From: Cycas panzhihuaensis | Lineage: Eukaryota > Plantae > Cycadophyta | Length of the DNA: 64,000 bases | Assembly (NCBI GenBank): GCA_023213395.1 | Contig: CM041465.1 | Coordinates: forward strand, 168,585,741-168,649,740 | Direction of reading: 5' to 3' | In this document: positions 1-64,000 of the stretch, piece after piece | How positions within the stretch are numbered: position 1 is the stretch's first letter | Layout of the letters: every line of letters begins with the position of its first letter | The notes under the pieces: model-generated | Seen by the model: only the letters and a program-made list of their open reading frames with translations | Told to the model about the DNA's origin: nothing | Database searches by the model: none | Position numbers and translations under genes: made by a program

Positions 1-2512
1 CTTTTAATATTAATCTTCTAAAATAACTATAATTGTAAAATAAAATGTTTATATATGTTTATCATTGTCCACTATTATTAATAAACTATAGAAAATGCAT
101 AATCAAATTAATGCCATCCTTCTAAGCCTACTTTAAAAAGTAAGGTTTTTACATTAGAAGAGGTTACACATTGATTGATCATCTAATAAATTAAACATAG
201 TAAAAATATTTAGCCTTGTACAAATGTTTAGCACATAATTAACATGGCTATGTTCCCTAGATGACAAGGGTTTTACGCATGAAATTTGGTTTATTAACAA
301 CAAATCTTACAAAAGTTGTATTAGATAGAAAAATGATCTTTAGTAATGTCATATGCTATAACATATATAATATAAATAAAATAATATATTTATTTAAAAG
401 CTTGTGATTAGTTAGACTTTTAATAATATTATATTACACTATTAAAAGAATCATTGATCACTCAATCTTATCTTAGTCCTTTAGGTATCACTTTTTCTTA
501 GGTATCTATATTATATATAATGCTTATGACCAATATAACCAACTTTTTAAAGATATGTGCATTTTTTAAAATATATATTATAGAAATAACTACTTTAATG
601 CATTGCTAAAATTTAATTCTTATTTACTGTATGTATGAATTCTTCTTCATCTTATTATATATAAGCCACTAGCTTACACAATATCAGAGTCTTAGGATAT
701 TTCATACATATATATGGTTTAAGGATAGACTCTTTATATGCTAATTGAGTTTTCTAATTGTAGCATACTCATAGCTTTATCATTAAGCTTGAAGTCATTT
801 AGAACCTTAACCTTCTTGTTGTTAGTACCTATACTCATAGTAGGAGTATGAATATTCAAAACTCTAATATAATATCTATGTAAATGCATGTCTAAAGGGC
901 CTACAAATATATTCAAGTATACTAATCTAATTAGTATCCTTGATGGAGTTTTCTATGCTTGCCAAGGATGTGTTTATTCATCCTTATTATTTCTATTACA
1001 TATTTTGGTATTTAATCTTAGTGTAATACCTCATAAATATGATCATGTATATACTACTTTCTTGATGTCAAGGAGAATCCAAATGTAAAAATTATAGAAT
1101 CCTAGAGTAGAGAAAATGTGTTTCAATATAATTTAGGGTGAATTATAGAGCTATTAAATAAGAGTTTATTTCTCTTTCCATTTTTCTTTTTTTTGGTTAA
1201 ACCTAATATTTTAATTAATTTAAAGAATTACATATATTATAATTAAATAATAGGGAGAAATATCCATCCCATCTATACCTCTAAATGGCACTATAAAAGT
1301 CATTTTACTAATAATGATTAGCTTATAAAATTCACAAAAACTAATAGCTTGAAAAAGAAAATAGTAGGAGTAGTTCCATTCTTCACATACTTATGGAGTA
1401 GAACCAAGGTGGTTGCATCCATAATCCTCCATTATCGAGGGGGTTATCTTATAATTTTAAGACCTTATTAGGCAAGGTCAACATGTAAGGACTCCCTTTT
1501 CTTACTAGTTTTATGTTCAGCCCCTTATACACTACTCTAACTAAGCTATATATTAGAGACTAAATGTTACCCATGCAATAAAGAGAAGGCTTATTTATTG
1601 AAAGGGAATCACTTTTCTTAGGAGTTCCTACATATCTAAGGTGTACTTCATTGAGTACCCTTACTTTAGAGCTATTGAGAAATGCTCTCTTCTAAGGGAC
1701 CCTACTCATAGTACATAATGATGAGCTCTAATGATCAATTAGCTCTATTACATGAAACATCACCAACTACACTTTCCTAACTTGTACACCAAAATGTAAT
1801 GGATAATAAGACAACACAAATGTAATAATATAAAAAAATAAAGAATGAGGAAGAAGATTTGCTATTAAATAATACATGATTTATATACTTCCAAATGTAC
1901 TATAAGATCTCCATACTAAGTAGATCCTAAGTAAAGGTGAGGGTTTATAAGAAACCCCTATTATATTTGGATGGATATTTGTATAGTGTTTTGTGGCCAT
2001 TAATCCTTTATTATTCAGTATAGTATCCATTCTTTCCATTTGTATGATGGGATTTATCTATTATACCACATTTAGTGATGAGTAACTTTTTTTAATTACC
2101 CCCATGGAGGAGTCATTATGGCTAACCTAGTTAGATGCTAGTACTTATTTTTAAATATTATGAATAATCATAAAGAAAAACCTTTAATAAATAACCTTTA
2201 TATATAGGATAATAATGGCCCCTAAGAGAGAATGCAACTTCATGCTAAAGATAAATGATAAGGTAAGTTTGATTACCTAAAATTTATTTGTATAAAGAAG
2301 TTACTCATAGTGTAATTCTATAGGTGCATTCTAGGACTTTTATTACATATTTTATTAGTCAACCCCCTTAAGAGTTTATTCTTATGCAATGGATTAGAGA
2401 TCCTCTAGAGTAATTTAGCTAGAATATGAGCTGGATAAGAAATCTCTTTATGGGTTTCTATCCTTTTAGTTTTGAAACCATCAAAGCATTAGAGTAAGCA
2501 CTTATATAAGAT

Positions 2513-2945
2513 TGTTATAGTTCCCATGACCTAAGGATGGTGTATCCTAGTAGGTTAATGTTATAGGTTAAGATAATAAAGATAGTGGTGGTTAGTACTA
2601 GTAAACTTGTATAGAATTTCACTATGTTTAAGAGTGCACTAGAGTTAAAAAAGTGTATTAGAATGAGGGTTAACAATATGAACTAGAATTAATGATGTGG
2701 TGGTTAGTGTAAGTGATATAGTTATTGTGAAGATTAAGGGTAATAAGTTTATGAAGCAATGTGTGTATTTTATGTATAAATACACCTACCTATGCATTGT
2801 AAATGTTAATGATCAATTTATCAATCAAAATTATTATTCTTCAATGAAGATTAATATACTAATTTTTATTTGTTTATTTGTATTTCTTAGGGTTTATTGT
2901 CAAATCTCTTGGGTATTTTAGGTAATAAATGCTAGGTCTATTACA
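2513..2945 (+). repeat. 5' LTR of the 2513-5948 element
   Basis: TG...CA termini; alignable by eye to 5541-5948; TATAAATA near 2775. Confidence 0.85.
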
Positions 2946-2947
2946 AG

Positions 2948-2960
2948 TGGTATTAGAGCC
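2948..2960 (+). promoter_or_regulatory. Primer-binding site (tRNA-iMet type)
   Basis: TGGTATTAGAGCC, one C>T from TGGTATCAGAGCC, 2 nt after the LTR end. Confidence 0.85.
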
Positions 2961-4535
2961 TTCTTATTGAAAACCTTATTGATGCTATGTCTATGTTCAT
3001 CATTGAATTGATTGATGATCCAAAGTTGTCACATACTTGAAGTACATATTTTAGTGCACTAGATAAGACTTTGATGGAATTATTTGTAGATCAATGCTAG
3101 CTCTGAGAATGCTTCTAATATACCTAATGAGGACCACGTATGAGGTTAATATGTTTAGTAGTATTTCAAGGCTATTACAAGTGGTGGGATTTTCAATGAT
3201 GATGGAGTTTATATTGAGAAATAATGCCATAAAAACCTTCAACAGAGCCATAACTTGCCTTGATTGAATTGGTAAGGGCCATCACTTATATTTCCTAAGT
3301 TGGTATAAAGTTTATTATCAAAGGTCTTCTTACTTAACTTATCTTTCATTACCTCAATTCTTTTAGATTTTCTTGATTTATATTGGGTCCCTATGAGGTC
3401 AAAAGGCTTCCATGGATGGGTGGATCTCTATTTGTGTGCTACTATGGTTTTCTTGTAAGGCTTCGATCCTTCTGTGGGAGGTGCATCTTTGTCTATAGCT
3501 ATTAGAACCTTTTATAGGGGTGCATCCCAATAATAATAAATATTCCATTAAAATTTTGATGACTAGAAAATTATAATGGATCCCACCTTTAAATGCAACA
3601 ATAATCATTACAACATTTTCTCTACATTAAAAAGCTCTCAACATCTTTTATATTTTGCATCTCTAATTATTTCCATGGATTGTTTCATCCATAGTATAAT
3701 CTAAGACTACCATTAACATGAAAGAGCACTTCCACTCCAATGTTCACAACCTACACCCAAGATTTTTAACATCATGCCCCTTTGAGAGGAAGGTAGCATA
3801 GCAATCTTAAGCCTCATTATCACATAATAACATCAGCAACTATTTGCATAAAAAATGTAGTGTCTATATCTCAAAGGTAGCTTGGATTAGAATGCAAAGT
3901 TTATGCTCCCTCTTTAGACACCATTTTATAATCTACAAACCTTATCTAAGCTTTATGAATCTCATACGACTTCTCTATCTTGAACACCATGTAGAAATCA
4001 CCATGCCTATGGACATCGCTAAATGATACAAAATCAATTTTGGTGGGTGAATATTTTTTTTTATAAAGTTGGGCATTGATTTAACTAAATTGAGAAGCAC
4101 TTTGAAAATTTCCCCTTAGTTATCATTTGGTAGTCACATGCATGGTACAAGGTGACTGAGTTATTATTGTAAAGGGCTAAGAGCTAATTAAAAATATTTT
4201 ATCATAAATTTTAAAACTTGTGTAATTAATAGTATAATTTCTTCATACGAACTCAAAATTTAATTTCATGTAATCTAAAAAAATCTATATTTTGAGGGAT
4301 TCATTTAAGCTATTATATGGCCTATTATGGTGTTATCTTATATTAAATATTAAGGTTTGAAGTTAAATATTATAGTTAATAATATCTTATATTGTAATTT
4401 TTTATATTATATTGAGGTAGTTCAGTTTTCAATTGGAAATACATTACTCTTGAGGTTATATGATCCCTTTTTCTTGTTAATTTTTTAAAAAAAGAAAAAA
4501 CATTATCATGGAATGGCTTTGGAATCCAATCAAGT

Positions 4536-4760
4536 CCAAAATTCTTAAATCTTCATGGTTCGATCACTTTTGATGACTGGAATGCAACCTTACTCGCATA
4601 CTTCAAGGATATCAACCTAAAGAATAAGTACAAGAAGATTTATAAAAGTTGTTTGCATTTGGAAAATGGCCTTATGTGGTAAGCATGCTTATTCCACTTT
4701 GAACATAACATGGCCTATTTGGATGACTTCATTTTGGTTCTCTGATAATACATTGAAGAA
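4536..4760 (+). pseudogene. gag: Ty3/gypsy gag (capsid N-terminal) remnant
   Basis: Manual translation PKFLNLHGSITFDDWNATLLAYFKDINLKNKYKKIYKSCLHLENGLMW*...DDFILVL fits the P.F.G...W...YF...KI...LHL...W gag pattern. Confidence 0.5.
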
Positions 4761-5540
4761 GTGTTTTGTAGTGAATGTACACTTATGAAATAAGAAGCCA
4801 AATAAGAAGAAGAGCACTTCATTGATCATGTTGATAGTTTAGAAGCTCCCTTAAAAGTAAGTACATATGAAAATCATTCACCCACTTTTTACTATGTGGT
4901 GACTAATGATATATATAATCAAGAGTACTCAAGTCATCAATGGATGACTTGATTCTATTTAGAAATGGATGAAACAAATAAGTGACACCATTCACAAGCT
5001 CATGAACAAGCATGGAAACCTTGAAACCTCCATTTTATTGCCAACATTAGATGAATGTAAGAGTACTATATCCATGGAAAGTATTGAGACCCTTCTTATT
5101 GTCGTATGGGTAGAGTAAGATGATAAATGCATTGCATTATGTATGGATGTTAAACATAAGGAAATCCTACTTGATAATGGAGACCTCGCTTCCCCCATAA
5201 ATTTCCCTTATCAAATAAAGTCCATTGACTTAAAAGAAAGATGGGAGTCTAAACTTTTAGATAGGGAATCTATCAACATGTACCTTGAGCCTACATTTAG
5301 ATTTTTAAATTTATGTATCACCATTTGTTATACTTTAGGGCCACAATTTTTGGATACTCATTCTAATTCATGTAGGAATGTATACAAACATCATTACTTT
5401 CCTCTAGTGAAGGATCTAGAAGTAATTTCCATGCAATAACACTAAGATAATGCATTTACTTTTGACATCCTATAATAATAGGGGATGATCACATCAAATT
5501 TTAATGGTTAAGGGAAACCATCTCTTAAATAGGAAGTAAA

Positions 5541-5948
5541 TGTTATGGTTTCCACAACCTAAGGATCATATAGCCTAATAGGTTAATATTATAGATTAAG
5601 ATAATAGGGGTAGTGGTGATCAATGTTAGTAGCATCTTATAGGACTATGATACATATAAGAGTATATAAGAGTTAATAAATTATATTAACATGAGGGTTA
5701 ATAGTATGTGTGGTAGTTAGTGTAAGTGATGTAGTTAATATGAGGATTAAGGGTAGTAAGTTTATGAAGTAGTGTGCATATTTTATATATAAATGCACCC
5801 TCTTATGCATTGTAGATGTTAATGATCAATTTATCAATTGAAACTATTGTTCTTCAATGAAGATCAATATACTGATTTTTATTTGTTTACTTATCTTTCT
5901 TGGGGTTTCTCTTACATATTTTAGGTAATAAATGCTAAGTCTATTAAA
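5541..5948 (+). repeat. 3' LTR of the 2513-5948 element
   Basis: Copy of 2513-2945 with small deletions; preceded by a PPT-like tract at 5531-5540. Confidence 0.85.
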
Positions 5949-8134
5949 AAGACCCATGTATATATCCTTGTAATCTAGTAGTTTTTAACTTGTGGGATTT
6001 GGATTTTTCTATGGATAATACTATATCCTTTAAGTGCCCATTATGGGTTACATTTCCTAGCCTCCTTCTCCACTTATATACTTTTTTCAAAGTGCGCACC
6101 TAACTATTAGGAGGGTTTGTATCCCTAAAGCCTTAAAGATAAATTTTCCTAAGGTTAAATATTTATACCTATATCATAGTAGATTTATCTAAAGATTTTC
6201 CAAAATATATCCAAATTTGGTATGGAGTTAAAACTCTAAGGAAGAGGGTTATTTTTCTTAATGTACCAAATACATGTTTTAAGTATCACTTAAGAGAGTA
6301 TAAAATTAAGGATTATCTATTAGTCTTAGTTAATGCTGAATAAGCCAACCCTTAAAAAGAGGTTAATCACTCCTCCATTATTAAACATAAAAAATGGTTG
6401 GCTTAGATTGATAACAAGAAACCCAAATCCATAATAGCTAAGCCCAAACCTATATAGGTGGGGAAATTCTATCATAATATTCACCATAGTTGTTTGTATT
6501 CAAGAGTTAAAAGGACATAATATTATAATATTAACTTAGGCAATCAACTCTCTTTTATTAATTAGAAGAAAAAAATAAAAAATGGGAATCGAATGAATGC
6601 CAAAGTCATACTATAGTACACTCTTACATAAGATTTTCATATATAATGATAACCTATATATATTTGATGGGACCTTAAATAAACAATAGAGGCCTCTTAC
6701 ATAAAATACCATTGGTGGTTGTAATCTATAAAGGGGGAATGAACTCTCATACAACTTGACAAAGGATCCAAGGCATAAAAGATCCTTGGTTAAGGGAGAG
6801 AGCAAACTCTATTATGGATACTATATACCACTTGGACACAAATGTAAGAGTAAAGGTAAAGTTTTAAATCAAACAAGGGACTAAAGGAGAAAATAAAACA
6901 CATGACTATAATACAACTATATGCTTATTAGATTCTCCTGCAAGCATCAACCAACTGAGATTAAATACATACCTAAAACCTTATGGGTTTAGAGACTCAC
7001 AACAAGTGCAACCCCTGTACCCTCTTTAGTCTCATTAAATAAGCATCACTATGAAATACTTATTTTATTCTTTTCACTTGGTTCCCTAATTAAACTACAT
7101 ATATAAAGGAGAGGGAAAGGACAAGCAAACCAATACATGTGCAAATAAAGTAAGGGTAAACACTTCCTCTCTTTCCTTAATATTTTTCCTTTTTCTAGGA
7201 AAGGGGGTGGGGGGAGGGGGATTGAGGGGGGCAAAGTAGGTATTCTACTCTTCTCACTCTCTTTTATATTTTCTTTTAAAATAAAAATAGGTAACAAAGA
7301 AAAGAGGAATGGAAAATGGAGTGAGTAGTTTCTTTTATTCATTTTATTTCTTTGGAGTAAATAAAGGAAGGTAAAGGAAGAATTTTTTTTCTTTTTATGA
7401 AATAAATGAGGTATAAAAAGGGTATTTTAGACCATATTTTACTTTTGATTTATTCCTTTTCTTTCTAAAATAAAAATAAGGGTAGAAGAGAGAGGTAATG
7501 AGGTGCACTTAGGATGTGAAAGTCATCCTTTTCTCTAATATCCCTTTGAAGTATGACCAACTTAGTGGATGAATATTAAACACCATGTAAAAAGCACAAA
7601 TAATACAATAAAGGAATAGTTCAAAAAAAATGGTAATATTTTTGGCTACTAGATAGACTTATGACATAGAAATATTTCTTACAATTCTCTAAAAATACTA
7701 GGAATTGGTGAAAGGAAGGGTTAAAAAGGTGACACTTTTAGAGATAATGCTAAAGAGAATTGGTAGTCTCCCCTATCCTATAAGTAGTTATCAACCTCAA
7801 TGGAGTAGCAAATATGTCATTAGATAATTCTACATATATCCTAGTAGCATAATAACTAGCCAAACCACTCTATGACAAAAAAGAGTTTCTCAAAATACTC
7901 TAAATCATTATAAATTAAATTAAAATACAAGTTAGAAGGACTATACCTATGGTGCCTCAGAAAATTTTTGGTAGAGTTTCCATTAACCTATAGGCACCTT
8001 TCAACTTCAAGGTATAATGAAAGAAATGGAAAAGAGGAGGAGAAAAGAAAATGAAACTCTAAGCTCTATGCTCTCACTACGTACAAATAAAGGCCTTTAA
8101 ATTCTCCTCTTCCATGTCAGGTTAGCAGCAAGAG

Positions 8135-8480
8135 TGTAATGATCCTATTCTATTGTGCAGAAGTTGATATGTTATTAGAAGTTAGCTTTTAGGGAGTAGT
8201 ACTTTTAAATTAATTTGAAGTAAATCTATTTATATTAAAAATTTAATATTTTACTTGTAATATTATTATTAAGATTGGTTTTTTAATAGGGAGCTAAATT
8301 GGAACCTATAAATAAGGGAGATCCCTAACTCATTATGTAAGTTTTATTTTTGGGTTAATCTTAATTTTATTTAGAACTTGATCCCTAAGAAACATTTTAC
8401 CTTTTCATTTTTTATTTCAATTTTCTTTTATGTTTAAAGAAATATATCTAATTTAGGATCACTTAAAGTGATATTAGAGC
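8135..8480 (+). mobile_element. Orphan 5' LTR (8135-8466) plus degenerate iMet PBS (8469-8480) of an LTR element interrupted downstream
   Basis: Starts TGTAATGATCC and ends GGATCACTTAA (a decayed inverted terminus), then AG-TGATATTAGAGC. CCTATAAATAAG TATA-like motif near 8305. Partner LTR not in the window. Confidence 0.55.
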
Positions 8481-9647
8481 TTCATTTTTGGCATATTAAG
8501 GATCTACATTTATAAGAGTATAAATGGAAAAAATTCCTTAAAAGTAATCATAAATTTGAGTTAACTAGGCCTATTCTATAACTTTTGAGTGATTATACTA
8601 TAGGTTATAAAATGAAATTATAAAAATTATAAGGAATTTAGTTATAGTGTATTGTTCATTGTTATCTTTAGAGCCTAAAATCTATTACTACAACTTCAAA
8701 TAGCCATAACTTTGGCTACAAGTGCTTGATTAACCTTATTCCCAAGTTTAGACCTAATCAACAAAGTTAAATAAAAGTGAAATTTTAAGTGATTAGTTTC
8801 ATTAGGAATTTACAATCCTTTTTAAGGAAAAAGAGATACTTCTTTAGGTCTCTCGAATGAATGCACAAGGTAATTTGATTGTTTAAGTTGGTTTAGATGA
8901 CTATTATAATATTTTAGTTAGTTTTTTATGGAATAAAAAAAATGAAAATGAAAAAAACTTAGGCTAAACTAAGAAAACATAACTAAACAACCAAAACAAT
9001 AAGATCTCCTTTTTGTTGGGGAGAAGAGTAATCAGTATCTTAACAAGTAAAAGGCCCATTAAAAGAAAGATTTTCCTTAATTTATCATCTTAAGGCTTCC
9101 TACTCTCCTACACTTTTTAAGTTTAGTTTTTGAGAAGAGGCCCTAGCCTTGACCTCTAGCTAACCCTTGAGGAAGAATGTTATGTTATTCTATACTAAGG
9201 AAATGAAGGACTGATGAGTTTAGGGATTTAGGAGATCTCATACTCTAGATTAATGACTCTATCGAGGGTTAACTACTAGGGACTCTCTCATCTAATGATG
9301 ATCTACCTATGAGGATGGATAGCCTAGAGATACTCATGTCTAATTCTAAAGGATTCCAACACTTAGAGATGAAATAAAGAATGATGAAGATGCTCTCAAC
9401 CTAAAATGTGATGGGGAGCTACCACTTTTTGTATTCGAAACATAACTAGAGTTGTAATGACTTTTAAGGAAGGGAGAGTTTGTACATTGGTAATGTTAAG
9501 ATCTGGATGATAAAAAATTCCTTCTCTATGAGTCATATTTATTCTTAAAATAAAGATGGGATTGATATATCAGGGATGTCATGTCCTAATCAATCAAATG
9601 GGTCCTAGTAATTAAGAATGGGCTTAGCCTAGGGAGACCATTGAGCA

Positions 9648-9847
9648 TGTTAAATAATGAGACTTCTTAAATAGATAAGGAAAAGAACTCTCTTCATTGT
9701 TGAGAAAGGCAGTCCTCATTTTTATACACCAAACTTTATAACTGTTACATGGTTAGTACATTAAATGTATGGATTGAGTATAGTAAGGTTTTAATTATAT
9801 TACTCCTCTTATTTAATACACTTATAATGAAACATTATATTCTAACA
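9648..9847 (-). repeat. 3' LTR of copia A
   Basis: TGTTAAATAATGAG...TTCTAACA, adjacent to the PPT complement CCCTCTCTT (9848-9856). Confidence 0.9.
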
Positions 9848-9854
9848 CCCTCTC

Positions 9855-12800
9855 TTAATGTTTTATCCTTTTTAGTCCTATTCTTTCTTTGAGAACTTGA
9901 AAATTGTCTCTACCAAGAGATTTTATTAGAATATCTAAAACCTAACTTGTTGTGGGATAATATGTTAGATCAATTTCTTTACCTTGCACTTTTTCTCAGA
10001 TGAAATGATGATGTACTTCTATGTGCTTTATTTGCATATGCAGAATAGGTTTTTTGGTCAACTTTATTGCACTCTAATTATTACATAACAATGTTGTTGG
10101 TTCTTATTACAGTTGATACATATCCATTATTAATTGCCTAAGCCAAAGAGCTTTACAAATTATACTAACTATCAATTTGTATTTTACTTTCGTCGATGAA
10201 AGAGCAACTATTGGTTGCTTTTTGCTACACCATGAGATCGTAGTTGAGCCTAAGAAGAAATAATATCCATTAGTGGATTTTCTAGTTTTTATCTCCTGCT
10301 CAGTCATAATCAGACTAAATAATCAATTGAGTTGACTTCTCCTTGTTGCATACTAGCTTTAGATCTACAATGCCTTTTAGATTTCTGAGTATCCTTTTTG
10401 TTGCCTTCTAATGCTTCATTTTTAGCTCCTAGATATATCTAGAAACTAATCCTACTGAATGTGAGATGTCAAGTCTTATGGTAGTGAGATAAATAAGGCT
10501 TCAAATCAATTGTCTATAAAGAGTGCAGTCAACTGAAGGCTGTCCTTCATATAGGACTAGATTATAGTTTACTTCTATAGGGGTTGCACATTCATTATAG
10601 TTATCCATCTGGAATTTAACTAGAAAATCTCTGATGTATTTTCCTTGTGAAAGTGCAATGGACTCCATTTTAATCAATCTCCATTCCTAAATAGTAGTTT
10701 AAAGCACTAGATCTATCATTTCAAAGTCTTTTTCTAGCTAACTCTTTATATTTGAGATGGACTTGGTGTTGTCTATTGTAAGAATCATATCACCAACATA
10801 GATGACAATGATTGATATTTTTCCATCATTTTTCTTTATATAAATGCTAGAATCAGAACTACATCTTTGGAAGCCATTCTGGAATAGATGTTTATCTAGC
10901 TTACCATACTAAGCTTTGGGGGCTTGTTTCAATTCACATAGAGTCGTTTTGAGTTTACATACTAAATGTTCTTGTTTTATCTAGATATAGCCTTTTGGTT
11001 GTTGCATATAAACTTCTTCCTCTAGATCTCCATTTAAAAAGGCACTTTTATTGTCCAACTAGTAAATTTTCTAATTATTTTAGGCTAGTAATTTTATCAT
11101 TATTTAGATTGTATTTATTTTAGCCATCGGTGAGAATGTCTCATCAAAGTCTATCCTAGCGATCTAAGTGAATCCTTTTTCCATAAGTCTTGCTTTGAAC
11201 TTACTTATTCTCCCATATGCATCTTATTTTATCTTATATGCCCACTTGCAATTGACTACTAGTTTATTTGGAGGTATCTCTACTAGGTCCCAAGTTTTAT
11301 TTTTTATAATTGCATTTATTTCTGCATCCATAGCTATTCTCCATTCTGCATGCTCCTTTCCTTCTTCAAATGATTGTGGCTATAGTCTATTGAAGAGTGC
11401 TTGATAATGATGACTCTTAGTTCTATATGTAAGCACATTTCTTTTTCCTTCTTCTATGGTTTTAATGTACCATTTAGGTACCTTTTACTATTTCTTTAGT
11501 ACCTCTGTAGTTGATTCTTCTGATGATAGTTCTTCTTCTATGTGAGGAGTATGTTCAAGCTCATCCAACTCATTTTCAGTAGTTACTCATGATTATTCAA
11601 TAGGAAGTTCTTTTTGAGATTTAATTCTAGGTACTTTTTAAATTATCCATATTAGAGATTTGACCTATAAATGGATTTCTTCATTAAAGACTACATACCT
11701 ACTTATATAAATTTTATTAGTCTTAGGATCTATGCATCTATATGCCTTTGAATTTTTACTATAATTAATCATAATGTATTCTATGCATTTTGAATCAAGT
11801 TTTATCCTATTTTAATCTATAATATGTACAAAGGCCTAGTAACCAAAACTTTTTAAGTTACTTACATCAGGCTTCCTTCTTATCCAAGCTTCTTTAGGTG
11901 TTATTTATTACAATGTTGTGGTTGGGCTTCGATTGATAAGATAACAAGATGTCCTTACTGCTTCTTCCTAGTAATTTTTTTAGATTTGTTTTCCATGAAT
12001 CATGCTATATGCCATTTCCATTATAGTTCTATTCTTTCATTTAGTAATGCCATTAGACTAAGGGTTATATGAAGTTGTGAATTGTCTTCATATACCCTTG
12101 ACTTTATAGAAGTCCTAAAATTATTTTTGAGATGTATTCCCCTCTATTGTTGAACTTGACACATTTAGTTTCACATCCTTACTCTAATTCTACCTTAGCT
12201 TTGAATTCCTTAAATGTGTCAAATACATTTGACTTATTATGAATGAAGTACACCCACACCTTCTTGTTAAGATCATCAATACAGGTTAAGAAGTATCTAA
12301 AGCTATTTACGAATAGGGGTGTGAGAGGACCACATAAATCTATGTGTATTAGCTCTAATTTTTCTTTAGCATACCATTCATTTGTTTTGAAAGGAAAATA
12401 ATGTTGTTTTCTATATTAAGAGCCTTTGCAAATAAAATGCTCTGATGAAATAGAGGAAAGTCCATTTACTATATTATTATTTCTATTATTTCTAATTTAT
12501 CTATAGGAAGATGTCCATACTTTAAATGTCATACTTTATTATTAGTATTGAGGTTTATAATAGAGAATGCTCTTACATACATATTTGGATCAATAGGAAT
12601 ATACAACAATTTATACAGGTCATTAAACTTGACCCCCTTAGCAATGACTGTACCACCATTTTTCATATCCAACACATGACACATGCCTTTTTCATCAAAA
12701 ATGGTCCTCAAGCCCTTATTGCTTAGTTGAGATACTAACAAGAGGTTCATCTTGAGCCTAGGTATAAAGAGTATATTACCAATTTTCTTTACATAGCCCT

Positions 12801-13934
12801 ACAAATTTATAGCAATGGTTCCTATTCCTTTAATGCTTAAGGGGTACTTATCTCCTAACTCGAATGATTCTGAGGAATAGGTTCTCATGGAATCAAATCA
12901 ATCCTTTCTACTCATCATGTGTTGTGAAGCTCTCGAGTCAATGTACCATACATCCACATCTTGAGGGCTAGCTAATAGAGAAATAATCAAGGAAGTTTCT
13001 TCTTCCTCTTCCTTTGATTATTCTTTGTTGTAATTTTTGACAAGTCTCTTCCCTCTCTGAATCTCTTCTCTTTATTAACAACATTGATATGGATAGTGTT
13101 ATGACTATCCACAATGATAACAGACATCAAACATATGGCATTAGCTTGAAAAGTATCTAGTCTTACCATAGTTCAAGTAGACCTAGGCATCTCTCGAAGG
13201 ATATATGTGATCACATCCCTTATTTTTTGACCATCTTCCTCTTGAAGGAGTCCTGGACTTGGGTGTACATTCTCTGCCTCTAAACTATCCTCTTTGTCTT
13301 AAGGCTCCTATGTTCAATTTTATCATAAAGGCATCTTTGATTTTATATTTGTACCTTTTGTTCCTTTATTCCTATCTCAATAGCATACTTGTTAGTTCAT
13401 TAAAAGATATTTCTTCAATTATACATATATTTGTTATTGTATTGATGGTTATATCAAAATCCTTTAGAAGTTTTCCTACTACCATTTCAACTATTTCTTT
13501 TTCTAAGATGATTTCCCTAGTACTAAGGAGTTCATTGCATATAGTAATGACCTTGTGAATAAAGTTTTCTATTGATTATGTTTCTTTCATGACCAATTTA
13601 AATAACTCTTCTTTCAGAGTTATAACCCTTGCTCTATTCTTTTGAGCATAAAGATTTTCAAGGGGCTTCCAAATTTGAGAGCAAGAATTTATTTTGTCAA
13701 TCTATATTAATAAATGATCTGAAACTAATAATTTTAAGGTTATTACTCCTACATTATTCTTTTATTTCTAATTTTTCTAAGCATCTCCTTTACTCTCAAG
13801 TATTTTTTCTTTCTTAATGGTCAATTACTAGGCATTTTTTACACACAACAAGCCTCTATTTTAATTCTCCACACATGGTAATTATTCCTTGTCAATTTAT
13901 TTATGTCATTGAGGCCCAAAATTGAAGACGGCAT
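9855..13934 (-). pseudogene. gag-pol: copia A gag-pol (multiple stops and frameshifts)
   Basis: Starts MPSSILGLNDINKLTRNNYHVWRIKIE. Contains WYIDSRASQHM (PR), NLLLVSQL, HIDLCGP...IDDLNKKVWVYF (INT) and [30 protein letters not shown] (RH; ORF 10107-10307). Confidence 0.9.
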
Positions 13935-14632
13935 GATTAAATTGGGTTAAGGATAGATTTGAGAAGTTAGGTAATGTTAAAGTAAGAATGTCATAAGGAC
14001 TAAGGTCTGAAAATAGGGTCTATCTATGCAGTTGTATGAGTTTTTGTACAAAAATAAAAGTATAATATATACAAATTTCTAAATATTATTTAGAAATGAC
14101 TTTTCTACTAAGAGAAAAAAGGCCCAAAAATAAAAAGAGCCTACAGCTAGGATTTTGAAGAAAAAAACTTTAAAAAATCTTAGATCTACAATAATAATCC
14201 ATAAAATTGGTCTTAATGATTTCATAACATAATAATACAGATGCTGGGAGTGATTTTACTTAACAATCTAAGATATTATGAGAGAAATCTACTAAGAAGT
14301 GATCAAATCTATGTGGACTAGTAAATAGGAAAAAACTACCTCAAAATAGCTTCAAATGGCTTGGACCTACTTAAGAAAGATCATGCCCTTAATGAGATCT
14401 ATCTTTTATTTTATTTTCATTCAATTTTAATATCTTCCAAAAAAATCTATCTATACATGTTTGTATAGGTATGTACATATATAATTCTATAGTCTCTTAC
14501 ATTTTTGGCCTTTTAGATCTTTCATTTGATGATTAAATAAATCCTCTACTTTTAAAAAATAATTAATCTCCAACAATTTCAGACAACACTAAAGGCCTCA
14601 GATAAATTTACTTTAGATGGTTAGAGAACCAT

Positions 14633-14644
14633 GCCCTCATACCA
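14633..14644 (-). promoter_or_regulatory. PBS (tRNA-iMet type) of copia A
   Basis: Minus-strand TGGTATGAGGGC directly after the LTR. Confidence 0.8.
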
Positions 14645-14815
14645 TGTTAAATAATGAGACTTCTCAAAAAGATGAGGAAGTCCTCCTTTTTATACTCCCA
14701 ACTTTATAACTGTTACATAGTTAATATATTAAATGTGTGGAATAAGTAGAGTGAGGGTTTAATTACATTGCCCCTCTTCTTTAATATATCTAGGATGAAA
14801 CATTATATTCTAATA
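14645..14815 (-). repeat. 5' LTR of copia A
   Basis: Copy of 9648-9847 with a ~29-bp internal deletion. Confidence 0.9.
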
Positions 14816-14832
14816 GAGCAAGTAGGCCTAGG

Positions 14833-16161
14833 TGTAAGTCTAATATATAATTTTGTATTTACATGAAAGTAGGCAATCAAAATATAAAACAAAGTGATGC
14901 AAAATTGATACAACGTAAATGCACTTCCTAATGTAATGTAAATGCTCCTTGATTTTATTTCCTTCTTTTTAAAAGAATAGAAGGTTCTTTTATTGTACTT
15001 ATATTTATCCTAGTTAGTGTTTTTCTTCATTATTATAAAAGAGCTTGAAATATTTGTTAAAAACATAAATACAAGTGATAAAAGGGTTGATCTTATAAGG
15101 GTTTATAAAAGTACTTTTGAGTCATAAATCAACTTGAAGCTCCAACAAAGAGAATGAGACATGTTTTTCTAGAAACTCAACAAATAGATTAAGATCTTTG
15201 AAAGGAATCTTTATCAAAATCCATTGTTGTAAAAGCAAAGAAGAAAATAAAGAAGATCATAGTGGCTTACTTTATAATTAGGAACTTAAAAGAGAGAGAA
15301 GAATATTCTAACTATTAGAAAGCTAGAAAAATAACTAAAGAATGACTCCTTGATAGCTTGACAAAAATGAAACTAGAAAAGAAACCTAATTGAGTTTTTC
15401 TTTTTATTACTTTATTCTAAATATAACAAACAAAGGGAAATAACTCACATTACAAATAAGTTTACTTAAGAAGAATTACTGATAGAGAGATAATAGTGCC
15501 TTAGATTAGTTTCTTTGGCCCATAATAAACTTCTAAACCTACTTCATAATTTGGTTGAAAGGAAGAAGGGAATTATAAAAGAAAAAGAAAGGGGTGAACT
15601 TAAGAAGACGAAGAGAATGGAGTGGGAGAATGAAAGAATAAAAAGAGAAGAAGGAGAGAATGAAGAGGAAAATGATTCAATTCAAGTCTTTAAAAGCTTC
15701 ATGAAATTTGAGATAGGCAAACAAGCTTGAAAGGGGGGATTTTCAACAACTTTAGAACTCTCCAAGACCTAGCCAAGTTTCTAAAGCCTTCTTAGCTTCC
15801 TTCTCTAAGTCTCCTCAAGATTTAGCACCAAGAAAGTTAATCTACAAAGACCAACTCTAAGATTTCATACAAGATACTTCAAACTCTTAGTTAAGACTTA
15901 GTTTACTTAATGGGGTAGTGGCCTATTTATAGGAGATAATTATGGGAGAACTAGTGGCAAATTTATTGGAAAGAGTGAGTTGTGGTCACTAATAGATCAA
16001 AATCTCTATGGAAAAGACCATGGCTTACTATTGTAAATTTTTTTTTGTGGCTAATAAGATGAAAAATGTGATACAGTGAAAAGCATGATCAATAAATGAA
16101 AAGTACTATAAAAAATGAACTAAAAATGTATTAAAAGTGAAGGTTGAGGCTTTGAGGGACA
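14833..16161 (-). repeat. Putative 3' LTR of Tat0
   Basis: Begins TGTCCCTC right after the PPT (16162-16170); TATAAATA at 15931-15924; ends ...GACTTACA at 14833. No partner LTR in the window. Confidence 0.55.
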
Positions 16162-16607
16162 TGCCCCCTACTAAGGCCCTCCTTGACCTACGATTCTCAC
16201 ATGGGTCTATTTTTGCTAATGCTTCCTCCTATTCTCAAGTTTATCAAATTTCTATTTTCTAGGGTTTATAAGGGATTATATTTAAAAGTATGTGAATATG
16301 ATGACTTTTGAGTATGGAACCTAAAGGAAGAAACTATGTATTAAATTCATTATAGAACATAGATATTTTATGATCTTTTTGGAGCCATAACTTCTAGGTT
16401 TTAGACTTGGAAAGAAACATTTGGCCTACCATAATTTAGGATTTATAGTAGACATATCTCTCAAAGTCATAGTTTATACTCTTTACACAGTATCACCCCC
16501 AAAGCACGAGTTTTGGCAAGAGGTGAAATATTTGACCTACTATAGTTTAAGCTCATTAGCAGGAAGATTTTTGGAGCTACAATTTATACTCTTTGTGGAG
16601 TAATAGA

Positions 16608-19532
16608 TTAAGCATAGTACTTCCTCAAAAATAGAGAGTTAACAAGTTTTTGGAATTTGAGTTTATCAAGAGTAGAGAGACAATAGGCCTCATTATTTAT
16701 GTCATCAATAATTAAATAAGGGCCTATTCATATGGCATGGGAAAATTTGTTGCTTTTCATATAATATTCAATTTTAATAACTTTATCCCCTACATGACTT
16801 TTTTTAGGTCTTAAATGTTGATCATAAGCTAATCAAGCATGATGTTTTGAAGCTAAATTCTTTTTTATGAGCATCAAGATGAGCTTCATCCATTTTCTCT
16901 AATTCCATGAGTCTTGCTTATCTCAGCCATTCCTCATCGATGAAGTGTTTGAGGTATATTCTTAGTGAAGGGATTTCTATTTCTAGTGGAAATATAACTT
17001 TGGTTCCATGGACTAATGAAAAAGGAGCCATTCTTGTTGTTATTCTAATTGAAGTATGAGAAGCCCACAAGGCAAGAAAGACCTAGTTATACTAATCTCA
17101 TTAACAATTAGCAACTATTTTGGCCAAAATATTTTTTAAGGTTTTATTAAAGACCTTAATTTAACCATTGGACTAGAGGTGATAAGGGGATGACATATTA
17201 TTGGTAATATGAAATTTAACATAAAGTTCATCGACTTAAGTATTACAAATAAAGATCCATTATCTGTAATGATAACGTCATGAATTCTAAATTGCCAAAT
17301 GATATGTTGAAAAATAAAAGTAGTAATTACTTTTCTGGTGGTATGGGTTAGGGGGATTTCTTCACTCCATTTTGTAAAATATTCAATGTCAATGATGATG
17401 AATTTAGGATTAGTGGATGATGGGGCATAGATTTGGCCAATAAGGTTAAGACTCCATTATGAGAAAGGCCAAGGAGTAAGAATTGACCTAAGTGAAGTGG
17501 TTGGTTGGTGAATCAAGGAAGAGTGTTGTTGCCATTTTTTATATTTTTTTATATATGAGTGTGAATCTTTGAACAAAGATGGCCAATAATAGTCCATTCA
17601 AAGGATTCAAAGAGTTGTTGACTAGCCACTAAAATAGATACCATAGATGCCATCATGACATTCAACTAGAGTAATTTGGGCCTCTAAATATAAGAGACAT
17701 CTTAACAAGATTTTGTCAAAAGAGCATTTGTATAATACATCATCTAGAAGAAGATATTAACATGTAAAGGCTCTTACTCTTTTTTGTTTCTTAGAATTGA
17801 CATTAGGGAGATAAGTTTGGTTAGTTAAATAGGTTTGAATGTCTTTATACCTCTTGTGATTGGCAAGGGCAATATTAACTTATAGAATATGTTCATCTAG
17901 AAGGAGATCATTGACACTTGTCAAATTATGATTAGGTAATGGTGATATATAATGTTGCTCAACAACAACCATTCCTTTCTTTAATTTATGATTAACTACC
18001 CATAATTCAAACTCTTGTAGGAGAAGGGCCCATTTACGAGCTCATCCTATTAAATATATCTTGGTAATTAATAAACAAATTAGGTTAGTTTGTGTTATGA
18101 CAAATGTCATGTTGACTAATAAGTAATGGTGTAGTTTCTTAGTAGCATAAAGTAGGGCCAAATATTCTTTTTTAGAGGAATGGTAACTAGGTTTAATAAC
18201 TACTAAGGTGTGACTAATGAAATAATTACACATTCTTTGGTAAATTTGTATTCTTTGGCTAACATGGCACCCAAGGACTCTTTGGTAGAGGAAGTATAAA
18301 GGATAAATGGTTTATCAAAGCAAGGTGTAATGGGAGTTGAAATGAGAGATTGTTCTAACTTATCAAAAGATTCTTGGGTGGTTGAAGTCCATTTAATAGG
18401 TACATCCTTCTTAAGAAGATGAGTTAAGGGTTTGGCATTTAAAGCAAAATCAACTATAAAATGTTTGAAGAAACCAAGTCTATCTAAGAAGGAGTTGACT
18501 TATTTTTTAGTATGGGGAGGTGGCATATCTACAATACTAGCTACTTTTTCTGTGTCTACTCTAATACCATCTCTAGAAATGATGTTACTTAGAATTTTTT
18601 AAGATGTAACTATAAAGACACATTTATTATGGTTTAAGAAAATTCAATATCTTTTACATCATTAAAAATTTATTCTTAGGTAAAAAACATGGCCTTTTTT
18701 GTGGTGTAATATGACTAACATATCATCAAGATATATAATAATGGTGTGTCCTAATAAATCATGAAAGATAAAAACCATGGCCTTTTGGTAGGTTGATCCA
18801 ACTAGACCAAAGGGCATAACTTTAAACATGAATATGCCCCAAGGAGTACTACAAGTGGTCTTATGATAGTCTTCATGGGAGACAATAATCAAATGACATC
18901 ATAAAAAATCATTTATAAGGGACATTAGCTCAAATCTAGTTATTTGGTCCTAAATTTAATTAATAAAAGGAAATGGGAACTTATCTTTAGGATAAGAATA
19001 ATTTATATCATGGAATTCAATGCATGTATAAATGGAGCCTTTCTTTTTAGCCATAGGAATGGTATTAGAAACCCACTAGGAGTAATCAATTAATTCGATG
19101 AACCTTACCTTAAGAAGTTTTTGATTTCTTATTTGATGACAACAGATAATCATGGGTAAATGGGTTTTTATTTTTTATATTTGGGTTTAATACTAGGTAA
19201 GCTTATAATGTTGTGAACCATAACCCCAGGCTAAAGGCCTTTCATGTTAGAATAGTCCCATATAAAAATGAAAGGAAATTCAATAAAGAGGTTATGTAAT
19301 TACTCAATTTCTAGAGAAGAATAGGTAACACCAACCTTAATTATCTTGGGTTCTTCTTGAGTTCTTATGTTTATATCAATAGTGTCTTCAACTAGTATTG
19401 TATTCCTGCTTCAAAATGGAAAGGGGTTGGATTGATGGATAATGAAAGAGGGGAATGATGATGATCATAAGTAGGTGAGGAGGGATCAAAGTGAATACAT
19501 TTAGCATACCCTAATTTATGATGGTTAGGTGG
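16608..19532 (-). pseudogene. pol: Tat0 pol: RT - degenerate RH - INT
   Basis: HKTTCSTPWGIFMFKVMPFGL...IYLDDML (RT), FDKPFILYTSSTKESLGAML (RH), PWPFS*WSLNLIG...KYFTKWSE (INT), C-terminus LVNSLFLRKYYA*. Confidence 0.9.
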
Positions 19533-22500
19533 TGTTTCCCAGCTACCATGAATGAACATGGACAACATCTCTTAGGTAGGCATAGGTATACATCTCTATC
19601 CCTACTCCTCGTTTACCTTAGGTTGTGATAAAATATTTGATGATTACATTTTGTATGGCATTGTTACATGCATGGTTGAGATGCCTATTTTGTCTGCCCA
19701 TTTTTGTGCATGTGATTATGATCTAGCCTATGATGACTTAAGACCATCATCCTATGGCACTATACAACCCCTCATGACACCTCCTCAGCATTCTCAAGTA
19801 CTCATGGGCCCTGATGGACCACCTTTTATTCACTATTGGAATTATACATGATCCCTAACACCTCATTTTAGGCTTGATCATCTTTATATATATCATTCAT
19901 CCCTTGTTGGGGCCTTTACTACCCTTTTTTACACATTTGGGAAGGTCCCATCAATGTTTAGAGGTCCTCTAAAGGCCTTACCAATCTAGCATACTACTCT
20001 GTAATGCCCTAGAAACTTTCTTTTAGGGGTCCCCTAGGCCTCCCTCTTATTTTTCCTTTTATTTTATTTGCATAGTGACAATATTCATGATACTACAAAG
20101 TTTATTGACCTTCGTAGCTTGGAAACAGATAGTTTTGCATTTATTATGAAACTAGCACATGGTAGACCATTATTTCCCACCTAAAATGAATCTGAATCAC
20201 TTAAGAAACCTAATTTAGGCATAAAAACTTAAATCCAAGTTCATTTTACCACTCTTAGCTCTCATACAAAAGGAAAAATGCCTCCTACCTGTACTTCAGG
20301 TTTTTCTTCCTATTCTTCTCTTCTGTAAGGATGAAACCCTAGAATGTAGCTATGTACTAGCTCTTCTCTAGTAGGTATTCCTTCCATGGTGCTCAATCTA
20401 GTAGAATCAATAAGTTTCACAAGTTTTTTAGCCTCATTCTTGCCTCTAAAAAGGAGCCTTTCTTCACCTAGCAAGAAGGGTCCTCATCTTTTCATTAGCA
20501 CATGAGGTAACATCCATTTTACTTTAGTTTTTTATGACTATATCAAGTTTATTTCTTATTGTTCTCCCATTTAGCAAGCATATTTGATATATATTTCTAC
20601 TTATTGCAAGTTTTTCATACATTTTTATCTCTTTTTAGGTGTCCAAAGGAAGGCAAATTCTTCCTTCCTCCTTGATTGCACCTCCATACCCCTTGGGTTC
20701 TTCTTAGGACATAAGTAGGTGGATTATGGGATTCCTTTGAGAGGGAGAAGAGGAGTCAATGGTTAGGGTTTAGACCCTCATAGCCATATCCTCTAGGGCA
20801 GCCCCCTAACTCTCTTAGCTTTCCTACCTCATATCCATCCTACACACCAAGAAACTCCTTAGGTGAGGGCCACTATTGGTCGTAGCATTTGTAGCACTTT
20901 ACAATGTCTGTAACCAACTCTTATACACATTATTTTGCAACAAGTTTCTTTGTATATTTTGCTATTTTATGATATTTTTATTTCCCTTTAATATCTTGCA
21001 AAAGTTGTAACATAGTGACTTTTGCAATAATTACACTTTTTGTAGCTTTTACAACTTCTTGATCCTTGTAAGTTGCATCACTTTTATTTGCTTAGAATTA
21101 TAAACCTTCTCCTAACTTGTTTCCTGGAGTACCCAAGCATGCAGGAGGTAGATTATTTGAGGGATCTAGCCATTTTGAGGCTCTCCTTTCTCTCACCTTC
21201 AAAACCCCCCTTTTCTCCAAAATATTACTTGGAAATATTTAAGTATATAGTACAAAGATTGAGAAGTGTATTGTTCCTCTTCTTTCATTAAATCAGGAAA
21301 GTTTAAATTTCATTTTGATAACTATATGTACACACATGCACATCCATTTGCGCATGCATATATATGTTATTGCTTGTTAAAAGGGTTTTCCCACAAGGAA
21401 ACTCCTCTTATCATAAGCAAGAAAGATTGTATTGAGAGGTATGTATATCTCATTTACATTTTTTTTCCTTTGAAACTTTCCTTTAAAGTTCTTTGCTATT
21501 TTGAAATACATTCCAAGGAAGGTAAGGAAGCCCCACCTATAGTTTCATCCACAATGCCAACTATGGCTTGGAGCATAGGGTGATTGGCAAAAGGAAGACA
21601 ATGAAGGGAAAGAGAGGCACTCCATCGACCAGCTTGTTTCCATATGCACTTCTTCCAACCTTCCTCTTCCTTCTTATCATTTTCTTCCCCTCTTTCTCTC
21701 CTAAAAAGGAAACCAGTTGCCTTTATACATAGCTTGCAATTATTTATTTTATTTACTCACATCTATCTAAGGCAAAGTATAAAGGAATATTATTTATATT
21801 TGGTCTCTTTGTCTTTGCATTAGTATGTATTGACCTTGTTTCCTCCTTTCCTCTTACATAAGCATGAAAAAGGATAACTTGGGCTAGAGCATCTCTTATT
21901 TCTCTCCTAAAAGGAAAGTGATGGAAAGGGTTTTCTTTTCTTTATTGCACCCTCCTCTTGCATTCACTCCACATATACAAGAGTAGGAATAAGAAAGGGA
22001 ACTTGGGATTTTGATAGTCATCCTTCTTCCATGCATCATTAAGGAAAGTTGCATAGGTCATCCGTACTCTTCCTCTTCTTTGTACCCCCTTTCTCCCTTT
22101 ATTTAATTCCTTTCTTGTTGATAAGGATGAAAGAGAGAGAGAGAGAGAGAGGATAAAAGGAGAGAGAGGTAGAGTATCTTTTGAGTTGCATTTTCTTGGC
22201 ATTGATAGTTTATATTGTTATACTATCTTTAAGTAAGACTAAGATATTACCTAAACCCTTAGTATACTTAGTCCACTTGCTTTGTTTAACCTAAACCCTA
22301 GAGGCATTCCTTTAGGTGATCTTTAGCAAGATGCACCATTAGTCTTGTCTTTTTTTAGATTTGGTTTCCCTTTCATATTATTTAACCAATTATTTCCCTC
22401 TCTTATTATGTAAGGCCCTACGCTATTAGGACTTACCTCTTATTTTCCTCTTTTTTAGGGAATAGATCTTTGATCCTCCCTCTCCTTCTTTCACTCGTCA

Positions 22501-22752
22501 GGATAGGAGAGTCCTTCCTTAGGATACTTAGCAAATCAAGGACACCCTTGCCTAACTCGAATCTAAGAAGGTACTTGCTAAAGGGGAAAGTCTTATCCAG
22601 TATTTATGGGTCTCTAAACATATATTTTGATGTATGGATGCCCTTTATGGGTGACCTATCCCCTTTCCCTCAAGGACCTTTAAGCCCTTGGCATAGTGAT
22701 AGTATAGACTTAATACCCTTATCCTTAGTTACCCCCTAGAGGCGTGCTTCCA
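19533..22752 (+). repeat. 5' LTR of Tat1 (3220 bp)
   Basis: TGTTTCCCAGC...GTGCTTCCA; collinear with 34789-37117 plus 42135-42913. Confidence 0.92.
22132..22151 (+). repeat. (AG)10 microsatellite in the Tat1 5' LTR
   Basis: Read directly; shorter and interrupted in the 3' LTR copy (~42286-42300). Confidence 0.85.
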
Positions 22753-22753
22753 C

Positions 22754-22771
22754 TGGCAACCGTACTAGGGA
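22754..22771 (+). promoter_or_regulatory. PBS of Tat1 (tRNA-Arg-like)
   Basis: TGGCAACCGTACTAGGGA, 1 nt after the LTR; resembles the TGGCGAC...CTGGGGA tRNA-Arg PBS type of Tat/Ogre elements. Confidence 0.75.
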
Positions 22772-23009
22772 CCTGCTAGTAAAGGAACCAGTCTAGTTTC
22801 CTTTGGATTAGCATTGCCTTTATCTTTTGGCATCCCTTCCCTGATTCATTGGGAAACCCCCAACATCCTTTACTTCACTTGTCTCTCTTCCTTCTAGAGT
22901 CTTAGGAGGAACTTGAATGAGATAATTCTCTCATCGTTTACAAGGTCTCCCTCCTTCTTTGGAAGAGTCACCTTATTCTCCCTTTCCCTTGTTTGATTTT
23001 GAATCAACC

Positions 23010-26000
23010 ATGGAGGGATTCTCTTCAGAATGGTCCTATCATGCCTATATTTTCGAAGCTCAACAACAACCTTCAACCTTCTTCTAGGGTCCCACCCAAG
23101 AGGGAAATGATCCTATATTTTATCCAAGTGACTGGAAGTACTCAAGTATCTACTGTCTCCCTACACATGGTGTAGGGGCTTCTTCTCTGATGGGATATCA
23201 CCACCTTGGTGAGAGTGCCCATGAGAATCACCTTGTGGGGTGTACTTAATTTAAGGAACCTTTTACCTCATATGAATAAGTAAGAACCCCTCCTATAGAT
23301 GTAGTGGAAGTATTACACCAATGCTTCTAAGTTGCAAGTCTCCAACCACCCCTAAAGTGGTTGGAAAGTATCTTGCATGGTGTAGCGCCTTCCTCTTCTG
23401 CATCTACACCTCCTTATTCCTCCCATTCCACTTTGATATCCATAATAGGGCCATCCCTTATTCTTTCTTCTTCCTTATGTATCCCCCATACTTTAGGGAC
23501 TACCCGAGGTATACTCACCTCCTAAATTAGGTTGAGTATACCTCCTCCTAGCCAAGTGACTGTGTCTCAACTAATCATGGTCCATCCATCTCTAACTTGA
23601 CCTAAGGGACCTTTATTTCCCCCTTCTCATAGCCATGTAGGGAACATCCCCATACATTCCCAACCTCAACCTAGGGATCCTTCTCTTTATGTACCCCTGG
23701 GATACACTTCCCAATCATGGGGGCATGGAAAGGGAAATATCCTTCCTATCTATGGGTGGACTCCCTCCACCCACATGCCATTTCACCACCTATAGGTGGT
23801 TCATATGGGCAGAATCCTATTCCACACCCATCTATTTCATCTTCGTATGTCACCTTGTATGTAGTGCCTTTGTAAGGAGGATAGACTCCTCCCCAAGGCT
23901 CCTTTCCCCAAGTTCCCTTTCAATAAGGGGCATACCCTTAAGGGGGAATGGGTCCCTCTTACCCATTCACCACTCTCCTAATTCCTCCTCATTTAGGATT
24001 AGTCCCTTCCCATCAAGGGGGAGGGAATTCATATCCCCCTTTTAATCAAATCTCTTAAGAAGGATTTAGGTATCCATGTCCACCTCCTCCTTTGTCTTTT
24101 ATTGACCCATCAGTTTAACCAAGGGCCCATCCCTTCATTGACTATAGGTTAACTCTTGTATCTATCAAGGCATTAAGGACCAACTTACCACCTCATTCCC
24201 CTAAGGTGCCCAAGTTTTATGGGACCTCTTTGCAAGACCTAGCCGAGCATGTTAAGAGTTTCTCCATGGCATGTATTGATTATTGGGCCTATGATCATAT
24301 CTTAATGAAACTTTCTCCATGTTCCTTGTAGGATGATGCCCTTAAGTGGTTCTATTACCTCCCTTCGCATTCAATTCATTCATTCCAACAACTAGTGGAT
24401 GAGTTCGTTAACTATTTTAATACGCCCTTAAGTGGTTTTGTTGCCTCCCTGCCCATTCGATTCATTCATTCCAAGAACTTGTGGATGAGTTCGTTAACTA
24501 TTTTAATATTGCTCATCCCTTTAAGAGCAAAATGAAAGCCTTACTTTCCTTTAAACAAGGTCACGAGGAGATGAACTGTGACTTTGTTAAGTGCTTTCAT
24601 GATCTTGTTCACTCCACGAAGGCCACATTGCTTGAGGAGCTAAAGAGGGATCTCTTCATGAATTCCCTCCATCCTGAGGTATATGTTGAGGTCTGTAAAA
24701 TGGGGGCAACAATATATAATTCTGCCATAGCTAAGTACTTGGCTCTTGAGGCTATTTAGATCCAAGTAGGTCTCAAGAAACCTCTTAAACCATCACAATG
24801 ATGAGAGGCACCTCCTCCATCATATGACATCAAACCCCAACAACTGTAAAAGTCTTCAACCCACTCAATGAAGAAGACTTTAGATCCCTTGACCTCTGCC
24901 ATATATTCTTTTGAACATATGATAAAGGAGCTTAAGCTTCGAGCTCCTCCCTCATTACCAAACTCCCATAGACCTATTCACTAGGCTTCCTAAGTAGCAC
25001 CTCCTAAGGATGGAAATACTCATTCCTGTTAAACAAGGAAGATTAAGCCTTCCTTGAAAAAGAAGCGGTGCTCCATCCATGGTGACTGCTTTCATAAGGA
25101 CTCGCAATATAGGGCACAATGCTCTAAAACTTCTCCACATCATGATTCCTCCCCTAGGCAAATATCTAAGCCCAATCTAGACTAGCATATCCATAGAGAT
25201 CCCTTCCCCAAACATGGGGAATGAGATTAGCATACCTAGCATAGAGGGAATTAGAATAGGGGAAGATCTCCTAACCCTTATCCTATTCAAGCTAAAGGGA
25301 AGGAGAATAGAAGTTATTCCTCTTCTTATGATTCTTGCCATCGAACCCCTTCACCTTCTCGATCTTAAAATAAAGGAAAGAAAGTCATCTAGATGCTCGA
25401 GACCATACCCATATATGCTTTGACTAGGTCTCAAGCAGCTAAAGAGGCCATAGGTATCTCTTCTTCTTCTTATCTTGATCCTCCCTTAAATAACCCTCCT
25501 TCTAAGATTCCTTTACTCCCTAAGTCCATTCTTGTCTACCTGGGTCAATATGATTTTTGAAGGGTACTTCCCCAACCAATTGTGAAAGGGAAACCCTTCT
25601 CAATCATAGATGAGTTTCATATTATGGCTGTAAGGATGTTTATGATGGACATCTTAAGGAGTTGCCTAGACCAATATGCTCTCCTTTTGGAGACTTTAGG
25701 TTTGGTGGATATATCCATCCATGCTTTGAGTGTTTCCCTAGGTTGGGAGCCCATCGTCTCTTTTAACCTTAAAGATCTCCCCCTAACCAGTGAAAGGGAA
25801 TACCAATGGCATTACCCTTTCACCATATCTATAGACACTCCTGAGTGTACCCTCAAAAGAACTATTATGGACAATGATTCTTCTATTAATGCTATACCTT
25901 TATGTATTATGTAGGAGTTAGGTATAATAGCTCTTGAGCCAGTTTCGTGGCATTGTCAAGGCTATGATAATAATAAGAAAATGCCCTTAAGTTATGTCTC

Positions 26001-29000
26001 CATCCCTCTTACCCTTGAGAACAAAACCATCCTCACTAATATTATGGTCCTTGATGTAGACATGGACTACAACCTTCTATTAAGATATCCATAGCTTGAC
26101 TAGATGGGAGCTATGTATTTGTCCCACTGGAGATAGCTCAAATTCATCCATGAAGGATGAATAAAAGTTGTTTCCTAGGAGCCTCCTCCCATTAAACAAT
26201 TGTACCAATCCCGTCAAGAAGTTTATGATCCAACAAAGGGCAATAAAGGCCCATCCACTCATGCTTCCACCTACATGATCGATATTCCTAGAACTTCCTG
26301 CTCGAAGGAAGGACCTTCCTCTTCCTCTTCTAACCTTATTCGTTTTGTCCCCATTAGTGTAGGGAGTTATGGGTACCTTATCATTTTGAGCGATGATGAG
26401 TCTAATGGTGAGGACAAGGATCTACCTCATCCTATATCCCTCCTAAATACTCGTAGGCAATGCTTGCTTTATTCTAGGTCCCAACAGAAAACCCCTTCTA
26501 TTAAGGAGCCCAATACTCCTACCAAATCACGCATGGTTATTCCCATCTCTTGTGTGACTTCCCAAACCACTTCATCATCCACCATGTCACCTTCCTTAAG
26601 TAATGAGGGTAGGGGACCTCCTATCCCACGATATAAGAGGGTGCTCTTTGACTCTTTTGAAGAGTCCCTTGACTATATCGAATGGTGGGTTGACTGTTAT
26701 AGGCCCATCGCTCATCCTGCTTCTCGCTCCTCATCCTCTCCAAGTCTAACTATCTATGGGAAAGACTACTTCGAGAATGATAAGGCATTACTAGAAGATT
26801 TACCAAGCTCCACGACCAACCTCCCTCTTGGTCACCATGAGCTTGGTTACTAGAAGATCCTAGCTCTTGGGTCATCCCTAGCTAACCTAAGCCAACCTAG
26901 TTCCTCTTTGCCTCTTCCTATTGACCAAGCCCCCCTCCATTTTGAGGAGAGGAATGCTATGTGCATGGGGGCAACCAAGGACATTGTCCTCATCCCTGGT
27001 ACAGTCATCAAGGTAGGAGCAAAATGTTCCCCTGAAGAAATAAAGGAATACACCCTCCTTTTTCAAGAGTTATGTGATGCTTTTATATAGGATTACACTA
27101 ACGTGAAGGGAATAGATCCCTTCACTGTCACTCATAATCTTACGACTATCCTAAGAGCTCATCCTGTGTAACAAAAGTAATGCCCCCTTCATCCTATGCT
27201 GTCTACTACCATTAAGATGGAAGTTGAAAAACTCTTAGATATAGGGTTGATCACTTTTATTGATTACCCTAAATGGGTCTCCAACATTATTCCCATTACT
27301 AAAAAGAATGGAACGATTTGGATATGTGTTGATTTTTGAGATATCAATAACATATATCCCAAAGATAACTTTCCTCTACCTTTTATTAATTAGATTATTG
27401 ATTGCACTACCAGATTCAAAGTCATGTCCTTGATGGATGGCTTCTTTGGTTACAACTAGATCCAAATCTCTCCTAAAGATGGTCATAAAATAGCCTTCAC
27501 TCTTCCTTGGGGTACCTTTGCTTAGAAAGCGATGCCCTTTGGACTCAAAAATACATGTACCACTTACCAAAGGGTGATGCAATTTATCTTTCATAATCTC
27601 ATAAATAAAACCCTTGAGGTCTTTATGGATAATATGATGGGTCTTTCTCGTAAGAGAGCCCATCACCCTGAGGATTTATATGCCATCTTTATTCAATGCC
27701 ATAAATACCACGTCTGCTTAAACCTGCTCAAATGCATATTTGCCATAACCATTGGTAAACTCTTCAGTTTCCTTGTTTCTAAACAAGGAATCCAAATAAA
27801 ACCTGATAAGGTCAAGGCCATCCTTGACATATCTTTGCCTAAAATGCAACATCAAATTATGTCATTTTTGGGTAGGTTGGGTTTCCTTAAGTGTTTCCTA
27901 GTAAACTTTGGCATAAATGCCAAGCTCATTACTAACCTATAGGAGAATGGAGCCCTATTTATTTAGTCTCCCAAGGCCTAGGAAGCTTTCTAAGAGCTCA
28001 AGAGAGCCTTGGCTTCTACCTCAATTTTGGAAACACCTCTCTTTGATCATCGCTTTATCCTTTATACCTTAGTAATTGATGAATCCTCGAGGGCTATGCT
28101 TGCCTAAGAGGATGATTTGGGAACTAAGTAAGCCATTTATTTCATCAGCCATATACTAGTCACTACTGATCTTCACTACTCTTCCATAAAAAAGGAGTGC
28201 CTCGTCTTGGTCCATACTACTAAGAAATTTAGGTACTACCTACTTAACAATACCACTTGGGTAATTGTTTAATCTAATTCCTTGAGATGCCTCTTAACTT
28301 GATCTTACTTAACTTATAGGACTAGTAAATAGGTCATCCTCCTTTAAGAGTATGACCTTCAAATCATCAATAGGAAATTGAGAAAGGAAATGGTAGTCGT
28401 TGAACAACTAGTTGATGTATCTATTACTAACTCTTCTAATATTCTCGTTGATGACTCCTTACCTGACAAGCTTATCCTTTCTATCTGAGACTCGCCATCC
28501 CATCTATTAGCTAGTAGTGAATGGTATGGGGACATTGTATAATACCTTACTAAATAGTAGTATCATCCTAATTCTAGTGACAAGATGAGGTCACAAGTTA
28601 GAGCTACTACTAGGCAGTATTTCCTCATTGAGGAGGTATTGGTCCTTCTTCATTATGTTAAACCTGATGAGGCAAACCAAATACTTCATGAGTGCCATAA
28701 CAACATTTGTGAGGGCCACATTAGAGGCCAATCTATGGACCATAGGATCCTCTACATGGGTTATTACTAGTTGTCCCTTTTCAAGGATGCCCATGCATAT
28801 GCATTGCATTGTCATAGGTGCCAAGTGCATTCCAACATCATTCATTTGCATTCTAAGGCCTTACACCCACCAAATCATCTCTTTATGGCCTTTTTCCCAA
28901 TGGGGATTAGACCCTATTAGAATCATAACCCCTCCTTACTCATTGTAATATAAGTTCATCTTGACTACGACAGAGTACTTTACCAAATGGGCCAAAGCGG

Positions 29001-29749
29001 TCCCTCTATCATCTATTGCTAAAAAGACCATAACCACTTTCATCTACCAGCATATTATCTATTAATTTGAGGTTCCAGATGTCCTAATAATAGATAATGG
29101 TGCTCCCTTTTGTAATAAGGAGATGGATGAACTTTGTAGGAAGTTTAGAATATCCCACAAAACCTCTTCTCCTTATTATCCCTTGGTTAATAGACAAATT
29201 GAATCTTTTAACAAAACCCTTATCAACATCTTAAAGAAAACTGTGGCTTAATCCCAAAGAGATTGGTACCTCCAGCTTCCTTTTACTTTATGGGCATATC
29301 ACACTTCCATTTACATGGCTCCAGGGATGACCCTATTCTCCCTCATATATGGGACCAAACTGGTCCTCTCCTTGGAAGTTAAAATCCTTGATTTATGTGT
29401 TTCTCTTTAAGGTCTCATCGATGAGGAGTCTTATCATCAAGCTTGCCTCCTCGACCTTAAAGCCTTGGATGAGAGATGCTTGATGGTATACCAAGAAAAC
29501 CTCACCTCCAAGGCTAGGTCATAAATGACATATAACAAATGTCTTCATCCTTGCCCTCTAAATCCTAGGGACCATGTCCTCAATCTTGAATATCTCCATG
29601 GTTGCTTATCCAAATTTAGGCTTAAATGGATCAATTCTTTTGCCATTCTTAAGAGCCTCGACAATGGTTCCTATAGGATAGTGACCCTAGAGGGTCTCAA
29701 ATTTGAGAAAGCTGTGAATAGTAAATTCCTAAAGATGTTCTATGTGTGA
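23010..29749 (+). pseudogene. gag-pol: Tat1 gag-pol (start approximate)
   Basis: PKFYG...DDALKWFYYLP (gag), CSIHGDCFHKDSQY (CX2HX4HX4C knuckle), IMDNDSSINAIP (PR), MPFGLKN...FMDNMM (RT), LHECHNNICEGH and WPFSQWGLD (INT), end AVNSKFLKMFYV*. Confidence 0.92.
24338..24509 (+). repeat. 86-bp tandem duplication inside Tat1 gag
   Basis: GCCCTTAAGTGGTT...TATTTTAATA(C/T) starts at 24338 and again at 24424. Confidence 0.9.
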
Positions 29750-30796
29750 CCCTTTCTACTCCTAAACAGGATAGGCACACCTCTCTCTCACTCTAAAATG
29801 AGCCTAAACTACCACTTTAAGTGCATCATCATTTCTCCTAGTCACAAGTGTAATGATGGTTTAAAGTAGCCCTTCATCCTTTTGACTTTGTTACTTGTAT
29901 TGCATCTCTTATCTCCCTCCCGAGGGTGTCCTCTCCTTTCCTAGTTGGGTAAGCAAACCTCCTTCACTTCTGAGTATGGAGTCACTCCCCAACTATGGCT
30001 TTTTTTTGCTTGGGTATCCACACCCCCTAGTCATTGCTTCCTTTGCATATCTATTATGTTCTTCCTAATGAACATGTGTAGCACCTCCCTCCTAGTCTTA
30101 TACATATCCATCATCGACATATATGGTGATTATATATGCCTAATATAAGTGTGGTGTTGTATGGAAAGAAGCACGAATATCATCTACATATGATCTAATA
30201 ACAAAAGCCATATATAATAATTAACTAAAACTACCTAAATGCATGACCCCTTGTGCATCTGTACACCTATATCCATATGCATATGCTCATCTCTCTATGC
30301 ATCATATAAATAAATAAACTATATAATAGTAACGCAATAACATCATAAATCAATCACAATATCATCTTCATGTATCAAATGGGGTACCAATTATCCCTCA
30401 TCTATATATATACAAAGTTATACGATACAACAGAATCATATGGTATATCATCAGTTAGGCAATATAACTTAGGAAGATGGAATCCTTGCAGGGAGGAGTA
30501 CAATCATATGTTTAGATGTGCTAAAAGCTCCCTAGAGGTATGAAGCTTTCTTATCTAAAATCCACAACATATAATCTCCTGGATGCCATGCTCTCAAGGG
30601 GTGTCATCCCCTCATCTATGGGATCCCTCGCTGGGGGACCAGATATCTCCTAGGCTCATGTGGCATCATTGCGAGCTCCCTGCCTCACTCTCCTACTCTT
30701 GAGGTCTCCTTTAGGTCATTGTCATGGTATGTGATTGGTTGCATGATGACCTGGTGGCAATCTGCTCTACTAATTAATCGTATCTAACCTAGATAT

Positions 30797-30798
<2 letters not shown>

Positions 30799-30836
<38 letters not shown>
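30799..30836 (+). repeat. (TC)19 microsatellite
   Basis: Read directly. Confidence 0.9.
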
Positions 30837-30839
<3 letters not shown>

Positions 30840-31239
30840 ACTCCATGGAGTCTCTCCTCCAACACAATAATCTGAATCCTGCTCTCTGCATCCTTGCTTG
30901 ATCCTCCTCCCTAGGCCTCCGGTCCTTATACCTAGCTCTATAGGATGCCTCCCTTAACCACTAGTTGGTCCCTCTCTTCCTATAGCCCATCCAAGGTGCC
31001 CTGCAGTTGGCTGACCCTTGCCTAAAGCTCTTGGGACTTTGCCACCTATATATCCATAACCCAAATCAGTAGGGTGAATGTTGTTATATGTGGCCCCACT
31101 GATCAGCGCTCTTCGCTAGCTAGGATGGGAGGATGCCCCTTCATATAAACCTGGGGGAATAACTTATATACTATCACCTCCAGTAGCCTTGCTATCTCTG
31201 CTACCCCTACTAAACCATGCATACTATATGTCAGTCAAG

Positions 31240-31278
31240 TATATATGTATGTGTGTGTGTGTGTATGTGTGTATATAT
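31240..31278 (+). repeat. Mixed (TA)/(TG) microsatellite inside predicted intron 2 of the antisense gene
   Basis: TATATATGTATGTGTGTGTGTGTGTATGTGTGTATATAT read directly. Confidence 0.8.
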
Positions 31279-33304
31279 AAAAGCATCAAAATCCAAATAA
31301 AACCATCTAGGGAAGTAGTAAATGATTGAAAGTACATTTAGTCAGGATAGAATCTCACCTCTTGGGATGATTGGATCCTCTACCTAGATGATCACCTCAT
31401 CTGCCATGGCTCCCCCTACTACTGCCTTTATCTCCTTGACCTCTGGCACTACCTTGCTTATCACCTAGGCTGCTAGAGCATCTCCACCCTCTAATCCCTC
31501 CTCTCCTAGGATCTCTCTATCTACGGAAGCTATTTCCACCTATACCTCTTCCACCATAGCCATCATTGTTGCTAGGGCTCTACTTGTAGCTCTCCCTCTA
31601 CCTATTGGTCCTAGTGGTCGCCTATTTCCTCCTGCTAATGTTGATGGACTTGCCTTATCTCTTGTAGCTCTTGATGGTCCTGTGCCATCCCCTCCATCTC
31701 CTCCATCATCGTCAACACCCTCATCATGTTCATCTCCTAGCTCTTTACCCTCATCATCACTTTCCTAGTGGATCACTTAATAAGGATCCACTGTATAGTC
31801 GATCAGGGTTAAGAGATCTAGCGATGTTGCTACCACCAATCGCTACACATGAACTAGGTTCTTAGCCTCTGTAAACCTCGTCTGCCACGTATGAACCATG
31901 GGAGCCTTAGCTAAGATGAGATGTGGTCCTCCTGGTAGTTCCACCACTCTGAAATGGTCAAAACAACAATAGTGGAATAGCGTGCAATAAGAGAAACCCC
32001 CTGCCCCAACTACTATATTTAGTTGAGTTATGGAATCAGGTTGGTTGCTATTAAGGTAGCCAAATCAAACCTCTATCCAGCCTTGCACCTCTTAATAGTG
32101 GTCATCTAGCCTCCTAAGATGTCCATGTAGTTCTATTTCTAGGATATCTAGAATAGAATAGTCAAAGTAATGAGTTTCCTTACACGAGGAACTCTAGATA
32201 AAACCATCGCCTAGACTGAGACTCCCCATCGATCTTATTACCCCTACCTTATAAAGAATTTAGATGCATCCCTATGGGTAGCATCTATGCTAGGTAGTAT
32301 GCTTAATAATGCTAGAATCCCACCTGATGATACACCCAGGATCCTCCTGATATCCCCATGTATGATAAATATATCTCACACTTGTAGGAGGTGAAATACA
32401 TGCCTCTGTCAATCCTAGTGTGAGATGATTTCAACTAGGAGGCACTAGTTGGATGCATACTATGGATTCCTAATGACCTTCAGAATCCTACAGTATCGTA
32501 GAGTCATTTGCTCCTACTATATCATCATCTCAATAAAACTCATCATCGCCATGCCTATATTCTTGTGGTCACCATGCCTATATTCTTAAAGTTATCAATT
32601 GTGAAAATAACCTGCAAATAAAAAAAAGCTAGTCAGAGATCCACTAATCCCCTCTACCATGTGCCATTCTCCCCTTTTAATGGTTGAGGCTCCATCAAGC
32701 TGGGTAGACTCATCCATCAGGGCATCTCTTCTCTTTTTCTCCTATCCAACATTCACCCCGTGCCAAACTCTATGGTACTGTAGATATTGATATGGGTCCC
32801 ACTAAAAAAAATTATATTTTCTTGGTGGCCATGCTACAAACTTCACGACATTGCGACATTTATCGTAAGGTCATGGATACCCCCCTAAAATGGGGGGTGG
32901 GGTGGCCTAAAAACTCAAAAGAAAAATCTTAAGTGGACCAAACTTGGCCCACTAGGACCAAGGCTACCTAATACCCTATTCCTCCCCTTCCCTGGGCCTC
33001 ATTTGAGTTCCAAGGGGTCTCGATCACCCATATGGGGCCTAAAATAAACTTTAAAAACTAAAAAAGTCCATTAAATAAAATTGATGAAATGAAATAGCTA
33101 GGGGATAGTCCACTCACTAGATCAGGCGTGATCGCTACCATCTTGTCTCCACGATCTCAATGGTTATTCTCTCTCCCTGATCCAATAGCCGGATCTCTCA
33201 TTGGATGCTCCCAAATACTGGCATAGCCTTGCTGCATAAAAGAAAGGGCTTCAGATCTCTCATGGGGGCCTATGAAAATGAATCCTATTTTCACCCTTCT
33301 CCCC

Positions 33305-33518
33305 TTTATATATGTGGGGTCCCCTAGGGGCACCACCTCCTTTCTCCTCATCGCGATAGCCCTCAGGATCATCTCCTTATCCTCACTCACTTTGTCTTTA
33401 GGGTCTGACCCTTATTTTGCTCCTATGGCCTTCATTTTACTCCTTTCTAGTGCATTTATGGCGATCCCTTTAGCCTCCTAGAGGCCCCTTGTGCCTTATT
33501 TTTTACATTGCTATAAAA
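33305..33518. promoter_or_regulatory. Putative divergent promoter region between the antisense PMD gene and sense aRH
   Basis: TATATAAA on the minus strand (33312-33305) and TATAAAA on the plus strand (33512-33518), pointing away from each other. Confidence 0.45.
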
Positions 33519-33700
33519 TGTGCCAATGTTTATACTCTTTTAACTTATTCCAGTATCTTGGATCTACTTTTCCCATTCGTTTGAGCCTTTAAGGCTCCTA
33601 GGGGAAGCCCCTCCTCCCTTCCAGGCCTCCATAGGCCCCTTTGTGACCCTAGGGGCTCTGAAGGAGCATACATACTAATCCTTTCTCACCCTTTCATCAG

Positions 33701-33769
33701 GTAAGCCTCCCTTGAGCCTAGTAGCCTACCCCTATGGCTCTCTTATCCTCACACAATTTATATTTACAG
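33701..33769 (+). other. Putative 69-nt leader intron upstream of the Tat1 aRH ORF
   Basis: CAG|GTAAGC donor, CTCAC branch-like motif, TATATTTACAG| acceptor, 103 nt before the ATG. Confidence 0.5.
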
Positions 33770-33872
33770 TTTTTTGAGCTATCGTAGCCCTGTCACTACC
33801 CCTTTCTTTTGCATCTTGACTTTACTGTCACTATCTCTTCTATCGCTTAACTCAAACTCTATTCTTTTTACT

Positions 33873-34295
33873 ATGGTATTACTCATCTTCACTGACAGAG
33901 GAAGTCAAGGCAACCCCAAACCTTTTGTAGCTACGTGGATCCTCTGTGATCCCTCTAGATATAACTATATGTATTTTAGAATCTTTCTACTCCAGGCTAC
34001 GAATAACAAAGATGATTACATAACTATTATTGAAGACCTTACCGATGCACTTCACTCTTACCATGGGCCTATCATCCTCTATTTTGACTCTCAGATTGTC
34101 ATGTCATAACTAACCCAGGTTTACTAAGTATGTTGCCCATGATTGAGAGCCCTTACTTCAACCACCAGGTCCCTTTTATCTTGCTTCTCTTTCATGGATG
34201 TTTGACACATTCCCCAATATCTTAATGTTAAGGCAGATGGCCTTGTATATCGCATCCTCAAGAATCATCTCCTTCTCTCAGATGACCCCTCCTAG
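33873..34295 (+). pseudogene. Stand-alone archaeal-type RNase H (aRH) of Tat1
   Basis: MVLLIFTDRGSQGNPKP...QATNNKDDY...YFDSQIVMS*L...HIPQYLNVKADGL fits the DG.SRGNPG / TNN.AEY / DSQLVV.Q / H+PR..N..AD.L pattern. One frame, 141 codons including the terminal stop; internal stops are all C>T explicable. Confidence 0.9.
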
Positions 34296-34778
34296 GTAGC
34301 CTAATAAGTCACTTAATCACCTAGGCTCTAGGATCATCCTTTCTTCTATTGCGATCTCTTCACACCTTTGAAAGTAGGAAACTAATGAGATTAAATTATG
34401 GTGACCACTAGGTTTATGTCTCCACTTTGTCCTTTATACTACCCGTGGCATGAGGCTCTTGCACTCTGATTCTCTACATGTACAGATCTTTGCTTATATT
34501 TATTTGTTGGTTGTGCTTATGACCTTGTATAATATTAATCTTACATGAGGGTGATAGGGGCAGTCCCCTCATCTCGTCATCCTTTTACACCAAACTCTTG
34601 GGTGACGTACAGGCAGCCCCTATGCTGCCCCTTCCTTTCCTTGTCCACGTGATCCACCACGACACCTACGACTCCCCTTGGATGATGATACTTTTTGCAT
34701 TGGTAGATGATACTAATCTTTTTATGTTGATAGCATCTGCCATCACCAGATGCTTCCAAGAGATGAAGCTCTATTGCT

Positions 34779-34788
34779 AAGGGGGCAA
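34779..34788 (+). promoter_or_regulatory. Polypurine tract of Tat1
   Basis: AAGGGGGCAA immediately before the TG of the 3' LTR. Confidence 0.85.
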
Positions 34789-37117
34789 TGTTTCTCAGCT
34801 ACTAAGAATGGATATGGACAACGTCTCTTAGGTAGGCATAGGTATATATCTCTATCCCTACTCCTCATTTACCTTAGGATGTGATGAGATGTTTGATGAT
34901 TATATTTTGTATGGCATTGTTATATGCATGGTTAAGATGCTTGGTTTGCCTACCCATTTTTGTTCCTATGACTATGATCTAGCTTATGACAACTCAGGAC
35001 CATCATCCTATGGCACTATATAGCCCCTCACGACACTTCCTCAACACTCTTAGGTACTCATGGGCCCCTGTGGCCCACCATTTATTCACTATTATCATTA
35101 TACATGATCCCTAACACCTTATTTTAGGCTTGATCATATTTGTATATATCATTCATATGTCATTGGGGCCTTTACTACCCTCTTTCACATATGTAAAAAG
35201 GTCTTACCGATGCCTAGAGGTCCTCTAAAGGCTTTACCAATCTAGTATACTACTCTGTTATGCCCTAAGACCCTTCTTTTGGGGGTCCCCTAGGCCTCCC
35301 TTTTATTTTTTCTTGTATTTTATTTACACTATGATAACATTTGCAGTACCATGACAAACTTTGTGGTGCCATGAAGTTTACCATGAGGTGATTGTCTATT
35401 GATCTTCGTGGTCTTGTAATGGCTAATTTCACATTTATTACAAAACTGACATATGGTAGACCATTGTTTCCTACTTAGAGAAAACCCTAATCACTTGGGA
35501 AACCTAATTTAGGTATAAAAACCCAAATCTAAGTTTATTTTACCTCTCTTGGCTCTCATATGAAAGGAAAAATGCCTCCTACCTGCACTTCTGGTTTCTC
35601 CTCCTATTCTTCTCTTCTCTAAGGATGAAACCCTAGAATGTAGGTCTGTACTAGCTCTTCTCTAATAGGTCTTCCTTCTATGGTACTCACTCCAATAGTA
35701 GCAAAAGTTTTCACAAGTTTTTTATCCTCATTCTTACCTCCAAAAAGGAGCCTTTCTTCACCTAACAAGAGGGGTCCTCATCTTTTCATTAGCACATGAG
35801 GTAACATCCATTTTACTTTAGTTTTTTGTGACTGTATCAAGTTTATTTCTTGTTGTTCTCCCCTTTAGCAAGTATATTTGGTATATATTTTCACTTATTG
35901 TAAGTTTTACATCCATCTTTATCTATTTTTAGGTGTCCAAAGGAAGGCAAGCCCTTCCTTCCTCCTTGATTGCACCTCCATACCCATTGGGTTCTTCATG
36001 GGAAACAAGTAAGTGGATTGTAGGATTCCTTTGAGAGGGAGAAAAGGAGTTCATAGCTAGGGTTCTAACCCTCACAACCATATCCTCCAAGGCATCCCCT
36101 TACCTCTCTTAGCTTTCCTACGTGATATCCATCTTGCACACCAAGAAACTCCTTAGGCCAGGGCTTCTATTGGTTATAGCATTTGTAGCCCCTTGCAACG
36201 CCTACAATAAACTCTTATACACATTATTTGGTAGTAAGTTTCTTTGTATATTTTTCCATTTCATGAGATTTCCATTTCCCTTGCATATCTTGTAAAAGTT
36301 ACAATATTATAACTTTTGTAACATTTATACTTTTTACAGTTTTACAACTTCTTAATCCTTGTAAGTTGTGTCACTTTTATTTGCTTAGAATTATAAACCC
36401 TCTCCTAACTTATTTCTTAGAGTACTCGAGCACATAATAGGTAGCTTATTTGAGGGAGCTATCCATTCTGAGGCTCTCCTTTCTCTCACCTTCAAAACCC
36501 CTCTTTTCCCCCAAATATTACTTAGAAACTTTTAAGTATATAGCGAGAAGATTGAGAAGCATATTGTTCCTTTTCTTTCATTACACTAAAGAAGTTTAGA
36601 TTTCATTTTGATGAGCATGTGTACACATAATTACATCCATATGCACATGCATATATATGTTATTGTTTGTTAAAAGGGTTTACCCACAAGGAAACTCTGC
36701 CTACCATAAGTAAGAAAGATTGTGTTGAAAGATATATATATCTCATTTACATTTGTTTTTCTTTGAAACTTTCCTTTAAAGTTCTTTTCTCTTTTGAAAT
36801 ACATTTCAAGGAAGCTAAGGAAGCCCTAACTATAGTTTTGTCCACAACACCAATCGTGGCTTATAACATAGGGTGATCAGTGAAAGGAAGATAATGATGG
36901 GAAAGAGTGGCACTCCATCAACTGGATTGTTTCTAGGTGCACTTCTTCCAACCTTCCTTTTCCTTCTTATCCTTTTCTTCCTCCCTTTCTCTCCTAAAAA
37001 GGAAATCAGTTGCGTTTATACATAGTTTACAATCATTTATTTTTTTTACCCACATCTATCTAAGGGAAAATATAAAGGAATATCACTCATATTTGCTCTC
37101 TTTATCTTTGCATTAGG
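34789..37117 (+). repeat. 3' LTR of Tat1, left part
   Basis: TGTTTCTCAGC..., collinear with 19533-21823; interrupted by copia C. Confidence 0.92.
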
Positions 37118-37761
37118 TGTTGGATATTGTGACAACAATATTTTGGGGCTAAAATTTTGGCATGTTTTCGGCGCGGTTTCCCCCTAATCTTTCTCGGGGG
37201 GTTCCAAGGGGGGCAGGAGCCCCCCTTGGCTAGGGGGTATGGGGGATGTGGAATGCCCCCCGCTAAGAGGGGGTTTGGGGGTGATAGCCCCCGACCCAAA
37301 AAATTAGCCCTGTAAACCTTATTAAATTGTAAAGAGAATCAGGGTTGTTTGATACAAATACCTTAGATTCTACGGCTGAGATTTATGCCTTAGATATTCC
37401 TCTCATGTAGCCCATTTTAGGGATTTTCTTATTATATTGTAATATAATGTAATGTACTGTGAAGAGGGCAGTGGCTGGTTGTTGTTCCAGAGAGCATTCT
37501 ACTACTGAGATGTACTATTTCTCCATTCTAAAGCAATAAATATTGATACCTTTCCTATGTGGATGTTTTCCTAGTACACTGCTAGGGTTTTACCACATTA
37601 TATTAGGTGCATATGTGATGTTTAGCTTGTATATTAATGTTATTGTATTATCTCTATTTTCAGAACTTGCTGTTTAAATCTTAGTTTTAATTCCTATAAC
37701 TAGTTGTAAAATAGTTCAGATCTTATGGTGGTTTAAGGTTTACGGCCTTGTAATTTCAACA
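37118..37761 (+). repeat. 5' LTR of copia C
   Basis: TGTTGG...TTCAACA, 644 bp. Confidence 0.95.
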
Positions 37762-37831
37762 AGTGGTATCAGAGACACATTTATTTTTTAACGAGTTTGT
37801 AAAGGTCTTGGTGTTGGCTTTTCTACACCAA

Positions 37832-40800
37832 ATGGTGAAACTAGTAGGTGCAAAGTTTGAGGTGAGAAATTCAATGGCAAGAATAACTTCGAGTTGTGGA
37901 AGCTGAAAGTGCATGATATTCTTATACAGCAGGGTTTGTACAAAGGCCTTGCATACAAATCAAAGAAACCCATACGGATGGACGATGATGATTAGGATGA
38001 CTTAGACAATAAGGTACTTAGTACAATATGACTGTGCTTGGCAGATGAAGTCTTGTTTAACATCACAGGGGAAGAGAAAACAGTAGGATTATGGACCCAG
38101 TTGGAAGGCATGTATATGAACAAATCAGTAATGAATCGAATCTACTTGAAGAGACAACTGTACTCATTACGAATGATGGAAGGTATAAAAATTGTTGACC
38201 ATTTAAATATTTTTAATACTCTTATTTGTTAGTTGACTAGTATCAATGTTAAAATTGAGGATGAGGACAAGGTTATTACCTTATTATGGCCATTACCCAA
38301 ATCCTGGGATAATATTATCATCTCAATTAGTTTTAGCACTACAAATGTATTGGATTATTATTCTATTGTGAGTGCTTTGCTAATGGAAGAAGTGCAAAGG
38401 AAATCTAGTTTTAAAACCTCCACACCAGAAGCCATGACAGTAAGAGGTAGAATGTTTGAGAGAGGACAAAACTCTAGGGATACATCAAGATCCAAGTCAA
38501 AGAGCAAAAAGAGTAAGCTCAGGTGCTGGCATTGTAATAAGATCGGTCACCTCAAGAAGGATTGTTACAAATGGAAGGAGTTCTAGAAAAAGGAAGATCC
38601 TGCCAAGGAGGCGAATCAAGTGGAGTCAAATCAAGGTATGGATGATGATGTCTTGGTTGCTTGTAATGTTTCTCATTATCACCATGACTGGTTATTAGAT
38701 TTAGATGCTTCGCACCACATGTGTCCACACAAGAGTTGGTTCTCATCATACCAACCTGTTGATGGTGGTGATGTGCTTATGGGAAATGAAGTTTCTTGTA
38801 AGATAGTGGGCATTGGTAGCATCAGAATTAAGATGTTCGATGGGGTAGTCAGAACATTAACTGAGGTTAGACATGTACCTGATTTGAAAAGGAATAAGAT
38901 TTCCTTGGGTGAATTAGATTCAAGTGGTTTTAAGCATATAGGTCATGAAGGAGTCTTAAAGGTGTCAAAGGGTGCCTTGGTTGTTATGAAAGCCTTAAAG
39001 AAAGGAAATCTTTATATTTTAGTGGGAAGTATAGATGTCAGCCAAGCAACGACAGCATCAAAGACTGTAGAAGATCCAGCTCAATTATAGCATTAGAGAC
39101 TTAGGCACATGAGTGAGAGAGGACTTAAGGTGCCGATAAACCATAAGTTGCTTCCTAACTTGCAGCTTTTAGATTTGACTTTCTGTAAACATTATATTTT
39201 TAGAAAGCAATGTAGACTCAAGTTTAAAGTAGGGAGTCACACTAGTAAAGGCGTTCTAGATTACATACATTCAGATGTATGGGGACCATCCCCTAAAATA
39301 TCATGTGGAGGATCATTGTATTATGTCACATTTATAGATGATTACTCTAGAAAGGTATGGGTCTATTTTTTGAAAAGGAAATCTGAAGTTTTCAGTGTGT
39401 TTAAGTAATTCAAGGCTCTAGTTGAGAATAGTACTGGTAAGTCAATCAAATGTTTAAGAACTGACAATGGAGATGAGTTCAACTCCTTGGAGTTTAAGAA
39501 CTATTACAGAGAAGCTGGGATTGAAAGACACAAGACCACTAGCTATACTCCATAGTAAAATGACATTGCTAAGTGCATGAATAAGACACTCTTAGAAAGA
39601 ACAAGAAGCATACTAAGTAATATAGGAGTGGAGTAGGGCTTATGGGCAGAAGCTGTTCAAGCAGCTTGCTATCTAGTAAACAGGTCACTAACATTTGCAA
39701 TAGATTACAAGATTCCTGAAGAGGTATTGACAGGACATCCATATGATTATTCAAATTTAAAAGTTTTTGGTTGTGATGCTTATGCCTTGACTGACAAAAG
39801 TAAATATTTAAAGTTAGACCCAAAATCGAGGTATATCTTTGTTGGTTATGGTGATAAGGATGGTGTGAAGGGATACAGGTTGTGGGATCCTACTGCCCAC
39901 AAAATCACCATTAATAGAGATGTTGTATTTGATGAATCTCCCCTTCTAAAATCAGACAGTGGAGAAGTTGAAATGGCCCAGGCGAAAGATGAACATCAAT
40001 AGGTCAAGTTTGAAACCCAGCCATTTTTAGAATTAGAAGAGCAGGAAGATATTTTTGAAGATGAATATGCAACATATTTATAAGAGTATGTGGATAGTCC
40101 TTTGCCAACAGTTAGAAGATCTACACGAGTCAGTCATCCACCTAACAGTTACAACCCATCTACTTCTATTACTTTGGTTTTTAATGATGGTGAGCCCACA
40201 TGTTATCAGGAAGCAGTAGATGATATCCATGGTGAGAAGTAGAAAAGGGCTATGTAGGAAGAGATAGATGCTTTGAAGAAAAATAATTCATGGGACTTGG
40301 TAGAACTTCCACATGGCAGGAAGATTATTGGTTACAGGTGGGTTTTAAAAAAGAAAATAGATGTTGATAGAAAGGTTAACAAATATAGGGCAAGATTGGT
40401 GGCTAAAGGCTATGTACAGAAAGCAAGTATTGACTTTCTTGAGATCTTTTCCCCAGTTGTCAAACTTGTTTCAATTCAAGTGCTGTTAGCATTAGTAGCT
40501 TCTCTTGATTTGGAGCTAGAGCAGTTAGATGTAAAAATAACTTTTCTACATGGAGATTTAGATGAAGAGATCTATATGGATCAACCAAAAGGGTTTGTAC
40601 AGGATGGTAGAAAAAGACTTATTTGTAGGATCAAAAAATCATTGTATGGCCTAAAGCAATCACCTAGGAAGTGGTACAAGAAGTTTGATGCCTTCATGGA
40701 GAGCTAAAATTTTAAAAGAAGTGAGTATGATCATTATGTTTACTTTAAATTTATGGATAATGGCTTATTCATTATCTTGGTACTATATATTGATGACATG

Positions 40801-41441
40801 CTAGTTACAAGCAAAAGCATGGAAGAAATCAATAAGCTAAAGGCTCAACTAGCTAGGACTTTTGACATGAAGGATCTAAGAGCTGTAAAATAAATCCTAG
40901 GCATGGAGATACATAGAGACAGGAAAAGTGGTAAGCTATGGTTATGGTAATCAGCTTTGGAGGTACAAGTAATCAGGTTTGTGGATATATTGATTTAGAT
41001 TTTGCAGGAGATTTAGATAAAAGAAGGTCTACTTCAGGTCATGTTTTCACTCTTGCAAATGGTACAGTTAGTTGGATGTCCAAATTATAGAGCACAATTG
41101 CATTATCAACAACAGAAGTTGAATATGTTGTTGTAGCACATGCTTGTAAAGAAGCAATCTGGTTACAGGGTCTATTAGTTGATCTTGGAAGGAGATGGAA
41201 AAATATAAAGGTATTTTGTAATAGTCAAAGTGCCATTTATTTAGCCAAGAATCTGATTTATCATGGTAAAATAAAGCATATTACTCTTAAGTACCATTTT
41301 GTTAGATAGGTTGTGGAAGTAGGTGGAGTGGCACTTGAGAAGATTCACACTAATCAGAATTATGATGATATATTCACAAAACCAGTACCAGTAGAGAAGT
41401 TTAAATGGTGTTTGACTTCTCTTGGCTTGCAAAAAAGATGA
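37832..41441 (+). pseudogene. gag-pol: copia C gag-pol
   Basis: EKFNGKNNFELWKLK, CWHCNKIGHLKKDC (knuckle), WLLDLDASHHM (PR), HSDVWGP...FIDDYSRKVWVY (INT), RARLVAKGY, QLDVKITFLHG, SLYGLKQSPR, YIDDML (RT). Internal deletion near 40945. Confidence 0.95.
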
Positions 41442-41489
41442 TGAAGGGTCCATAAAAGGTATCGGGTAAATTATTATCAAGGTGGAGAT

Positions 41490-42134
41490 TGTTAGATATT
41501 GTGACAATAATATTTTAGGACTAAAATTTTGGTATGTTTTCGGTGTAATTCCCCCCCCAAATCTTTCTCGGGGGGTTCTAAGGGGGGCAGGAGCCCCCCT
41601 TGGCTGGGGGATGTGAGGGGTATGGAACACCCCCCACTAAGAGGGGGTTTAGGGGCAATAGCCCCTGACCTAAAAATTAGCCCTATAAACCTTATTAAAT
41701 TGTAAAGAGAATCAAGGTCATTCAATACAAATACCCTAGATTCTACAGCTAAGATTTATGCCTTGGATGTTCCTCTCATATAGCCCATTTTAGGGCTTCT
41801 CTTATTATGTTGTAATGTAATGTAATGTACTGTGAAGAGGGCAGCAGTTGGTTGTTGTTCTAGAAAGTATTCTGCTACTGAGATGTATTGTTTCTCCATT
41901 TTAAAGCAATAAAGATCAATATCTTTCCTCTGTGGGTGTTTCCCTAGAACACTGTTAGGGTTTTACCACGTTACATCTGATGCATATGTGATGTTTAGCT
42001 TGTATATTGATGTTATTGTATTATCTCTATTTTTAGAACTTGCATGTTAAATCTTAGTTTCAATTCTTATAACTAGTTGCAAAATAGTTCAGATCTTGTG
42101 GCGGTTTAAGGTTTAAGGCCTTGCAATTTCAACA
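41490..42134 (+). repeat. 3' LTR of copia C
   Basis: TGTTAG...TTCAACA, a copy of 37118-37761. Confidence 0.95.
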
Positions 42135-42913
42135 GTAGGAACAAGAAAAGGAACTTGGGCTTTCGATATCCATCCTTCTTCCATGCATTATTAAGGAAAG
42201 TTTCATAGTTCATCCATACTCTTCCTCTTCTTTGCACCCTCTTTCCCCCTTCATTTAATTCCTTTTCTATTGATAAAGATAAAAAAGAGAGAGGGAGAGG
42301 ATAAAAGGAGAGAGAGTGAGAGTATCTTTTGAGTTGCACTTACTTAGCATTGATACTTTATATTATTACACTATCTTTAAGCAAGCCTAAGACACTACCC
42401 AAACCCTTAGTATACTTAGTCCACTTGCTTTGTTTAACCTAAACCCTAGAGGTATTCCTTTAGATGATCTTTAGTAAGATTCACCATTAGTCTTGTCTTT
42501 TTCTTGGATTTCATTTCTGTATACCAAATCCCTTTCACATCTTTCAACTAATTATTTCCCTCTCTTTTCTATAAGTCCCTACCCTATTAGGGCTTGCCTC
42601 TTCTTTTCCCCTTTTTTAGGGAATAAAACTTTGATCCTTCCTCTCCTTCCTTCACCTATTAGGATAGGAGAGTCCTTCCTTAGGCTACTTGGTAAATTAA
42701 GGATGCCCTTGTCGAACTCAAATCTGAGAAGGTACCTGCCAAAAGGGAAAGTCTTGTGTGTTATTTGTGGGTATCTGAACTTGTGTTTGGATGTATAAAT
42801 AGCCTTTGTGGTTGACCTATTCCCTTGCCCTAAAGGACCTTTAAGCCTCTGGCATAGTAATAGTGTAGGCTTAATATCCTTATTTTTAGTGACCCCCCAT
42901 AGGTGTACTTCTA
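42135..42913 (+). repeat. 3' LTR of Tat1, right part
   Basis: Collinear with 21983-22752; ends GTACTTCTA (decayed GTGCTTCCA). Confidence 0.9.
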
Positions 42914-42918
42914 GGTAG

Positions 42919-44470
42919 TAAATTGCATAAGGAGCCAACTAAATGTTTCAAGATTATTTCATCATTCTTAAAGTGATCAAGGTAAAAGATACTTTTTAAA
43001 AGGGATGAATATTAGGAGAATGGATATAAGGATATTCATTCTTATTAATATATTGGGGCACTAGAGAGTCTAGTATGGAAGGAATAATATCAGTAAGGGG
43101 AGATATGGTTTGGAAAGAGAAGGTTTAAATAGGAAAAGTCCAATTGAGTTATGCTAAAAGATTAAATTAAGAACATATGTTTAATTCGGTCAGAATATAT
43201 ATTAGTTAAGGTTCTTCTAATTCAAAAGGCAAAGAATTTTGTAAAGTGGTGATAGTGATCATGTGGATTGGTTTAGCTTCTTTTGGATTTAAATGAAATA
43301 TGAAGTTTGTATTAAAGTAATGCCCAAACCCTAATAAAGCAAAATAGGATGAAGAGTCTCCTTTTTCTTATATGAGCTCAACCATTGGAACATATTTTTG
43401 TATGGGTTTACTTTTATATTTAATAATTTTAAGTTTTCCCTCATAGATAAATTTAGGATCACTAAATAGTGACAAACAAACTATAAACATTTGGTCGATT
43501 TATGGTCAACCAAGAAGTATTTTAAACCTAAAATAAAAATCAATAATAGTGACTTTAGCCATAATGGTTTTTCCTTCTAATGTAAGAGGAAGGGGGTTGT
43601 ATGGCCTATCAAGGTTTTTTGGTCTTTATCATAGCCTTGACAAACTTAGTTGATTGGTTCACAAGCTGAGATTTCTAGATCTTCTAGAAGCCATAATGGA
43701 ATGACATTAATAGAAGATCTTTCATCAACTACACACCTTTTGATCTTGGTGTCATCCTTCATTATCTCAATATATAAATGGGTGGTTTCATTATGGTTTC
43801 ACTTTTCTTCATCTTATAAAAGTTTAGGATCAAAGAAAACAATAGGGTTTCTAGGAGAAGTGGGCCTAAGAATCCTTAAGTTATCTAAGAGAAGCTTCCT
43901 TTAATTAGGGTAGCTTTTTAGGAGATCCATAATTAAGATTCTAGTAATTATAGTTTTTAATTCCTCTACAAGTGAAAAGGATTCCTCTTTGGTTAGCTAC
44001 ATAATAGACCTAAAATATATAGGTTTATCAGATAGTTGAGGTGGTGAGTATAAAGACTTATCCTTGGATGGAGTGTTTAAATATTAATGTTTAGTGGAAG
44101 TAGATGCTTTATAGACTTCCACTATGTTAATGGTTTTCTTGGGTTCTTCTCCTTTTGTAGGTGGCTTATTCTAAGGTTTAGCTTTTCTGAAGTTCCATTT
44201 ATTAGGAATAGAACCCTTATCTATTTACTTAGATTTTATGTCTAAGGAATTATAATTGTCATTAAATTAAGCCTTGTCTTTGTCTAGAGATTCTTTCTTA
44301 GTATGGTTAGGTAATGGATCTTTGTGAATTAACTAATCTTGGTTAGAGTTAGAAGTAAGATTTTGATTTACTTTACCACATATTAAGATTATATTGAGTC
44401 TGTTGTATTGTTCACAATTGTGGGTGTCTATTTAGTAATAAATACACTAAAGTATCTTTTTAGGTGAGAG
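42919..44470 (-). pseudogene. gag-pol: Tat0 gag C-terminus, protease and linker
   Basis: *CIYY*IDTHNCEQY knuckle (~44400-44455), CVVDERSSINVIPL protease (~43695-43735), NDEIILKHLVGSL linker. Confidence 0.85.
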
Positions 44471-44883
44471 TGAAAATTTTATTAACAAGATCAAAATATC
44501 AATGTATGCAATTTAGACAAGTAATGAAGGGCAATGAAATATAAATAACAACACAAATAACTAAACAAATTAGTTACAAAAATGGTGCAATGGGCAAATC
44601 AATTACATCATGTAATATTCAAATTAGAAAAGCTTCTACATAAGCAATATAATCCAATGTACATGAGTGGTGAATGGGTCTAATTTATAGACCAATATAT
44701 GATATATTTTGTATTACATTAGCTGATATAATAACATATTTTAATTGGCCTATTATATGACATATGATGGAGCTAACACTTTATTTAATTACATCAAATT
44801 ACAATTAGGGGTCCTCTAACTATGCACATGAATGTAATTTACATCAATTTACAATGTAAGGGGTTATTTTTAATGTTTTAACA
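44471..44883 (-). repeat. 3' LTR of copia B
   Basis: TGAAAATTTTATTAAC...TTTTAACA. Confidence 0.85.
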
Positions 44884-44892
44884 CCCTCCCTT

Positions 44893-47800
44893 AATAACAG
44901 CTTCATTTGATGTGACATTGCAGTAATGCCAGAACCTTTCAAACTTTGGTTTACTAAGTGCTTTGATGAAGATGTTGACCACTTGGTCTTTAGTAAGTCG
45001 ATACACAAGGTCAACTTTTCTATTTTGAATATATTCACAAATGAAATGATCATGGACCTTGGTGTGCTTGGTTCTAGCATGCAAAACTAGATTTTTTATC
45101 ATCTTCAATATACTTTAATTGTCATAATAGAAGGTATTAGCTGAAGTCTATTAAATTCCAAGCTCAATAAGAATCTTTCTAAGCCAAATCAACTCTGTAG
45201 TGGCATGAACAACTACTTTATATTTAGCTTTAATGGAGGGAAGTGTAATATTAGGTTGTTTCTTACAACTCTAGGAGATAACAATTGAACTCATGTCAAA
45301 ATCGTAACTTGATGTTAAATGGCAAGTATCTTGGCAACCTGCTTAGTTTACATCTGTGAATCCTTTAAGGATGGGAGAATCAGCTTGGGTATAATAAAGC
45401 CTAAACTAAAGTGTTTTATGCATATACTTGAGAATTCTGGTAATAGACTTCCATTGAGATATCTTAATATGTGTGGTATACCTAGAGCAGATCCCAATTA
45501 TATAGGAGATATCTAGACAAGTATGAGTGAGGTAAATGAGGCTCCCAACCAACTATTGATATAAACTGGTATGAAAAGGCTTGCCTCATTCATCCAAGTT
45601 GAGCTTGGTTCCTATTTCCATTGGAATTGGTATAGGCTTATAGTCAGTCATTCTAAATCTCTGTAATAATTCATTTAAGAATTTAGATTGTGACAGGAAT
45701 ATATGACCTAGATCTTGCCATACTTCAATGCCAAGGAAATAGTGTAGCAACCCAAGATCTACCATCTTAAAGTTATTTTTGAGTTCAGATTGGAGCCAAG
45801 CTATGTTATTATCATTGTTCCTAGTGATTGCCAAGTTATCCACATAGAGCACTATGATAGAGATATATTGAGTGAAAAAGGCATCAATTTTAGTATATCA
45901 GGTATGTGGTGCTTGTTTCAATCCATAAAGGGCTTTCTTAAACTTACAAACTAGATGTTTTTTACCAAGAACAATGTAGCCATGAGGTTGCTTCAAGAAA
46001 ACCTCTTTAGTGAGTTCTTCATTATGGAAAGCACTCTTCACATCCATTTGGTATATAGGCTAATTAAATTGAGTTGAAGGTGACATAACCAAATGGAATG
46101 TACTCATGTTAGCTACAAGTGTAAAAGTTTCATCAAAATTGATCCCCTCTTATTGTTTAAGACCTATTACAACTAGGTGAGCTTAATGATGCTTAATGGT
46201 GCTATCAACATAAAATTTTATCTTATAAATCCATCGATAATCAATTAGATTCTTTCCTAGTGGTAATTCTACTAGCTCCTATATATCATTCTTTAGGATT
46301 AAGTACATCTCATCATCCATAGTAGCTTTCTATATTTAGTCCTTGACTACCTCCTCAAGCATGGAAGGCTTAGGGGTCTTGAGAACTTGTGTCATCAAGG
46401 AATAATTAGTTGAGTGCCTCATCCTAGACTCTCTCTTAGGAGCAAATGGTAGAGAAGGAGCATCCTTGATTAATTGTTAATACCACTTATAGATCTTTTG
46501 AAGGCTAGTGACATCCACATAAAGATCATCTACAAAGATAGAAGGTATAGCTAATATGGCATCTGAATTTGGAAAAGAATCTTCTAGAACTAAAGAAGGA
46601 TTTGGAGTGTATGAAGAAATAGGTGAAGGTGGCTTAAGAATTAGTACAAGAGGCACTATAGGGATACAAACATATTCATCTGCTATAAACTAAACTTAAA
46701 AAGGGCCTAAATCACTTGTCTCTTCAACAAAAATGACATCCTGAATAGTATATACCTGATCTCTAATTGGGTCATATACTTTATATGCTTTATGTCTAGG
46801 CACATATCTAATAAATATGCACTTAAGGATTTTATCATCAAATTTCTTCCTATTCTCCTTAGGTACATGCTTGTAGGTTATGTAACTAAATATTCTAAGA
46901 TAAGAGACTATAGACTTTTGACTTGACCAAGCCTCCTCGAGAGTGATATCATACTTCTATGGTGCTCCTATTATTAAGGTAGGTAATTGTTGAGATGACC
47001 TTGGCACAAAAATGAGTAGCAAGCCTAGTAGTATTCATCATAACTTTAGCTTTGTTTACTAGAGTTTGGTTTATCTATTTTACAACATTATTTTATTGAG
47101 ATATGTACGAGGTTAGGAATTGATTTTTGATACCAAGCTATTTGCAAAAGTTAATAAACAGATTAGATATATACTTCCCTCTATTATTCTATCTAAGTAT
47201 CTTGATATTCATTCTTATTTCATTTTCTACCCCAACTTTAAACTATCTAAACTTATCAAAGGCTTAAAATTTGTTCCTAAGAAAGTAGACCCATACTTTC
47301 TTGGAATAATCATCAATGAATGTTATGAATTATAGGTTTCCCTTGAGTGAAAGGGTAAACATAGATCCACATATTTTTAAGTGGGCTAGTCCCAAGGGTT
47401 CAGAGCCTCTTCATGTTCTAGTAGAAGGAAATGACTCCCTATGTTGTTTTCCAACTAGGCATGCTTCATAGATACACTTGTTTCTTTTAATTTTTGGGAG
47501 TCCATGCACCATTTGGAGCCTAAATATGAGATTTAGACAGTGCATGTTAAGGTGGCTAAGGCATTGATGCCATAACTGGTCCTTAGTGTATTTGGAGGTG
47601 ATTATCTCTATAATGTGTGAACATTCATATTATTCTTATATAGGAGGAGGTTCTTCCATAACAACTTCTTTTCCTTTATCAACCTGAGTGTTGTGGGTAG
47701 TGGCATAGGATTCTGGTGAGGTATTAGTAGTAAGGGACATACCATCAAGTTTGTAGAGGCCATTATCCTCATATCTTATTGCAACAAGTTATCTAGTAGC

Positions 47801-49260
47801 ATGGTCTGTTAGATGCCTTCACTAAAAAGCACATCAAAGTTTTTCTTGTTAATTTGGCTTATAGATAATAAGTTTAACTTCATGCTTAGAACTAGAAAGA
47901 TGTTATTTATATGATATTAGATTCCATAATCCTTTAATATAATAGGATCTCTTCTAACCTTAGTCACATCATAAGTGAGATTGTCTCCAAATGTGATGGT
48001 TTAAGCTTGGATTTGATAAGTCTCATCTAGCAAATATTTAGTACCAATCATGTGATATGTAGCACTAAAATCAATCAACTAGGATTTTTCATTATATTAG
48101 GGTTATAAAGCAATAAAAAATAGATTATGTGTGATGTAGTCTTATGTTTCAATAACATTGCCTCCTTGCTACATATTTTTGTTGTTTCTTTGATTCTTGG
48201 GTTGATTTCTAAACATATCAGATTGTCCTTGGTTTTAGTATTATCTTTGATTTCTATTTTACTGATAGGGTTGGCCACCTTGTAGGAAGTATTGGACTCC
48301 TTTCTAAAAACTTAGTCCTCCCTATGGAAAGTTAGGGCCTCCTTCTTAAAATCTAGGCCCACATGACTGCCCCCCTTAGTTTTCAAATATTTAGAAGTCT
48401 ACTAATCTCCTTCTACAGTCAACAACAAGGTGCATTTTTTCCCCGCATTCCATCTATGTTATTGATTCTTTAATGGTTGAGATTATGGTGTCTTATAAGG
48501 ATATTGAGGTTATCAAGGCAACTCTAAGATGCTCAAAGAGCCAATCCATTAAGCAAGAGGTTAGTGAGGTGGTGGTTACTAATAGGGCTAATTGTATAGT
48601 TGATTCTAATCTACATTCCTAACTACTAATGTAGAGGTAAAATCAGAAGTTGTTTCTATACCTTGATTATAGAGAATTCCTTTCTCTTTTAGAAAAGGTC
48701 CTTTAGAGTGTTGAAATCCATCTTGGTAAAGGTATCATAGAGGTTAGTAACAAAGCTATTAAACTCCATGGGAAGGATATTAAGAATAGAGGTACTAGGT
48801 CATGGTCTAAAGGATGTGTACCAAGGTTGATAAGTTCATTTTGGATGCCTTTGATTTTAGTTAAATAAGAGGAAATTATACTAGGAAAAAGAATGCCAAA
48901 GAGGCATGCTTTGAGAGTAATAGATCTTGAATCATCTTTCCTCTCATAAAGGGAATACAATGTGCTCCATGCTTCATGAGAAGTTTAGGCAATTTCTATA
49001 TTCTGATTGACTCAGTCTTTAATGACTAGATGAAGGAACAATATAGAAATGTTATCCTTCAATTTGAAAGTGGATAAGGCAACTAGATCATGAGCTATCT
49101 TAATTGTAGAGCCATTTGGGTCCTTGGGAGGTATAGGAAGAGGTATGTCCCCATTAACATGTGCCTAATAATTATTCATTATTAGCAGGTTGTTCACTTC
49201 TTTCTTCTAATCTATGAAATCAGTTATTCCACTAAGTTTTATAGTGTTTTATATAAGCAT
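44893..49260 (-). pseudogene. gag-pol: copia B gag-pol
   Basis: IKLSGITDFID* (gag start), ECGEKMHLVVDC (knuckle), KALYGLKQAP, LYVDNL...MVDLGLLHYFLGIEV (RT), HARTKHTKVHDHFI (RH). About 2 kb of 5' UTR at 49261-51238. Confidence 0.88.
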
Positions 49261-51238
49261 TTTGGCTACAATTTTGAGCTATTTTTGGTGTTCTATCTAC
49301 CTAGTTGGACTACTAAACTAGAATGTTATGTTTAAGGGTCTCTAGAAAGCCCTCAGTTACTATTTTGTCTAGTGGTGCCTACCCACAAGTGGAAAAATAA
49401 AGATTTTATATAGTAGTATATGAGCTCTAGGCTCTATATACCTTAGTACATGGACTAGTAAGAAGGTCAAAGAACCCCTTGTTTTATTGGTCCACTTATG
49501 CTAGACTTATACCTAGTGATAGATCTAGTAAAAGGACTATAAATCAAGGTACTCACCTCCTCCAGGTCTAGACTAGTCTCTAAAATCCAAGGTAATGTTT
49601 TCACACTTCAACATACTATTTAGTATACTTTATAGCCAATAGACTTCTCTAATATTTGTAGAATTTGAGAAAAGCCAATGATATGTGCAGAGTTATAACT
49701 TTATGGGTTCTAACCACTCCCTTTGCAAGGCTAGTAAAAGGTTTTATTTATAAATTTATGATTATCTTTTTTAATCTTTCAAGTTAAAATTCTTTTTCAC
49801 ATGTGATCTTATTTAAACAAGAAGGGTTCCTTTTATAAAATGAAAGACAAAGACCTAAAGTAAATGTAATAACTAAAAGAAAGATGAAGGGTTTAGGGTG
49901 ATCTAAAGGCGATTTTATATCTAAGAGGAAATCAACCTCCTTCATCTAAGAATGGCACCTACAACCACAATGCACTTATAAAAGTTAGTAAAAAACTAGA
50001 TAGGATAATAAATCAAGTGTTAATTAGGAGCCTTATAAACTAAAAAATAGGACTTCAATTAGTTAAAAAAGACTTATTATGGCTCAAATAAAAGGGTCTA
50101 CTTTAGTAGCTTATAAACCCTTGAAGATCTACTTAGAAGTACCTAAAACTAGTTCTAAATTGTAGAGATTTAAATAAGGATTTCAACAATTTCAATGGTG
50201 CATAAAACAAACCTCCCATTAAAAAGTTATGCCCAAAATAGTGTAGTGACCTCTATGAAAATGAAATAAAGGGAATTTAGCTTAGGCCTCCTTTTGAAGT
50301 AGCTCTCAGTCACAAACTTAGCTCATGCAACCACTAGTTGAGTGGTTGAGGGGCTAACAAACTTAAAAAAGATTAAAACATCAAATAAACTTATTGAATT
50401 TATAAAAATTATATAAACTAAATTATAATACTTCAATTCTACCCTTTTTTACTATAAAATCCTAATCACACGGGACCCAATGTTACCTAAAATCTTAACC
50501 CCTTTATAGATTTGAGTGCCAACTCAAATCTAATTAAATTTATAAGATACTTTGTAAAAAAAACAATGAAATTTAATCAAAATTTAAGTTGCATGGCTCA
50601 CACATGATTTTTGGGCAAACAAAAGTATGAAATTACAATTAAAATTGCATAAAATCTATTCTAGATTGGTTTGAGACACTATAGGGCTAATCTGAGACTA
50701 ACACAAAAGGAATTTTTGTAAATTTAGAGTTTCTATAGGCCCATATGATGTCATACAGTAAAGAAATGACTGATGGAGTATATGTGAGGGTCGTAGGTCA
50801 CAAATGAGCTAAAAATTAATTAAATCAAGTGGAATCTACTTCCATCTAATGTTAAACCACCTTAGAGGAATGTAGAACAATCCTAGGAGTAGTTTGGAAG
50901 CATATCATAATGCCCACAAGTAGATTTATAACTACAACAAGTTGGTATGAGAGAAAATGAAGGCTAAATGGGATGAAACAATGATAATGACATGTTATTT
51001 TGATGAGTGTGGCTTCAAATAGTAATAAGGAGTCACTTGCATATGGCCAGGCAACTATCAAAAGTGGTGTATATCACAAATGTAGGCTATAGAATGATCA
51101 AATAGCTTAGCACTAGTAGCAATGGCATGAAAATACAAAAACAACAATAAACGTGATGTCGTTTCCATTAAATGAGATCCTATTTTTACTTAATGGAGCA
51201 AAATAACTTGTAATAAAATTGATTTATGCACATAAATA

Positions 51239-51250
51239 GCTCTGATACCA
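51239..51250 (-). promoter_or_regulatory. PBS (tRNA-iMet) of copia B
   Basis: Perfect TGGTATCAGAGC on the minus strand. Confidence 0.9.
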
Positions 51251-51288
51251 TGAAAAATTTATTAATAGGATCAAAATATTAATGTACA

Positions 51289-53599
51289 TGTTTCACTAAC
51301 AACTGGTCTCTTGTTTATTGTTATAATTTTTAACACATCTTTGTATAATTTCATGAGTAAAATAAAAGGTAGACTTGGTTTTATATTGTATTAGACCATG
51401 TTTTGATGAATTAATATATTGATTTACTTAATGATGTATGATGAATGATGTTGTATTATATGATTATATTATCACCTACTGATGACCGATACTTATAGGG
51501 TTAAATTTTTCTTTCACAATCATTTTAATTTGACTCTTCCTTTAAAACCTTTTCTTTTTCATTTTTTATCTTGATTTCACCTATACTTTGTTATTTTTTA
51601 TCATTTTTAGGCTTATGCTTATCATTTTTATTATATCTTGGGCCTCTTTTCTTATTAATAAAGTTATTTATGCCTAAACTTATAATAAAAATTTATTTTT
51701 TGACTTTTAATGAGTCATTTTTCATCTCCTCACTTATCACATTTTTTGTACTACTAAAAACATAACTAGTCACATTTTTAGAGTAAAGTCACATTTTTGG
51801 TAGGTCCAAAAATATCATTGGTTATGTTTTTTACTATTGTATATATAAAACTAAGTCAATGCACCAAATTTTTACATGTTACCAACCTGATTTTATGAAA
51901 ACTTATCTTTTGAATGCTCAAAAGGAACCTTAAGTGTATTGTTATTTATCATTAGGAATTAGAGAGTCAAGATATCATGTTTTAGTAGCTTTCTTGGAGA
52001 TTTTTAGAGACTTTTTAAAGATTTCTACTATTGCGACTTGGAGAATTACTTATGGTAATGCTTATGGGTTAAATCAAGAGGAGATTTTGATGTTGTGATT
52101 TGTTGTTCTATTAATATTCAAATTTTGATGGTTTTCTCTTCAAGTTTCATGATTTTTCTTATCATTTTTAACCTCAAAACTCCTTTCTACCAATAAGATC
52201 TTTCCTATTCAAAATTCTTGTGATTTCATTGCGTATTAGAGATTGCCTTTTACTCAGAGTTTGCTCTTTCTTTCTACTAGTTTTTATGGTAATCTTATAC
52301 TTATTTTTGGCTTAGAATCTTGGCTGAAAGATTAGCCCTTTATGGAGTTAAAAAGGAGATAAGCTAGGGGTGAAGCATAGTCATCTCTTTACTATCTAAT
52401 TAGTTATCTCTTCCTATTCTTCCATAGCAATCCAAATTCCATGTGGTTTGTGGCCCTTTTAGCTTGTGTTTGGTTGTGGTTTAGTCTTTGGTGCTTGTTG
52501 TCTTTCTTCCTTTGCTAGTTTTAAGGGAAGAGTTTAGAGAAATTTAATCAAGTAAATAAAAAGAGTTATTCTGAGGTAGGATTTTGAAATAGGAAAGAAG
52601 TCTTGGTTTTAATTCTTACATGATTTCACTCTCTAATATGTTTTCTTCCTTGAAAAAAAAAATTTGAATTAGTGGATGATATATATGTAATTTTTTACAT
52701 CATTAGAGGTTTGAGGATCCCTTTAAAGCCCATTTTACTCTAATTATGATAGAATCTCTAAGTTGTTTGGCTTGTTACTTATATAAGGATTGTGATTAGA
52801 GTATGATTGGTTATATGCAATGATAATGGTCTAAAAATTCTTTTAAAACAATAGTACGTCTTTAAAATTTCTCTTTTTATTATAGAATAATTATTTAAAG
52901 GAAAGATAGCATGCATTTGAGATAAAAAACTTGTAATTGACATTACATGTTATTAGACTTCTTGAAATTTTGCATAAATAATTGTATGTTATGTTGCATG
53001 TCATACTAGTGTTCTTATTTCCTTGGTATAGTGTGTGTTACATATAAAGAAAATAGTTTCATAGTCATTTTAGTATGCTTCATCTTTTGGATTATATATA
53101 TATAGTACATGCATAACTAGTTTTCTTTACTTGTTTGTTGAAGGTAGAATAGGTCTTGTAGTTTTATTAATTACCTTTGTATTTCATTTCATCTTGTTAA
53201 AAAACATAAACCAAAAAAAAGGAAAACAAACCCTTTTTCATTACCTATCCCCTCCCCTTTATTCAAGTAAAACTCCAAAGGTTGAAAGAATCAAAGGATA
53301 AGAGTCCCTAGGAAGAACATAAGGAACATTATCAAAGTAGTTCTAAACTCAGAACTCCTTTACCTGCTTATGTAGGCTAGTGGATTAAATCACCCTTGTA
53401 TATCCTAGCCTTTTTTTGTTTCATCTAGTTAGATCCTTTTCAAACTACACAACTAGGTGGAGATTCCTCCTTAGGAGTTAGATAAAAGTGGTCACTTAGG
53501 GCCTCTTATACTTTGTATCTCCTAGACTTAATTTGAAATGAAAAAAACACCCCATTAATTTAAAGATATCTAGTTTAGGTCCACTAGAAATATACCATA
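51289..53599 (+). repeat. Putative 5' LTR of Tat2 (~2.3 kb)
   Basis: Runs from the TG at the copia B breakpoint to CCATA just before the PBS; partner LTR not in the window. Confidence 0.6.
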
Positions 53600-53603
53600 T
53601 TTC

Positions 53604-53621
53604 TAGTGACTATATTGGAAA
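53604..53621 (+). promoter_or_regulatory. Decayed PBS of Tat2
   Basis: TAGTGACTATATTGGAAA differs from the Tat1/Tat2 consensus TGGCGACCGTACTGGGGA only by C>T and G>A changes. Confidence 0.6.
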
Positions 53622-53699
53622 AATACCATTTATTCTCTTATTAAAGCAATGAAAAATATAATTCATACTCCTAGGTAATCTGTGAGGCTTCAAGGCCTC

Positions 53700-56600
53700 T
53701 TGTCAGTTTAATCGAGAAATTTTATCATCTTATGTTGAATCTTCAGAACTTCACACTCGTGACACTTATGTTTATCCTCCTAAACATTCAACTTAGCTAT
53801 ATAAGATATCTGTGGAGCAAGGATATCTTGAACCCTCTTATTATCATGGTGATCCTTCTTTTGTAGATCCTTCTTTTACATAAGAAGAACCACCTCCTAT
53901 TTAAGCACACTCATTATACTTTGAGTTGGTTTTCACTAGGATTCCTACTCCACTTTACATGCGTAGTTATTAAGATCCATTTTATCTAGAGACTCATACC
54001 ATGATATCCTCACCACAACATCATCAATTTGATCCTTTGTGTAAGGAATATGAGCCAATTCAAGTTGAGTCTTCAATTGCCCCTGATGTCATTTAATCTC
54101 CCTGTCCTTCACACCTTCCTTCACTAAGACCTTTGTCAAGACCTTACTCTCCTCTTTTAGAGGAGGTGGAAGATCATAAGTCAACCTATTCATAACCTCA
54201 TCACTCTCCTTCTAGGCTACAAGTTCAGATTCATTCTCCTCATACCATACCTTCTACATATGAAGGCACCTCTACTATTCATATCCATAGCGACCCTAAT
54301 TCCTCTCATGTGCCTACTTCCAATTAAGTTGTTTTACCTTCACCAAGCCTATGACCTATCCATTCCTATACCACTAGGGTCCTCCTCTCATCCTATATCA
54401 TCCATGACTTAATTACCACTTTATACATCACATACAGTTTTTCCATAGGGCATTAGACCTCGTGCACATTCTCCTAAAGTGTCTAATATGGCCCCTTCTT
54501 CTTAACATATTTCCTATACTTATTCTGTCTATCCTTATACTCTAATTAGTTAATCTCAAGCCTTAAGATTTCCTAACCCTATTTCTTCCTCACATATTCC
54601 TAGACCTACTTCACAACTAGCTCATTTTCTTATGTTTAATCTAGTCTTTCTATAGCATCATATGCTTGAAACCAATCCTATGGTTAACCTTGTAGCTTGG
54701 TTTAATCCCCCGTCTACTTTCCCATCTTATACCATTTCCCAATAACAATTACAACAACCTATTCCTTCAACTGTTATGTATCCATAATCCTTGCCTCAAC
54801 ATCCTACTACATTAAGGCCAAGGAGACCTTTCCTTGATTACATGAAACCTTTATGTTCATGTGAGACACTTTTATCTCATATTCCTCCTTTCCTTCTTGA
54901 GTTACCTAAATTTTTTGATGACACTTCTTAGGATCTCACTTCTCATATACAGGCATTTGTACTTGCTTATGTATATTTTATATTATATAATTACATCATG
55001 ATATTCTTGTTCCCTAAATTACTTCAAGATGATGCATTGAAGTGGTTTTATCAACTTTTTTTAGATTCTATCATTTCGTTCCAATAATTAGTTGATTCTT
55101 TTCTCAACTATTTTGATGTAGTAAGACCATTCGAATTAGGCATCAAGTCCCTTTTATCCATCAAACAAAACCATGATGAGACCTCAAGAGACTTTGTGAG
55201 GAGATTTCAAGACTAGGTACATGCTTGCCATTCATGTCTTGATCCTAGTCTATTATTCGATCGTTTTACTAATGCTTTGAAGCCACATGTACACCTTCAA
55301 GTCCTAAAGCTTGGCCATCAAACTTATGAAGAAGCTATTAATCGTTGCTTAGCTTTGAAAACATTCAAGAGTTAAGCAAGTATCAAGAAGGTTGAAAAAC
55401 CTATTTCCTCTAAAGAAATAGTTCAAACAATGAAGGCTTCCCATTCCAAACCTATCTATGATCACCTAATTTCTACTATCAAATCATTGAAGCATGTGAT
55501 CAACACTAAGTTGTATGTTGATAGTCCTTCTTAGAGCTAGCCCTTGCATGAGACTAAATTGATCTATCTTACTAATGGAAGAAAGAAATAAGCTCCTCCT
55601 CCTCCCTTCATAAAGAAAAAATGGTGTTTATATCATCAAATAGACACTCATGATAGAAGTGAGTATCTGACCATTCAAAATACTATTTAAAATATGAATG
55701 TCTAATCAAACTGCTCCTCTAAGTCATCCCAAGATCAAATGATCCATAAGGATTCTTTTCATCAACATAATAAGAAAGTAAATAAAGATGATAAAGGTAA
55801 GGAAAAGTAAGCCTAAGATGATGAAGGTGAACCTTTGAGTTCTAATTCATTGAAGAAGACAACCACTCCTCCAAATCTTTCAACAAAATAAACTAGCAAT
55901 TAATCTTGCCCACCTTCTAAAAGTGGTGACACCTAGAGAATGATAAAAATTATGGAGATAACAAAGAGTGTAGGTCCATCTAAATCACCTAATGTTTTGA
56001 TGGTGAGGAATCCTAACTCTTTACCTCTAGTACCTCCATATCCCATCAAGTTTAGGTCCATTCCCTCTAATATAAAGGATGGATCATTCTCTTTATTGAG
56101 GAGTTAAAGACTATTCTAACAGGTATTTTAGTTATTGATTTGTTGAAGTATTACCCTAAGCAATGTTATCTCTTATTTGATGCATTGGGAGTTCTTGTCA
56201 TAGTCTTTTCATCTACTTCCATACTTTCTCTTGACCTGGTTACCTTGTCTAGTCATTCTACTCACGTGCCAAATGATATACCTCTATTCTATATTGAGAT
56301 TATAAAGGATAATATTAATATTAAGTGAGTTATTATTGATAAGGGATCATTTGTTAACATAATCCCTCTTCACCTTATAGAGGATTTAGAGATCTCAGTT
56401 ATTGATCCATATGAGTGGATTTGCTAGGGATACAACAAGAATTAGAAAGTACCTCTAGGTCAAGTCACTCTCCCTCTTAAACTAGAAGAAAAGATAGTTC
56501 TCACTAAGTTAACTATCATTGATCTTGACTTGGAGTGTAATATTCTATTGGGTAGACTATGGATTACCCAAATATCAGTGGTTTATTCCTCCCTCATTGG

Positions 56601-59600
56601 CTGAACTTAGGTTTATCCATGAGGGACAATTAAAAATTCTGAAGCAAAAACTGAAACCCATCAAACAGTCAGTCTCTCATATTGAGATATTCTTTGAACC
56701 TAGTGAATCATCGAACTCTTTAGAGTACTTCTTTCAATCACTTGGCCTATATGAATACTTTACCATTGAATCTCCTTCTACTCATTAAGAAGTAAAGGAT
56801 ATGGATTTGGTTGAGATTATTCCTTTGTCATTAGGTTCCTCATCCATTCCTTATACTTTAGGTCTAATTGATCAGTCTTTAATTTCCTTTTCTTCTCATA
56901 ACAAAGAAGTAACTTCTCATTCTATCATATCTTATGGAGAATTGTCTGTGAGTAGAACTATCAGTATGGATAATTCAATTCCCATTGAGACCCACTTTTC
57001 ATACATTTTATATTTTCCCTCGATGGAAAATAGTTTGGTTCCTTCCTTTACTAATCTTTCATCAAATACTTATTTGACTTTTGTTACACATGATTTGTAT
57101 GTTGATGCTCCATAACTCTTCTCTCAATTTTCTTTCTTTACTATGTGGTTTAATAGATATGAGAAGAAGATGTTGTTGCATCAACATCTAGGCTTAGAAT
57201 AAGGTAGCGAGAGTATCAATTCACATAGTACACTACAAGGTAATCAAACATCCTCTATTAGAGTAAGGGAAGAAAACTTAGTGTCCACTATTTCTTTTCA
57301 TTCTTATTCTCTTGTGGATCTTTTCCCATCCTCTCTCATCATATTGTCTTTATTTGATCAAGAATTTCATTTGCATCATCAAGAATTTAATCAATATTTT
57401 ACTTTGACTTAGAAGTTCATTAATAGGTCTATTTATTTTTCTCATGTTTCTTTAATTATTGAGTTTATTCCTACTTGTCCAAACTCTTTGGTTGATTCCC
57501 CTTCATGTTTTAGGTCTTTCATTTGATCTACTAATTTACCTAGAAATATCCTCCTTGTCAATCTCTTCCACTTAGGTTATTTTGAGAATGATGAGGTAAT
57601 TTTAGAGCATCTAGTAGGTTCATTTCCTAGGCTTCCTGATGGGCATCATAGGTTGGGTTTTTCAAAAGTAATACAATATCATGCACCACTAATTAATGGT
57701 TCCTAACCCCAGGAGTCAATTTCCTTAATAGAGTCTAATCCTCCTCACTTTGAAGAGGGAAATGCAATGCTTATGGACTAGATTATTAATGTAGACCTAG
57801 AGATGGAGGATACCCCTAAAGTTATCAAATTAGGAGCTAGTTGTACTCCTTAAGAGATCATTTAGTTTAAGGATCTCTTTTGTGAATTTTACTTGGTTTT
57901 TGTTTGGGATTATAAAGATATGTATGACCTTGATCCCCAAGTCATCGAGTACAGTATTATAGTAACTTTTGGTATTAAACCAAAATAGAAAAAATAATGT
58001 CCTATTCATCTATATCTCTCCATTACTATTAAACAAGAAGTAGAGAAGTTGTTAGGGGTTGGATTCATTAAGAGTCTTGATTATTCTCAATGAGTCTCTA
58101 ACATAGTTCCTGTGGTAAAGAAAAATAGCTCAATTCAAATTTATATCAATTTTTGAGATATTAACAAAGCATGCCCTAAAGATAATTTTCCTCTCCCTTT
58201 TCTTGATCAGATTTGGGACCAAACAACTAGTTTTGAGGTGATGTCTCTTATGGATGGTTTTTTAGGTTGTAATCAGATCTCTATCTCACCTTGTGGTCAT
58301 CACAAAACTGCTTTCACTACTCCTTGGGGAATTTTTATTTATAAAGTCATGCCTTTTGCATTAAAGAATGCTAGTACAATATATCAAAGAGCCATGGTTT
58401 ATATTTTTCATAATTTAATTGGTAATATCATTACTGCATATTTAGATGATATGCCTGCTCTTCCTCATAGAAGATATGATCATCTGTGTGACCTTAGAAC
58501 AATCTTTAAAAGGTGTAAGAAGTATTACTTATGCCTAAATTTGTCTAAATATGTTTTTGCTATGAAGTCAAGAAGAATTCTAGGAAACATTTTTTCCTAT
58601 GATGGGATTAGAATTAATCCTGATAAGATGAAAGCAGTTGTTAATATGCCTCCTCCCAAGAGCCAAAAGTAAATTAAATCTTTTCTAGGTAGGCTTGGTT
58701 TCTTTAGGTGTTTTATTACTAATTTTGCTTTAGATGCAAAGCCTATCATAAATCTTTTAAAGAAAGATGTTGAGTTATGATGGACTCCTCAAGTTCAAGA
58801 GTCCTTCAATAAGCTAAAGTAAGCCTTAGTTCTAGCACTTGTCCTTGTCTCGCTAAGGTTCAATAAACCATTCATTCTATATACTTTAGCTACAAAGGAA
58901 TCATTAGTAGGAATGTTGGTACAAGAGGATGGATTTGATAAAGAATGAGCTATTTATTTCATTAGTATAATTGTGATGGTTGCTAAACTTCATTGTCTTT
59001 TTCCTAAAAAAGAGTATCTTGTTATAATCTTTTCTACTAAGAAGTTATACCACTACCTCCTTGGGAATAGGGTCCACCTCATTATTCAATAAAATCCTAT
59101 AAGATACTTTCTTACTAAATCTAATCTCATCAGATGATTAAGTAAGTGGTCGTTATTGCTTTAAGAGTTTGATTTATAAGTGGTCAATAGAAAATCTAAG
59201 AAAGTCATGATTATCTTAAAGATCATGGCTGATGCTCATCTTCCTAATCTTGCCAAGTAACCTATTGATGATTCTCTTCTAGATGAGCATGCCCTCCATA
59301 TCTAGGTCATCCCTTTTAGTGATCCATAGTATAGAGAGATAAGGTCATATCTTCATGATCAATCTTTCCCTCCTCTTTCTACCTTGAAGAAGAGAAGATG
59401 AATTTGGATTACTGTTAGGCAATACCTTTTGCTTGATGATATACTCTATAAATGTTCTTTTGATGGGATCTTGTTAAAATGGCTTTCTTCTAATGAAATA
59501 CTAGTTGCCTTAATAGAGTCCTATGAAGGAATGTATAGTAGATATTTTGGTGGTCGATTAATAGCCCAATGCATTCTTTGTATGGGTTATTATTGGCCTA

Positions 59601-60569
59601 CCTTGTTTAAATATGCTCATTCTTATATCCAAAAATATCAAAAATGTCAATCTCATGCAACCTTGATATATAAGCCTACACAAGAAATAAAGTTGATAAT
59701 TTCACCTTAGGCTTTTTCCCAATGGGGTTTCAATCTCATTGGTTAGATCTTTCTAACATCATCCAATGGGCATAAGTTCATAATAACTACAACTAAATAC
59801 TTTACAAAATAAAGTGAAGTTATCCCATTAGTTACTGCTATTGGAAAGATTATTACCATATTTATCTTTTAGCATATAATTTGTTAATTTAGAGTGTCAA
59901 ACGTTATTATTATTGATAATGGGACTTCATTTTGTAATCCCCATGTCAATGATCTATGTAATAAATTCCATATCACTTATAGACTATCAGCCCCTTATCA
60001 CCATCAGGTGAATGGTTGGGTTGAAGCTTTTAACAAAATCTTAGCTAAAATTTTAGCTAAGACAATTATTATATCTCATAGAGATTGGCATGCTCAATTA
60101 TTTCCAACATTATGTGCTTATGGAACCTCCATTAGAAATTCCACAGGCATGATTCCATTTTCTCTCATTTATGGTGTTGAGGTCATTCTCCCATTAGAGG
60201 TTGAGATTCCCTCTTCACATGTCTCATTGAAGGAATTTACTGATGAAGAGTTCCAAAGAGAAGCACATCTCTTGGAACTAGAAAATCTATATGAGACTCA
60301 TTTACAAGCTTTACAAAATAATATGCCCTCTAAGGCTAGAGTTTAGATTGCTCATGATAGGTAGCATAGACCTAAGAGGTCCACTATTAGTGATAAAGTG
60401 TTAAAATTAGAGTATTTATATGATAAACTATGTAAGTTTTTCTCAAATAGATTGGTCCTTTCTAATAATTAAAGATTTAAATAATGGGACTTATAAAATT
60501 TCAACAATGGAAGATCTAGAATTTAGAAAACCTGTCAATTCTCAGTATCTAAGGAAGTTCTATGCCTAG
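53700..60569 (+). pseudogene. gag-pol: Tat2 gag-pol (start approximate)
   Basis: PKFF...QDDALKWFYQL (gag), KWCLYHQIDTHDRSEY (knuckle), IIDKGSFVNIIPL (PR), SLMDGFLGCNQI...VMPFALKNA...YLDDM (RT), IIIDNGTSF...QVNGWVEAFNK (INT), end YLRKFYA*. Confidence 0.9.
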
Positions 60570-61557
60570 CAACACTCATCCTTACCTCGATAATAAAGAT
60601 AAACTATGGCCCTGAATCTTTCTCCTTACATAATGAGCTAAAACTATGGGTAATTTCTTTTCTTTGGTCTATTCTTGTCTTTTCTATAGTTATATTTTGC
60701 TTTCATTAAAGGTCCTACTCATGATTATATAAGTCTTTTGCTCTTTCTAGCATTTGCATTGATTGTGAGTGCTCTCTTATGATATTTTTATGTTCTTATG
60801 TTTTGAGTTATGTATTGAAGGGAGAATTTAGGCCCTTAACTTTATCACGTTTTTGTCTTTGGAAGAGGGATATTTTTGTCATCTTTAAATATTTTATCAT
60901 TGGTTGAGAATATACTTTCATTTGCTAGTACTTCACCTTGAGGATTCCTTCTTGGTTATATATCACCTACTATTTTCTTTTAATTGCTTTTGTTATCCTT
61001 GGTTTATTATATCTATCTTTTGAAGTATATACTTATTCTACCATCTTCTTTTTACATTTAGAGACACTATGATTTTGATCTCCTAAGGAGATTAGTCTCT
61101 TACATCTTAGATTCTATTAAAAATGATAAATCCTTATTGAATAAAAAAGTTTCATAATTAGATAATTATAATTCCCTTCTTGTAAAAAAAATAAAGAGTG
61201 AAAGTGCAAGCAACAAAAAAAAAAGAGTAAAGAAAGAAAAGAAAAGTAAAAACAAAAAAAGTAAAAGAAAGTATATCATTATCATCCCCTTATAATTTAG
61301 GGTAAGTCGCATGATAGTTTCATCCTTACTTATCCATCTATAGGTCAGGTTCATTTGGATGAATCATTTAGGATTTTTGGGTCTAGTTACTTGGGTGACA
61401 CATTTTGTTAGTATTGACCATCAGCATCCTAATTATGAATTTTCTTTTCTTCACCATAGTCATAATTAATTTCATTAATTACCATCTCCTTATCGACTAA
61501 TTCCCATACTTTCCTTTATTGATCATATTGTCTCTAAATTTTGGTCATATTTTTCCC

Positions 61558-61959
61558 ATAGCATTGAGTATATTCACTGATGGAGGTAGTAGAGGTAACC
61601 TAAGACTATCTGCTTTTGCTTGGGTGATTTATGACCAATTAGGAAATCCTCTCCTCTCTACTTGATCTTTTATAATTAGGGCAACTAATTATGAAGCCAA
61701 GTATTTTGCTATTATAAGAGCCTTATCTAATATTTCTCACATTTACTTTAGACCCATTATTATATATTCTGACTCTCAAGTTGTAGTCTATTAGTTAGTT
61801 GGAATGTGTAAAATGCACTCACCATGACTCCTCTTTTATCATCAAGCTTCATTATTGTTATCATTATTTTTATCAGTTACCATCTAGTATATCCCTTATT
61901 CTCTTAATGTTGAGTCTGACACTCTTATTTCCTCTATATTAGATGATGACTTTCGTTGA
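61558..61959 (+). pseudogene. Stand-alone archaeal-type RNase H (aRH) of Tat2 (start codon decayed from ATG to ATA)
   Basis: (M)ALSIFTDGGSRGNLRLSAFAWVIYD...ATNYEAKY...YSDSQVVVY*L...YIPYSLNVESDTL. One frame, 134 codons including the terminal stop, ~1 kb after the pol stop. Not in the ORF track. Confidence 0.9.
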
Positions 61960-62038
61960 CTTTTACCTTTATAGTTAAGGGCACTTCACTCTAGAATAAG
62001 TATAAACTACCACTTTGAAATGAGTATAAACTTCCACT

Positions 62039-62558
62039 TGTAGGAAAATAGATGCAGGCCCAAATAACGCTGATACCAAATGAAGAAGCTAAACCAAGCT
62101 CTGATACCAGATGAAGGAGATAAACCAAGCTCTGATACCAAATATAGATGTATATCAAATAGATCTAATACTAGATGAAGGAAAATAAAAGATGGAGAAA
62201 AGGGTAGAACATAAACATATAATCAATACATTGTTGCATAAACAAAAAATCTTTTGTATTCAATCCATTGTTGAAAGAGAGAATTACAAATGTCTAAAAG
62301 TAGGCGGTGTCTAAAGATACTAGGGTGGTTGCATACCCCTCCAAATATATAGTTTGAGGGAGGAGGGAAACTCCTCAACCCCTAAAATTCAAATAACAAT
62401 ATAATATAACTTAACTTAACTCAAATTAAATCAAATCAACTTAATCTTACCTTCGACTTACCTACACATATGAGCACCCACATATATAAATTGGTGAGAG
62501 TGAGGTGTGCACTCCTAGTTGGAAGGTAGGAGTGGGGTGATGATCATTGACTCCAATA
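62039..62558 (-). repeat. 3' LTR of the gag-only element
   Basis: Bounded by the PPT on the right and by the break in Tat2 sequence (CCACT|TGTAGG) on the left. Confidence 0.7.
62067..62173 (-). repeat. Tandem array of four tRNA-iMet PBS-like 12-mers
   Basis: TGGTATCAGAGC-type copies at 62067-62078, 62098-62109 (perfect), 62129-62140 (perfect) and 62162-62173; periods 31, 31 and 33 nt. Confidence 0.9.
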
Positions 62559-62599
62559 ATCTCCTCCTTAATGGTCATCATCAACAATGTCTTCTCTAT

Positions 62600-63254
62600 A
62601 AATTTGTGAAATTTATACTAAGATTTATCTTTTTGCTTGATCATTATCAACTCTTCTCAACCTTTTAGCAACGTGTGTCCTTTTACCATTGAGTAATGTA
62701 AAAAATCTGTAAGTAAATGTAGCTTGATTCAAATGTGGAGGTGTGGTTGCAACTTTGACTTTATCTTCTAGAACTTTAACTTTGTTTTCTAAAGTCTATA
62801 AGTTGTGAGCGACTGTCATATTATCATATTTCTCCCCCTCAAATGGAGGATCAGGTTCTTATCTAACAAGATGATCATGCATTTGACTTGAATCTTCCTT
62901 GGTCTTTTCATTACAATCCACTTATTCTGGTACCTGTCTCACATGCTCAACAATATCAATATTAAATTCATTGAGGGTATCTCCCCCATAAGTAGAAATT
63001 AATATGTTCTATACAGATTTGGAAGTTGTTAGTTCACAAACTTTAGAAAACACATTATCATCTATAGTGCAAAATAGTATCCCTAAGGCTTCATTATCCT
63101 TTTTAAAGTTTTATTTAATACTAAGATCATATTCATCTTATAAATATTTCTAAAGATCATTTGTAATAAAATAATTTTACATTGTTTGATGCTATAGTGA
63201 AAAATTATGGCCATCAAATATAAGAAATTATACTTTATTAAGATTGATTCTCAT
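62600..63254 (-). pseudogene. gag: Truncated copia gag with an acidic / coiled-coil tail
   Basis: MRINLNKV*FLIFDGHNFSL*HQTM*NYFITNDL*KY...DNEALGILFCTIDDNVFSKVCELTTSKSV*NILISTYG, then ...L*TLENKVKVLEDKVK. Confidence 0.7.
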
Positions 63255-64000
63255 TTTACTGAAAACTTTAGTATATAAAAGGAATATACTTTTACCAAGT
63301 TAAAGAACTCAATAAATCAACAAATATAATAAACTTATAAGATATAATTTTAGATAAAATTTGAAATATAATGAATATATAAGCAAATTTTAAATATAAC
63401 TAAGATCTTCTTAATTATACAAATCTGAATTGAAACTTTGATGATGAAAAATAAAAAATTCTTGACCTCTTGATTTTTTAAATGAATACAAACTTTCAAT
63501 GCAAGAAATGACTTGCTTTTTCAATGCATAAAATCCTTTGCCTTGAAGAAGATATATAAAGATAAAAATTGAAATATACATGTATATTTTACTTTAGAAA
63601 AAATGAAGAAGAAACTTCAAAAAGACGAATTATACCCATTTAAGTTGTAGGTCCACTTGGGGTATCTTAAATGCTTAAGTTTAGTAGATTCAAAGTTGTA
63701 CTAAACAATTTTAGAATAAAGTGAAATTATACCAATATGAAGGTCAATAAAAAAACTATTCAATGGAACTGACCGTTTTAAAAATGAGTTCTTACAAGTT
63801 AATATTTTAATGAACAAAAGATATAGTCCTCCTTTTCAGGCTTAATAGGAGCTTGGGGTATAAAAGTATTATAAAATACTAGTAGAAAATTTGTGGTGCA
63901 ATGTAAAAAGGTCAAATAAAGTTTAGAGAGCTACTTCATATATTTTCAATTGAAAAAATTAAAAAATAATATATAAAAATATGTAATAATAAAATTTTTG

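Follow-up and report, generated by a model that had tools for sequence, protein, structure and literature searches.

The 64-kb window (the whole stretch of DNA that was analysed) contains an old, dead Tat-type Ty3/gypsy element of 18.4 kb, and the antisense stretch studied here lies inside it. The following features were located on the sense strand:

19533..22752, + strand: 5' LTR (TG...CA), 84% identical to 34789-37116 and 42130-42911
22754..22771, + strand: PBS-like stretch with a TGG start, 1 nt past the 5' LTR, recognized from its sequence
24418..29749, + strand: decayed gag-pol (gag, RT, Ty3/gypsy RNase H, integrase) with its stop at 29747-29749, from Pfam
33701..33706, + strand: splice-donor-like site (CAG|GTAAGC), 172 nt before the ATG of the archaeal-type RNase H, first among 5734 GT sites
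33873..34295, + strand: archaeal-type RNase H (aRH), 140 codons with its own ATG and 4 internal stops, from Pfam and PDB
34789..42913, + strand: 3' LTR, interrupted by a nested Copia element, from LTR comparison
37118..42134, + strand: the nested Ty1/copia element, with LTRs 87% alike, outside the present finding

The LTRs, the PBS-like stretch and the order gag-RT-RH-INT are those of a Ty3/gypsy element, and the aRH within it is the mark of the Tat clade. The Pfam matches in gag-pol were Retrotrans_gag, RVT_1, RT_RNaseH, Integrase_H2C2 and rve; a protease was not detected by Pfam in the element. The RT motif is presumably Tat-like, judging by its appearance. The distance between the LTRs was 0.17. 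The flanks GGTGGT and GGTAGT match over 6 bp with one difference, compared with a 5-bp target duplication in 92% of TatIII elements (n = 39), and the PBS is decayed; 64% of the TatIII elements have a tRNA-Arg PBS. As a repeat this dead copy is ordinary.

The aRH is located downstream of the integrase stop at 29749, from which it is separated by 4123 nt and by the whole antisense gene. A position after the integrase is described as a mark of gymnosperm TatIII in the text of PMC6317226. The aRH matched Pfam RVT_3 with an E of 1.1e-5 (25.8 bits versus a cut-off of 21.6), and its best PDB matches were archaeal-type RNases HI (4e19 with E 9.3e-10, then 3u3g and 3hst). The intervals from protease to RT and from RH to INT yielded no aRH, and the fusion to the C-terminus of Pol described in the text of PMC4408406 was not present here. 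The evidence for the aRH comes from this one copy. A fusion of Pol and aRH via one long intron was considered and rejected, as no good donor was found near the end of the integrase (best score 1.0). A LINE fragment is an unlikely source of the aRH, with no RT match in 33140-34790 and no poly(A) behind it. A preliminary description of the locus from the sequence alone had missed both the aRH and a possible start codon in exon 2.

Predicted exons and introns, and decay, of the antisense gene

On the minus strand of the element's 3' interior lies a broken, PMD-like gene that likely consists of three spliced exons:

33305..33312, - strand: TATA-like box, 171 nt upstream of the exon-1 ATG; the + strand likewise reads TATA here (33307)
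33118..33141, - strand: predicted coding part of exon 1 (MVAITPDL), 24 nt, from sequence and phase
32612..33117, - strand: predicted intron 1, 506 nt, GT-AG, with a branch motif and a T-run before the acceptor
31359..32611, - strand: predicted exon 2 with a PMD-like region, an acidic stretch and a low-complexity linker, from homologues
32542..32587, - strand: 23-nt tandem duplication, units 32587-32565 and 32564-32542
31998..32015, - strand: one-base frameshift in or just before a G-run, where homologue tails switch frame
31207..31358, - strand: predicted intron 2, 152 nt, GT-AG, 69% A+T, with a CA/TA microsatellite
30790..31206, - strand: predicted exon 3, in which heptads at 31045-30962 resemble a coiled coil; the 3' end is uncertain (30450 in the preliminary description)

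The preliminary description had remarked that the ORF track misses this gene, and indeed no ORF of at least 120 codons overlaps it. We consider the gene model with both predicted introns probable.

Exon 2 provides the homology. It comprises the PMD-like region at about 32564-31780 and an acidic D/E/G stretch at about 31765-31690, and it is broken by stops, the duplication and the frameshift. A phmmer search with the frame 32564-32016 gave ten matches at E<=0.001, seven in register (P0002 with E 1.4e-25, P0004 with E 5.7e-21) and three to unrelated long repeat proteins. PMD (PF10536) was the sole Pfam family of P0002 (E 1e-4, profile 38-179) and of P0004 (E 2.9e-5, profile 1-67), and in both the similarity was specific, colinear and in the expected profile order. 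The homologue fragments scored 22.1, 23.8 and 13.9 bits, below the Pfam cut-off of 34.9 bits for PF10536, and five of the seven in-register homologues had no Pfam match at all. The only named homologues were Ginkgo gene models with 26-30% identity. The best family of one of them, Gb_09756 (P0012), was PMD with an E of 0.031, and its acidic motif aligned weakly with that of the copy (E 0.014). The preliminary description had called the frame PMD-like and proposed a comparison of the protein with PF10536 as a check. The copy's own frames, read with X at stops, gave no PMD match (Pfam, 0/6 and 0/7 queries). The putative identity as a PMD-like accessory gene is supported indirectly, through these natural homologues.

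Searches with other parts of the gene and with structural methods were negative. No homologue of the second-half frame of exon 2 was found with a decayed query in a word-index protein search (5645 candidates, lengths 229-730), PDB sequence searches with P0004 and query A1 gave no meaningful match, and two AlphaFold models were poor with pLDDT values of 53 and 41, the first reaching a best fold-search Z of 3.1. The frame with the fewest stops (P0001) was tried as the PMD frame throughout and rejected; upstream of 32000 the homologues back the frame of the preliminary description.

The lesions of the gene could be located individually. Fourteen of 18 stops face Gln, Trp or Arg in a homologue, compared with 42 of the 165 remaining columns (p 2e-5); observed/expected was 0.21 for CG, and the values for CAG and TAG were 0.42 and 1.31. 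The 23-bp tandem duplication had been placed at about 32546-32587 and was recovered there within a few bases. It is private to this copy: in the runs from three organisms, related contigs have loose ends at 32563/32569, which brings the acceptor 23 nt nearer. A 1-nt shift near 32000 had also been postulated. Both homologues that reach the site continue in the next frame from 32007, where their tails scored 42 and 30 versus at most 19, and one related contig differs in length by 1 nt at 32015.

Splice sites were ranked with a rough weight matrix of approximate frequencies among the 8656 AG and 5734 GT sites in the window. Both introns had been described as GT-AG with CTGAC branch motifs and lengths that are not multiples of three. 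At the level of sequence this is correct: GT and AG are present at 33117 and 32612 and at 31358 and 31207, CTGAC precedes both acceptors by 20-27 nt, and the lengths of 506 and 152 nt both leave a remainder of 2. The U2-type features of GT-AG ends, branch motif and pyrimidine tract are thus present, with a branch-like motif accompanying 10% of all AG sites in the window.

The acceptor side of predicted intron 1 is well supported. The acceptor at 32612 ranked first of the 8656 AG sites, and its T-run and YAG recur in relatives from three organisms. The donor at 33117 was middling (rank 849 of 5734 GT sites), with a position in the top 3% on the intron side. Among the 12 of 36 small indels listed for relatives, eight were 1-nt changes in intron 1; these are not independent, as all of them fall within 50 nt rich in homopolymers. 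The other four were exonic, namely a gap of 3 nt, a -1/+1 pair separated by 3 nt and the frameshift site. Four of the five listed joints seen in two runs fall in intron 1.

Exon 1 may be non-coding, because in the homologues P0004 and P0006 the first residue is a Met that maps a short way into exon 2, directly ahead of the conserved NIGM motif. Intron 1 would then be real and situated in the 5' UTR, translation would start at the Met a few codons into exon 2, and MVAITPDL would not be coding. The middling donor is in line with such an arrangement, and the additional strong acceptors at 33232, 33039 and 32907 indicate that the 5' end may be more complex. On the other hand, the preliminary description had joined MVAITPDL to the PMD-like frame, and exon 1 (phase 0) is indeed in frame once the private duplication is passed, a one-in-three chance. 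Furthermore, a comparably long N-terminal extension, beginning with MV, is present in the Ginkgo model P0012, related contigs from three runs match up to 33143, two bases beyond the ATG, and then jump, and the starts of the unnamed homologues are presumably automatic ORF calls that ignore introns. We therefore rate a non-coding exon 1 as a real but lesser possibility and retain the coding one in the model.

Predicted intron 2 is moderately supported. Its donor at 31358 ranked 53rd of 5734 GT sites, in the top 1%, and its acceptor at 31207 ranked 189th of 8656 AG sites, in the top 2.2% and with a branch motif. The A+T content was 69% within the intron versus 52% in both flanks. No indel was recorded for intron 2 because its repeat was skipped. 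The proposed splice from the acidic frame to a heptad-like frame agrees with the sequence, in which exon 2, ending in phase 1, leads into the heptad frame of exon 3. The join selects the sole heptad-bearing frame: 2 of 200 shuffles reached its score, whereas the scores of the other frames were reached by 188 and 163 of 200. A relative shows one 3-nt gap in exon 3, and an (AG)19.5 repeat at 30799-30837 and many stops precede the end at 30450 that had been proposed. Intron 2 and the coiled-coil exon are predicted from this one sequence. Alternatively, a single PMD-only ORF might end just after 31358, with the intron and heptads being chance or a separate remnant. The text of PMC4408406 describes the TatIII ORFs in this way, as PMD without a coiled coil, an in-frame stop occurs a few codons inside predicted intron 2, and exon 3 had neither a Pfam match nor, with a decayed query, a homologue in a word-index protein search (2358 candidates, lengths 75-242). 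Yet the splice-site ranks, the A+T contrast and the frame selection speak against such an ORF, as does the presence of PMD plus a coiled coil in the related Ogre elements described in the same text, and we regard it as rather improbable. The three-exon model is kept below.

One RNA run of guessed relevance yielded 8 short partial records aligned to the region, and no spliced joint was present among the joints listed for related contigs (15 of 252 and 15 of 187). Between 8,831 and 10,159 related contigs aligned in each of three DNA runs from three organisms. No related loci were found in metagenome contigs (329 pattern matches), in viral contigs (8 matches) or by a DNA motif scan (0 of 26 loci), and the 64-kb window contains no second copy. 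Capture of a host gene or of a DNA-transposon fragment by this single copy, without any function for the element, is largely refuted and very improbable. Introns would be expected from capture at the DNA level, and PMDs are known from host genes and MULEs. However, thousands of related contigs exist across three organisms, Ginkgo holds distant relatives, position and strand agree with the TatIII ORF described in the text of PMC4408406, and inverted repeats of at least 40 nt are absent from the window. A gene belonging to the element remains the preferred reading.

Comparison with known elements

Antisense PMD ORFs in gymnosperm TatIII were published in 2015 (PMC4408406). Together with the natural homologues, the text of that report gives indirect support to the earlier assignment of an extra antisense PMD ORF in a Tat element. 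Large LTRs, an aRH past the integrase and an antisense PMD-type 3' ORF are shared with TatIII as described in texts by Ustyantsev 2015 (PMC4408406) and Neumann 2019 (PMC6317226). In these descriptions the aRH is at the very C-terminus of Pol, whereas here it starts with its own ATG 4.1 kb past the integrase stop; the ORF is PMD only and introns are not mentioned in the text, whereas here two introns and a coiled-coil exon are predicted; and the elements measure 12.7-17.3 kb compared with 18.4 kb. These distinctions refer to text descriptions, and the figures or Additional file 1 may show the same aRH order. No report of introns or a coiled coil in gymnosperm TatIII antisense PMD ORFs was found in our literature searches.

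Ogre elements (Tat lineage V) share the predicted order of PMD and coiled coil, antisense between pol and the 3' LTR, but they are angiosperm elements with the aRH between RH and integrase and with ORFs reported as single. An ORF search of lineage V antisense ORFs gave 431 PMD matches. The known intron of Ogre separates gag-protease from pol and is a sense-strand feature. Antisense accessory genes also occur in maize Grande (gene23) and in Retand (TRP28), gene23 with an internal promoter and a nuclear product, yet they carry a different domain (TRP28); a 2025 Retand survey nowhere mentions introns. A shared fold has been reported for the anti-silencing protein VANC (VANDAL/MuDR) and MAIN, and VANC has been modelled as a coiled-coil oligomer in the text of PMC13547354, but VANC belongs to DNA transposons and MAIN/MAIL1 are host genes, in angiosperms. 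PDB sequence searches and a fold search on a poor model gave no sequence or fold match of our gene to VANC, and therefore the comparison concerns the way of working and not membership.

Proposed function and implications

An internal promoter, for which the TATA-like box at 33312 is a candidate (one of 8 such motifs on the minus strand of the 12-kb interior), would drive a minus-strand transcript, from which the two GT-AG introns would be removed. From the LTR replication cycle we infer that antisense introns survive reverse transcription: they would persist in new copies, since reverse transcription starts from RNA of the opposite strand, where they are not introns. The product would be a protein consisting of PMD, acidic linker and predicted coiled coil. 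Contact with DNA or chromatin would be made by the PMD fold in a VANC-like manner, and the coiled coil would serve for oligomerisation. The protein would likely be nuclear and act on the element's own chromatin to maintain its expression. The aRH would likely come from its own or a spliced subgenomic sense RNA and be supplied to the particle in trans.

Given the gene, an anti-silencing or self-activating role has a little less than an even chance in our analysis. Such a role has already been proposed for TE-encoded PMDs in the texts of PMC5418596 and PMC8616336, VANC is described as structurally homologous to MAIN (text of PMC13547354), and maize Grande gene23 is antisense and nuclear with its own internal promoter (PMC7264820). 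Against it counts that the host PMDs MAIN and MAIL1 promote silencing, and the literature consulted yielded no TE-encoded PMD shown to counter silencing. The gene model could also be right with the protein acting elsewhere, in particle assembly, nuclear import or integration targeting, or with the antisense RNA as the regulator. Proposals of this kind exist for the antisense ORFs that plant elements carry (PMC7264820), and PMD function is stated as unknown in the text of PMC5418596. Yet MAIN, MAIL1 and VANC, the proteins of this fold that have been characterised, are nuclear chromatin regulators in the texts cited, coding constraint disfavours a role of the RNA alone, and we consider these possibilities unlikely, if worth keeping in mind. 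Taken together, the best explanation as a whole, to which we lean with some confidence, is that this dead, TatIII-like Ty3/gypsy retrotransposon carries a broken, likely spliced antisense gene for a PMD-acidic-coiled-coil protein that would have kept the element expressed. The anatomy of the element, its PMD-like homology by way of relatives, the conservation of the intron-1 acceptor and the detached RNase H are observations; splicing, promoter, coiled coil and function are inferred.

What the antisense accessory genes of plant LTR retrotransposons do has been named as an open question, and a search for spliced antisense transcripts is called for in a 2020 review (PMC7264820). The spliced gene model supplies exact junctions that can be checked in gymnosperm RNA, and it suggests that ORF-based surveys undercount antisense genes. 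If true, introns would explain why the antisense gene was found in only 18% of TatIII by ORF searches, and also why the coiled coil was missed. The fusion of PMD and coiled coil would then predate the angiosperm Ogre lineage, and missed exons may have produced the published order of PMD first and coiled coil later. Encoding an RNase H outside Pol would be an uncommon way for an LTR element to build its replication complex. Tentatively, the 3' region may hold two separate spliced genes placed back to back: an antisense anti-silencing factor with PMD and coiled coil, as the retrotransposon counterpart and possible forerunner of VANC/MAIN, and a free-standing aRH acting in trans. The finding also bears on a possible origin of the host PMD silencing factors from Gypsy elements.

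The host retroelement

The antisense gene sits within a plus-strand LTR element, in a window whose AT-rich composition is that of plant repeat DNA. The element is delimited and interrupted as follows:

19533-22752, plus strand, 5' LTR
34789-42913, plus strand, 3' LTR, interrupted by a nested Ty1/copia element
37118-42134, nested Ty1/copia element within the 3' LTR

With the nested insert subtracted the Ty3/gypsy element measures 18,364 nt. Its Pfam domains follow the Ty3/gypsy order of gag, RT, RNase H and integrase, and the integrase stop ends at 29749. The distance between the LTRs was 0.174 (K2P, 2290 columns). CG and CAG were depleted with observed/expected ratios of 0.21 and 0.42, while TAG was enriched (1.31). 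The copy is old and dead.

The nested Ty1/copia element is nearly complete; compared to the 5' LTR, its insertion site lacks some 155 nt of LTR. The flanks of the main element (19527-19532 and 42914-42919) could be read as a target duplication of 6 bp that differs at one position; the REXdb survey gives a frequency of 0.4% for 6-bp duplications (PMC6317226). Gag carries an 86-nt tandem duplication (24338-24508). A serine/proline-rich spacer of about 250 codons (~26170-26900, plus strand) lies between protease and RT, the position of the archaeal-type RNase H (aRH) in TatI and TatII; Pfam gave no match for it. Two decayed segments, 17120-19290 and 57875-60060, are 65-71% alike; part of their sequence also resembles RT sequence of the main element, and they represent other gypsy-like remnants.

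PMD-like domain and predicted introns of the antisense gene

The preliminary description had assigned a plant mobile domain (PMD, Pfam PF10536) to the minus-strand gene. When the frames of this copy were searched with X at stops, Pfam gave no PMD match in any of them, yet the assignment was recovered as PMD-like through natural relatives. Among its 183 codons the frame 32564-32016 has 18 stops, a higher number than in either other frame. A phmmer search with it against 1.84 billion proteins yielded ten matches with a best E of 1.4e-25. Three were unrelated repeat proteins and were set aside; seven were short natural relatives, one of them a Ginkgo gene model, that aligned in register over the whole frame. 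PMD was the sole Pfam family of two of these, P0002 (E 1e-4) and P0004 (E 2.9e-5), both under the cut-off of 34.9 bits, and the remaining five matched no Pfam family. Another Ginkgo model came from a profile search, and its best family was again PMD (E 0.031). Gln, Trp or Arg stood opposite 14 of the 18 stops compared to 42 of the remaining 165 columns (p 2e-5), a pattern expected from deamination of methylated cytosine. The frameshift proposed at the G-run near 32000 was borne out, as both relatives reaching the run continue in the next frame. Two structure models had low confidence (pLDDT 53 and 41), and a fold search with the first gave no match above Z 3.1. Because two of the relatives weakly match PMD and the copy aligns with them in register, the indirect evidence points to a remote PMD-like domain below the Pfam threshold.

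Three exons had been proposed, joined by introns at 33117-32612 (506 nt) and 31358-31207 (152 nt). The four splice dinucleotides, both intron lengths and both CTGAC motifs are present in the sequence, and the 23-nt duplication and exon phases agree with that account. The AG and GT sites of both strands of the window were ranked by a rough weight matrix. The acceptor of intron 1 (32612) came first of 8656 AG sites and its donor (33117) 849th of 5734 GT sites; for intron 2 the donor (31358) ranked 53rd and the acceptor (31207) 189th. A+T is 69% in intron 2 compared to 52% in its flanks; in intron 1 it is 57%, barely exceeding the flanks. A TATA-like box, one of eight on the minus strand of the element interior, lies 171 nt upstream of the exon-1 ATG.

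The region of the antisense gene was compared with related contigs from three DNA runs of three organisms, up to position 33700. The contigs (8,831-10,159 records per run, mostly <95% alike) span all 30 bins of the region in the three organisms; the antisense gene is therefore a trait of a high-copy family. Loose contig ends at 32563/32569 enter a T-rich tract with YAG 23 nt closer than in this copy. Thus the intron-1 acceptor, recurring in the runs of all three organisms, is common to the relatives, and the 23-nt duplication is private to this copy. Among the 12 small indels listed of 36, eight were single-base changes within predicted intron 1, all inside 50 nt; the four in exons comprised the frameshift site, a gap of 3 nt and two changes that compensate each other. 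This comparison left out the intron 2 repeat. Four of the five joints listed and seen in two runs lie within predicted intron 1 and skip 70-119 nt, never a multiple of three. None of the listed joints was a spliced one, and the runs in which the sequence occurs are DNA. Two protein relatives begin at a Met just within exon 2, so intron 1 may instead be located in the 5' UTR. Within it, the block 32944-33027 has a contig depth of 8,000-12,800, equal to that of the most conserved PMD motifs, and is a candidate for a conserved cis-element; a short motif resembling it occurs on the minus strand near 33040 and 33270.

The intron-2 join picks the sole exon-3 frame with heptads (2 of 200 shuffles, compared to 188 and 163 in the other frames). 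The prediction of intron 2 rests on this join, the splice signals and the A+T composition. A protein search with exon 3 found no homologue. At the 3' end of the gene (30372-30743) contig depth reaches 13,130, which may mark a conserved C-terminus, a 3' UTR or a sense-strand signal.

The detached archaeal-type RNase H

One further frame lies beyond the antisense gene:

33873-34295, plus strand, aRH frame of 140 codons with its own ATG, near the 3' LTR

It matched Pfam RVT_3 at 25.8 bits, exceeding the cut-off, and PDB 4e19 with an E of 9.3e-10. The ATG matches the start point of free-standing RNases HI, and 140 codons is the size of those enzymes. From the integrase stop to the frame there are 4123 nt, with the entire antisense gene intervening. 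By the weight matrix the integrase end has no good donor nearby, and the best of the 5734 GT sites of the window lies at 33701 on the sense strand, 172 nt upstream of the aRH ATG. The upstream region also has a TATA-like stretch (33513-33520) and a pyrimidine-rich tract. The aRH may be a gene of its own, in divergent orientation to the antisense PMD gene. Gymnosperm Tat lineage III (TatIII) is defined by an aRH downstream of integrase (PMC6317226), portrayed as part of Pol (PMC6317226, PMC4408406). Here the aRH likewise follows integrase but is detached from Pol, an arrangement observed in this copy, the contig comparison having covered positions up to 33700.

Novelty and predicted role of the antisense product

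The antisense PMD ORF is already known. Among 39 TatIII elements, REXdb reported 18% with a long antisense ORF (PMC6317226); it used a 250-codon ORF search, by which spliced genes would be missed or truncated. Outside subscription journals, Repbase entries and some figures and supplements, no paper was found that describes introns within the antisense ORFs of Tat elements from plants, nor, in searches of broader aim within the same limits, one that describes an aRH gene separate from Pol. What appears to be new is the predicted exon-intron structure, the presence of a putative coiled-coil exon in an element of TatIII type and the separation of the RNase H from Pol. Taken together, what had been observed in the preliminary description is largely right, and its interpretation is supported in part, by the PMD matches of the relatives and the shared intron-1 acceptor.

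The antisense gene would most likely be driven by its own internal promoter, as in Grande gene23, and its transcript most likely spliced. Since packaging in the LTR cycle takes up RNA of the opposite strand, its introns would be kept. Expression of the detached RNase H would call for either a dedicated sense RNA or one that is spliced in part. The predicted product, in the order PMD, acidic linker and coiled coil, has the layout published for Ogre-type elements. Roles in particle assembly or integration seem less likely than a role in self-expression. VANC, the anti-silencing proteins of VANDAL/MuDR transposons, are reported as structural homologues of the host PMD protein MAIN (PMC13547354), and the characterised members of this fold are described as nuclear chromatin regulators. 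For these reasons we tentatively favor the view that the antisense product may be a factor keeping its own element expressed.

What the first reader, a model, noticed from the sequence alone, without database searches (positions are those of the whole stretch)
33701..34295. Free-standing archaeal-type RNase H gene with its own splice acceptor in a gypsy element (Tat1)
Seen: a complete ~140-codon aRH ORF with its own ATG, 4.1 kb after the pol stop and separated from pol by an antisense gene, so it cannot be part of the polyprotein. It is preceded by CAG|GTAAGC...TTTACAG|, with the acceptor 103 nt upstream of the ATG. Established: Tat elements carry an extra archaeal-type RH, and a position downstream of INT is the TatIII arrangement. 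Inference: here aRH is a separately transcribed or spliced accessory gene, like a retroviral subgenomic mRNA, so RNase H is supplied as a separate protein rather than fused to RT.
Basis: partly seen in the sequence, partly recalled or inferred. Interest (0 to 1): 0.85.

Follow-up and report, generated by a model that had tools for sequence, protein, structure and literature searches.

The report
Retrotransposon's separate RNase H gene, leader intron
This is a broken old copy of a known kind of plant jumping gene that keeps its RNase H enzyme as a separate small gene; related copies keep splice-site-like signals just before that gene, which likely mark a short intron and hint at how the enzyme would be made.

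Summary
The archaeal-type RNase H (aRH) frame is real (33873-34295) and stands alone, 4,123 nt after a genuine pol stop. It is not complete: it has four in-frame stops, in a decayed ~18.4-kb Tat element (LTR divergence 0.17). A solo aRH ORF behind integrase is already described as Tat 'structure #3' (TatIII; conifers, Cycas, Ginkgo), and its authors call its expression an open question. The addition here is the splice evidence. The donor at 33701 is the best-scoring of 616 GT sites in the element. In contigs from four DNA runs, 11 of 11 listed divergent ends keep GT or GC there, and 9 of 9 keep AG at 33768-69, a 69-nt intron. A second, distant Tat element in the window also has a solo aRH with a strong donor 256 nt upstream. 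The start Met is conserved in relatives. The best reading is a separately translated RNase H made from an mRNA with a short leader intron, likely from an internal promoter, rather than one long env-like splice. No transcript was seen, and the acceptor is weak and could lie 9-18 nt further on.

The parts
19533..22752 (+). 5' LTR of Tat element A (TG...CA), left target-site copy GGTGG at 19528-32; holds splice-like pairs (GT 20507 / AG 20638, seen in both LTRs)
22754..22772 (+). putative primer-binding site (TGG, 1 nt after the LTR); tRNA type not tested
   Evidence: sequence
24190..29749 (+). decayed gag-pol: gag, protease-like region (by eye), RT, native RH lacking its first catalytic Asp, INT; stop TGA 29747-49
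   Evidence: Pfam; translations; Ty3 RT alignment of element B and the matching A column
29797..29811 (+). motif AATGAGnnTAAACTA after the pol stop
30700..32612 (-). decayed antisense extra ORF region (limits approximate); strong acceptor with AG ending at 32612; identity (PMD?) not shown
32613..33700 (.). spacer between the divergent antisense ORF and aRH; candidate internal promoter (TATA-like element 33304-33313 readable on both strands); inferred
   Evidence: inference
33701..33769 (+). predicted 69-nt leader intron: donor G|GTAAG at 33701, AG at 33768-69 (alternative AGs end at 33778 and 33787)
33770..33872 (+). 103-nt ATG-free, pyrimidine-rich leader
33873..34295 (+). solo archaeal-type RNase H frame, 140 codons, four in-frame stops; start context -3 A, +4 G
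34384..34398 (+). second copy of the post-pol motif, 89 nt after the aRH stop
34779..34788 (+). polypurine tract
   Evidence: sequence
34789..42913 (+). 3' LTR, split by a Copia-type insertion (37118-42134); right target-site copy GGTAG at 42914-18
61302..61459 (+). element B: strong donor G|GTAAGT at 61302; candidate acceptors end at 61371 (70 nt) or 61459 (158 nt)
61558..61959 (+). element B: second solo aRH remnant, 988 nt after its pol stop (60567-69); Ile at the Met column, four stops

Best explanation
This is a decayed post-integrase Tat (structure #3 / TatIII-like) Ty3/gypsy element whose archaeal-type RNase H is a separate 140-codon gene, likely translated from its own ATG on an mRNA that would lose a short leader intron (donor 33701, acceptor at or just after 33769) and would likely start at an internal promoter between the antisense ORF and aRH. 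Shown: separation from pol, aRH identity, loss of the first catalytic Asp in the native RH, conserved Met, conserved donor and AG positions, four stops in this copy. Inferred: splicing; the promoter position; removal of upstream ATGs by the intron; supply of RNase H activity in trans to the RT-tether protein in the particle. This copy cannot make the enzyme.
For: Pol terminus is shared by three Tat elements in the window. The native RH has Leu where Ty3 RT has its TDAS Asp (for B; same column in A), matching the tether-like decay described in PMC10508981, so aRH would be the element's only active RNase H. Met sits 7 residues before the first Asp in 5 of 6 members of the near family (A, P0003, P0005, P0006, P0147; B has Ile) and 14 residues before it in 9 of 9 Ginkgo-type proteins, including the intact 142-aa gene model Gb_11691. 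13 of these 14 Met-bearing proteins have a second codon starting with G. In one search (table not cut, 25% threshold, four runs) no variant row appears at 33700, 33701, 33703, 33705, 33768 or 33769. Of the 24 loose ends shown (205 not shown), the 11 that span the donor have GT (8) or GC (3) at 33701 with -1 G in all; +3 A and +5 G hold in the 10 that reach them, while -2/-3 vary. All 9 that span the acceptor put AG at 33768-69 (8 TAG, 1 GAG). Element B (32-38% aRH identity) has a donor ranking 2 of 390 in its element, 256 nt before the start; 2.9% of 300-nt stretches and 29 of 5000 shuffles reach that score. All three upstream ATGs in B's last 350 nt lie between that donor and the AG at 61459. 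Precedent for an internal promoter in a Tat 3' region: Grande gene23 (PMC7264820, passages).
Against: No transcript was examined. The acceptor scores poorly (19 of 191 in A; 14 of 48 for 61459 in B). A branch-point-like A in the divergent copies lies only 9 nt before the AG end, so 33778 or 33787 may be used instead. The intron is short (69 nt) and only 55% AT, less than the leader behind it (63%). The most heavily covered part is 33712-33747, inside the intron, not the splice sites; it folds no better than shuffles (z -0.9 to -1.7). The loose ends come from a few related subfamilies seen again in each run, and neighbouring bases are partly conserved too, so they are not independent. The T of GT is C in 19-25% of laid depth. 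Gene callers force a start residue, which inflates the Met count (only P0005 has an internal Met). Nothing locates a promoter; five ATGs lie at 33312-33526 in this copy.
Confidence: 0.5

Rival explanations
1. aRH is a separate protein, but its mRNA is a subgenomic RNA started in the 5' LTR and spliced over gag-pol and the antisense ORF, like retroviral env or Bagy2; the 69-nt intron is at most its last splice.
For: The LTR has strong donors (21439, 21522) and a GT/AG pair kept in both LTRs. Acceptor-like sites lie upstream of the local donor (33401, 33624, 33700). Spliced env-like RNA is reported for barley Bagy2 (PMC7264820, passage).
Against: The acceptor-like AG at 33699-700 is kept in only 1 of 11 listed divergent ends. 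The two strong LTR donors differ in the 3' LTR copy. A conserved local donor is not needed for a single long splice.
Confidence: 0.25
2. aRH is a separate gene, but the GT/AG letters are passengers inside a leader or promoter element conserved for another reason; the RNA is not spliced here.
For: The coverage peak lies inside the supposed intron. The acceptor is weak and the intron short and GC-rich. The copies compared share ancestry.
Against: Variation at the donor follows the splice consensus: only GT or GC, with -1 G, +3 A and +5 G fixed. A strong donor recurs before aRH in distant element B.
Confidence: 0.18
3. Splicing joins pol coding sequence to aRH in frame, giving a Pol-aRH fusion as drawn for lineage III in 2015.
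For: The aRH frame is open from 33705 to the ATG in this copy. Ustyantsev 2015 placed aRH at the Pol C-terminus. Ogre splices an intron between gag-PR and pol.
Against: Met and its start context are conserved. Leader lengths differ (103 vs 98 nt), and B has a stop in the upstream frame. Contigs laid on the leader are fewer than on the ORF (weak, since contig depth cannot rank parts). Longer, fused proteins were not searched for.
Confidence: 0.07

Closest known systems
Tat structure #3, 'post-integrase' (clusters Tat H in conifers, Tat I in Cycas and Ginkgo; Biryukov & Ustyantsev 2023, PMC10508981; PMC13468544) = TatIII of REXdb (PMC6317226)
   Same: Ty3/gypsy order, archaeal-type aRH in a separate ORF after INT, degraded native RH, 5-bp target duplication, antisense extra ORF region in the 3' part.
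   Different: No splice signals, intron or promoter are mentioned in those papers ('splic' 0 hits in both main texts). Here aRH lies beyond the antisense ORF, whereas the 2015 paper put it at the Pol C-terminus. At 18.4 kb the element is slightly above the 12.7-17.3 kb range of 39 TatIII elements.
Maize Grande gene23 (Retand/Tat), accessory gene with its own internal promoter (seen through review PMC7264820)
   Same: Accessory gene in the long pol-3'LTR region of a Tat element, expressed apart from gag-pol.
   Different: gene23 is antisense and non-enzymatic; here a sense, core replication enzyme would be expressed this way.
Spliced env-like RNA of barley Bagy2 and retroviral env (review PMC7264820)
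   Same: Sense ORF between pol and the 3' LTR preceded by an acceptor.
   Different: Here a conserved donor lies only 69 nt upstream, and the product is RNase H.
Stand-alone archaeal-type RNases HI (PDB 3U3G, 4E19, 3HST, 2EHG)
   Same: Same length and domain, Met directly before the first strand.
   Different: Carried by a retrotransposon; broken in both window copies.

Membership tests
Tat structure #3 / TatIII | Ty3/gypsy domain order gag-PR-RT-RH-INT | tested here: met
   Pfam gag, RT, RH, INT in that order; protease judged by eye only
Tat structure #3 / TatIII | Additional RNase H of archaeal type | tested here: met
   Pfam RVT_3 and PDB hits to archaeal-type RNases HI; no tree built
Tat structure #3 / TatIII | aRH downstream of INT in a separate ORF | tested here: met
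   4,123 nt after the pol stop in A, 988 nt in B; a profile search found no other aRH in the window, none between PR and RT
Tat structure #3 / TatIII | Degraded catalytic core of the native RH | tested here: met
   First Asp replaced in A, B and C; other columns blurred by decay
Tat structure #3 / TatIII | 5-bp target site duplication | tested here: met
   GGTGG / GGTAG, 4 of 5 alike
Tat structure #3 / TatIII | PBS for tRNA-Arg or tRNA-His | not tested
   TGG 1 nt after the LTR seen; no tRNA set compared
Tat structure #3 / TatIII | Antisense extra ORF with plant mobile domain | tested here: inconclusive
   Decayed antisense frame, no Pfam hit in six pieces scanned or in whole frames
Tat structure #3 / TatIII | RT groups with Tat H/I in a phylogeny | not testable with these tools
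   No REXdb or DARTS reference set at hand
Tat structure #3 / TatIII | Gymnosperm host | tested here: inconclusive
   Host unnamed; nearest named relatives of the aRH are Ginkgo gene models at about 40% identity
Retrovirus-like spliced subgenomic gene (env type) | LTR-initiated RNA spliced from a 5' donor to an acceptor before the ORF | not testable with these tools
   No RNA examined; local donor 69 nt upstream is conserved

The most novel reading that the evidence does not exclude
Post-integrase Tat elements run a two-gene internal cassette: a bidirectional promoter between the antisense ORF and aRH drives both genes, each with a spliced leader. The retrotransposon's only active RNase H is thus made as a free, separately regulated subunit that must join the RT in trans.
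Probability: 0.3. Interest if true: 0.7.

Novelty: new member of a known kind. Interest (0 to 1): 0.45.

Why it matters
The authors who defined structure #3 wrote that an aRH outside pol raises the question of how it can work from a separate ORF (PMC10508981), and a 2026 paper still calls its status controversial (PMC13468544). Conserved donor and acceptor positions and a conserved start codon give exact targets for RACE and long-read tests. If confirmed, an LTR retrotransposon would supply RNase H as a free subunit, a natural case of RT and RNase H working as separate proteins. The arrangement itself is not new, and this copy is dead.

Tried and rejected
No whole genome is held for the window. 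The look-up of sequencing runs: no RNA holder listed, which is no evidence on expression; 5 of the 6 small-share DNA runs were laid (X1, X2, X3, X5; X1, X3, X5, X6). Word-index protein searches with P0001 and P0002 found nothing; longer, fused forms were never searched, as all three searches used near lengths. Viral-contig scan: 104 pattern matches, none confirmed; the wider alignment gave no usable pattern. The metagenome scan for the donor motif gave 7 loci, 0 of 7 with aRH or window similarity. A recursive-splice (AG|GT) reading of 33700/33701 was rejected because that AG is kept in 1 of 11 listed ends. Comparing the P0005 upstream extension with the three leader frames was uninformative. 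The A/B leader DNA alignment is too divergent to fix homologous splice sites. The intron hairpin is not significant. Rfam gave one chance-level hit on a microsatellite. The 6-mer GGTAAG is not enriched in the window (29 vs 31 expected). dN/dS could not be computed: no DNA of sibling copies was obtainable. The table was cut (353 rows hidden), so absence of rows there was not used. Earlier-findings look-ups returned nothing. The antisense ORF's identity stays open.

Full report
Observation. The frame starts with ATG at 33873 and ends with TAG at 34293-95, 140 codons, but has stops at codons 79, 85, 90 and 111. Read with X at the stops it matches Pfam RVT_3 (E=1.3e-5) and archaeal-type RNases HI in the PDB (4E19, 3U3G, 3HST). 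Three catalytic Asp columns are kept; the Glu column reads Asp. 'Complete ORF' is therefore wrong for this copy. The GT is at 33701-02 and the AG at 33768-69, enclosing 69 nt; 103 ATG-free bases follow.

The element. LTRs of about 3.2 kb run 19533-22752 and 34789-42913, the second split by a Copia-type insertion at 37118-42134. They are 83.7% alike (K2P 0.17), with a 5-bp target duplication matching at 4 of 5. Net length is about 18.4 kb. Gag, RT, RH and INT are recognised by Pfam; the RT-to-INT frame holds 22 stops in 636 codons, so the whole element is old. Pol ends KFLKMFYV* at 29749, and two other Tat elements in the window end QYLRKFYA* and LFLRKYYA*, so this stop is original. aRH begins 4,123 nt later, past a decayed antisense frame that has no Pfam match. 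The native RH has lost the Asp of the Ty3 TDAS motif (for element B, same column in A and C).

A second case in the window. tblastn found another aRH remnant at 61558-61956 (32% identity; RVT_3 E=8.6e-14; 3U3G E=3.8e-12). It lies 988 nt after the pol stop of element B, with no antisense ORF between. It has Ile at the Met column and four stops. A donor G|GTAAGT lies 256 nt upstream, rank 1 of 43 in the pol-aRH gap and 2 of 390 in the element. 369 of 12,728 300-nt stretches (2.9%) and 29 of 5000 shuffles reach that score. B's acceptor is ambiguous: AGs give 70, 85 or 158 nt; the 158-nt choice removes all three upstream ATGs. Scores use rough recalled plant splice frequencies.

Start codon. Relatives found put Met 7 residues before the first Asp in P0003, P0005, P0006 and P0147, as in A (B has Ile): 5 of 6. 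Nine Ginkgo-type proteins put it 14 residues before: 9 of 9, among them the intact 142-aa gene model Gb_11691. The N-terminally cut P0009 and P0090 and all bacterial hits were left out. Gene callers force a start residue, so only P0005 is unbiased, but the starts fall on one column rather than scattering. The context in A is -3 A, +4 G.

Splice signals in sibling copies. Logan contigs of DNA runs were laid at 80% likeness. In one search (33640-33800, 248-352 contigs per run, 23 variant rows, table not cut) no row reached 25% at 33700, 33701, 33703, 33705, 33768 or 33769. The +2 T is C in 19-25% of depth, the -2 A is G in 21-36%, and the base before the acceptor AG is T in 84-100%, still YAG. 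Of 24 loose ends shown (205 hidden), 11 span the donor: 8 GT and 3 GC, all at 33701, with -1 G in all, and +3 A and +5 G in the 10 that reach them. Nine span the acceptor, all with AG at 33768-69. That GC donors are functional is recalled knowledge. Against: these ends are a few related subfamilies seen again in each run, flanking bases are partly conserved too, and the heaviest cover is inside the intron (33712-33747). The intron is short and 55% AT. A branch-point-like A sits only 9 nt before the AG end, so the AGs at 33778 or 33787 may serve instead. The AG just before the donor is kept in 1 of 11 ends, which excludes a recursive AG|GT site.

Mechanism. With the native RH disabled, aRH would be the only active RNase H of the element (inference, in line with PMC10508981). 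It has its own Met and cannot be read from pol. The simplest reading is a separate mRNA with a short leader intron. The antisense ORF has a very strong acceptor at 32612 on the minus strand, and a TATA-like element at 33304-13 reads on both strands, so the 1.1-kb spacer could be a shared internal promoter, as Grande gene23 has its own promoter (PMC7264820). An LTR-started subgenomic RNA remains possible because the LTR has strong donors. How a free aRH would reach the particle is unknown; binding to the RT-tether protein or to Gag is a guess. I put 0.5 on the internal-promoter model with a leader intron, 0.25 on LTR-started splicing, 0.18 on no splicing, and 0.07 on a spliced Pol fusion.

What is known. 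Biryukov and Ustyantsev 2023 (PMC10508981; whole main text read; supplement searched by terms) describe structure #3, aRH in a separate ORF, in conifers, Cycas (68% of Tat elements) and Ginkgo, and say it raises questions on how the domain works. Their text says 'upstream of pol'; the 2026 paper (PMC13468544; passages) defines structure 3 as post-integrase and calls the fused-or-separate question controversial. Ustyantsev 2015 (PMC4408406; section 6 and passages) placed aRH at the Pol C-terminus with an antisense PMD ORF at the 3' end. Neumann 2019 (PMC6317226; passages and supplementary file 5) gives TatIII features; its large supplements with element coordinates could not be read and may show INT-aRH distances. 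PMC7264820 and PMC11963269 were seen as passages, and PMC5603734 gave nothing useful. Searches found no report of splice signals for this gene; subscription journals are not covered. Figures were not visible.

Verdict. The arrangement is known and this copy is dead, so the finding is less surprising than first scored. The conserved splice positions and start codon appear unreported and make a stated open question testable. Novelty: new member of a known kind. Interest 0.45.

Noticed in passing
window 29797, 34384, 60632, 61995, 62019 (+); 16543-57, 16470-84 (-): Motif AATGAGnnTAAACTA follows the pol stop in three Tat elements and the aRH stop in both that have one: 8 matches against 0.4 expected (the eighth, 37023 minus, lies in an LTR). 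The perfect match in element C was not used to derive it. It may be a 3'-end signal, or show that the aRH cassette carries a copy of the post-pol region.
   Followed up: partly
window about 53600-62070 (+): Second Tat element B with a solo aRH 988 nt after pol and no antisense ORF in between; an A-rich tract at about 61180-61275 precedes the donor; cut at about 62070 by another inverted element.
   Followed up: yes
window about 16600-19530 and beyond 42914 (-): Element A is nested in the pol of a third Tat-like element C on the minus strand; no aRH was found for C in the window.
   Followed up: partly
window 33712-33747: The stretch with most laid contigs lies inside the predicted intron and can form a weak hairpin; unexplained.
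   Followed up: partly
window 32612 (-): Textbook acceptor (branch-point motif, T tract, TGCAG|G) just before the antisense ORF, the best score of 448 minus-strand AGs between pol and aRH; suggests that gene also has a spliced leader.
   Followed up: partly
window 20507-20638 and 22458; 3' LTR 35801-35933: GT/AG pair and a further strong acceptor inside the 3.2-kb LTR, kept in both LTR copies: probable leader introns of the genomic RNA.
   Followed up: no
window 37118-42134: Near-complete Copia-type element inserted in the 3' LTR, LTR divergence 0.136 against 0.17 for its host, consistent with the nesting order.
   Followed up: partly
window 26180-26950 and 56700-57750: Long Ser/Pro-rich spacers between protease and RT in both Tat elements, where structure #2 carries aRH; no aRH or Pfam match in B's spacer or by the aRH profile in either.
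   Followed up: partly
window 24338-24508: 86-nt tandem duplication inside gag of element A.
   Followed up: no
proteins P0157, P0158, P0160: Ginkgo gene models Gb_11691, Gb_19334 and Gb_07833 look like solo Tat aRH ORFs annotated as host genes; their genomic context was not available.
   Followed up: partly

What the first reader, a model, noticed from the sequence alone, without database searches (positions are those of the whole stretch)
61302..61959. A second, divergent Tat family repeats the same stand-alone aRH architecture
Seen: Tat2 has an aRH ORF (FTDGGSRGN...ATNYEAKY...SDSQVV) 1 kb after its pol stop. It has a GG|GTAAGT donor at 61302, a CCTAAT branch-like motif and a TTTCTTTTCTTCACCATAG| acceptor ending at 61459, 98 nt before the start (103 nt in Tat1). 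The surrounding DNA is not obviously alignable to Tat1, yet the donor/acceptor/~100-nt/start layout is kept. Inference: the expression mode is under selection.
Basis: partly seen in the sequence, partly recalled or inferred. Interest (0 to 1): 0.8.

Follow-up and report, generated by a model that had tools for sequence, protein, structure and literature searches.

The report
Decayed Tat retrotransposon, separate RNase H
This is a dead copy of a known kind of plant jumping gene that keeps its RNase H enzyme as a separate small gene; that gene was likely read from a shorter, possibly spliced RNA, but the splice signals seen here are only weakly supported and were not seen in RNA.

Summary
The motifs are at the stated coordinates. 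The aRH is a real archaeal-type RNase H remnant 988 nt after the pol stop. It is not an open ORF: it has no ATG and four internal stops.

The layout is published as Tat structure #3 / TatIII ('post-integrase', separate ORF) of Pinaceae, Cycas and Ginkgo. How that ORF is expressed is stated there as open.

The splice argument is weaker than claimed:
- Acceptor-like sites occur every 100-130 nt in these spacers, so a 98 vs 103 nt match arises by chance about 20% of the time.
- Tat1's acceptor is weak, and a stronger one lies 172 nt upstream of its ATG.
- In related copies the donor reads GC rather than GT in 58% of depth.
- The donor-acceptor distance is not fixed.

What survives: a conserved start position, an ATG-free pyrimidine-rich leader in both families, a donor-like G|G(T/C)AAG in both (chance about 0.3-0.5%, window chosen after the fact), and an invariant 30-nt block ending at the Tat2 donor. 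No RNA evidence could be obtained. Verdict: new member of a known kind, with a plausible, testable but unproven spliced subgenomic mRNA.

The parts
54827..55402 (+). Tat2 gag remnant
   Evidence: tblastx 44-46% to Tat1 24131-24792; that Tat1 region carries Pfam Retrotrans_gag
57817..60569 (+). Tat2 pol remnant (RT, native RH, INT); stop ends at 60569
   Evidence: RVT_1 E=7e-15 at 58157-58672; 57% nt to Tat1 pol over 2769 nt; INT end and stop
58860..59300 (+). native (gypsy) RNase H remnant; the first catalytic Asp position holds another residue (motif position recalled, approximate bounds)
   Evidence: read-through with X; degeneration of native RH in all aRH-bearing Tat structures is reported in PMC10508981
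60570..61557 (+). 988-nt non-coding spacer between pol stop and aRH: 13 ATGs, 18/26/24 stops in the three frames
61273..61302 (+). pyrimidine-rich block ending in an acceptor-like AG at 61300, directly before the donor; 0 of 30 places vary at >=10% among laid relatives, against 16 of 45 next door
   Evidence: Fisher p=9e-5; block chosen after seeing the data, and alignment-seed bias is possible
61302..61307 (+). donor-like GTAAGT; +2 is C in 58% of relatives' depth; +1 and +3..+6 vary <10%
61348..61396 (+). block inside the presumed intron with much higher laid depth than its flanks (7,000-18,000 vs 100-1,700); small hairpin, not significant (z=-0.59)
61428..61433 (+). branch-point-like CCTAAT
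   Evidence: kept in the loose-end summary of run X2, not of X6
61441..61459 (+). pyrimidine tract and acceptor-like TAG; AG varies <10% in relatives, changes inside the tract (61441-61444) stay pyrimidine
   Evidence: invariance of 3 sites is expected 69% of the time
61460..61557 (+). 98-nt leader, 47% T, without ATG or AG; one stop in the aRH frame at 61498
61558..61959 (+). decayed stand-alone archaeal-type RNase H (133 codons plus stop); no start codon in this copy; internal stops at 61663, 61792, 61825, 61885
61960..62032 (+). short 3' remnant; relatives continue with other sequence after 62032, so this copy is cut here and no 3' LTR was found
   Evidence: loose ends behind 62032 in 174/152/175 contigs; no LTR pair by blastn
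33670..33769 (+). Tat1 counterpart: branch-like CTAAT, pyrimidine tract and CAG ending 33700 (strong acceptor-like site), donor-like GTAAGC at 33701, weaker acceptor ending 33769
33873..34295 (+). Tat1 decayed stand-alone aRH with ATG, 4 internal stops, about 4.1 kb after its pol stop
19533..42913 (+). Tat1 whole element; LTRs about 84% alike (K2P 0.17), 3' LTR split by a copia element at 37118-42134, 4/5-matching target-site duplication

Best explanation
This is a decayed, 3'-truncated Tat LTR retrotransposon of the known post-integrase type, whose archaeal-type RNase H lies as a separate small gene about 1 kb behind pol and was likely translated from its own start codon on a shorter RNA, probably made by splicing into an acceptor in the pyrimidine-rich leader. 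SHOWN: separate position; closed frames and upstream ATGs in the spacer; RNase H identity; a Met at the same column across family members; an ATG-free leader in both families. INFERRED: a subgenomic mRNA is needed, because scanning past gag, pol and 13-99 further ATGs is implausible; removing the short donor-acceptor segment would delete the last upstream ATGs (61311, 61359, 61435 in Tat2; 33734 in Tat1); the weak or GC donor would leave most genomic RNA unspliced; the free protein would supply RNase H activity that the degenerate native domain lacks. NOT RESOLVED: whether the RNA starts in the 5' LTR (long splice, perhaps to the acceptor-like AG directly before the donor) or at an internal promoter.
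For: The spacer is closed in all frames and ATG-rich. Met stands in the same column in Tat1 and in 4 of 4 Logan-derived family proteins aligned (three begin there, so gene-caller bias applies, P0091 has it internally). Laid relatives mostly differ from this copy at its missing start codon (66, 90 and 94% of depth, 3 of 3 DNA runs). All ATGs in the last 250 nt before each start lie inside the presumed intron. A donor-like site 60-200 nt before the acceptor in both families has chance 0.003, or 0.005 allowing GC. Donor +1 and +3..+6, the acceptor AG and the pyrimidine character of the tract are kept in 2 of 2 runs. Precedent: splicing makes subgenomic RNAs in Ogre, EVADE and BARE1 (passages of PMC12786077); env-class plant elements are 'transcribed and spliced' (title only of Vicient 2001, seen in a reference list).
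Against: No spliced form was seen. The 98/103 match has chance 0.19-0.23. Tat1's 103-nt acceptor scores only 0.60 pyrimidine, and a stronger one lies at 172 nt. Donor +2 is C in 58% of relatives; GC donors are about 0.8% of protein-coding introns in human and mouse (PMC7242645 passages; no plant figure obtained), and C>T is among the commonest changes in these repeats, so the GT may be decay. Invariance of the splice sites has low power: 0.69 for the acceptor and 0.48 for six donor positions by chance. ATG-free leaders alone have chance 0.08 and 0.25. The donor contexts of Tat1 and Tat2 do not align above shuffles (15 vs 14.2 +/- 2.7). The donor window and consensus were my own recalled heuristics, chosen after the fact. 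Only 2 families were compared, and only Tat2's relatives were examined.
Confidence: 0.45

Rival explanations
1. An internal promoter in the spacer makes an unspliced short aRH mRNA. The conserved pyrimidine-rich blocks are promoter or 5'UTR elements, and the splice-like motifs are incidental.
For: The invariant block 61273-61302 and the high-depth block 61348-61396 are not explained by a simple intron. TATAAAA lies at 33512 in Tat1. Leaders are T/C-rich.
Against: TATA-like hexamers occur 2.9 times per kb in the window, and none lies at a matching distance in Tat2. A start upstream of 61311 would leave three upstream ATGs unless they are spliced out.
Confidence: 0.25
2. The motifs are chance products of a C/T-rich sense strand plus methylation decay. 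aRH is made from the genomic RNA by internal initiation or reinitiation on the U-rich leader.
For: Acceptor-like sites occur every 103-129 nt in both spacers. The strand is C-over-G skewed along Tat1. The donor is GC in most relatives. The leaders show no significant structure (z -0.21 and -1.11).
Against: A donor-like hexamer at a usable distance in both families is uncommon by chance (0.003-0.005). No internal-entry mechanism is shown.
Confidence: 0.2
3. Splicing removes the spacer and joins pol in frame to aRH, giving a Pol-aRH fusion. This would reconcile the 2015 description of aRH as the C-terminus of Pol with the separate genomic ORF.
For: In Tat1 the aRH frame is open from 33705 through the leader. 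P0091 has an open 37-aa extension. Ogre joins gag-PR to pol by an intron (PMC4408406 passage).
Against: Tat2 has a stop in the aRH frame at 61498, after the acceptor. The Met position is conserved, and the leaders show no conservation. My donor pattern found no site at the end of Tat2 pol.
Confidence: 0.1

Closest known systems
Tat structure #3 ('post-integrase'; clusters Tat H in Pinaceae, Tat I in Cycas and Ginkgo), Biryukov & Ustyantsev 2023 (PMC10508981), Prokopeva et al. 2026 (PMC13468544); TatIII of Neumann et al. 2019 (PMC6317226) and lineage III of Ustyantsev et al. 2015 (PMC4408406)
   Same: gag-PR-RT-RH-INT followed by an archaeal-type RNase H in a separate ORF in the 3' region; degenerate native RH. 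The 2023 text words it as 'upstream of pol'; the 2026 paper defines structure 3 as downstream of the integrase.
   Different: [quoted passage not shown] The copy here is dead and truncated. Cluster H or I was not tested by a tree.
Spliced plant LTR retrotransposons: Ogre (gag-PR/pol intron), EVADE and BARE1 (short gag mRNA)
   Same: Partial splicing of an LTR element's RNA gives a second mRNA (passages).
   Different: Those introns lie in or between gag and pol and are shown by experiment. Here the candidate intron is in a non-coding leader behind pol and is not shown.
env and env-like ORFs behind pol (retroviruses, insect gypsy, Athila/Bagy-2 group)
   Same: A third sense ORF after pol, read from a spliced subgenomic RNA (recalled; the Vicient 2001 title was seen, but that paper and Wright & Voytas 2002 are not held).
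   Different: The product here is a soluble RNase H needed for reverse transcription, not a membrane protein. A local donor lies only 69-158 nt before the acceptor, unlike the single long env splice.

Membership tests
Tat structure #3 / TatIII | Ty3/gypsy domain order gag-PR-RT-RH-INT | tested here: met
   Pfam gag and RVT_1 hits, collinear tblastx with Tat1, RH and INT read-through; PR placed by similarity only
Tat structure #3 / TatIII | additional RNase H of the archaeal type | tested here: met
   RVT_3 E=1.8e-13; 6 PDB matches, RNase H or RNase-H-like; named top hits are ribonuclease HI family; no tree built
Tat structure #3 / TatIII | aRH downstream of INT in a separate ORF | tested here: met
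   988-nt spacer closed in all three frames
Tat structure #3 / TatIII | degenerate native RH catalytic core | tested here: inconclusive
   first Asp position replaced in all three Tat-like copies (motif position recalled), but the copies are decayed throughout
Tat structure #3 / TatIII | RT falls in cluster Tat H or Tat I | not tested
   no reference RT sequences were available as tool outputs
Tat structure #3 / TatIII | LTRs, 5-bp target-site duplication, tRNA-Arg/His primer site | tested here: inconclusive
   Tat1 has LTRs and a 4/5 duplication; Tat2 is truncated and no LTR pair was found; primer site not tested
spliced subgenomic (env-slot) expression | junction seen in RNA | tested here: inconclusive
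   no RNA holder listed; the one run guessed to be RNA laid 0 contigs
spliced subgenomic (env-slot) expression | acceptor conserved beyond background | tested here: inconclusive
   AG <10% variable in 2 of 2 runs, but expected 69% of the time; cross-family distance match at chance level
spliced subgenomic (env-slot) expression | canonical GT donor fixed in the family | tested here: not met
   C at +2 in 58% of depth in both runs; a GC donor is not excluded

The most novel reading that the evidence does not exclude
Post-integrase Tat elements share a conserved splicing cassette, an acceptor directly abutting a weak GT/GC donor followed by a short leader intron. It produces a subgenomic mRNA for a free RNase H subunit that works in trans. 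These elements would then use the retroviral env slot to express a replication enzyme, which answers the published question of how a separate aRH functions and could let aRH-less relatives such as the third element in this window borrow it.
Probability: 0.3. Interest if true: 0.62.

Novelty: new member of a known kind. Interest (0 to 1): 0.33.

Why it matters
The architecture adds nothing new. If the splice model holds, it answers a stated open question (PMC10508981): how a retroelement whose own RNase H has degenerated uses an RNase H encoded outside pol. It would be a case of a reverse-transcription enzyme supplied as a free subunit from a subgenomic RNA, and it gives exact junctions to look for in gymnosperm long-read transcriptomes.

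Tried and rejected
- Host genome: none is held, so copies could not be collected from an assembly.
- Protein searches: a word-based search with Tat1 aRH gave 0 of 20 candidates; with alignment A3, 4 of 119. The HMMER scan listed 150 of 7092 hits; of the first 38 printed most look microbial or algal, and I took P0014, P0025, P0039, P0086 and P0091 as plant-element-like by eye.
- Locus scans: viral contigs gave 0 of 104 stretches and 5 of 66; metagenome contigs gave 80 loci kept of 171. None of these 85 loci has an RT or INT match, so all were dropped. Alignment A4 was too variable to scan with.
- RNA: no RNA holder listed, and run X24 laid nothing. This is no evidence either way. Tat1 was never laid on any run.
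- A GTAAGCC motif in the third element's 3' region looked similar to the two donors but does not align above shuffles; rejected.
- RNA structure in 5 of 5 leader stretches: none significant (z from -1.11 to 0.93).
- Stop read-through or frameshift from pol into aRH: rejected, because the spacer is closed in all frames.
- Earlier scan findings: 3 look-ups, nothing.
- Literature: searches listed no paper on splicing or transcripts of a separate Tat aRH. The word 'splic' is absent from PMC13468544, and I saw no mention in the whole main text of PMC10508981. Subscription papers are not covered, and the supplement of PMC13468544 could not be read. bioRxiv 2025.03.14.642691 and PMC1769492 gave nothing usable.
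- aRH vs RT tree congruence was not run (too few elements); PMC10508981 reports the aRH tree as unresolved.

Full report
1. What is in the window. The window is a nest of old LTR retrotransposons. Tat1 spans 19533-42913. Its LTRs are about 84% alike (K2P 0.17), its 3' LTR is split by a copia element, and it has a 4/5 target-site duplication. Tat2 has gag near 54.8-55.4 kb and pol ending at 60569. It is cut at about 62032, where related copies continue with other sequence. A third Tat-like element lies on the minus strand. A profile search of all six frames finds exactly two aRH domains, at 61564-61950 and 33870-34268. Tat1 and Tat2 are divergent: RT 52% and INT 50% aa, pol 57% nt; aRH 38% aa.

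2. The observation. Two corrections apply. The Tat2 aRH has no start codon and four internal stops, so the 'start' was inferred. The inference is right for the family: Met stands in that column in Tat1 and in 4 of 4 family proteins aligned, and most laid relatives differ from this copy at that codon (66, 90 and 94% of depth). Second, the donor-acceptor distance is 158 nt in Tat2 and 69 nt in Tat1. The domain is an archaeal-type RNase H. The spacer is closed in all frames and holds 13 ATGs; Tat1's holds 99 in 4.1 kb.

3. Is the layout more than chance? I used simple recalled splice rules, not a trained predictor. Acceptor-like sites occur every 103-129 nt in both spacers. Sliding a pseudo-start through each spacer gives a distance match within 5 nt in 23% of 20,000 trials at the threshold that admits Tat1's site, and 19% at the next. 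At the strict threshold the chance is 2.7%, but Tat1's site is then not called. Each element has three or four candidate acceptors within 300 nt of the start, and in both the 'donor' is directly preceded by another acceptor-like AG (33700, 61300), which in Tat1 is the stronger one. The donor is the less common part. G|GTRAG occurs 26 times on the + strand, so finding one 60-200 nt before the acceptor in both elements has a chance of about 0.003, or 0.005 if GC is allowed. That window was chosen after the fact. The leaders and the donor contexts do not align above shuffles.

4. Related copies. No host genome is held, and the locus scans returned no plant elements. I therefore laid assembled contigs of public DNA runs on Tat2 at 80% likeness. 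On 61273-61480, 714 and 803 contigs were laid from 2 runs, and the full list of variable places was shown: 24 of 208 at 10% or more.
- The donor's T (61303) reads C in 58% of depth in both runs, and the loose-end summaries of further contigs agree. Positions +1 and +3..+6 do not vary.
- The acceptor AG does not vary, and changes in and just before the tract keep or add pyrimidines. Both invariances have low power (0.69 and 0.48 by chance), and sites near the end of the stretch may be biased by alignment seeds.
- The branch-like motif is kept in one run's loose-end summary and not in the other's.
- Many contigs (48 and 66) diverge after 61396, and one has 40 letters in place of 7, so the intron length is not fixed.
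- The 30 nt before the donor show 0 variable places, against 16 of 45 next door (p=9e-5; post hoc).
The family therefore has either a GC/GT-polymorphic donor with otherwise good consensus, or no donor at all, with GT arising by C>T change. GC donors exist but are rare (0.8% of protein-coding introns in human and mouse; PMC7242645 passages). Tat1's relatives were not examined. No RNA holder was listed, which is no evidence either way.

5. Mechanism. Shown: aRH is outside pol, cannot be reached by read-through, and has its own conserved start. Literature: native RH is degenerate in all aRH-bearing Tat structures, so aRH had to be made. Inferred: a subgenomic mRNA. I rank splicing first (0.45) for three reasons: the donor-like site is present in both families; removing the segment deletes exactly the last upstream ATGs; and partial splicing is documented in Ogre, EVADE and BARE1. 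The rivals are an internal promoter without splicing (0.25), chance motifs with internal initiation (0.2), and a spliced Pol-aRH fusion (0.1). Where the RNA starts is unresolved, and how a free aRH enters the particle is not addressed by any evidence here.

6. What is known. PMC10508981 (whole main text read; supplement searched and part 2 of 3 read) defines structure #3, aRH in a separate ORF, in conifers, Cycas (68% of its aRH-bearing Tat elements) and Ginkgo, and leaves its function open. PMC13468544 (abstract and passages; supplement unreadable) calls it post-integrase and notes conflicting reports on whether it is part of pol. PMC6317226 (passages and one supplement row) and PMC4408406 (passages and section 6) call it TatIII / lineage III. 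PMC12786077 and PMC1142308 were read as passages. Vicient 2001 and Wright & Voytas 2002 are not held; the env-splicing comparison is recalled. Seven searches listed no paper on splicing of a separate Tat aRH, within the limits of the library. The host is likely a gymnosperm, inferred from the published distribution alone.

7. Verdict. The architecture is known, and two such families in one window are unsurprising. The splice idea addresses a real open question and names testable junctions, but the ~100-nt match is at chance level and the GT donor is not fixed. Interest 0.33; new member of a known kind. The novel reading has probability about 0.3 and would merit about 0.62.

Noticed in passing
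window 44461-42919 and 19532-16608, minus strand: A third Tat-like element, interrupted by Tat1, is closer to Tat2 in pol (62% nt) than Tat1 is (57%). Its native RH looks degenerate, yet no aRH is found anywhere for it. Either aRH was lost or cut away, or such elements depend on aRH in trans. Its LTRs were not found.
   Followed up: partly
window ~15220-14950, minus strand: A frameshifted remnant of a small sense ORF (about 90-100 codons) in the third element's 3' region, after a T-rich tract; not RNase H by profile; identity not tested.
   Followed up: partly
window 33700-33706 and 61300-61307: In both elements an acceptor-like AG abuts the donor (CAG|GTAAG in Tat1, TAG-G-GTAAGT in Tat2), the form of a zero-length or 1-nt exon known from recursive splicing (recalled). 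It may be chance, since donors often follow AG.
   Followed up: partly
window ~31300-32200, minus strand: An acidic, glycine-rich read-through stretch in Tat1's spacer, possibly the remnant of the antisense extra ORF reported for lineage III; not searched against Pfam.
   Followed up: no
window 61348-61396: A 49-nt block with far higher laid depth than its flanks, so probably shared by a wider set of relatives; its hairpin is not significant.
   Followed up: partly
window ~61990-62035: Short tandem GAGTATAAACT-like repeats after the aRH stop, variable in number among relatives; similar words follow the pol stop of the third element.
   Followed up: no
window 62060-62850: Three reverse-oriented copia-type primer-site-like words (motif recalled) followed by what looks like an LTR with a purine tract on the other side, suggesting a recombined or tandem copia junction that cut Tat2.
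   Followed up: no
window 9707-14813 (minus) and 37118-42134 (plus): Two nested decayed copia elements, with matching terminal repeats of 84% (139 nt aligned) and 87% identity.
   Followed up: no
window 24338-24508: An 86-nt tandem duplication inside Tat1 gag.
   Followed up: no
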